Shown here: piece by piece, positions 1 through 16,588 of the stretch | How the letters are laid out: each line of letters starts with the position of its first letter | Position numbering within the stretch: position 1 is the stretch's first letter | IMG/VR virus record: IMGVR_UViG_3300049451_000021 | Coordinates: 1-16,588 of that record | From: a virus | Reading direction: 5' to 3' (one strand) | DNA length: 16,588 bases | Notes under the pieces: generated by a model | What the model saw: only the letters and a program-made list of their open reading frames with translations | The model's database searches: none | Told to the model about the DNA's origin: nothing | Made by a program: the position numbers and the translations under genes

Positions 1-127
1 CCGCTCGCCGAGCTGGCCCACGAGCGCGGGGACCCACACGAGATCCACGCCGTGCTCACCACCGTCCGTGCCGCCCTGCTCGACCTCGCCACGTCCATGC
101 AGGCCTCAAGGCTCAAGATCGAGAGAG
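1..127. repeat. Left copy of a 127-bp exact terminal duplication, identical to 16462..16588.
   Basis: I compared the two ends base by base and all 127 positions match. Confidence 0.97.
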
Positions 128-186
128 CACAGACCTATCGTGGGTGGCGTGGCGAAGGGGTGGAGCGGCCGCCGGGTGACGCGTGA
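1..186 (+). CDS. Hypothetical protein: 3' part of the ORF that starts at 16342 and crosses the circular junction (101 aa in total).
   Basis: Frame 1 is open from position 1 to the TGA at 184..186. It is in phase with the ATG at 16342 when 16461 is joined to 1 (the overlap copy). Third-codon-position GC (GC3) is high. Confidence 0.6.
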   Translation, partial: PLAELAHERGDPHEIHAVLTTVRAALLDLATSMQASRLKIERAQTYRGWRGEGVERPPGDA

Positions 187-421
187 GCGCGCCTACTTCG
201 CTGCCCTGCTGCCCATGCCCTGCTCACGCTGCGGCCGGACCGTCACCTCCGAGATGGTCTGGCACGTGGATCACCTCGTGGAGCGGGTGGTGGGTGGCGG
301 CAACGGCCGGTCCAACCTGGGCGTGGCTCACGCCCGCTGCAACATGAGCGCGGGCCAGGCGCTGGGCCAGCGCCGGCGCCAGGCCCGCGCTCGTGTCGTG
401 GCCGGTATCAAGCCGTGGTGA
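149..421 (+). CDS. HNH endonuclease.
   Basis: The protein carries CSRCG...HVDH...GG...SNL..AH..CN, the classic HNH/zinc-finger signature. It sits just upstream of the terminase, as in HK97-like cos phages. The start is uncertain: GTG at 140, 149 or 176 are all possible, and the open frame reaches back to 68 but overlaps the upstream ORF. Confidence 0.8.
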   Translation: MAKGWSGRRVTRERAYFAALLPMPCSRCGRTVTSEMVWHVDHLVERVVGGGNGRSNLGVAHARCNMSAGQALGQRRRQARARVVAGIKPW

Positions 422-594
422 CCGAGGCGCCGCTGCTGCGCGCCGTGGTCGGGTGGCTGATCCTTCGGCAGATGCGGCGACGCCGCGTCCACCGCCTCGA
501 CGTCGGTGCGAAGCAGAACGTTCGCATCACGGTCGAGGTTTTTGACGCTGACGTGGAAACCCACGCCAGCCGTCCGCTCCAGTTAGATATCTAG
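418..594 (+). CDS. Small hypothetical protein (58 aa) between the HNH gene and the terminase. It is absent from the supplied ORF track because it is under 60 aa.
   Basis: The GTG at 418 overlaps the HNH stop codon (GTGA) and the TAG is at 592..594. GC3 is about 80% by my hand count, and the gene is co-oriented with its neighbours. The antisense ORF 328..564 has similar statistics, so this call is tentative. Confidence 0.35.
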   Translation: MTEAPLLRAVVGWLILRQMRRRRVHRLDVGAKQNVRITVEVFDADVETHASRPLQLDI

Positions 595-605
595 GCAAAG
601 CGGAC

Positions 606-2066
606 ATGCGCCGGACCCGCGCCACACCGCTACACCTAACCGGGACAGCCCGCTACAACGTCGATCTTTCAGCGGTGAACGAGGGAATCCGGCTGCTCGG
701 CCTGGACTCCACCCCGCAGGGCCTGGTGATCGCCCGCGTCCTGGAGGCACGCAAGCGCGGAGGCCTCGGCGGCCGCCAGATGGTCCCCGCCCGGGACAAG
801 GTCGTCGCCCAGGCGCCCCGGCGATCCAGCAAGACGACGTCGATCTGGGCCGTGCTGGTCGGACGCTGCGAGACGATCCCCGGCTACCAGGTCATCACCA
901 CCGCCCAGTCGGGCAAGCGGGCCCGGGCCCGGCTGATGAAGGTCGCCGACGTCCTGGAACGACAGCCCCACATCAAGGTCGGGCGCGGTGTGGGCAACGA
1001 GCACATCACCTGGACCGAGACCGGCAGCAGGATCGAGATGTTCCCACCGATCCCCGGCGCGTTCCGAGGCGAGGGCAAGGACGCCGTCCTGTTCGACGAG
1101 GCCCAGGAGGTCGAGGACCAGGACGCCGCCGACGAGCTGTTCCAGGCGATCATGCCGCTGTTCGACACCCAGCCCCTCGCGCAGCTGATCGTGGCCGGCA
1201 CCGCCGGCGAGCGCCGCGACGGACTGCTGTGGCACGCCCTGGAACGCGGCCGCGCCGGCACCGACGGCTGGGGCGTCGTCGACTACGCAGCCGAGGACGG
1301 CTCCGACCCCGCCGACGAGAAGGTGTGGCTGGCCACCCACCCCGGGATCGGCACCCTGACCACCCTGGCGATCATCAGGCAGCGCTGGCGCGACCTGAAA
1401 GGCGAGGAGGACCCCACCAAGTTCGGGCGCGAGTACCTCGGCATGTGGCCGACGACCGAGCAGGTCCGCGTGATTTCCGCGGCCTCGTGGGAGGCCTGCT
1501 ACGCCGGGGAGGTCCGCGTCCCCCGCCCCGCACCCGGCACGTGCGTCCTGGCCTACGACGTCGCCCCCGACGACTCCGCGGCGTCGATCGTGTGCGTGTG
1601 GCGCGACGACGCCGGCCTGGGCCACCTCAAGGTCATGGAGCACGGCCGCGGCCACACCTGGATGCCCGACGCCCTGGCCAAGCTGTCGGTCAAGCTGCGC
1701 GCGCCCGTCGCCTACGACGCGATCGGCCCCAACGTCGCCGTCGCCGAGGCGTTCGGGCGCCGCCGCGGCCTGCGCTCCAAGCTGCAGCCGGCGAATATGC
1801 GCCAGATGCAGGCCCGCTGTTCCCAGCTGCTCGCCGAGATCGGCGACCGGACCATCCGCCACGAGGGAGAGATCCCGCTCGACGAGGCCGTCGAGGGCGC
1901 CGCCAAGCGGACCATCGGCGAGGGCGGCTGGGTCTGGGGCCGGCGCGCGTCGACCGCCGACATCTCCGCGCTGATCGCCTGCACCGTGGGCCTGGGCGCC
2001 GTCGACGAGCTGCCCGCCGAGAGCAGGCCCACCATCCGCACCCCGCGGCACCTGGCCCGGACCTAA
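606..2066 (+). CDS. terL: Terminase large subunit.
   Basis: This 486-aa protein has a P-loop-like APRRSSKTTS and a Walker B-like VLFDEAQEV. It lies directly upstream of the portal gene and downstream of the HNH gene. Confidence 0.85.
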   Translation: MRRTRATPLHLTGTARYNVDLSAVNEGIRLLGLDSTPQGLVIARVLEARKRGGLGGRQMVPARDKVVAQAPRRSSKTTSIWAVLVGRCETIPGYQVITTAQSGKRARARLMKVADVLERQPHIKVGRGVGNEHITWTETGSRIEMFPPIPGAFRGEGKDAVLFDEAQEVEDQDAADELFQAIMPLFDTQPLAQLIVAGTAGERRDGLLWHALERGRAGTDGWGVVDYAAEDGSDPADEKVWLATHPGIGTLTTLAIIRQRWRDLKGEEDPTKFGREYLGMWPTTEQVRVISAASWEACYAGEVRVPRPAPGTCVLAYDVAPDDSAASIVCVWRDDAGLGHLKVMEHGRGHTWMPDALAKLSVKLRAPVAYDAIGPNVAVAEAFGRRRGLRSKLQPANMRQMQARCSQLLAEIGDRTIRHEGEIPLDEAVEGAAKRTIGEGGWVWGRRASTADISALIACTVGLGAVDELPAESRPTIRTPRHLART

Positions 2067-2124
2067 ATAACCCTCCAGGCGCCGTTGTGGACGCCGCAGG
2101 AGCCGGGGCCACACGCTGCCCCTC

Positions 2125-3171
2125 ATGGGGTTGCGTTCGGCGCTCAGGCTCGTGCAGGCGGCTCAGGAGCCTATGCCTATGCCGCGGGGCCCGACAGCGA
2201 TCCGCTCGCCCTGGGCGACGGGTGACCTGTCGCAGATCGTGTGGGCGGACCTGTTCGGTGCCGACGAGGCCTGGCCGCTGACCCGCGCGGCCGCCATCCA
2301 GGTCCCGGCCGTCGCCAGGGCCCGCAACCTGCTGGTCGGCGCGATCGCCCGCCAGCCGCTGCGCGCCGTCCAGGTCGACACCCCCGTCGACCCGCAGCCC
2401 GGATGGATCACCCGCACCGACGGCACGATGTCTCCCTGGCACCGGATGGCCTGGACTGTCGACGACGTGTTCTTCGCCGGCTGGTCGCTGTGGGCCTGCG
2501 AACGCGACGCCCGAAAGCGGATCCTGCGCGTCGAGCGCGTCCCCGCCGAGCTGTGGAGCTTCGACACCGACGGGTCGGTCCTGATCGATGGCAAGGACGA
2601 GGTCGACACCGAGACCGTCCTGCTGATCCCCGGACCCCACGAGGGCATCCTCACCAGCGCCCGAAAGACCATCCTCGGCGCGCGCCTGCAGGAGCTGATG
2701 TGGCAGCGCCGCGTCGCCGCACCGATCCCGGCGATGGAGATCCACCAGACCACCGACGAGCCCCTGGAGCCCGAGGAGATCGACGCGCTGCTCGAGGCGT
2801 GGATCACCGCCCGCACCGACCTGGACGGCGCCGTCGCCTACACGCCGTTCAACATCGAACTACGCCCCCACGGCACCGCGACCACCGACCTGCTGATCGA
2901 GGCCCGCAACGCCGTCGCCGTCGACATCGCCTCACACACCGGCCTGCCCGCGCAGCTGCTCAACGCCAGCCTGGCGACCGCGTCCCTGACGTACTCCACC
3001 GCCGAGACCGCCCAGGGCGAGCTGGCCACCAGCGCCGCCCTGTACGCCGACCCCGTCGCCGGCCGCCTGTCGATGGACGACGTCGTGCCCCGCGGGCAGC
3101 GCTGCGCGTTCGACCTGACCGACCTGACCACCACCCCGCCGGCGCCGCTCGGGCCTACCACGGAGGACTGA
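2125..3171 (+). CDS. Portal protein.
   Basis: The position between terminase and capsid gene, the size (about 330-348 aa) and the motif VPAVARARNLLVGAIARQPL are typical of HK97-type portals. The ATG at 2179 has a better Shine-Dalgarno (AGGAG at 2165..2169) and may be the true start. Confidence 0.8.
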   Translation: MGLRSALRLVQAAQEPMPMPRGPTAIRSPWATGDLSQIVWADLFGADEAWPLTRAAAIQVPAVARARNLLVGAIARQPLRAVQVDTPVDPQPGWITRTDGTMSPWHRMAWTVDDVFFAGWSLWACERDARKRILRVERVPAELWSFDTDGSVLIDGKDEVDTETVLLIPGPHEGILTSARKTILGARLQELMWQRRVAAPIPAMEIHQTTDEPLEPEEIDALLEAWITARTDLDGAVAYTPFNIELRPHGTATTDLLIEARNAVAVDIASHTGLPAQLLNASLATASLTYSTAETAQGELATSAALYADPVAGRLSMDDVVPRGQRCAFDLTDLTTTPPAPLGPTTED

Positions 3172-3175
3172 CAAA

Positions 3176-4837
3176 ATGACCGACCTACGCGCCGCCGGCG
3201 TCCTGCTCGCCGCCGACCCCGGCACCCGCAACCTGTCGTACCGGCTGCTGCCGTACGGGGAGGCGGGGCGGACCAGCCTCGGCGTCGTCACCGCATCGGC
3301 CGGGGTCGTCGAGCTGCCCGACGACCCCGGCGCCCTGGTCCTGAACCTCGAGCACGAGCGCCGCCGCCCGGTCGCCCGCGGCACCGCACTGGTCGAGTCC
3401 GACGCCGGCCTGGACGCCACCTTCGCCGTCGCCGAGACCACCGCCGGCAACGACCTGCTCGCCGAGGCCGCCGCCGGCCTGCGCACCGGGGCCAGCGTCG
3501 AGCTGGCCGACGTCGTCATCCGCGCCGGCCGCCTGGTCTCCGCGCGGCTGGTCGGCGCGGCCGCGGTCGTCGACTCCGCGTTCCCCTCCGCACAGCTCGC
3601 CGCCTCCGACGTCGGCGACGACGACCAGGCCGACGACGCCGACGACGACGCCGACACCGACGAAGAACAGCAGGTCGGCGACGCTGTGACCCCCGACGAC
3701 AACGACGACGACAGCACCGACGACAACGACACAGGAGCCGACATGACCACGACCACCACCACCGCGGCCGCGGCAACGTTGGCCGCCACCCGCGCGCCGG
3801 CCGGACTGCCGACCCCGCGCCCCGCCCGCCCTGAGCCCGGGTTCCGCGAGATCGTCCGGCTGCTCGCCAACGCCGGCCGCACCCAGGGCGAGGGCCGGCT
3901 ATTCGCCACCCTCGAGCAGGCCTCCCCCGGCTCCACGCAGCTGTTCGCTGCGCTGTCCGACATCACCCCCGCCTCGACGTCGGTCAACGACGTGATGCAG
4001 ATCCCGCAGTGGCTGGGGGAGGTCTGGGACGGCCGCACCTTCCAGCGCCGCTACATCCCGCTGATCACCTCGGCGCCGCTGACCGCCATGCAGGTGAAGG
4101 GCTGGAAGTGGGTCGTCAAGCCCGAGGTCGCCCCGTACGCCGGCAACAAGGGCCCGGTCCCCAGCAACGCGGCGACCACCGAGCCGTACGTCCTGGACGC
4201 GCAGCGCATCGCCGGCGCCCACGACATCGACCGGATCTTCCGCGACTTCAACGTCGAGGAGTTCTGGAGCTCGTACTGGGCGGCGATGGCTGAGTCCTAC
4301 GCCAAGCAGTCCGACGCCGTCGTGGGCACCGTGCTGTTGGACAACTCCCCGTACGTCGCGCCGGGCGCCGTCCCGACCGGGGTCAGCAAGGGCGCCAGCT
4401 ACATCGTCGACGGCGCCCTGGCGATCATCGACACCGCCATCCCCACGTTCGCGATCGTGTCCAAGGACCTCTACCGGGACCTGCTGCTGACCCGCAATGA
4501 GGACGTCCTGGCCTACCTCAACCTGGCCCTCGGCCTGGAGGACGGCACCATCGCCAGTTTCAGCGTCGTGCCCGGCGCCGCGGGTTTCCCCGCCGACACC
4601 GTCATCGTCGGCGCCAAGCCGGCCGCGACCGTGTACGAGCTGCCCGGCACGCCCCTTCGCGTGGAGGCGCTCAACATCGCCAACGGAGGCGTTGACACCG
4701 GACTGTTCGGTTATCTCGCCGCCGGCTTCAACGACGACGGTGGCCTGGCCCTGGTCTCCGCCACCCCGCCGGTCGCCGCCGACGAGGAGCAGGGCACCGC
4801 GACCGGACGGCGCGGCCGCCGTACGGCGAAGGCCTGA
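3176..4837 (+). CDS. Prohead protease-like domain fused to an HK97-fold major capsid protein through an acidic linker.
   Basis: GGAGGA lies 8 nt upstream of the ATG. The N-terminal ~140 aa carry LNLEHERRRPVARG...GLRTGASVEL, which matches the S78/HK97 protease His and Ser motifs. A D/T-rich linker spans about 3600..3780. The C-terminal ~340 aa look like a capsid protein. No separate protease, scaffold or capsid gene is present. Confidence 0.75.
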   Translation: MTDLRAAGVLLAADPGTRNLSYRLLPYGEAGRTSLGVVTASAGVVELPDDPGALVLNLEHERRRPVARGTALVESDAGLDATFAVAETTAGNDLLAEAAAGLRTGASVELADVVIRAGRLVSARLVGAAAVVDSAFPSAQLAASDVGDDDQADDADDDADTDEEQQVGDAVTPDDNDDDSTDDNDTGADMTTTTTTAAAATLAATRAPAGLPTPRPARPEPGFREIVRLLANAGRTQGEGRLFATLEQASPGSTQLFAALSDITPASTSVNDVMQIPQWLGEVWDGRTFQRRYIPLITSAPLTAMQVKGWKWVVKPEVAPYAGNKGPVPSNAATTEPYVLDAQRIAGAHDIDRIFRDFNVEEFWSSYWAAMAESYAKQSDAVVGTVLLDNSPYVAPGAVPTGVSKGASYIVDGALAIIDTAIPTFAIVSKDLYRDLLLTRNEDVLAYLNLALGLEDGTIASFSVVPGAAGFPADTVIVGAKPAATVYELPGTPLRVEALNIANGGVDTGLFGYLAAGFNDDGGLALVSATPPVAADEEQGTATGRRGRRTAKA

Positions 4838-4841
4838 CCCG

Positions 4842-5174
4842 ATGGCCGTGGTCGGCTGGGTCGACACCGACAGCCTCGAGCTGTCGCAGCTGTGGCCCGA
4901 CGCCGAGCAGCTGGATGAGGCCACCCTCGTCCAGCTGCTCGGTGCCGCCTACGACCAGTGCCGCGAGTACGCCCCGGTGCTGCCGGCCGGTGACCCGGTC
5001 CCGGACGGCTGGCCGGTCGCGCAGATCTACCAGGCCGACGAGCTGTGGACCGCGTCGCGCCGCGAGGGCGACGCCATCGGCTTCTCCGAGACGACCGTGA
5101 TCCGGGTGCGTCCGCTCGGCACGACCGTCAAGCAGCTGCTGCGCCCACGCCCCGCTGTGCCGAGGCTGGGCTGA
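4842..5174 (+). CDS. Head-tail connector/adaptor (gp6-like).
   Basis: This 110-aa ORF starts at the ATG at 4842, immediately after the capsid gene. Its acidic N-terminal helix pattern (LELSQLWPDAEQLDEATLVQLL) is typical of adaptors. Confidence 0.55.
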   Translation: MAVVGWVDTDSLELSQLWPDAEQLDEATLVQLLGAAYDQCREYAPVLPAGDPVPDGWPVAQIYQADELWTASRREGDAIGFSETTVIRVRPLGTTVKQLLRPRPAVPRLG

Positions 5175-5536
5175 TGGCACCGGCCCCGGGTAGCCCCCGC
5201 GCCGTCGTCGCCGACGCCCTCGCGGTGACCGGGTACCCGATCGTGTCCGGGCGCTGGCCGACGCAGATCAGTGAACCGACCCTGGTCATCGCCACCCGCG
5301 ACATCAGGCCCGGGCCCGTACAGGGAAACCTGACGTGGGGCCTGGCCGTGTACGTGCTGTCCGCGCTGACCACCGACGCGGAGGACGACCTGGAGGTCGC
5401 GCTGCTCAAGGTCGTCGACGCGCTCGCCGCGGCGCAGCCACTGGTCCTGGTCCTCGGCACCCGCACCAGCGTCGCCGACGAGACCTACAACGCCTTCGGC
5501 CTGGACGTCGAGGTCTACACCCCCGTACCCGCATAA
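5174..5536 (+). CDS. Head-tail joining or tail terminator-like structural protein.
   Basis: This 120-aa ORF overlaps the upstream gene by ATGA and lies between the adaptor and the major tail protein. Confidence 0.45.
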   Translation: MAPAPGSPRAVVADALAVTGYPIVSGRWPTQISEPTLVIATRDIRPGPVQGNLTWGLAVYVLSALTTDAEDDLEVALLKVVDALAAAQPLVLVLGTRTSVADETYNAFGLDVEVYTPVPA

Positions 5537-5547
5537 GGAGCCCCGTC

Positions 5548-6033
5548 ATGGTCACAGTCGCCGTCGCCCCGTTCGTCCTCAAGAACGCCACGTTCCTCGT
5601 GGCGGCGGACAACTACGAGGCGCACGTCTCGCAGGTCGAGTTCAACCCCTCCACCTCCCAGGTCCAGTGGCACGGCCTGAGCCCGTCGGCGTCGTTCACG
5701 GACTCCAGCAGCCCGTCCTGGGCCGCGACGCTGTCCTACGCCCAGGACTGGGTCACCCCGAACAGCCTTTCCAAGTACCTGTTCGACCACCAGGGCCAGA
5801 CGGTCGTGTGCAAGTTCACCACCAACCCCGGCGCCGGGGTCTGGACCGCGAGCCTGATCATCGCCGCCGGGTCGATCGGCGGCACGGTCAGCAACTACGC
5901 CGTCGCCACCGTGACCCTCGGCATCTCCGCTGCCCCCACGTACGTCCCGCCCGCGCTCGCCGACCCGGCCGCCGACGACAGCGCCGACGACGTCGCCGAC
6001 AGGACCGACGACGCCGACGTGTCGGTGACGTGA
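5548..6033 (+). CDS. Major tail (tube) protein.
   Basis: AAGGAG at 5535..5540 precedes the ATG at 5548. The 161-aa protein is beta-rich and sits upstream of the tape measure region. It has an acidic C-terminal tail. Confidence 0.6.
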   Translation: MVTVAVAPFVLKNATFLVAADNYEAHVSQVEFNPSTSQVQWHGLSPSASFTDSSSPSWAATLSYAQDWVTPNSLSKYLFDHQGQTVVCKFTTNPGAGVWTASLIIAAGSIGGTVSNYAVATVTLGISAAPTYVPPALADPAADDSADDVADRTDDADVSVT

Positions 6034-6045
6034 CAGGAGCCTTCG

Positions 6046-6543
6046 ATGGTGGTCTCGGTCGGCGACGACCGGTCGCTGCAGGCCGCGGTCCTGGCGTTCA
6101 AGCTGGCCGACCGTGGCCTCAAGAAGCGCGTCAACGACGCCGTGCGGACCCACCTCAACGCCCCCTGGAAATCTGGCATCGCCCAGCGCGCCTCGACCCG
6201 GCTCGAGCAGCGCGTGCTCGTGCCCGGCGCTCGCGTCGCTGCCGGTAACCCGCCGGCGTTCGTCGCCGCCACCTCCCGGCGCCGGCTCAAGGGCGGCCTG
6301 GTCCCCGACGCCGACGGCGCCGCGGTCGAGTTCGGTGCCGCCGACATCACCACCACCTACAGCCGGCGCAAGCCGTCTGGTGGGACGGCGTCGGTCACCC
6401 GGCACACCCGCCGGCAGCTGCCGCGGCGGCGCCGGGCGGGCCCGGTGATGGAGACCGCCGGGGAGTTCGGCTCCCGGGTGGCGTCGCTGTGGACCCAGCT
6501 CATCGTGAAGGTCTATTACGACGCCTCCGAGGAAGGTGGGTGA
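6046..6543 (+). CDS. Basic structural protein, HK97 gp10-like, sitting where tail assembly chaperones normally lie.
   Basis: AGGAG at 6035..6039 precedes the ATG at 6046. The 165-aa protein is Arg-rich. Its N-terminal pattern LQAAVLAFKLADRGLKKRVNDAVRTHLNAPWKSG resembles the HK97 gp10 family. Confidence 0.4.
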   Translation: MVVSVGDDRSLQAAVLAFKLADRGLKKRVNDAVRTHLNAPWKSGIAQRASTRLEQRVLVPGARVAAGNPPAFVAATSRRRLKGGLVPDADGAAVEFGAADITTTYSRRKPSGGTASVTRHTRRQLPRRRRAGPVMETAGEFGSRVASLWTQLIVKVYYDASEEGG

Positions 6544-6546
6544 CCC

Positions 6547-8130
6547 GTGGCGATCAAGATCCCGTTCATCGCCGACGTCTCCAAGTTCCTCTCCGGCACC
6601 AGAGACCTCGAGGAGTCCCTCGACGACGTCGCCGACAGCCTCGACGACATCTCCACCGCCGGCGCCCAGGTGGAGGCCCGGGTAGGCGACAACCTCGACG
6701 ACACCGCGAAGGCCGCCGACGCATCTGCGGAGAAGATCTCCAAGAGCTTCAAGACGGCGTTCCACGAGGTCGAGGCGGCCGGGCGGACCAGCAGCCGCAA
6801 GGTCAGGGACGAGGTCGACGACGTCGGGCACAAGGGGTCCGCGACCCTGCACGAGTTCTCCGCCGAGGCCAAGCAGAACGTCGCGGAGTCCCTGTCCAGC
6901 TTCACCGGCTCCGCGGAGTCCGCGGTCGACGCCGTCCAGTCGACGTTCGGTGGGCTGGTCTCCGCGCTCGGTCCCGCCGGCCTGGTCGGCGCGGCCGCGA
7001 TCGCCGCCGGGATCGGCCTGGCCCGCGGCCTGTTCGCCAAGAGTCAGGAGGCCGCCGAGCAGTTCCGTGAGCGGGTCCTGAACATCTTCGACGAGCTGCG
7101 CGAGTCCGGGGACATCACACCCGAGTTCAAGATGGACACCCTCGCCGGGATCATCTCCGACGCGAAGGCGCTGCAGGCCGCGTTCGACGTCGACAACGTC
7201 GACGCCTTCAACGACCTGCTGCACCAGACCGGCCTGAACGTCGGGCAGCTGCAGACCTACTTCTCCGGCCTGACCGGCGACGCCGGCGAGCTCGGCGACG
7301 CGCAGCTGCTGCTGACCCAGCAGCTGACCTACCTGCGCGGCATCCTCACCGACCCCTCCGCGTCCCTGGCGCAGCAGGGCCAGGTCCGCGTCCAGGTCGA
7401 CGCGATCAGCACGCTGCGCGATGCCCTGGCCGACCAGGGCAACGCCTACGGCGACGCCCGCGCCCAGGCCGACCTGCTCAACGAGCTGATGCCGAAGGCC
7501 GCCGACGCCACCGACGACGCCACCGACGCCACCGACGACAACACCGAGGCGCTCGCCTCGAACAACGAGCAGCTGAGGATCGCCGCCGGCCTGCGCGGCG
7601 ACGCCGTCGCCTCAGAGCTGGACATGAAGGATGCCCTGGACGCGGTCAGCAAGGCCCGCAAGGACAACGGCCTGAGCCTGTCCAAGAACACCGACGCCGG
7701 GCGGGACAACCTGCGATCGATCCAGCAGGCCATGAAGGGCATCCAGGAGTACGGCGACGCCCTGGTCGACAACGGCGCCAGCTCCGACGTCGCGACCCGC
7801 AAGATGCGCACCCAGGAGGACGTCCTGGTCAACAGGGTCCAGAAGGCGTTCCACGTCACCCGCGGTGAGGCCGAGCACTACATCGACACCCTCGGCGGGA
7901 TCCCTCCGGCGAAGGACACCAAGGTCACCGTCGACGACCACGGCACCGCGAAGACGACGAAGGACAAGGTCGACGAGGCCGCGAAGGACCGGCAGACCAC
8001 GGTCTCGGTCGCCCCCGACATGAGCGGATTCAACGAGACCGTCAACGACTACCTGTCGGGGCGTTCGTTCAAGGTCAACCTGGAGCCGCGGATCTCGCAG
8101 CCGAAGCTCGGAAAGCCGATACCGCAATGA
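6547..8130 (+). CDS. Tape measure protein.
   Basis: This 527-aa protein is the longest tail gene. It is helix-rich with a hydrophobic Gly/Ala segment (GGLVSALGPAGLVGAAAIAAGIGLA). It lies between the tail tube gene and the tip genes. Confidence 0.8.
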   Translation: MAIKIPFIADVSKFLSGTRDLEESLDDVADSLDDISTAGAQVEARVGDNLDDTAKAADASAEKISKSFKTAFHEVEAAGRTSSRKVRDEVDDVGHKGSATLHEFSAEAKQNVAESLSSFTGSAESAVDAVQSTFGGLVSALGPAGLVGAAAIAAGIGLARGLFAKSQEAAEQFRERVLNIFDELRESGDITPEFKMDTLAGIISDAKALQAAFDVDNVDAFNDLLHQTGLNVGQLQTYFSGLTGDAGELGDAQLLLTQQLTYLRGILTDPSASLAQQGQVRVQVDAISTLRDALADQGNAYGDARAQADLLNELMPKAADATDDATDATDDNTEALASNNEQLRIAAGLRGDAVASELDMKDALDAVSKARKDNGLSLSKNTDAGRDNLRSIQQAMKGIQEYGDALVDNGASSDVATRKMRTQEDVLVNRVQKAFHVTRGEAEHYIDTLGGIPPAKDTKVTVDDHGTAKTTKDKVDEAAKDRQTTVSVAPDMSGFNETVNDYLSGRSFKVNLEPRISQPKLGKPIPQ

Positions 8131-9422
8131 CCGCCTTCGCGACCATCCTGGCCCGCACCCCGGAGAAGACGACCGTCCGGCTGACGGAGGGCCAGTCGAC
8201 CCGCACCAACGTCATCACCAACCCCAGCTTCGAGACCGACACCGCCGGCTGGTCGGTCCTCGGCGGCGCCACGATCGCCAGGGTCACCACCGACCACTAC
8301 TCCGGCGCGGCGGCGTGCTCCCTGACCGGTTCGGTCAACGGCCGGATGCAGATGGCCAGCGCGTACGCGACGGGTGTGGCGGCCGGGCAGGTCTGGACCG
8401 GGTCCGCGTACGTGAAGGGCGCGGCCGGGGAGTTCGTCACCCTCAACGTGTGGTTTTACAACGTCGGGACCTACGTCGCCGCCCCCGGTGACTCCCTCAA
8501 GGTCGCCCTGAGCGGGGCCTGGCAGCAGATCGGCAACACCGTCACCGCCCCGGCCGGCGTCGACCGGGTCCGCATCCAGGTGATGCGCAACAACGTCGAC
8601 CTGCTGGTCGACGCGGTGATGCTGGAGAAGTCACCCGGCATCGGCGCCTACGTCGAGGGCACCGTGGCCACCTCCCAGACCGGTGCGCTGATACGTGAGG
8701 ACATCAACGGCCGGTACGAGGTCCGCACCCCCGCCGGGACGTTCCCCCTGGCGTTCGGGCAGCAGATCGACATCGACGACTATGAGGCGTCCCTGGCCGC
8801 CGGCACGACCGTCACCTACTCCACGATCAACCTCGACGGCACCACCGGTAGCAGCACGTCGGTCGCGATCCCGCCCGACCTGCCCGGCTGGTCGTACCTG
8901 ACCTGCCCGCTGCACCCCGGCCTGGGCATGGTCCTGGCCACCGGCCCCTACAAGGACCAGGTCATCATCCGCACCCTGACCGAGCAGCGGGCCTCGGCCA
9001 CGAGCATCCACCAGGTCGTCGACCGCCCCGACGCCGTCCCGGTGCTGCGCGAGCTGAACGGCGCCACCGGCACGATGGACCTGTCGTGCCCGTCCCTCGC
9101 CGTCGCCCAGGCCGTCCTGACGACGCTGGAGCACGCCGAGGTCTGGATGCTGCGCCAGTCCGACCAGCTGCCGTATGAGCCGTACTTCGTCGTGACCGGC
9201 ACCCGCCTGGACCACTCCGAGGACAGCTGGCTGGACCCGGGCACCGGGCGCCTGGAGCGCCGCTGGAGCGTCGGTGTCGACTTCACCACGGTGCTACGGC
9301 CCACCGGCAACATCTCCACCACCGCGGACTGGGACTACGACGCGGTGCTGCCGTACGGCTCCTACGTCAACGTCCGCGGCACGTTCCCCAACTACGGCGA
9401 CCTGATCGTGGGCCCCGTGTGA
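8127..9422 (+). CDS. Minor tail protein in the distal-tail (Dit) position, with an N-terminal carbohydrate-binding-like domain.
   Basis: It overlaps the tape measure gene by ATGA. The motif TNVITNPSFETDTAGW...VDAVMLEK matches the CBM4/9-type jelly-roll signature. Confidence 0.6.
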   Translation: MTAFATILARTPEKTTVRLTEGQSTRTNVITNPSFETDTAGWSVLGGATIARVTTDHYSGAAACSLTGSVNGRMQMASAYATGVAAGQVWTGSAYVKGAAGEFVTLNVWFYNVGTYVAAPGDSLKVALSGAWQQIGNTVTAPAGVDRVRIQVMRNNVDLLVDAVMLEKSPGIGAYVEGTVATSQTGALIREDINGRYEVRTPAGTFPLAFGQQIDIDDYEASLAAGTTVTYSTINLDGTTGSSTSVAIPPDLPGWSYLTCPLHPGLGMVLATGPYKDQVIIRTLTEQRASATSIHQVVDRPDAVPVLRELNGATGTMDLSCPSLAVAQAVLTTLEHAEVWMLRQSDQLPYEPYFVVTGTRLDHSEDSWLDPGTGRLERRWSVGVDFTTVLRPTGNISTTADWDYDAVLPYGSYVNVRGTFPNYGDLIVGPV

Positions 9423-10603
9423 GCAACACCGGCGCCTACGACCCGTCCCTGGAGGACCTGATCCGAGGTCCGCTGCCGCAGCTGTGGCAGGTCCTGGTCT
9501 ACGACGCCGCCGGCTCCCAGATCCCCCTGCAGGTCCAGTCGTGCTCCCTGACGTTCGACGAGGCCTGGTGGCCCTACGTCCAGGGCAGCGTGACCGCCCG
9601 GATCTCCGACGATCAGGCCACCCTCGACCGGCTCGACCCGCGCCAGAAGGTCCGCGTCGAGGTCCAGGCCGGCTACCGGCTACCCGACAACAGCAAGGAC
9701 ATCCACCTGCTCGCCCAGTGCTGGCTGGTGTCGCGCTCAGTCGACCGCCCCGCGAACCTGCTCGAGCTGAGCATCCAGGGCGGGGAGTACATCGCCGGGC
9801 GCGTCGTGGAGTTCCTCAACGTCGTCGCCATCCCGAACAAAGCCGCCTGGAGCTCCACCACCGCCGCGCGCGCCGCGGTCAACGACTGCCTCACCGCGGC
9901 CGGGCAGGTCGCCTCCAGCGCGGACTGGGACTACGCCGCCGCCAGTCAGGAGACCGGCTGGTCCGGTGACGGCACCGACCGGTACGGGGTGCAGCTGCCC
10001 GCCCAGGGAGCCTCCCCGCTCGACGTCGCCGCCGACATCGCCGCCCGGGTCGGTGCCTGGCTGTACTGCGACGGCGCCGGGGTCTGGCACATGCCCGTCA
10101 AGCCCTCCACCGCCTCGGCGGTCACCGCGCACCAGCTCAAGGTCGGCAACAACGGCACGGTCATCGACTCCGCGACCGTCCTGGAACGCGGCGACGACTG
10201 GGGAAACGCCGTGCTGGAGGAGATCACCTACGCCAACGCCTCCGGCGCCGAGGTGAAGGTCTGGGGCCGCGCCCGCCTGGCCAGCGGGCCGTTCGCCGTC
10301 GCCACGATCGGCGCCGTGGTGGTCAAGGTCGACCGGGCGATCCGCACCTACGTCTCCCAGGCGCGCGCCGACCAGATGGCCGGCGCCCTGCTCGGCAGCG
10401 TCCTGACCCTGGGCCGGTCCCTCAGCCTCGACGCGGTCGCCGCCTACTGGCTGCGCCCCACGCAGACCGTCACCGTGCAGCTGCCCCTCGGTGGCCAGGA
10501 GCGGGTCCTGGTCTCGGCTGTGCGGTTCAACCTGGACGACGGGTCGATGGCCATCAGGACCCGGCTCCCGGAGAACGTCTCCGGGATCACGATCGGAGGC
10601 TAG
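9419..10603 (+). CDS. Minor tail protein in the tail-tip (Tal) position.
   Basis: This 394-aa ORF is coupled to the upstream gene by a GTGTGA overlap and follows the Dit-position gene. Confidence 0.55.
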   Translation: MSNTGAYDPSLEDLIRGPLPQLWQVLVYDAAGSQIPLQVQSCSLTFDEAWWPYVQGSVTARISDDQATLDRLDPRQKVRVEVQAGYRLPDNSKDIHLLAQCWLVSRSVDRPANLLELSIQGGEYIAGRVVEFLNVVAIPNKAAWSSTTAARAAVNDCLTAAGQVASSADWDYAAASQETGWSGDGTDRYGVQLPAQGASPLDVAADIAARVGAWLYCDGAGVWHMPVKPSTASAVTAHQLKVGNNGTVIDSATVLERGDDWGNAVLEEITYANASGAEVKVWGRARLASGPFAVATIGAVVVKVDRAIRTYVSQARADQMAGALLGSVLTLGRSLSLDAVAAYWLRPTQTVTVQLPLGGQERVLVSAVRFNLDDGSMAIRTRLPENVSGITIGG

Positions 10604-10605
10604 TC

Positions 10606-11160
10606 ATGCCGACCACGCTGCACGGCGTCCCGTACCCGGCGCCCTTCGACGTCCCCGACGTCCCGGCGGACCTGCAGGAGATCGCCGAGATGCTCGACTC
10701 CCAGCTGCAGATGTTTGTACGCCCCGCCGCGGCCGCCACCAACGGCACCGCGCTGCCTGCGATGGATGCGGCGATGGCGGTCACGCTGCAGCCGGGCACC
10801 TACCGGGTGGAGGCGATCACGTCCTACTCGGTGCCATCGGACGGTATGGACGTCCAGCAGGCCTGGGCGACGTCCGGCGGCATCACCCTGGGCTCCAGGT
10901 TCGTCCTCGGCGCCGAGGTCGCCATGACCACGGCGCTGTCGACCCTGATGTCCAGCCGGCCGCTGGCCGCGTTCAACACCACCGGATCTTTCGGTGTGGT
11001 CACCACGGCCTCCAGCTACATCCGCGAGGAGCTGGTGGTGACCGTCACCGCGACCGCGACCCTGACCCTGACCTGGGCGCAGAACACCGCCACCGCCGGG
11101 GTCCTGACCCGCAACATCCTGTCGCACCTGCTCGTGACGCGACTCGTGTCGGCCGTGTGA
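10606..11160 (+). CDS. Minor tail / putative receptor-binding protein, paralog A.
   Basis: It is 184 aa and starts MPTTLHGVPYP. It shares several conserved blocks with the next gene. Confidence 0.55.
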   Translation: MPTTLHGVPYPAPFDVPDVPADLQEIAEMLDSQLQMFVRPAAAATNGTALPAMDAAMAVTLQPGTYRVEAITSYSVPSDGMDVQQAWATSGGITLGSRFVLGAEVAMTTALSTLMSSRPLAAFNTTGSFGVVTTASSYIREELVVTVTATATLTLTWAQNTATAGVLTRNILSHLLVTRLVSAV

Positions 11161-11171
11161 GGAGCCCAGCG

Positions 11172-11741
11172 ATGGTCAACACCGTGCACGGCATCCCCTA
11201 CCCGACAGCCGCCGACGACACCGACATCCCCGGCGACATCCGCCTGCTCGCCGAGGCGTTCGACCGGCACCTGCCGGTCCTCGTGCGCCCCACCCTGCCC
11301 GAGACGCACCCGCTGCCGGTCGGGCAGGGCAACGCCGACCCTGAGCTGTTCATCGACCTGAGCCCGGGCACGTACCGCGTGGAGTGCGTCACGACCTACC
11401 TGGTCTCCGACATCACGGCCGACGTCACCCAGTCGTGGATCGACACGCCGTCCGGGTCGATCACCCTGGGCTCCCGGTTCGTCCTCGGCCCCCAGCTGGG
11501 CCTGGTGAACACCGCCGCCGTCGCCCTGGTCGACAGGCCCCTGGCCGCGCTGTCCACCGCCCAGGACTACGGCGCGATGCCCACCTCGAGCAACTACATC
11601 CGCGAGTCGCTGATGGTCACCACCACCGCCGGCGGCCGGCTGAGCCTGTTCTTCAACGTCCTGCGCCCAGCGGAGACCCTCCACACGGTGACCCGCGGCG
11701 TCGCGTCGTACCTGATCGCACGCCGTGAGGAAGCCCGGTGA
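11172..11741 (+). CDS. Minor tail / putative receptor-binding protein, paralog B.
   Basis: GAGGAG lies before the ATG at 11172. The 189-aa protein starts MVNTVHGIPYP. It shares PGTYRVE, ITLGSRFVLG and S.YIRE blocks with 10606..11160. Confidence 0.55.
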   Translation: MVNTVHGIPYPTAADDTDIPGDIRLLAEAFDRHLPVLVRPTLPETHPLPVGQGNADPELFIDLSPGTYRVECVTTYLVSDITADVTQSWIDTPSGSITLGSRFVLGPQLGLVNTAAVALVDRPLAALSTAQDYGAMPTSSNYIRESLMVTTTAGGRLSLFFNVLRPAETLHTVTRGVASYLIARREEAR

Positions 11742-12697
11742 GCCTGCCCCTGGTCTGGATGGCCGACGTGCTGCGCGCCGCCGGCTGCACGGTCGTCGAG
11801 GAGCCCGGATGGAAGACCCGCGGCCGGCCCCGCCCGTTCGCGCCGATCGGCATCATGTTCCACCACGACGCCTCACCGAAGGGCGAGACGTCCAACGGCG
11901 CCGACGTCATCGTCAACGGCCGCCCCGGCCTGGAGGGCCCGCTGGGCAATCTGTGGCTGTCCTACGACGGCGCCTGGCACTGCTGCGCGGCCGGCTCGGC
12001 GAACCACGCCGGGACCGGCGACGGCTCGTGGGGCGACATCGACGACGGTAACCACGACACGATCGGCATCGAGACCGACCACACCTCCAACGAGGACTGG
12101 ACCACCGGGCAGCGCTCCGAGGGCCTGCGCGGCACCGACGCCCTCCGCCGGCACATGGGCATGACCGACGGACAGGTGGGACGCCGGGTCCTGGCCCACA
12201 AGGAGTGGGCGCCCTCACGCAAGATCGACCCTGACCCGATGGACATGGCCGTCGCCCGGGCCAACCTCATCGCCTACGACCCAGCAGCGGAGGACGGATA
12301 CGTGGACCAGATCAGGCGCTCCAACTCCCAGGCCCAGACCCTCGCCCCGAGCAGCTGGCGCAACGTGCGGATCGGCGCCGAGGACGACGCCTCCGGCCCC
12401 CAGTTCGGCATCATCTCCGGCCCCGCCCACTGGTCGCTGCACGCGACGCTGACCACCGAGGGCGGCATCCCCGCAGGGAAATCGCTGATGCTGCGCGCGG
12501 TGAACACCAAGGGCGACGCCGACAACGTCGTCAATGGGCACCCCATCGTCCAGTTCGGTCCCACCGACACCGGCCCCCAGCACTTCGGGTACTCGATGCA
12601 GGGGTGGACCGACGAGGGCCAGACGCTGCGCGTGCAGGCCAACGCCGACGCCGAGGTCACCCTGACCAAGACCGAGACCCGCGCCTCGATCTGGTGA
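11738..12697 (+). CDS. Endolysin: N-acetylmuramoyl-L-alanine amidase (Amidase_2/PGRP type) with an unknown beta-rich C-terminal domain.
   Basis: The motifs MFHHDAS, GIETDH and HKEWAPSRKIDP match the Amidase_2 zinc and catalytic pattern. It is the last gene of the rightward string. Confidence 0.8.
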   Translation: MSLPLVWMADVLRAAGCTVVEEPGWKTRGRPRPFAPIGIMFHHDASPKGETSNGADVIVNGRPGLEGPLGNLWLSYDGAWHCCAAGSANHAGTGDGSWGDIDDGNHDTIGIETDHTSNEDWTTGQRSEGLRGTDALRRHMGMTDGQVGRRVLAHKEWAPSRKIDPDPMDMAVARANLIAYDPAAEDGYVDQIRRSNSQAQTLAPSSWRNVRIGAEDDASGPQFGIISGPAHWSLHATLTTEGGIPAGKSLMLRAVNTKGDADNVVNGHPIVQFGPTDTGPQHFGYSMQGWTDEGQTLRVQANADAEVTLTKTETRASIW

Positions 12698-13120
12698 TCA
12701 GATCCCGGCGAGGCCCCGGACCACCCGCGCCGGGACCATCAGCCGGTCGCGTGAGCCCCACGGCACCGCGCCGATCTCCTCGGCGTGCCGGCGCACGGCC
12801 GCCTCCGGGATGCCGAGCAGCCGCGACGCCTGCTCGAGGGTGAGCAGCGCGGGCAGCACGGCGAGCGCACCGGCGAGTGTGTCGGCGACGTCGTCGCGAC
12901 GTGTCGGTGTCGCGCTGTTGACGGCGACGTCGTCGCGACGTGTCGGCGACACGTCGGTCCCCGGCATCGGCGTGATCCGCATCGCATCGGCGGGGATCTG
13001 CCAGCCGGTCGACGTCTTCACCGCACCGGGGATCTCACCCGCCTTGCACCAGCGCTGAACCGTACGGGCATCGACGCGGTGCAGCGTGGCGAACTGGTCC
13101 GGGGTCACGTAGGCCTCCAT
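12698..13120 (-). CDS. DNA-binding protein with two excisionase-family (HTH_17/MerR-like) motifs; candidate excisionase or regulator.
   Basis: The N-terminal motif is VTPDQFATLHRVDARTVQRWCKAGEIPGAVK..GWQI. The C-terminal motif is LTLEQASRLLGIPEAAVRRHAEE. The linker between them carries a duplicated PTRRDDVA. Confidence 0.6.
   Translation of the reverse strand: MEAYVTPDQFATLHRVDARTVQRWCKAGEIPGAVKTSTGWQIPADAMRITPMPGTDVSPTRRDDVAVNSATPTRRDDVADTLAGALAVLPALLTLEQASRLLGIPEAAVRRHAEEIGAVPWGSRDRLMVPARVVRGLAGI
12883..12946. repeat. Two perfect 25-bp direct repeats, CGGCGACGTCGTCGCGACGTGTCGG, at 12883..12907 and 12922..12946.
   Basis: I read these directly from the sequence. The period is 39 bp and in frame, and each copy contains the palindromes CGACGTCG and GTCGCGAC. 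Confidence 0.9.
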
Positions 13121-13150
13121 GATGGATATGCATCGGTTCGGTTGCGGTCC

Positions 13151-13199
13151 CGAAGGTCAGGGCCCTGGCCTCTACGGAGGGCAAGGGCCCTGACCTTCG
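13151..13199. terminator. Strong hairpin: a perfect 16-bp stem with a 17-nt loop. It is a candidate factor-independent terminator without a U-tract.
   Basis: CGAAGGTCAGGGCCCT at 13151..13166 is the exact reverse complement of AGGGCCCTGACCTTCG at 13184..13199. The hairpin lies in a non-coding gap directly after the stop of the 13201..13320 ORF. Confidence 0.5.
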
Positions 13200-13200
13200 C

Positions 13201-13320
13201 TCATTCCTCGTGCTCGGGTGCCTCGCACCCACAAGGGACCTCGGCGAAATACGCCTGGCCCTCGCACAGCTCGTGCAGCCCGTCGAGGCATCGCCAGCAG
13301 ATCGGCTCATCCCGGCGCAT
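13201..13320 (-). CDS. Cys-rich micro-protein (39 aa), putatively zinc-binding.
   Basis: The sequence is MRRDEPICWRCLDGLHELCEGQAYFAEVPCGCEAPEHEE. AGGAG lies about 10 nt upstream of the ATG at 13320. The longer 70-aa version starting at 13413 has poor codon usage and overlaps int. Confidence 0.45.
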   Translation of the reverse strand: MRRDEPICWRCLDGLHELCEGQAYFAEVPCGCEAPEHEE

Positions 13321-13375
13321 ACGGGCCAAACTCCTAATCTGGGGATTCGTAGCCCGCAAACCCCTAATCCATTGA

Positions 13376-14260
13376 TCAGTGCTTTGTCGGGCGATACGGA
13401 CTGAAGTGGTCATGCACCCGCGTCATCGCCGTCCGCAGTTCGTCGTCGTCGACGTCGAGATAGACCTGCGTGACCGCCAGCGAGCTATGCCCGAGCGAGC
13501 GCTGCACGACGCGGATGTTGGTGCCCTTGCGCAGCATCGTCGTGGCGAAGGCGTGACGCAGCTGGTGCATCGTCGCGCCGTCCAGGAGCCGGCCCACGAC
13601 CCTGCCGACCCAGCGCGGCGACAGGTGCCCGTCGCAGTGGCCGGGGAACACATAGCCGGCGGCGTCGCGTAGCTGCTCGGCCAGGTCGACGTCGATCGGG
13701 ATGGAGCGCGGCCGCCCGCCCTTGCCATGCACGATCAGGCTGTGCCCGACGAGGTCGTCCACGACGTCGCGGCTGTGCACCTGGGCGACCTCGGCGCGGC
13801 GCAGTCCGTGCTCGCACGCGAGCACGAGCATGAGCTGCTCGCGGGTGTTGGCATGTGCCAACGCCGCGCTGTAGACCGCCAGCGCCGCCGGCCTGGGCAC
13901 GCCCCGCGACGGACGCACGACCGGCAGGCCCAGCGCGGGGTCGACGTCGACCCGGCCTGAACCGTGGGCCCACCTGTAGAAGCCGACCAGCGCCGCCCGG
14001 ACTGCACGCCGGCGCTCGCGCGACCACCGCGCCCGCAGCCGGCCCAGGTCCTCGTCCCACACCTCGAGGCCCATCCACTCCAGCAGCTGCGCCGTCGTGA
14101 CGTCGCCCGGACCACCGGTGACCTCACGAGACAGCTGCGCCAGGACCTGCCGCCGGCTGCCGATCGTCGAGCTCGCGCGCCCCGCCGCACGCAGCGCCGT
14201 CAGCCACTCCTCGATCCACTCCGACCACACCGGTGAGACCGGCCACTTGCTCAGCGCCAT
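13376..14260 (-). CDS. int: Tyrosine recombinase / phage integrase.
   Basis: The catalytic pattern is present: HGLRRAEV (Arg), HQLRHAFAT (His-x-x-Arg), LGHSS (His) and TQVYLDV (Tyr). GGAGGG lies 7 nt upstream of the ATG at 14260. The open frame continues upstream to 14392 but overlaps the preceding gene. Confidence 0.9.
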   Translation of the reverse strand: MALSKWPVSPVWSEWIEEWLTALRAAGRASSTIGSRRQVLAQLSREVTGGPGDVTTAQLLEWMGLEVWDEDLGRLRARWSRERRRAVRAALVGFYRWAHGSGRVDVDPALGLPVVRPSRGVPRPAALAVYSAALAHANTREQLMLVLACEHGLRRAEVAQVHSRDVVDDLVGHSLIVHGKGGRPRSIPIDVDLAEQLRDAAGYVFPGHCDGHLSPRWVGRVVGRLLDGATMHQLRHAFATTMLRKGTNIRVVQRSLGHSSLAVTQVYLDVDDDELRTAMTRVHDHFSPYRPTKH

Positions 14261-14310
14261 CAGGACACCCTCCGCCGGGCCCGGGACCGGGCCAGTTGCC
14301 GTGTCACCGT

Positions 14311-14628
14311 TCAGCCGACGATTGCCGCGACATCGTCGAGCATCAGCGAGACCTGGCCGCCGAGGTAGGTCCGTGTGTCCTCGAGGTGCCACTCGACCGA
14401 CGTCGACGACGCACCCGGGTGGTGCTCGGCAGGGACGTAGGACTCGATCACCCAGACCTGGGACTCCAGCGTGATGTGAATCTTCACCAGCGCCTCACCG
14501 GACGCCGAGCGCACCACCCACTCCGAGGCGTCGTGGTGGCCACGATTCAGGATGTCGACGTGCGTCAGCCCCGCATCCAGCAGCGCCGCCCACGTGATGT
14601 ACCCGTCACGGCGCTCGGCGTCGGTCAC
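14311..14628 (-). CDS. Hypothetical protein (105 aa).
   Basis: Its GTG start overlaps the stop of the upstream gene (GTGA). GC3 is high. I recognise no motif. Confidence 0.55.
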   Translation of the reverse strand: MTDAERRDGYITWAALLDAGLTHVDILNRGHHDASEWVVRSASGEALVKIHITLESQVWVIESYVPAEHHPGASSTSVEWHLEDTRTYLGGQVSLMLDDVAAIVG

Positions 14629-15161
14629 GCCTCTTCCCCGGCTTCAATGGCAGCGATGAACGCGGTCCGGTTGTGGCTGTCGAGGGACCACAGCGTGCGG
14701 CTCAGCTCACCCCGTGCCAGCGATGCGACCAACGCCAGGATCGCCTGCTCCCCGGAGGAGTAGACACCGGCGGCGTAGCGCCACGACCCGGGACCAGTCG
14801 CCTCAGCCACGTCATAGTCGATGTAGGCATACGTCTCGCCGGCGTCCATCTCGAGCGTGACCAGGCCACACTGCACCGAGCGCGCTACCTGGCCGGTGGC
14901 AATCAGCAGTTCGGTCGCGGCTACAGCCGATCGCGATCCACTAGCCCAGGTCCGCAACAGGGTCGCCACCTGATTCGCGGTCATGGCAGCGAGGTCCTGG
15001 TCGTTCCTGCGAAGCACGCCGCCGTAGCAGGCGTTGCAGATCACGTCGACCTGGTCTTCGACCGTGTCGTCGTTGAGGTACTTGGCCACCTCGAGGGCGC
15101 CGACGTAGCGGCTGCACTCGACGCAGTGCCGGCTTTCGTCGCCGAGATCCGCGGCGCTCAC
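14625..15161 (-). CDS. Hypothetical protein (178 aa) with an N-terminal CxxC...CxxC pair.
   Basis: Its GTG start overlaps the repressor stop codon (GTGA at 15161..15158). The two pairs are CVEC and CNAC, zinc-ribbon-like. I recognise no other motif. Confidence 0.55.
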   Translation of the reverse strand: MSAADLGDESRHCVECSRYVGALEVAKYLNDDTVEDQVDVICNACYGGVLRRNDQDLAAMTANQVATLLRTWASGSRSAVAATELLIATGQVARSVQCGLVTLEMDAGETYAYIDYDVAEATGPGSWRYAAGVYSSGEQAILALVASLARGELSRTLWSLDSHNRTAFIAAIEAGEEA

Positions 15162-15478
15162 GCTGCAGCCTCGAGCACTGACCAGAAGGTTAGGGGTTCG
15201 AGTCCCTTCGGGCGCACAGTCTCTTCCTCGCCGAACAACCAGCCCACCGAGACGCCGAGCGCGTCCGCCAGGGCGACCAGGTCGCCAGCGAACCAGGCAC
15301 TTTCACCCCTGAGCCGACGCGACAGGGTCGACTGAGTGATGCCCAGCGTCGTCGCCAGCTCGCGCTGCTGAATCTTGCGGCGCCACAGCACGTGGTGCAC
15401 CCGCTGGCCGATGAGCACGTCAATCTCTGCGCGTTGCACGGTCGCTCCCATGCCCTGAATCTTCCGACGCCGAGGCAT
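15158..15478 (-). CDS. XRE/Cro-CI-family helix-turn-helix repressor.
   Basis: IGQRVHHVLWRRKIQQRELATTLGITQSTLSRRLRGES is a classic XRE HTH. The gene is divergent from a Cro/Xis-like gene. If the leftward promoter is as I propose, the ATG at 15451 is a possible leaderless start. Confidence 0.8.
   Translation of the reverse strand: MPRRRKIQGMGATVQRAEIDVLIGQRVHHVLWRRKIQQRELATTLGITQSTLSRRLRGESAWFAGDLVALADALGVSVGWLFGEEETVRPKGLEPLTFWSVLEAAA
15185..15216 (+). other. Putative attP core: a mimic of a tRNA 3' end (variable loop, T-arm, acceptor 3' strand and discriminator).
   Basis: The sequence reads AGGTT-AGGGG-TTCGAGT-CCCTT-CGGGCGC-A. No complementary 5' acceptor strand (GCGCCCG) lies upstream, so this is a fragment and not a tRNA gene. 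The antisense frames give the tell-tale peptides GLEPLT and RDSNP. Confidence 0.6.
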
Positions 15479-15549
15479 CGTGCGTCAACACGCCGCGCCA
15501 TACGTCGATGATTGACACTGATTGCACCAGGTGCATAGCGTCACGCCAC
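15452..15549. promoter_or_regulatory. Divergent back-to-back promoter and operator region (the genetic switch).
   Basis: Rightward: TTGACA (15512..15517), an 18-bp spacer, then TAGCGT (15536..15541), with an ATG at 15550 (leaderless). Leftward: TTGACG (reverse complement of 15483..15488) and GAAGAT/AAGATT (reverse complement of about 15458..15464). A perfect 13-bp palindrome, TGCACCAGGTGCA (15523..15535), sits in the rightward spacer. Confidence 0.5.
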
Positions 15550-15762
15550 ATGACGACTCGTGAGAATCAACGCTCTACACCCGAATCGGACGACTGGCTA
15601 TCCGTCACGGCCGCGGCCGGCCTGCTCGCCGTCAGCAGACGGACCATCTACCGCTACATCGAGCTGGGCCACCTGCCCAAGCGCCAGCTGCCCGGCAACC
15701 GCGTCCGCCTGGCCCGCGCTGACGTGCTCGCGCTGCTCAAGGAGTCGGAGCGCTCAGCATGA
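15550..15762 (+). CDS. Excisionase-family HTH (HTH_17) DNA-binding protein in the Cro position.
   Basis: WLSVTAAAGLLAVSRRTIYRYIELGHLPKRQLPGNRVRLARADVLALL matches the excisionase/MerR-like HTH pattern. It is the first gene of the rightward string. The alternative upstream ATG at 15508 lies before the predicted -35. Confidence 0.7.
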   Translation: MTTRENQRSTPESDDWLSVTAAAGLLAVSRRTIYRYIELGHLPKRQLPGNRVRLARADVLALLKESERSA

Positions 15763-16352
15763 CCGCCGCCCGGTCGTCCGTCGTGCCGATCGAGGTAGCG
15801 CGTCGACGGCGTATCCCCTACGCCCAGGTGCGGGCCCACATCGCCCGCGACACCAACCTGTCCGTCATGGCCCGGCACCTCTACACGCTGCTGTGCGTCT
15901 ACGCGAACGCCGACGGTGAGGCCAGGCCCTCGGGTACGACCTTGCAGGGCGAGCTGGGCTGCTCTGAGAACACCCGCAAACGTGCCGTCAACGAGCTGGT
16001 GAAGGCCGGCTATCTCGAGGTGCAGGCACGCACGGACGAGCGTGGCCGGCAGACGGCGAACCTCTACATCCTGCTCGATGACTTCGGCATCGTTGACGAT
16101 GCGGCAGCGCGGATACCGGCACGTCGCGGCACCAGTAGGGGGGCCACCCATGGCCCCCCCCAAGGGGGGGCCACCAGTGGCCCCCTGGAGGGGGCCACCC
16201 ATGGCCCCGGGAGGGGGTCACCCATGGCCCCCCCTCAGGGGGGGCCACCCACGACCCCCCCGTATGAACAACCAGGTAGAACAGCGCGCGCGCAAGACCT
16301 CCGCGCGCTGCGTGAGGCAGTCAGCAAGAAGGGGTCGGCCGATGGACCGTGA
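15759..16352 (+). CDS. Winged-helix DNA-binding protein, replication-initiator-like, with a Gly/Pro-rich repeat linker.
   Basis: It overlaps the upstream gene by ATGA. LSVMARHLYTLLCVYANADGEARPSGTTLQGELGCSENTRKRAVNELVKAGYLE is a typical phage/plasmid wHTH (HTH_36-like). The C-terminal half is encoded by the repeat array at 16138..16261. Confidence 0.6.
   Translation: MTAARSSVVPIEVARRRRIPYAQVRAHIARDTNLSVMARHLYTLLCVYANADGEARPSGTTLQGELGCSENTRKRAVNELVKAGYLEVQARTDERGRQTANLYILLDDFGIVDDAAARIPARRGTSRGATHGPPQGGATSGPLEGATHGPGRGSPMAPPQGGPPTTPPYEQPGRTARAQDLRALREAVSKKGSADGP
16138..16261. repeat. Array of five tandem units of about 23-27 bp, each a G/C-rich dyad of the form GGGGCCA-CCCA-TGGCCCC. Candidate replication-origin iterons.
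   Basis: Dyads: 16138..16159 (9-bp arms), 16166..16185 (8-bp arms, loop CCAG), 16191..16208 (7-bp arms), 16213..16232 (one mismatch) and 16238..16261 (degenerate). Confidence 0.85.
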
Positions 16353-16588
16353 GCGGATCGAGCGCGAATTCCTGGCCCTCGAGCAGTGGATGGACGAGAC
16401 CAACCCGCCCCTGCTGGCCGTCGTCGTCCTGGCCAACGGTGCGGGTCACGCGTTCACGTACCCGCTCGCCGAGCTGGCCCACGAGCGCGGGGACCCACAC
16501 GAGATCCACGCCGTGCTCACCACCGTCCGTGCCGCCCTGCTCGACCTCGCCACGTCCATGCAGGCCTCAAGGCTCAAGATCGAGAGAG
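16342..16588 (+). CDS. Hypothetical protein: 5' part of the junction-spanning ORF, which continues at 128..186 of the unique sequence.
   Basis: The ATG at 16342 overlaps the stop of the initiator-like gene by 11 nt. The frame stays open to the window end and is in phase with 1..186. Confidence 0.6.
   Translation, partial: MDRERIEREFLALEQWMDETNPPLLAVVVLANGAGHAFTYPLAELAHERGDPHEIHAVLTTVRAALLDLATSMQASRLKIER
16462..16588. repeat. Right copy of the 127-bp exact terminal duplication, identical to 1..127.
   Basis: I compared the two ends base by base and all 127 positions match. Confidence 0.97.

What the first reader, a model, noticed from the sequence alone, without database searches (positions are those of the whole stretch)
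14311..15161. Two unknown genes are stop/start coupled to the viral-form repressor and would lose its promoter on integration
The repressor stop and the next start overlap as GTGA (15161..15158). That gene's stop and the following start overlap in the same way (14628..14625). The repressor, orf178 and orf105 therefore form one translationally coupled unit lying upstream of int.

If the attP core is where I place it (15185..15216), integration splits this unit. The repressor 5' part stays with its promoter at one prophage end. orf178, orf105 and int move to the other end, facing in from host DNA. These two proteins would then be made only from the unintegrated circular genome, during the lysis-lysogeny decision or after excision.

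orf178 has an N-terminal CxxC...CxxC pair. I recognise nothing in orf105. In the mycobacteriophage integration-dependent immunity systems I know of, int directly follows the repressor, so this two-gene insertion looks like an undescribed addition to that switch.
Basis: inference. Interest (0 to 1): 0.65.

Follow-up and report, generated by a model that had tools for sequence, protein, structure and literature searches.

The report
Extra genes in integration-dependent phage switch
In a tiny temperate actinobacterial phage, two unknown genes lie between a self-destructing repressor and the integrase and would lose their promoter when the phage integrates, but this layout is a variation already noted in related phages, so it is a modest find.

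Summary
The repressor, orf178 and orf105 overlap by GTGA at 15161..15158 and 14628..14625, and both ORFs are real genes. The window is a complete circular genome of about 16.46 kb in its unintegrated form.

It carries an integration-dependent immunity cassette. A 36-bp attP core (15183..15218) equals the 3' end of tRNA-Arg(ACG), the site phage BPs uses. The core lies in the repressor's 3' end, and the repressor ends in -LEAAA (relatives end in -DDLALAA).

The novelty claim does not hold. Gordonia phage GMA5 has a coupled extra ORF between rep and int, and M. abscessus prophages are described with 3-5 genes there. I also found integrated Microbacterium and Nocardia elements with the same core and unrelated genes in that slot.

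What is new is the gene content. orf105 is an acidic protein with no recognisable relatives. It sits directly upstream of int in every relative that includes that region, even at 27% identity. orf178 is interchangeable mosaic cargo. The function of both is unknown, and no integrated form of this phage family was found.

The parts
15512..15541 (+). Predicted rightward early promoter P_R (TTGACA, 18-nt spacer, TAGCGT). The Cro/Xis-like HTH_17 gene probably starts leaderless at ATG 15550.
   Evidence: My own hexamer scan. HTH_17 hit at 1.4e-11.
15458..15488 (-). Predicted P_rep: TTGACG (15488..15483), a 19-nt spacer, then AAGATT (15463..15458), 6 nt before ATG 15451. This implies a leaderless rep mRNA.
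   Evidence: Five relatives have a TANNNT hexamer 6-7 nt upstream of the aligned rep ATG. The window's own hexamer is non-canonical, so this assignment is an inference.
15158..15451 (-). Viral-form immunity repressor, 97 aa (106 aa if it starts at 15478). It has an HTH_3 domain and the C-terminal tail ...RPKGLEPLTFWSVLEAAA.
   Evidence: Pfam HTH_3 2e-9 and PHROG transcriptional repressor 4e-15. Start supported by alignment with relatives. Relatives' tails end in -DDLALAA, -DDLALTA or -LEVAA.
15183..15218 (+). attP common core, equal to the 3' part of tRNA-Arg(ACG) from the anticodon stem to the discriminator base. It lies inside the rep 3' end.
   Evidence: ARAGORN calls a pseudo-tRNA here. 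It matches the Cracklewink repressor 3' end. It is identical, apart from one T-loop base that varies among the sequences, to the 3' end of the tRNA-Arg(acg) genes in L014 and L023. The same core sits in rep of all relatives. The BPs prophage repressor ends in the same sequence...TCGAACCCCCAACCTTCTGA (PMC4557955).
14625..15161 (-). orf178: an acidic (pI 4.4) two-part protein. Residues 1-52 form a CxxC...CxxC zinc-ribbon-like module. Residues ~60-178 form a conserved C-domain with the motif SxGE..A...L..SLA.GEL. It occupies a variable cargo slot.
   Evidence: The N-module is ~97% nt-identical to L005 while the flanks are ~50-55% identical. The C-domain also follows a tagged rep in L030, and occurs in L035, where no int or rep was called in the 11.4 kb examined.
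14311..14628 (-). orf105: a conserved acidic (pI 4.8) protein with an alpha-alpha-beta4-alpha fold and a near-invariant C-terminus, MLDDVAAIVG. It lies directly upstream of int in every relative whose contig includes that region.
13376..14260 (-). Tyrosine integrase, 294 aa, of the short type found in integration-dependent immunity phages.
   Evidence: PF00589 7e-21. 43-45% identical to Mycobacterium phage Taheera gp32 and to Gordonia phage Wizard Int. 41% identical to GMA5 Int.
13151..13199 (-). Strong GC-rich hairpin, the probable terminator of the leftward rep-orf178-orf105-int(-orf70) operon.
   Evidence: 20-nt arms, 95% complementary. Folding energy -41.9 kcal/mol, z = -5.6 against shuffles.

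Best explanation
The window is the complete, circularly assembled, unintegrated genome of a ~16.5-kb temperate actinobacteriophage. Its lysis-lysogeny switch is an integration-dependent immunity cassette of the BPs type.

orf178 and orf105 are real protein-coding genes inside the leftward P_rep operon: rep, orf178, orf105, int, possibly orf70, then a hairpin terminator.

The 36-bp attP core lies in the last codons of rep. Integration into a host tRNA-Arg(ACG) gene would therefore have three effects:
- It would replace the repressor tail -WSVLEAAA with an immediate host-derived TGA stop, as in BPs.
- It would leave P_rep and the truncated rep at attL.
- It would move orf178, orf105 and int to attR, where they face inward from host DNA behind the tRNA terminator.

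The two genes are thus wired like int. They would be transcribed and translated with rep from the free circular genome, early after infection or after excision, and would be largely shut off in the lysogen.

Within this arrangement the two genes differ:
- orf105 is the family's constant, integrase-linked component. It is most likely a protein-binding accessory factor for lysogeny establishment, either integration or control of Int/Rep stability. This is inference, with about 0.35 confidence on its own.
- orf178 is interchangeable mosaic cargo in a slot just downstream of rep, and other lineages fill that slot with unrelated genes.

What is shown: the gene structure, the coding status, the identity of the attP core, the conservation pattern and the integration geometry. 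What is inferred: the expression pattern and the function.
For: Circular viral form: a 127-bp terminal direct repeat.

Cassette:
- HTH repressor, tyrosine integrase and a divergent HTH_17 gene.
- The core equals the tRNA-Arg(acg) 3' end and matches the sequence at the end of the BPs prophage repressor.
- All 18 genomic copies carrying the phage-type CCAGAAGG are non-tRNA att-type copies, while the two true tRNA-Arg genes seen have TCAGAAGG. The host base would therefore create a TGA right after ...PLTF.
- ssrA-like tails occur on the viral repressors of the window and its relatives.

Operon:
- 4-nt overlaps between successive genes.
- The orf105-int spacer is 50 nt and has no significant structure.
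- No TANNNT hexamer lies between the core and int in the window or in 5 of 6 relatives.
- A strong hairpin occurs only after orf70.
- In the BPs system, P_rep drives rep and int (PMC3694055; PMC4557955).

orf105-int linkage:
- orf105 lies next to int in all loci that include that region.
- This holds even for homologues at 38% and 27% identity, whose neighbouring Int proteins are 74% and 70% identical to the window's.
- Purifying selection acts on orf105.

Integrated analogues with the same core and genes between the rep tail and int:
- Microbacterium MAG L012: terminator hairpin, core, rep tail, a GMA5-gp18-like ORF, then int.
- Nocardia pseudovaccinii L021: a rep tail ending ...VGAA, then two stop/start-coupled ORFs, then int.
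Against: - No integrated copy of this phage family was found. There were none in 185,579 species-representative genomes, and every metagenomic contig covering the junction is in the attP form.
- The true host and its tRNA-Arg sequence are unknown.
- The window's P_rep -10 (AAGATT) is non-canonical, so a hexamer scan could also miss a weak internal promoter.
- There are no expression data.
- The window's Int lacks an obvious ssrA-like tail (it ends ...YRPTKH), unlike BPs Int.
- The only difference between the viral and prophage repressor forms here is about 8 residues, much less than the 33 residues in BPs.
- Neither protein has any homology or significant fold match that would tie it to integration or proteolysis.
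- The orf178 C-domain also occurs in a phage contig (L035) with no int or rep called in the 11.4 kb examined.
Confidence: 0.65

Rival explanations
1. The genes are passenger cargo. The stretch between rep and int is a permissive insertion hot spot. orf178, and possibly orf105, would then be early accessory genes such as counter-defence factors or host-takeover inhibitors. They would simply ride the early leftward transcript and play no part in the lysis-lysogeny switch. The accessory genes of the lambda PL operon are an analogy.
For: - The slot is hypervariable. It holds orf178, a 77-90-aa family, a 62-aa ORF, a 71-aa ORF or a 29-aa ORF in close relatives.
- Unrelated genes fill the same slot in GMA5, Microbacterium and Nocardia elements.
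- The orf178 C-domain occurs in an early-gene region of a 24-kb phage contig, with no int or rep called in the 11.4 kb examined.
- orf178 is a mosaic of modules with different histories.
- Both proteins are strongly acidic, like many small phage inhibitor proteins (the comparison is from my own knowledge).
Against: - orf105 is never found away from int. It keeps its position even when its sequence has diverged to 27% identity while Int stays at 70%.
- No PADLOC, PHROG or Pfam hit links either protein to defence or anti-defence.
Confidence: 0.25
2. The genes are expressed from the prophage. orf178 and orf105 would be lysogenic-conversion or prophage-defence genes at the attR end, transcribed in the lysogen from an unrecognised internal promoter or from host read-through. 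Prophage-expressed genes next to int in some mycobacteriophages would be the model.
For: - They lie at a prophage end, which is a typical location for morons.
- The slot content is variable.
- My promoter search recognises only TANNNT-type -10 elements, and the window's own P_rep does not fit that pattern.
Against: - The 4-nt overlaps with the upstream gene leave no room for a promoter and leader.
- No conserved -10-like element lies between the core and int in 6 of 7 genomes.
- In integrated analogues, the host side of attR carries the tRNA's terminator hairpin immediately next to the core.
- The tRNA is transcribed away from the prophage genes.
Confidence: 0.08
3. The ORFs are artefacts of high G+C content and are not genes.
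For: - The window is 70.8% G+C, and long spurious ORFs occur in all frames.
- There are no database annotations for either ORF.
Against: - GC3 is 0.83 and 0.89 in the proposed frames.
- Synonymous changes are in excess for orf105.
- Protein-level conservation is seen in 20 sequences for orf105 and 7 for orf178.
- Start and stop positions are conserved.
- The AlphaFold model of orf105 has pLDDT 76 and pTM 0.68.
Confidence: 0.02

Closest known systems
Integration-dependent immunity of mycobacteriophages BPs, Brujita and Charlie (Broussard et al. 2013; PMC3694055, PMC4557955)
   Same: - attP lies inside the repressor's 3' end, and the viral repressor carries an ssrA-like tail.
- rep and int are transcribed leftward from P_rep, divergent from a cro-like gene under P_R.
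- The integrase is a short tyrosine integrase (43% identical to that of Mycobacterium phage Taheera, 41 kb, whose integrase is also gene 32 as in BPs).
- The attB type is the same: the BPs prophage repressor ends in the same tRNA-derived sequence, with TGA supplied by the host.
   Different: - Two genes lie between rep and int.
- The viral and prophage repressors would differ by only about 8 residues, against 33 in BPs.
- Int has no obvious C-terminal tag.
- The genome is about 16.5 kb, against about 42 kb.
- Nothing has been tested experimentally.
Gordonia phage GMA5 (cluster CW, 17.6 kb; Pope et al. 2017, PMC5559632)
   Same: - A small-genome temperate actinophage with integration-dependent immunity.
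- It has an extra ORF (gene 18) of unknown function between rep and int, overlapping the rep stop by 4 nt.
- Its rep tail ends in ...WGAAA.
- Its Int is 41% identical to the window's.
   Different: - One extra gene, not two.
- gp18 is basic (pI 10.2), has an HTH-like C-terminus, and is not homologous to orf178 or orf105.
- Its attB is tRNA-Lys.
M. abscessus prophages with integration-dependent immunity (clusters MabB, C, H, K, N, O; Dedrick et al. 2021, PMC8092301)
   Same: [quoted passage not shown] A stop codon is created by the first bacterial base at attL.
   Different: - Different phages, with larger genomes.
- I did not compare their intervening genes with orf178 or orf105. The tblastn searches covered the phage collection only and found nothing.
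Phage lambda PL operon and CIII (analogy of mechanism only; from my own knowledge)
   Same: Small accessory proteins are co-transcribed with int on the early leftward transcript and act only during establishment. CIII protects a labile regulator by competing for a host protease.
   Different: - No sequence or fold similarity.
- In lambda, integration does not sever the operon from its promoter.

Membership tests
Integration-dependent immunity system (BPs type) | The attP common core is located inside the repressor ORF near its 3' end. | tested here: met
   The core at 15183..15218 lies within rep (15158..15451). It matches the tRNA-Arg(acg) 3' end and the Cracklewink and BPs repressor 3' ends.
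Integration-dependent immunity system (BPs type) | [quoted passage not shown] | tested here: inconclusive
   By sequence, the window's repressor ends in -LEAAA and relatives end in -DDLALAA, -DDLALTA or -LEVAA. A host T in place of the phage C would give TGA directly after ...PLTF. Proteolysis itself cannot be tested with these tools, and the host tRNA is unknown.
Integration-dependent immunity system (BPs type) | rep and int are transcribed in the same direction from P_rep, divergent from a cro-like gene under P_R. | tested here: met
   The gene order and strands fit. P_R is TTGACA-18-TAGCGT. A -10 element lies 6-7 nt before the rep ATG in relatives. Transcription itself is inferred.
Integration-dependent immunity system (BPs type) | int lies immediately downstream of rep (the canonical three-gene cassette). 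| tested here: not met
   orf178 and orf105 (851 bp) lie between them. The literature already accepts this as a variation within the family.
Integration-dependent immunity system (BPs type) | Int carries a C-terminal degradation signal. | tested here: not met
   The window's Int ends in ...HDHFSPYRPTKH. Some relatives end in -RAIA or -PGRA. Dedrick et al. 2021 note that some systems lack such tags.
Integration-dependent immunity system (BPs type) | An integrated prophage is observed with truncated rep at attL and int at attR. | tested here: not met
   No integrated member of this phage family was found. attR-type junctions with the same core and related integrases do exist in Microbacterium, Nocardia, Mycobacteroides and Actinomyces genomes.
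Variant with genes between rep and int (GMA5 and M. abscessus type) | One or more ORFs lie between the tagged rep and int, on the same strand and in the same operon. | tested here: met
   The window has two such ORFs with 4-nt overlaps. GMA5 gene 18 overlaps rep by 4 nt. Nocardia locus L021 has two coupled ORFs in this position.
Variant with genes between rep and int (GMA5 and M. abscessus type) | The intervening proteins are homologous to GMA5 gp18. | tested here: not met
   No BLASTP or tblastn similarity was found. The Microbacterium L012 ORF, by contrast, is 48% identical to gp18.
Recombination directionality factor / excisionase | A small basic DNA-binding protein (winged helix or HTH) next to int. 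| tested here: not met
   orf105 has pI 4.8 and orf178 has pI 4.4. Neither has an HTH or Xis family hit. The orf105 model is alpha-alpha-beta4-alpha and has no significant match.

The most novel reading that the evidence does not exclude
orf105 could be a dedicated fourth component of the integration-dependent switch. In this reading it is an establishment-phase modulator, made only while the genome is unintegrated, that tunes proteolysis of the tagged viral repressor and/or Int.

One possible mechanism is that it acts as a decoy or adaptor for the host protease, in the way lambda CIII does. Its near-invariant C-terminal LDDVAAIVG resembles the repressors' DDLALAA tag.

Integration would then switch off the modulator at the same moment that it stabilises the repressor.
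Probability: 0.1. Interest if true: 0.65.

Novelty: new member of a known kind. Interest (0 to 1): 0.3.

Why it matters
[quoted passage not shown] It has been proposed as an ancestral form of lambda-like switches.

If orf105 proved to be needed for establishing lysogeny, the minimal switch in this phage family would have a fourth, integration-silenced component. That would give a concrete intermediate in the proposed route towards more complex switches.

As things stand, the result mainly does three things:
- It extends the known system to a family of uncultivated ~16-kb temperate actinophages.
- It shows that the rep-int interval is a recurrent cargo slot across Actinobacteria.
- It flags one integrase-linked orphan protein family as worth a knockout experiment.

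Tried and rejected
1. Homology searches for both proteins found nothing:
   - Pfam, PHROGs, NCBIfam and PADLOC gave no hits.
   - tblastn against 50,697 phage genomes gave no hits.
   - PDB sequence profiles gave nothing meaningful.
   - HMMER against 1.84 billion representative proteins found only four small remote relatives of orf105.

2. Structure prediction:
   - The orf178 model was unusable, with pLDDT 41.
   - The orf105 model was moderate, with pLDDT 76. Foldseek against PDB and BFVD gave no hit with E below 0.001. The best was a human PURA repeat at E 0.04 and TM 0.35, which I treat as a weak lead only.

3. Search for an integrated prophage of this family:
   - The GTDB representative genomes held none.
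   - The metagenome scan returned 3 loci, none showing an integrated junction.

4. The generic sigma-70 and terminator scan found nothing at all, not even at P_R, so I replaced it with my own TANNNT scan.

5. Rfam returned only spurious miRNA-like hits on the GC-rich repeats at 16120-16260.

6. I tested whether the Nocardia L021 genes in the same slot are homologues of orf178 or orf105. They are not; hhalign probability was about 0.1%.

7. I considered whether the near-identical orf178 N-terminal DNA, next to the core, is an attP arm. I rejected this because relatives with the same core and a similar Int lack that sequence altogether.

8. I considered whether orf105 is an excisionase or RDF. 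I rejected this because of its acidity and the lack of any DNA-binding fold.

Full report
**1. What is in the sequence**

On the minus strand the window carries these ORFs:
- an HTH_3 repressor at 15158..15478 as listed (Pfam 2e-9; PHROG transcriptional repressor 4e-15);
- orf178 at 14625..15161;
- orf105 at 14311..14628;
- a tyrosine integrase at 13376..14260 from its ATG (PF00589 7e-21).

Such 4-nt overlaps are the usual junction in this genome. At least four other same-strand gene pairs have them. They show that the genes share an operon and nothing more.

The window has a 127-bp terminal direct repeat. It is therefore a circularly assembled, complete genome of about 16.46 kb in the unintegrated form. 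Its G+C content is 70.8%.

**2. Are the two ORFs genes?**

Yes.
- GC3 is 0.83 for orf178 and 0.89 for orf105.
- orf105 has 20 metagenomic homologues at 68-88% identity, with 36 invariant columns.
- In five pairwise comparisons it shows 20-30 synonymous-only codon differences against 14-27 nonsynonymous ones.
- orf178 has fewer relatives, seven in total.

orf178 has two parts. The N-terminal module of about 52 residues, with the CxxC...CxxC pair, is shared only with P0004. The C-terminal domain of about 115 residues is shared with all seven relatives.

Against locus L005, the DNA encoding the N-module is about 97% identical. The C-domain and rep are only about 50-55% identical, and orf105-int is about 85-90% identical. 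orf178 is therefore a mosaic.

**3. The cassette is an integration-dependent immunity system**

Positions 15183..15218 on the plus strand read as the 3' part of a tRNA.
- ARAGORN calls a pseudo-tRNA there.
- The only megablast hit in 50,697 phage genomes is the 3' end of the immunity repressor of Mycobacterium phage Cracklewink, in which int directly follows rep.
- The sequence equals the 3' end of the tRNA-Arg(acg) genes in two mycobacterial loci.
- A published cloning primer shows that the BPs prophage repressor ends in TCGAACCCCCAACCTTCTGA. That is the same core, followed by a TGA stop (PMC4557955).

I scanned the species-representative genomes for the phage-type version (CCAGAAGG...). It returned 18 copies, and none is an intact tRNA. 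The two true tRNA-Arg genes seen have TCAGAAGG. The C at 15182 is thus phage-specific. A host T at that position would convert the phage TGG (Trp) codon into TGA directly after ...GLEPLTF.

Integration would therefore remove the tail -WSVLEAAA. Repressors of relatives end in -DDLALAA, -DDLALTA or -LEVAA. These are typical ssrA-like tags as described for this kind of system (PMC4557955, PMC8092301).

The integrase is 43-45% identical to the Int of Mycobacterium phage Taheera (41 kb, integrase gene 32, as in BPs) and of Gordonia phages such as Wizard, which are reported to use this system (PMC5559632).

**4. Promoters and transcript ends**

P_R is a perfect TTGACA-18-TAGCGT at 15512..15541. It would give a leaderless HTH_17 Cro/Xis-like gene starting at 15550.

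Aligned repressor N-termini place the true rep start at ATG 15451, giving a 97-aa protein. In five relatives a TANNNT hexamer sits 6-7 nt upstream of that ATG. The window has AAGATT there, with TTGACG 19 nt further upstream. This points to a leaderless rep transcript.

Between the core and the int start, the only TANNNT on the gene-sense strand is the one inside the core. This holds for the window and for five of six relatives.

The 50-nt orf105-int spacer has no significant structure (z = +0.97).

The only strong hairpin lies after orf70, at 13151..13199 (-41.9 kcal/mol, z = -5.6).

The simplest reading is a single leftward operon: rep, orf178, orf105, int, possibly orf70. In BPs, P_rep drives rep and int (PMC3694055; PMC4557955).

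**5. Geometry of integration**

The tRNA sense of the core is on the plus strand. Recombination with the host tRNA gene would therefore give two junctions:
- attL = tRNA 5' part, core, then the rep 5' part with P_rep;
- attR = ...int, orf105, orf178, core, then the host DNA downstream of the tRNA.

I could not find an integrated member of this phage family. Integrated analogues with the same core do exist:
- In a Microbacterium MAG (L012), a terminator hairpin abuts the core. It is followed by a rep tail, an 87-aa ORF that is 48% identical to GMA5 gp18, and a related integrase.
- In Nocardia pseudovaccinii NBRC 100343 (L021), a rep tail ending ...RRVGAA overlaps (ATGA) a 281-aa ORF. That ORF overlaps a 106-aa ORF, which runs into int.

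The Nocardia case is a two-gene, stop/start-coupled insertion in the integrated state. Its proteins are unrelated to orf178 and orf105.

**6. Comparative anatomy within the family**

Every relative that covers the region has rep, then one or two variable genes, then an orf105 homologue, then int. The junctions are nearly all 4-nt overlaps.

The variable slot holds one of the following:
- an orf178-type protein (window, L005, L004);
- a member of a weakly related 77-90-aa family (L003, L008, L009, L011, L041);
- in some cases an additional small ORF.

The orf178 C-domain also turns up in two other settings. It directly follows a different tagged repressor (...DDLELAA) in a 19.9-kb phage that lacks orf105 (L030). 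It also occurs among early genes of a 24-kb phage contig in which no int or rep was called in the 11.4 kb examined (L035).

orf105, in contrast, is never separated from int. Homologues at 38% and 27% identity (P0027, P0031) still sit about 50 nt upstream of integrases that are 74% and 70% identical to the window's.

orf105 thus evolves much faster than Int but keeps its place.

**7. What the proteins might be**

Neither protein has a hit in any family, phage, PDB or defence-system search.

The orf105 model has pLDDT 76 and pTM 0.68. It shows two short helices, a four-stranded sheet and a long C-terminal helix. The best structural matches are not significant: a PUR repeat at E 0.04 and TM 0.35, and uncharacterised viral proteins at E about 0.02.

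The orf178 model is unusable.

Both proteins are strongly acidic, with pI 4.8 and 4.4. This argues against an excisionase-like or repressor-like DNA-binding role and favours protein binding.

The most conserved stretch of orf105 is its C-terminus, MLDDVAAIVG. It loosely resembles the repressors' DDLALAA tag. I record this as speculation only.

**8. Comparison with what is known**

The system works like BPs-type integration-dependent immunity and meets its defining features. The exceptions are that int is not adjacent to rep, Int has no evident tag, and no lysogen has been observed.

- Pope et al. [quoted passage not shown] I confirmed that gene 18 overlaps rep by 4 nt.
- Dedrick et al. [quoted passage not shown]

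Hence this is a new member of a known kind, showing a known variation.

**9. Verdict**

The geometric interpretation is supported, but neither expression nor function has been shown. The novelty claim is not supported.

The one point of real interest is orf105, an orphan and fast-evolving family that is strictly linked to int and wired to be switched off by integration. Its role could be tested by a single deletion.

Interest is 0.3.

Noticed in passing
window 1..127 and 16462..16588: A 127-bp exact terminal direct repeat. The contig is a circularly assembled, complete genome of about 16.46 kb, among the smallest known for temperate tailed actinophages. The terminase is only about 35% identical to those of small Arthrobacter phages (Corgi, BlueFeather, Yavru).
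   Followed up: partly
window 13359..13383, paired with 15174..15198: An inverted, 80%-matching copy of the int-proximal (orf178-side) boundary of attP lies just past the int stop codon. The block orf178-orf105-int is therefore bracketed by inverted att-like sequences. The copy is the top-scoring match in L005, L008 and L009 as well. Nearby is a direct repeat, ATTAGGGGTTTG ... ATTAGGAGTTTG. This could be an extra Int-binding site or a relic of cassette exchange.
   Followed up: partly
window 15449..15488: The repressor probably starts at ATG 15451 (97 aa) and not at 15478. Relatives have a TANNNT -10 element 6-7 nt upstream of the aligned ATG, which suggests leaderless rep mRNAs. The window's hexamer is the non-canonical AAGATT.
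   Followed up: yes
window 16138..16261: About 4-5 tandem copies of a 24-27-nt G+C-rich palindromic unit (GGGGGCCACCCATGGCCCCC...) lie inside the 3' part of the HTH_36 replication-initiator-like gene (15759..16352). This may be an iteron-type origin. It caused spurious miRNA hits in Rfam.
   Followed up: no
window 13201..13413 (minus strand): orf70 is a Cys-rich small ORF (CWRC...C...CGC) that overlaps the int 3' end by 38 nt. Its GC3 is only 0.68, and it is not called in all relatives, so its coding status is uncertain.
   Followed up: no
window 12698..13120 (minus strand); repeat at 12879..12957: A 140-aa protein with two HTH_17 (excisionase-like) domains lies downstream of the operon's hairpin. 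It contains an internal tandem repeat that encodes PTRRDDVA twice. It is conserved in all relatives, next to the lysin gene, and is a candidate excisionase or regulator.
   Followed up: no
L012, L013, L015, L016, L017, L018, L021 (genome loci): Seven of the 18 loci, in Microbacterium, Mycobacteroides, Actinomyces and Nocardia genomes, carry an attR-type junction. Each has the same tRNA-Arg core, a repressor tail ending in A or AA (seen in six of the seven; the L012 tail ends differently), and an integrase 37-44% identical to the window's, lying 60 to 1,270 bp from the core. This shows that the rep-int interval is a widespread cargo slot.
   Followed up: partly
window 15030..15160 compared with L005 453..600: The DNA encoding the orf178 zinc-ribbon module is about 97% identical between two phages whose flanking rep and orf178 C-domain sequences are only about 50-55% identical. 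This indicates recent module exchange right next to attP.
   Followed up: partly

Follow-up and report, generated by a model that had tools for sequence, protein, structure and literature searches.

Organization of the Phage Genome and the Repressor Locus

The stretch of DNA analyzed here (hereafter, the window) comprises 16,588 nucleotides, positions 1–16,588 of the IMG/VR record IMGVR_UViG_3300049451_000021, and all positions given below are window positions. Because a 127-bp direct repeat is present at its two ends, the window was interpreted as a circular assembly of 16,461 bp. The genome (∼16.5 kb) has a G+C content of 70.8% and contains a structural set of terminase, portal, capsid-protease fusion, tail, and endolysin genes. 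It thus shows the traits of the small-genome actinobacteriophages, namely a genome of ∼15–18 kb, a capsid-protease fusion, and the common order of structural genes. The group used for comparison consisted of 14–18 kb phages of Arthrobacter, Gordonia, Rhodococcus, Microbacterium, and Curtobacterium. The capsid fusion protein was 31–43% identical to those of the best-matching small-genome actinobacteriophages (37–38% for the small-genome Gordonia phages EricDab, Emperor, and SallySpecial), and the large terminase subunit (TerL), portal, and capsid proteins were 28–38% identical to those of Microbacterium phage PensacolaC28. The window is best explained as a small temperate phage of the siphovirus type, captured in its circular, non-integrated state, with a high-G+C actinobacterium as host. 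The G+C content and the named hosts of the relatives of the integrase and capsid suggest a host in Actinomycetota, a placement at the level of phylum only.

The repressor gene (rep), two ORFs, and the integrase gene (int) are encoded on one strand, a divergent helix-turn-helix (HTH) gene lies on the opposite strand, and the intergenic gap contains a dyad. The XRE-family repressor gene (15158..15478, minus strand) has a longest ORF of 106 amino acids, ending in ...TVRPKGLEPLTFWSVLEAAA before the stop codon, but all homologues begin at the ATG at 15451 rather than at 15478, as does the gene annotated by the source, and this start gives a protein of 97 amino acids. Pfam HTH_3 was detected at residues 34–81 (E = 2e-9). 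The repressor is followed by orf178 (14625..15161, minus strand), whose GTG start overlaps the repressor stop codon (GTGA); it had no Pfam or PHROG match, and only four homologues were found. Between orf178 and int lies orf105 (14311..14628, minus strand), with 69–84% identity in six related loci (L025, L028, and L037–L040; L numbers denote loci). The tyrosine integrase (13376..14260, minus strand; PF00589, E = 1e-20; phrog_1) has 294 amino acids from a conserved ATG. Its longest ORF runs to 14392, and the 294-amino-acid homologues cover 100% of the query.

The divergent control region (15452..15549) separates rep from the rightward genes. It contains TTGACA at 15512..15517 and the dyad TGCACC-A-GGTGCA at 15523..15535, which occurs once in the window; both are kept in L031, L032, L033, and L023, the dyad as ATGCA-N5-TGCAT. 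Because a scan of 14500..15800 for consensus promoters and terminators found nothing, a promoter and an operator can only be inferred here, with the dyad as a candidate operator over a putative rightward promoter. The first rightward gene (15550..15762, plus strand; PF12728, E = 1.4e-11; phrog_66) occupies the "cro" position and encodes an HTH_17 protein with an excisionase/MerR-like fold. Its longest ORF begins at 15508, 15550 is the conserved start, and the homologue in L033 has 70 amino acids. In Mycobacterium phage Cracklewink, the gene analogous to this one is annotated as "excise." Both this protein and a second HTH_17 protein (12698..13120, minus strand) match excisionase-type PHROGs and also generic DNA-binding families, and either could be Xis, Cro, or neither.

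A tRNA-Arg 3′ Fragment Within the Repressor Gene

The attP common core is a 35-bp sequence (15183..15217, plus strand) that corresponds to nucleotides 40–73 of tRNA-Arg(ACG) plus one base. It covers the 3′ strand of the anticodon stem, the variable loop, the T-arm, the 3′ strand of the acceptor, and the discriminator. Positions 15187..15216 read AGGTT/AGGGG-TTCGAGT-CCCTT/CGGGCGC/A, exactly as given in the original prediction, which had also guessed a tRNA-Arg with the 5′ acceptor GCGCCCG and had proposed a search for tRNA genes sharing this 3′ end. Such genes were found: ARAGORN identified complete actinobacterial tRNA-Arg(ACG) genes (GCGCCCGTAGCTCAATGGATAGAGCATCTGACTACGGATCAGAAGGTTAGGGGTTCGAGTCCCTTCGGGCGCA) with that 5′ acceptor in six other loci (L008 and L012–L016), and the core matches them exactly (35/35). 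By our own arithmetic, the chance expectation of a 34–35-nt exact match to one given sequence is ∼1e-16 (2 × 16.6 kb).

The core sits within codons 88–99 of rep, where it encodes VRPKGLEPLTF; the repressor translation agrees that the fragment lies after the HTH domain, with only WSVLEAAA and the stop codon beyond it. To the left of the core, the likeness to the tRNA continues in degenerate form (15177..15182, plus strand), with ACTGAC standing against ACGGAT in the host (two mismatches in six). C15182 stands at the position of host T39, so that the TGA stop codon becomes TGG (Trp99).

Only nucleotides 40–73 of tRNA-Arg are present at this site, and the earlier statement that it holds no full tRNA stands. 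No Rfam family matched the window at the gathering score, and within 15050..15300 there was no tRNA-family match even at E ≤ 10; the only Rfam match there was the tRNA-like mascRNA (13.8 bits, E = 3.6), on the T-arm and acceptor. ARAGORN did call an 86-nt "tRNA-Cys" at 15132..15217, which would be a real, unusual phage-encoded tRNA overlapping the repressor gene in antisense, and a partial 5′ strand (GCGCTCA, 15154..15160) is able to pair with the 3′ strand of the acceptor. We consider this extremely improbable, and rejected the call as an artefact, because it has no Rfam support, its length demands a long extra arm, and four relatives that share the core (L009, L010, L019, and L021) drew no ARAGORN call. 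A tRNA-Cys normally has no long extra arm. Moreover, the 5′ part of the called tRNA is coding sequence of the repressor tail and orf178 and is not conserved in the relatives. A terminator hairpin supplied by the phage beyond the tRNA end was also considered and rejected; one is seen in L012–L016, but nothing comparable was seen to the right of the window core.

The peptide VRPKGLEPLTF is conserved across many repressors, and the tRNA-like stretch might accordingly be read as a conserved protein motif or a relic, that is, a non-functional attP in a phage that integrates elsewhere (e.g., near 13120..13200) or not at all. The conservation, however, is at the nucleotide level and includes all synonymous positions. 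The third codon positions of the core are invariant across eight diverged repressors, in which identical codons were used at all 10 invariant residues of the core, whereas the HTH domain has identical codons at 7 of its 30 invariant residues (Fisher p = 2.3e-5). The same core also occurs in unrelated repressors (Cracklewink, L006, L007, and L020). Just two variants were seen, GAGT to GAAT in the T-loop and AGGTTA to AGGTTG, and these tRNA-core variants recur at a genuine prophage junction (L050) or in the isolated phage Barebow. In an AlphaFold model, the HTH domain (residues ∼20–82) is confident and residues 91–95 and 97–106 have pLDDT < 50; the motif region and the tail are thus predicted to be disordered, which argues further against a protein motif. 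Together with the junction data given below, these points make a relic or a motif very improbable.

Integrated Copies and the Fate of the Repressor C-Terminus

A prophage of 16,069 bp in the contig IMGVR_UViG_3300014692_000018 is flanked by direct repeats identical to the 35-bp core. It is distantly related to the window phage, within the same broad phage group, and its integrase (38% identity) lies just inside the attR-type (int-side) junction. At the other junction, its XRE repressor reads into the complete tRNA; the viral tail reconstructed for this prophage ends in -DADL, not -AA. The original prediction of an attP inside the repressor gene is thus upheld, since the core lies within rep and the same 35 bp serve as the att direct repeat of a related prophage. 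The edges of the conserved block coincide with those of the tRNA 3′ part and of this repeat, and intact tyrosine integrases of the same family adjoin such cores in integrated prophages, both of which speak against the relic reading. In an isolate genome of Cellulosimicrobium cellulans, a variant of the core adjoins an integrase with 48% identity in a small prophage, again at an attR-type (int-side) junction.

Six junctions of the attL type (tRNA-repressor), with other repressors, contain a complete tRNA-Arg, and the repressor ends there in ...VRPKGLEPLTF-stop. With L023 included, TCAG is present in all seven repressor-side junctions and gives ...LTF-TGA. Each of the 13 repressor-bearing free forms instead carries CCAG or ACAG, giving TGG (Trp) or TGT (Cys) and read-through. 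A comparison of free and integrated repressor C-termini had been proposed; in the integrated copies, the protein is cut right after ...LTF. One detail of the prediction has to be corrected: no host-encoded residues would replace the tail. The tail would simply be removed on integration, because host base T39 creates TGA right after F98. The predicted prophage form of the window repressor therefore ends at F98, with 89 amino acids from the conserved start.

The only integrated-looking copy of the window repressor lineage is L023, a contig of 545 nt that breaks off 8 nt after the stop codon. Its repressor, ∼85–89% identical to that of the window, stops after LTF and is followed by tRNA anticodon-loop sequence. 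The 12 tRNA-like bases to the left of its core could alternatively come from a free phage whose core is longer, as is the case on the phage side of the core in L004, L005, L011, and L018. In L004, L005, L011, and L015–L018, the repeat already holds the TGA, so that the repressor is identical before and after integration. In a neighboring prophage family, the rep stop codon lies inside the repeat, so that an overlap of rep and attP need not alter the protein.

The expectation of integrated copies was borne out in part: identical repeats flank a related prophage, but no attL/attR pair of the window's lineage was found, which is the one point in favor of the relic reading besides the conserved peptide. 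Scans of species-representative genomes with the repressor alignment found no integrated copy of the window repressor type, and their sole match, inside the Accumulibacter housekeeping genes panB/panC, was rejected as spurious. The JGI metagenomes, scanned with the core and a degenerate repressor pattern, yielded five loci, all free forms. The IMG/VR scans, with the repressor alignment and an integrated-junction pattern, gave no integrated copy of this repressor type. Searches with homologues of orf178 and the integrase added more free forms and one attR-type junction but no attL/attR pair of the window's lineage, and the cluster members of the repressor matches included no further truncated forms.

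The Repressor Tail and the Proposed Switch

The portion of rep that would be lost on integration consists of the codons W-S-V-L-E-A-A-A and the stop codon (15158..15184, minus strand), a candidate ssrA-like degron. The window repressor ends in -LEAAA, an end of the XXXAA type that resembles ssrA in sequence only. Nearly all kin of this repressor end in -LALAA or a similar sequence (-LELAA or -AAA), in line with the ssrA-like end originally proposed, and the free-form tails of relatives end in -LALAA, -LELAA, -FGLAA, or -LGLAA. Among the tails listed, 14 of 24 end in -LAA, and the rest include -LTA, -LVA, -LAS, and -AAA; their lengths range from 8 to ∼60 residues. The window tail has only 8 residues and ends in -EAAA, as against -LAA in most relatives. 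The same WSVLEAAA is found on a repressor with ∼55–60% identity (P0023/L042), in which two Ala codons differ synonymously. The persistence of ssrA-like ends on tails of varied length supports selection on the tail end.

We consider it fairly likely that the window has an integration-dependent immunity layout of the BPs type, with the following switch. In the free genome, C15182 beside the core would give a Trp codon in place of the host TGA, so that translation would run on through WSVLEAAA. [quoted passage not shown] The tyrosine integrase would recombine the core with the tRNA gene. The crossover would have to fall inside the 35 identical base pairs, and the T-loop is its probable site, given the mismatch of the anticodon-loop region. 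Since attP lies inside rep, integration would cut the 8-residue tail from the repressor. It would rebuild an intact tRNA-Arg and set the host TGA directly after F98, leaving a tail-less, presumably stable repressor that would silence the rightward promoter, and it would sever orf178, orf105, and int from the repressor promoter. Of this scheme, the analysis established what the core is, that a related prophage uses the same sequence as its att repeat, how the truncation comes about, and that the tail ends are conserved; degradation of the long form, for which the predicted disorder of residues 91–106 gives indirect support, and repression by the short form are inferred. The match originally proposed to known integration-dependent systems holds in its main elements, namely a core in rep, a tyrosine int on the same strand, a stop codon at attL, and a tail of the XXXAA type.

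An alternative, which we regard as rather unlikely, is that the overlap of rep and attP reflects genome compaction in a 16-kb phage. Both forms of the repressor would then work, and the tail would serve mainly for translational coupling, since the 8-residue read-through places the rep stop codon over the next start codon (GTGA). In L039, L040, L042, L045, and the attR remnant of L050, too, the rep stop overlaps the next ORF as ATGA or GTGA, and this arrangement is kept across relatives with differing downstream ORFs, as this alternative would have it. The very short tail with -AAA rather than -LAA at its end, the tail of L013/L022 without an -AA end, and the loci in which the repressor is unchanged by integration (L004, L005, L011, and L015–L018) also favor it. 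So does the untagged integrase, which ends in ...YRPTKH without an ssrA-like end (those of relatives end in ...DIAASA, ...DIAATA, and ...RLRAIA); a tag on Int is not strictly required, however, because some systems have no recognizable tags (PMC8092301). Against compaction, all 13 free forms swap the host TGA for a sense codon one mutation away (TGG/TGT), and tails that are diverse in length and sequence keep ends of the -LALAA type. An Ala-Ala C-terminus is not required for coupling alone, and the codons for AAA differ synonymously among lineages. We thus prefer the integration-dependent switch.

Comparison With Known Systems

Integration-dependent immunity has been described for BPs, Brujita, and Charlie (Broussard et al., 2013), and we compared the window with these phages as they are summarized in PMC3694055 and PMC4557955. 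In those summaries, as in the window, the repressor ORF contains attP, a tyrosine int shares the strand of rep, and a small HTH gene is divergent. In both, the viral repressor has an extended C-terminus that is Ala-rich and ssrA-like at its end; integration shortens Rep, keeps the whole HTH domain, and parts int from the rep promoter, as is predicted for the window. Systems of this type are further characterized by a long Rep that is degraded and inactive, so that immunity depends on the truncated Rep, by a degradation signal at the C-terminus of Int as well, and by control of directionality through Int alone, with no separate excisionase. The window differs in its two ORFs between rep and int, its untagged Int, and its excisionase-type HTH_17 gene at the divergent position. 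Its tail has 8 residues versus 33 in BPs gp33 (PMC4557955), in which the tail mutation A135E is stabilizing and raises lysogeny (PMC4557955). The genome is 16.5 kb, compared with 41 kb for the smallest mycobacteriophage genomes (PMC5559632), and the phage database searches revealed no sequence similarity to BPs.

Small genomes with such a layout are known. The Gordonia phages of cluster CW (GMA5, GRU3, Jeanie, and McGonagall) are siphoviruses of 17.1–17.7 kb with attP-in-repressor immunity (PMC5559632), as proposed for the window; their repressors have diverged around one identical attP core, and in GMA5, int and rep are separated by an additional ORF (PMC5559632). Cluster CW targets tRNA-Lys, not tRNA-Arg, the repressor and integrase differ, and the CW phages are cultured with known hosts. 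In Mycobacterium abscessus prophages, int is directly downstream of rep or three to five genes away, the stop codon at attL arises from the first base of bacterial DNA, and tags are of the XXXAA type, with some Rep and Int proteins untagged (PMC8092301). They differ from the window in their truncations of 20–35 residues, larger prophages, and other attB sites (PMC8092301). The 16.5-kb genome and the gene order, originally presented as a departure from known systems, accordingly have precedents in the 17-kb cluster CW and GMA5 (PMC5559632) and in the M. abscessus prophages (PMC8092301).

The same or nearly the same tRNA-Arg core lies in annotated immunity repressor genes of the Mycobacterium phages Cracklewink and Bipper (cluster Y), the Gordonia phage UmaThurman, and the M. 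abscessus prophages prophiGD43A-5 and prophiT37-1. The attB of UmaThurman is a tRNA-Arg gene (PMC5559632). The immunity repressor gene of Cracklewink contains the identical 35 nt in unrelated flanks; the protein reads ...VRPKGLEPLTF-C... and ends in -DAA, and a tyrosine integrase is adjacent. These five differ from the window in having genomes of 50–78 kb, unrelated repressor N-domains and flanks, and int directly downstream of rep. Two small actinophages, Microbacterium phage PensacolaC28 (16.7 kb) and Curtobacterium phage Barebow (18.3 kb), share the overall map of the window: the genes run from terminase through portal, capsid-protease fusion, and tail genes to the endolysin and are followed by a leftward int and an HTH gene with a tRNA-Arg 3′ fragment. 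The HTH genes of these two phages are annotated merely as DNA-binding. The Barebow tail ends in -RRAS, and in PensacolaC28, the tRNA fragment runs in the sense direction of the gene and the int annotation is split in two.

The Core as a Possible Joint Between Modules

Because many otherwise unrelated small actinophages share the core inside repressor genes, it may act as a fixed joint at which immunity modules (repressor DNA-binding domain, operator, and early genes) are swapped against integration modules (tail/degron, downstream ORFs, and integrase). We put this forward tentatively, as a possibility that falls somewhat short of even chances. Sequence similarity changes abruptly, and precisely at the core: between L045 and L047, identity is 100% over 300 nt on the tail side and ∼50% on the repressor side, and the window and L009/L021 share 83–89% identity on the repressor side and ∼51% on the tail side. 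Tails of the types WSVLEAAA,.GVCEH.., and SG.WRRLRARCR.. are found on both repressor clades. The swap could proceed by integrase-mediated attP × attL/attR exchange when a superinfecting phage meets a prophage already resident in the cell; alternatively, ordinary homologous recombination at the common 35-mer could be the cause.

Implications

The switch design is already known and well described in related phages. Small genomes, tRNA-Arg attB sites, genes between rep and int, and stop codons made at attL all have published precedents, and the window adds an uncultivated case and leaves the understanding of the mechanism unchanged. On the reading preferred here, integration-dependent immunity would extend to an uncultivated phage family with genomes of ∼16 kb and a G+C content of 70.8%, in an unusually compact case in which one base beside the attP core would choose between a stop codon and an 8-residue, Ala-tailed extension. 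For annotation, a repressor reading ...VRPKGLEPLTF followed by Trp or Cys would mark a tRNA-Arg attP, and the prophage form of the repressor should be annotated as truncated there. This rule matters for the cloning of repressors as immunity markers, which, as a previous study warned, has to be done with the truncated form (PMC8092301).

Identification of the tRNA-Arg fragment within the repressor gene

The tRNA-like fragment at 15187..15216 (+) consists of a variable loop (AGGTT), a T-arm (AGGGG-TTCGAGT-CCCTT), an acceptor strand (CGGGCGC), and the discriminator A, exactly as described in the original prediction. When IMG/VR was scanned with the 30-mer of this fragment, 20 loci were obtained, mainly on viral contigs of 16–18 kb, and several of them had IMG isolate-genome-style identifiers. 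In 6 of the 20 loci, ARAGORN identified a complete tRNA-Arg(ACG) gene (GCGCCCGTAGCTCAATGGATAGAGCATCTGACTACGGATCAGAAGGTTAGGGGTTCGAGTCCCTTCGGGCGCA) of which the fragment is the 3′ end. The guess that the source was an actinobacterial tRNA-Arg with the 5′ strand GCGCCCG was correct. The match covers 35 nt, in which window 15183..15217 (hereafter, the core) corresponds to nucleotides 40–73 of the tRNA plus the next base; a lesser similarity continues from the core to 15177.

The fragment itself is not a tRNA gene. It had no Rfam match at the gathering score, and no tRNA-family match was found in 15050..15300 at E ≤ 10, where the sole match was to the tRNA-like mascRNA and rested on the T-arm and acceptor. 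ARAGORN also called an 86-nt tRNA-Cys(GCA) at 15132..15217 (+), built on the true T-arm and acceptor fragment. This call had no Rfam support, no equivalent was made in relatives with the same core, and it is likely an artefact that could misguide automatic annotation.

The core lies within the repressor gene, rep (15158..15478, −), whose longest ORF encodes an XRE-type protein of 106 aa. Pfam HTH_3 was assigned to residues 34–81 (E = 2e-9), and the PHROG matches are transcriptional repressor families. The second ATG (15451) is the start in homologues and in the source's own gene call, giving a 97-aa repressor. In the AlphaFold model, a confident helical domain spans residues ∼20–82 and pLDDT is < 50 for residues 91–106; the prophage form is predicted to retain the entire HTH domain.

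The core as a probable attachment site

Contig IMGVR_UViG_3300014692_000018 (26,548 bp) contains two copies of the core, 16,069 bp apart, as an exact repeat of 35 bp (CAGAAGGTTAGGGGTTCGAGTCCCTTCGGGCGCAC) identical to window 15183..15217. One copy forms the 3′ end of a complete tRNA-Arg, next to which an XRE repressor on the opposite strand reads into the tRNA; the other is only part of a tRNA end, and a host-like terminator hairpin lies beyond it. Between the repeats are homologues of the window TerL, portal, and capsid proteins (∼30% identity) and of Int, the tyrosine integrase (38%), and Int is located just inside the partial-tRNA copy, the same placement as in the window. The reconstructed viral repressor tail of this prophage, i.e., the residues encoded past the core, ends in -DADL. 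Furthermore, an attR-type (int-side) junction of a small prophage was found in the Cellulosimicrobium cellulans isolate GCA_042723755.1 (L050; JBHXIL010000001.1, ∼9600..9790), with the order host terminator hairpin, core variant CAGAAGGTTGGGGGTTCGAATCCCTTCGGGCGCAC, repressor-tail remnant CSGAWPADDEVADVLVGPWGEAA with its stop within GTGA, and an Int 48% identical to that of the window. Further scans of genomes, metagenomes, IMG/VR, and integrase homologues found no attL or attR of the window's own lineage.

The core is conserved as DNA. Among codons with invariant residues in eight repressors, 10 of 10 in the core were identical throughout, versus 7 of 30 in the HTH domain (p = 2.3e-5), and the same core nucleotides occur in repressors with unrelated N-domains (phage Cracklewink and loci L006, L007, and L020). 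The few core variants (GAGT to GAAT in the T-loop, and AGGTTA to AGGTTG) were also found at the L050 junction or in the isolated phage Barebow.

Effect of integration on the repressor

At the repressor–tRNA junctions (six with a complete tRNA, and L023), the frame reads ...VRPKGLEPLTF-TGA in all cases, and this TGA is the reverse complement of tRNA nucleotides 39–41 (TCA). In all 13 free (non-integrated) forms with a repressor, this triplet is CCA or ACA, which encodes Trp or Cys and keeps the frame open; in the window, the frame continues past LTF for eight more codons, WSVLEAAA. Because the host TGA directly follows ...LTF, integration contributes no host residues, so the tail is only removed, not swapped for host-encoded residues as originally proposed. 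Among copies with the window's repressor type, only L023, a 545-nt contig ending 8 nt past the stop, looks integrated. The 12 bases that match the tRNA to the left of its core might instead derive from a free phage whose core is longer; L004, L005, L011, and L018 carry exactly these bases on the phage side.

The IMG/VR prophages L004, L005, L011, and L015–L018, several with isolate-genome-style identifiers, form one neighbouring family. They seem to share an att sequence that stretches from the anticodon loop (ACTACGGATCAG...) across the end of the tRNA and on for 11 nt or more (CACTGTGTTGA). Since this repeat already carries the TGA, their repressor (...SLSQHSVRPKGLEPLTF, then stop) would be the same in the free and integrated forms. 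In several prophages (L012–L016 and L008), a phage-supplied G+C-rich hairpin, e.g., GAAACGGCTCCCACTTCGGTGGGGGCCGTTTC, lies directly 3′ of the rebuilt tRNA-Arg. It is part of the repressor ORF, coding for ...NAETAPTEV..., and may serve as a substitute terminator for the tRNA. No comparable hairpin was seen in the window.

Repressor tails and gene organization

The tails in the window's repressor family range from 8 to ∼60 residues and are very diverse, and nearly all end in -LALAA, -LELAA, -FGLAA, or -LGLAA, with a few in -LALVA, -YALAS, or -LALTA. These ends resemble the C-terminus of the ssrA tag, which is -YALAA in mycobacteria. They also fit the XXXAA rule applied to integration-dependent immunity tags (PMC8092301). 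WSVLEAAA is the shortest tail in the family. It recurs on the P0023/L042 repressor, whose DNA-binding domain is only ∼55–60% identical and in which two Ala codons differ synonymously, which argues for translation and conservation of this tail. In the tails of P0008, P0014, L010, and L025/P0025, a zinc-ribbon-like CxxC...CxxC segment, e.g., TRITCPRCGRTSYNPNDVREGYCGSCHDW, precedes the -LALAA end; the N-terminus of the window orf178 (∼15060..15130) also begins with CxxC...CxxC.

The stop codon of rep shares bases with the start codon of the following ORF (GTGA or ATGA), both in the window and in relatives whose downstream ORFs differ. Therefore, rep, orf178, orf105, and int probably form a single operon, which integration would split. 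The C-terminus of the window Int is ...YRPTKH, and those of its relatives are ...AASA, ...AATA, or ...RAIA.

Positions 1..127 of the window are repeated exactly at 16462..16588, and the assembly is therefore circular (or terminally redundant), with 16,461 bp of unique sequence and a G+C content of 70.8%. The rightward genes (+) encode an HNH endonuclease, terminase, portal, capsid–protease fusion, tail proteins, and an endolysin; the leftward genes (−) are those for an HTH protein, int, orf105, orf178, and rep; and past rep, an HTH_17 gene and a replication initiator are again rightward (+). In the rep/HTH_17 intergenic region (15512..15535), a conserved TTGACA precedes the dyad TGCACC-A-GGTGCA, which takes the form ATGCA-N5-TGCAT in relatives. 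This element occurs once in the window genome and could serve as an operator overlying the rightward promoter. The capsid protein shares 31–43% identity with its counterparts in small-genome phages of Arthrobacter, Gordonia, Curtobacterium, and Microbacterium, and Int relatives (45–49% identity) are encoded in Rhodococcus, Cellulosimicrobium, Gordonia, Mycobacteroides, and Mycolicibacterium genomes. These relationships place the host among the actinobacteria.

Comparison with known systems and possible module exchange

In integration-dependent immunity, attP lies within rep, integration removes a C-terminal degradation tag, and rep and int are leftward with cro rightward (PMC3694055, PMC4557955). 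The window has the same layout, with attP in rep, a candidate tag that integration would remove, rep and int leftward, and an HTH_17 gene rightward in the position of cro. The core is located within annotated immunity repressors of Cracklewink, Bipper, UmaThurman, and two M. abscessus prophages, and within HTH genes of the small phages Barebow and PensacolaC28. The features regarded as distinctive in the original prediction, such as the 16.5-kb genome and the differing gene order, each have a precedent (PMC5559632, PMC8092301): Gordonia cluster CW comprises 17-kb temperate phages with such systems, GMA5 has one extra ORF between int and rep, and UmaThurman, Twister6, and Wizard have a tRNA-Arg gene as their attB (PMC5559632), while Int and Rep can be separated by 3–5 genes, the attL stop codon can come from the first bacterial base, and degradation tags are sometimes missing (PMC8092301).

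In Microbacterium phage PensacolaC28 (L029; PP978844), a tRNA-Arg-like fragment (14466..14503) lies in sense orientation within HTH gene 20 (...EGWEFESLRAHTVLRQ...) and is followed by CACTGTGTTGAGACAGTG, which also follows the tRNA in L015–L017; its tyrosine integrase (13009..13885) is annotated as two CDS. In the 1-kb contig L041 (JGI 3300053129 Ga0500628_040972, ∼83 and ∼741), an orf178 homologue is flanked by two HTH genes. Both end over one and the same tRNA-like 3′ fragment, which differs from the core (reverse complement GGGTTCGGGGTTCGAGTCCCTGACGGCGCAC), and one of the tails ends in -ESAA. This may be another type of attP, or the module may have been duplicated.

The tRNA 3′ mimic ahead of an -AAA end was thus correctly recognized, and the comparative evidence supports the integration-dependent immunity reading, with removal of the tail in place of its replacement. 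Judged by these sequence comparisons, the window system would be a new, uncultivated example of an already known type. The by-product of greatest interest is the place where similarity among relatives is lost, which is exactly the att core: L045 and L047 show 100% identity across 300 nt of the tail/int side and ∼50% on the repressor side, and the window shares 83–89% identity with L009/L021 on the repressor side versus ∼51% on the tail side. Together with the occurrence of the same tails on different repressor clades, this suggests that the shared attP may work as a joint at which modules are exchanged.

Follow-up and report, generated by a model that had tools for sequence, protein, structure and literature searches.

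The replication origin of bacteriophage lambda sits in the middle of gene O, whose product binds it as dimers; origins of this O/ori-lambda type are also found in the lambdoid and Stx phages P27 and 933W, and consist of four to six iterons followed by an AT-rich tract, extra iterons adding residues to the protein (PMC7466680). In plasmid pSK41 the N-terminal winged helix of Rep, which resembles the N-terminal domain of DnaD, binds four Rep boxes that lie centrally in rep, in a region that encodes the linker of the protein (PMC5703833). The pPR9 initiator, with its pfam13730 N-terminal domain, supports autonomous replication of a mini-replicon, and its segment of about 500 bp covering the N-terminal domain and origin is unlike that of pSK41, its similarity being to a phage replication protein (PMC5703833). 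Paracoccus plasmids carry iteron-like repeats close to rep, and their predicted origins vary in structure (PMC3832669). Actinobacterial replicons described in 1996 (as cited in PMC2974207) are reported to have iterons adjoining rep1, the gene of a DNA-binding protein, and a helicase gene, rep2. Hardly any actinobacteriophages, or uncultivated phages in general, have an annotated origin.

The locus described here lies in a 16,588-nt stretch of viral DNA (the whole of the DNA analyzed, hereafter the window), which represents a temperate actinobacterial phage genome of roughly 16.46 kb. Like lambda O/ori-lambda, it has its repeats in the middle of an initiator-like gene, in linker-coding DNA, and added units lengthen the protein in the window's family. 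Unlike lambda O, the window protein has an HTH_36 rather than a Phage_rep_O domain and lacks a large C-terminal domain; there is no P-like or DnaC-like loader gene in the window; the iteron sequence is unrelated and extremely GC-rich; and the AT-rich element spans no more than about 24 bp of a 71% GC genome. With Rep of pSK41 (RepA_N, Firmicutes plasmids) the window protein shares a winged helix and linker-coding repeats, but in pSK41 Rep a DnaG-binding domain at the C terminus is essential, and pSK41 is a plasmid of a low-GC host with A+T-rich boxes. The Reps of pPR9 and of the Paracoccus plasmids pAES7, pMARC3 and pMOS2 are HTH_36 (pfam13730) proteins, as is the window protein. Their repeats nevertheless differ in sequence from those of the window, the Paracoccus plasmids have no one fixed layout, and the GGGNCACCCATGNCCC dyad is absent from the reports on pPR9 and on the HTH_36 Paracoccus Reps. 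The rep1/rep2 replicons have the helicase partner that is absent in the window.

The phage Corgi, with a genome of 16.3 kb, shares the gene order of the window: HTH, HTH, winged-helix protein, small ORF, HNH. After its winged-helix domain, Corgi gp21 has a DnaA box (TGTGGATAA), three dyad repeats (AGCCAGAATCCGGCT) and a palindrome. The repeat sequence is unlike that of the window, an array comparable to the window's was not found in gp21, and the two TerL proteins are only 34% identical; we found no origin annotated in Corgi.

Five dyad units in the gene of a winged-helix protein

The protein encoded at this locus (Table 1) begins with a winged helix-turn-helix (HTH_36), continues in a disordered linker and ends in a short helix. 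Its sequence matches assign it to the HTH_36/PHROG 270 replication initiation family: it scores 38.4 bits against HTH_36 (PF13730; cut-off 25, E=1.1e-9) and matches PHROG 270, "replication initiation protein," across residues 16-163 (E=1.4e-15), with further matches to the replication-initiator families PHROG 428 and 391. The family is large, with about 1,500 cluster representatives matched by the window protein, which lacks the large C-terminal domain of its longer relatives. No Pfam match to Phage_rep_O or to RepA_N (PF06970) was obtained, and "O-like" PHROG families match weakly (7e-7 to 4e-4), via the winged helix. In the AlphaFold2 model, pLDDT is about 90 over the winged helix (residues 20-108), with a predicted recognition helix at residues 70-83 (ENTRKRAVNELVKA), and falls below 50 at residues 110-170. 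A search of PDB sequences with the protein found nothing. Foldseek returned RepA_N structures (4pql, 4pt7 and 5kbj; E about 1e-3 to 5e-3) and DnaD (2v79) among its matches, these together at about 1e-3 to 1e-2, and many transcription regulators among the best ones; because the matches are generic to the winged helix and have weak E-values, no specific structural family can be claimed.

Table 1. Coordinates of the initiator-like gene, its candidate iterons and the neighboring elements in the window
Feature	Position	Strand	Details
Initiator-like protein gene, 197 aa	15759..16352	+	Pfam, PHROG, AlphaFold2
Winged-helix domain coding segment	15813..16076	+	local HMM domain coordinates, AlphaFold2 secondary structure
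Candidate iteron 1, GGGGGGCCA-CCCA-TGGCCCCCC	16137..16160	+	arms 9 bp, perfect; peptide GATHGP
Candidate iteron 2, GGGGGCCA-CCAG-TGGCCCCC	16165..16186	+	arms 8 bp, perfect; peptide GATSGP
Candidate iteron 3, GGGGGCCA-CCCA-TGGCCCCG	16190..16209	+	arms 7 bp, perfect; peptide GATHGP
Candidate iteron 4, GGGGGTCA-CCCA-TGGCCCCC	16213..16232	+	arms 8 bp, one mismatch (GTC vs GGC); other reading frame, peptide GSPMAP
Candidate iteron 5, GGGGGCCA-CCCA-CGACCCCC	16238..16261	+	two arm mismatches (CGACCC); peptide GPPTTP
Lowest-GC stretch of gene, CGTATGAACAACCAGGTAGAACAG, candidate DNA-unwinding element	16260..16286	+	24-mer GC, conservation
Inverted repeat CAGCGCGCG-N11-CGCGCGCTG with alternating GCGCGCGC run	16282..16310	+	directly after low-GC stretch
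Downstream ORF, 101 aa, possible partner protein	16342..16588	+	crosses circular junction to about position 186

Tandem Repeats Finder places the array at 16138-16261, with a period of 24-27, 4.9 copies and a score of 108. A sequence-only reading of this DNA had proposed five tandem dyad units 23-27 bp apart, and these are real: with up to two mismatches allowed, GGGNCACCCATGNCCC has exactly five sites in the window, all on the + strand, against a mean of 0.45 in 200 dinucleotide-preserving shuffles, none of which contained five. The dyad units start at 16141, 16168, 16192, 16215 and 16242 (spacing 27, 24, 23 and 27) and share the consensus GGGNCA-CCCA-TGNCCC, a mirror-symmetric site of 16-18 bp. 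Because the 4-nt center CCCA is asymmetric, the unit is not a true palindrome and each copy has an orientation. Arm measurements bear out the claim that copies 1-3 are perfect, copy 4 has one mismatch and copy 5 is degenerate, and the peptide given for the array agrees with the translation. The form GGGGCCA-CCCA-TGGCCCC with arms of up to 9 bp holds for copy 1, but the spacer of copy 2 is CCAG, not CCCA; this copy can alternatively be read as GGGGCCAC-CA-GTGGCCCC, and the same spacer variant is present in three other loci (L004, L009 and L031). The array does not encode the entire C-terminal half of the protein; it supplies the codons for residues 127-168 of the 197, a Gly/Pro-rich linker predicted to be disordered, and a short tail follows.

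As had also been noted, the least GC-rich stretch of the gene directly follows the array. The 24-mers starting at 16260-16263 are 46% GC, the minimum for the gene, against a window mean of 71%; GC content this low or lower is found in just 0.5% of the window's 24-mers. For 30-mers, the minimum in the 120 nt beyond the array is still 57% GC. Third-position identity to the window over this stretch is 0.85-1.0 in six close relatives and 0.62 in a seventh (L003), in which ATGAAC, TAGAA and GCGCGC are kept even though the peptide differs. In the inverted repeat that comes next, the GCGCGC core is invariant in an alignment of eight DNA sequences. The downstream ORF shares 11 nt, from its ATG on, with the end of the initiator gene. 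A small ORF occupies the same position in all relatives; the 101-aa product has no PHROG or other family match and corresponds to no known helicase loader.

Conservation of the repeats among close relatives

We compared seven relatives, with protein identities of 44-83%, to the window. Third-codon-position identity is 0.83-0.95 in the array versus 0.50-0.67 in the winged-helix domain, and across the array amino-acid identity (0.60-0.76) is lower than nucleotide identity (0.80-0.87). Where array residues are identical, so are nearly all of their codons (19-29 of 21-31), compared with about half to two thirds of those in the domain. Moreover, units 1-3 and units 4-5 lie in different reading frames, giving GATHGP in one case and GSPMAP in the other. 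The copy number also varies: one relative (P0009) has four units and a protein of 178 aa, while most of the others have five units and 197-202 aa.

The arms vary in pairs that preserve the dyad: GCC/GGC, TCC/GGA, GTC/GAC and GTGTCA/TGACAC. Of 47 distinct units, 42 have complementary bases at positions 3 and 16, which none of 2000 shuffles attained, and the unpaired center CCCA is nearly invariant. Among close relatives, residue 71 in the predicted recognition helix (N, T or K) covaries with the dyad variant. Relatives that keep the peptide and lose the dyads had been named as the outcome that would count against an origin; the opposite is seen, the DNA being kept above the peptide. By these alignments, the repeats are constrained as DNA rather than as peptide. 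This is a clear example of a DNA-level function dictating a linker sequence in several reading frames, and conservation of DNA over peptide is what would mark a lambda-style origin inside an initiator gene.

The dyad in other phage- and plasmid-like contigs

The same motif is present in about 40 other phage- or plasmid-like contigs, and the identical GGGTCACCCATGACCC is found in them from 40% to 72% GC; this uniformity is partly by construction, because most of the loci were found with a pattern that fixes the consensus. In relatives of 40-45% GC the G/C runs are three or four bases long and the dyad core is identical. The motif is found on both strands. Some copies are non-coding; the others are read in four frames and yield peptides such as GVTHDP, GSPMTP, GVMGDP and GSWVTP. 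When 28 metagenome contigs were picked by the DNA motif alone, 24 of them proved to encode a winged-helix domain. In these 24 the array begins a median of 30 nt (range 13-312) from the end of the domain, and the motif has the same orientation as the winged-helix gene in 17 and the opposite one in 7. In nearly all loci an AT-rich stretch flanks the array on its far side from the winged-helix domain; in one of them (L064) it is very marked.

Several of these modules adjoin replication or partition genes. In L006 the initiator gene is followed by a DnaC-like and then a DnaB-like gene, and in L004 by a DnaC-like gene; in L002 the winged-helix gene and array precede an SF2 helicase gene; a ParA gene is close to the module in L011; and in L013 the DnaA boxes TGTGGACAA and TTATCCACA lie between units. 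No DnaA boxes were found close to the window's own array.

Closer relatives of the window protein have other repeats at the array position. A tblastn search of phages and plasmids with the window protein gave distant N-terminal matches, to Firmicutes elements only. None of the four that we checked has the motif; three have different repeats at the array position, and in the fourth (L034) Tandem Repeats Finder detected no array. When isolated phages were searched by tblastn with the motif-bearing initiators, the one genome matched was derived from a metagenome and no cultured phage was hit; scanning viral contigs for the protein pattern of the family alignment gave no confirmed relative. Megablast of the whole window against isolated phages produced a single match of 47 nt, in a repressor gene. 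Two sets of candidates were discarded: matches to a two-unit pattern in a genome collection were mostly chance single units in unrelated genes, with one true array (L019), and a hit from the first viral scan (L001) was a chance match within a Gly-rich tail gene.

Full-text literature searches with four core strings of the motif returned no paper, and cross-phylum conservation of such an iteron appears to be undescribed so far. The in-gene origin arrangement itself is known; here it is found in a widespread, undescribed family. We see roughly even chances that, in phages and plasmids whose hosts range from 40% to 72% GC, GGGTCACCCATGACCC and its winged-helix domain are a single conserved recognition pair, in which case origins would be predictable from sequence alone. 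The 16-bp dyad just after an HTH_36 domain recurs in dozens of unrelated contigs of varied base composition. If the protein does bind it, the dyad would provide a simple sequence rule for locating origins in a large initiator family, residue 71 (N, T or K) with the GCC, TCC or GTC arms would represent natural specificity variants, and the locus would be a compact cassette on which to build replicating vectors for high-GC Gram-positive bacteria.

Origin function and competing explanations

Together, the DNA conservation, the paired arms, the PHROG 270 match and the replication genes of relatives favor the proposal, made in the sequence-only reading, of a lambda-style origin within the initiator gene. 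We consider it probable that the array comprises five iterons for the encoded protein and, with the low-GC stretch, forms the vegetative replication origin of the phage. Consistent with the earlier statement that this genome has no polymerase or helicase genes, Pfam and PHROG searches of the window detected no polymerase, helicase, primase or loader gene. The locus is a concrete candidate for the origin of a minimal temperate phage, about 16.5 kb in size, which depends entirely on the replication proteins of its host. GC skew, which we computed for the window, is uninformative because nearly all genes point in the same direction.

A possible mechanism can be modeled on lambda O/ori-lambda and pSK41 RepA. 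Upon induction, transcription of the early rightward operon, with a Xis/Cro-like HTH gene and then the initiator gene, would pass through the array. The 197-aa protein would bind each unit as a dimer, contacting duplex DNA through its winged-helix domain; the half-sites GGGNCA and TGNCCC are centered 10 bp apart and so would present themselves on the same face of the helix. The five occupied units, 23-27 bp apart, would assemble into a nucleoprotein complex that destabilizes the adjoining 46% GC segment (16260-16286), and the host replisome would be recruited to the opened segment, the phage having no helicase, loader, primase or polymerase of its own. The disordered Gly/Pro-rich linker would tolerate whatever sequence the DNA sites impose. 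Protein binding, its dimer stoichiometry, the unwinding and the origin activity are all what we infer from these comparisons.

The units might instead be sites for the same protein in transcription control, whether by autoregulation, as a roadblock in the operon or as a late-gene switch. The generic winged-helix fold, with many regulators among the best Foldseek matches, would suit such a role, as would the location of the array, in an operon and shortly before the HNH and terminase genes, and the protein has neither a large C-terminal domain nor a recognizable loader partner. The PHROG matches, however, are to replication initiators and not to regulators; homologous modules lie beside DnaC-like/DnaB-like genes or a ParA gene, or around DnaA boxes; and the array is consistently followed by an AT-rich stretch. 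No promoter-like site was found near the array, nor any promoter-like or terminator-like site in 14500-16588. We therefore regard transcription control as an unlikely sole function, and since lambda O and plasmid initiators also autoregulate, it could be additional to origin function rather than an alternative to it.

The covariation of the arms would also fit a hairpin or cruciform. The dyads might have two jobs, as duplex sites for dimers and, after opening of the region, as very stable extruded GC hairpins that serve as a structure-specific entry signal for the host primosome or primase, which would explain how replication could start without a helicase, loader, primase or C-terminal recruitment domain. 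We think this quite doubtful; the conserved recognition pair is the more likely of the two ideas.

Two further explanations seem very improbable to us. The first is that the protein is a small-terminase-like subunit and the array a pac site in its own gene, as in P22 gene 3 and SPP1 gene 1; a pac site within the small terminase gene is a known layout. A small terminase subunit was not identified in the window, and the gene precedes those for HNH and the large terminase by about 400 bp. No terminase family is among the 21 PHROG matches of the protein, though, and the weak small-terminase matches in the window belong to two HTH_17 proteins instead; motif-bearing relatives are in replication modules far from packaging genes. 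The HNH gene beside terminase presumably indicates cos-type packaging, with the site to be expected in the 185-bp gap at 422-605.

The second is that the conserved feature is a nucleic-acid structure: mRNA hairpins that control translation or decay, single-stranded DNA hairpins or cruciforms, a G-quadruplex or an i-motif. A 171-nt region here has a folding energy of -110 kcal/mol (z = -4.7 versus shuffles), two-arm changes preserve pairing, and the array contains G5-G7 and C4-C8 runs; 10 of the 11 GGGGG positions in the window fall within it, as do all three CCATGG sites. But base identity is kept and not just pairing, GGGTCACCCATGACCC and the unpaired CCCA alike; the motif lies on either strand with respect to transcription and also in intergenic DNA that does not look transcribed; and Rfam has no family match for the array region. 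The quadruplex, i-motif or cruciform fallback offered by the sequence-only reading fares no better: low-GC relatives lose the long runs and keep an identical dyad core, their runs of three or four bases, 15-30 nt apart, being a poor fit for a quadruplex, and in the window the runs are 17-22 nt apart, each opposite a complementary run. The origin could nonetheless have hairpin extrusion as a secondary feature.

Least probable of all is mere tandem duplication for a Gly/Pro-rich linker, neutral or selected at the protein level: the peptide is repetitive, of low complexity and predicted to be disordered, but this explanation is already contradicted by the frozen synonymous sites, by peptide identity below DNA identity, and by the reading of the same DNA in two frames within one gene here and its occurrence in four frames, on the other strand or outside genes elsewhere.

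The array and its constraint as DNA

The sequence-only reading had described five dyads followed by the least GC-rich part of the gene, a description that is borne out. Tandem Repeats Finder (TRF) finds a unit of 24-27 nt repeated 4.9 times, and the 16-mer GGGNCACCCATGNCCC, with up to two mismatches, has five sites, all on the + strand (starts 16141, 16168, 16192, 16215 and 16242); dinucleotide shuffles gave a mean of 0.45 sites and never reached five. Each unit is an inverted repeat with 7-9 bp arms and a 4-nt centre, CCCA or, in unit 2, the variant CCAG. Because CCCA is asymmetric, the units have an orientation. The GC minimum of the gene is the 24 nt directly past the array, at 46% within the lowest 0.5% of window 24-mers. 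Directly past this stretch comes the inverted repeat CAGCGCGCG-N11-CGCGCGCTG, accompanied by an alternating GCGCGCGC run, and its GCGCGC core does not vary among the eight sequences aligned, even where the peptide differs.

A protein search returned nine relatives of the initiator-like protein (44-99% identity), and the DNA comparison covers seven of them. All seven share the local order of HTH_17 gene, array-bearing gene and small overlapping ORF, with an HNH gene after the ORF where contigs are long enough, and in each, four or five units occupy the corresponding position. Three arm variants occur, GGGGCCA...TGGCCCC in the window and relative L026, GGGTCCA...TGGACCC in L031, and GGGGTCA...TGACCCC in five relatives, including L003 (44% protein identity); both arms vary jointly. 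The units are read in two frames per gene, the first as GATHGP or GVTHDP and the last two as GSPMAP or GSPMTP.

The winged-helix domain has the usual protein-coding pattern, with identities of 0.75-0.93 at codon positions 1 and 2 (six close relatives) and 0.50-0.67 at third positions (all seven). This pattern is inverted in the array, where third-position identity reaches 0.83-0.95 and the peptide (0.60-0.76 identical) has diverged more than the DNA (0.80-0.87). For the six close relatives the same is true of the 13 codons past the array; L003 encodes an unrelated peptide there but still has ATGAAC, TAGAA and GCGCGC. Relatives that conserve the peptide but not the dyads had been named as evidence that would count against an origin; the codon-position data contradict that pattern, implying that the array is constrained as DNA. 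Among close relatives, the arm variant goes with the amino acid at residue 71, at the beginning of the predicted recognition helix: N accompanies GCC arms, T accompanies TCC and K accompanies GTC. This pairing rests on few independent changes and is suggestive only.

HTH_36 (Pfam) covers residues 32-86 of the protein, above the curated threshold. Among PHROG families it matches replication initiation proteins best, with PHROG 270 first (1.4e-15), along with DnaD-like and O-like families. In an AlphaFold2 model based on ten sequences, residues 20-108 form a confident winged helix, pLDDT is below 50 at residues 110-170, array-coded peptide included, and a short C-terminal helix follows. Foldseek gave generic winged-helix matches only, among them, at weak scores, RepA_N initiator domains and the DnaD N-terminal domain.

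The unit and its neighbours in other genomes

Exact-pattern scans found the unit in 13 viral and 28 metagenome contigs, as well as in a Pirellulaceae MAG contig and the metagenome-derived complete phage genome MW202738.1. These loci range from 40 to 72% GC and hold two to six units per array, with spacings grouped at 22-24, 31-34 and 44-47 bp, approximately multiples of 11 bp. The CCCA centre is near-invariant, each of its four positions being the same in 45-46 of 47 distinct units (window 16141-16257 and loci L002-L064). Since the scans fixed the consensus, motif uniformity is due partly to construction; domain association, frame independence and gene context are not products of this choice. 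An asymmetric centre is not the expected target of a symmetric dimer.

The 28 metagenome loci were picked by DNA pattern alone, and a local HMM trained on ten loci from earlier scans detected the winged-helix domain in 24. In these, the array begins a median of 30 nt past the domain (range 13-312), lies within its open frame in 21, and has the motif in the orientation of the gene in 17 and opposite in 7. Loci L040 and L045 have, in the same place, what looks like a more divergent HTH segment, for which Pfam and PHROGs gave no match. Arrays are non-coding in L002, L011, L013, L049 and L059. The lowest-GC stretch nearly always flanks the array at the end opposite the domain, and the unit occurs in either orientation relative to both gene and AT-rich side.

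The surroundings of the array at five motif-bearing loci support a replication role. A 437-aa initiator gene is followed by DnaC-like and DnaB-like genes in L006, and an initiator gene by a DnaC-like gene in L004; in L002 two units separate the winged-helix gene from an SF2 helicase gene, and L011 has a ParA gene. In L013 (IMGVR_UViG_2547132424_000001, 5640-5860), the first dyad (GGGTCACTGATGACCC) contains the stop codon that ends the winged-helix gene. The intergenic array past it combines full dyads pointing either way with three half-site repeats (AATGTCTGGGGGTCAT) and, flanked by the units, two inverted DnaA boxes, TGTGGACAA and TTATCCACA.

An exhaustive profile-free search linked the protein to 1,532 cluster representatives. 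Among the best 150, only one outside the window's clade has the signature peptides, and the closest others carry short peptide repeats of other kinds in that position past the domain, such as GNTHEPPQGGNTDDPP and GTQTYPPRGGTQTYP. In Arthrobacter phage BlueFeather (MT024867.1), gp21 (14404-15069), annotated as a helix-turn-helix protein only, has past its winged helix a perfect DnaA box, TGTGGATAA, three dyad repeats, AGCCAGAATCCGGCT, and a palindrome, TAACCCCTTAAGGGGTTA. This region is likely an unannotated origin in an isolated, culturable phage, which would make BlueFeather a convenient experimental model. Distant Firmicutes HTH_36 loci have their own repeats past the winged helix, with AT-rich DNA beyond them (for example CCATGTCCG/CGGACATGG and TTTACC-ACAT-GGTAAA), in-gene in Clostridium phage phiCD24-1 and a C. 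tetani plasmid and past the stop codon in Sporosarcina phage Lietuvens. Repeats bordering the DNA-binding domain thus seem to be general in the family, and their lineage-specific sequences are as expected of iterons that set replicon specificity.

An origin reading and its alternatives

Comparative evidence supports the lambda-style origin proposed earlier, with the array as a candidate iteron origin bound by the protein of its own gene. Dimers would bind the units, whose half-site centres are 10 bp apart, and unwinding would occur at 16260-16286. A transcriptional operator is a less probable reading, and such a role may coexist with an origin. A conserved RNA or single-strand structure would fit the strong folding of the region and arm covariation compatible with pairing, but protein recognition is the better fit to the conserved base identity, to an unpaired centre that does not vary, and to motif copies on both strands and in non-coding DNA; Rfam gave no match. 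A packaging site is unlikely given the protein family matches and the HNH/cos context, and conservation for the encoded peptide is contradicted by the two-frame reading, joint arm changes and codon-position data.

The origin of lambda, iterons plus an AT-rich tract, lies mid gene O, whose product acts as a dimer and is lengthened by added iterons (PMC7466680). In pSK41, four central Rep boxes within rep code for a linker and are bound by the winged-helix N-terminal domain; its relative pPR9, a working replicon, has an N-terminal module of pfam13730 type (PMC5703833). Paracoccus plasmids combine HTH_36 Rep proteins with iteron-like repeats (PMC3832669), and iteron origins adjoin rep1/rep2 in Streptomyces linear plasmids, according to work cited in PMC2974207. 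The window matches lambda in having repeats inside an initiator-like gene, and pSK41 in its in-gene repeats, coded linker and N-terminal winged helix. However, its DNA-binding domain is not homologous by Pfam to those of lambda O and RepA_N, the protein lacks a large C-terminal domain, no loader gene was detected, and the AT-rich element is short. By analogy, the module appears to resemble these systems in working, with membership limited to the HTH_36 / PHROG 270 family. This kind of origin is already known, the window being a further case; the literature searches found no description of one 16-bp dyad with a winged-helix partner across very different phage and plasmid genomes.

The phage genome and its other elements

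The first and last 127 nt are identical, so the contig is circular or terminally redundant, with a true genome of ~16,461 bp. The contig has 71% GC, and its gene set points to a very small temperate phage of siphovirus-like type; polymerase, helicase, loader and primase genes were not detected in the window. By large terminase, the closest isolated phages are 15-16-kb Arthrobacter phages such as BlueFeather, Corgi and Yavru (32-36% identity), and the host is likely actinobacterial. The ORF-free gap between the HNH and terminase genes holds one of the lowest-GC 24-mers of the window (42% at 581) and is likely the cos region; the window as a whole yielded no small terminase subunit.

Genes and other elements of the window
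Feature	Position	Strand	Remark
Terminal duplication	1-127, 16462-16588		exact
HNH endonuclease	68-421		
ORF-free gap	422-605		185 bp
Large terminase	606-2066		
Portal	2125-3171		
Capsid	3176-4837		
Tail genes			
Endolysin	11738-12697		
HTH_17 protein	12698-13120	-	adjoins integrase gene
In-gene repeats	12879-12957		TRF score 74
Tyrosine integrase	13376-14392	-	
'tRNA-Cys' (ARAGORN)	15132-15217	+	86 nt
HTH_3 repressor	15158-15478	-	
Megablast match	15171-15217		92% identical
Xis/Cro-like HTH_17	15508-15762		divergent from repressor gene
Initiator-like gene	15759-16352		array-bearing
Array	16138-16261		
Inverted repeat	16282-16310		
ORF	from 16342		spans circular junction

The 'tRNA-Cys' lies within the 3' end of the repressor gene, whose product ends in ...KGLEPLTFWSVLEAAA. 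The sole megablast match of the whole window among isolated phages falls here; its counterpart is a segment of the gene for the immunity repressor in Mycobacterium phage Cracklewink. The element looks like an attP core (tRNA 3' half) inside the repressor gene, a layout known from some mycobacteriophages with integration-dependent immunity.

The second in-gene repeat has GGCGACGTCGTCGCGACGTGTCGG twice, 40 bp apart, plus related 11-nt units, which may be sites for the integrase, an excision factor or the HTH_17 protein itself. The syntenic HTH_17 gene of L003 also has a short tandem repeat (7551-7597). In the same 14.4-kb relative, the Xis/Cro-like HTH_17 gene contains a perfect 27-bp tandem duplication of 2.1 copies (9806-9862).
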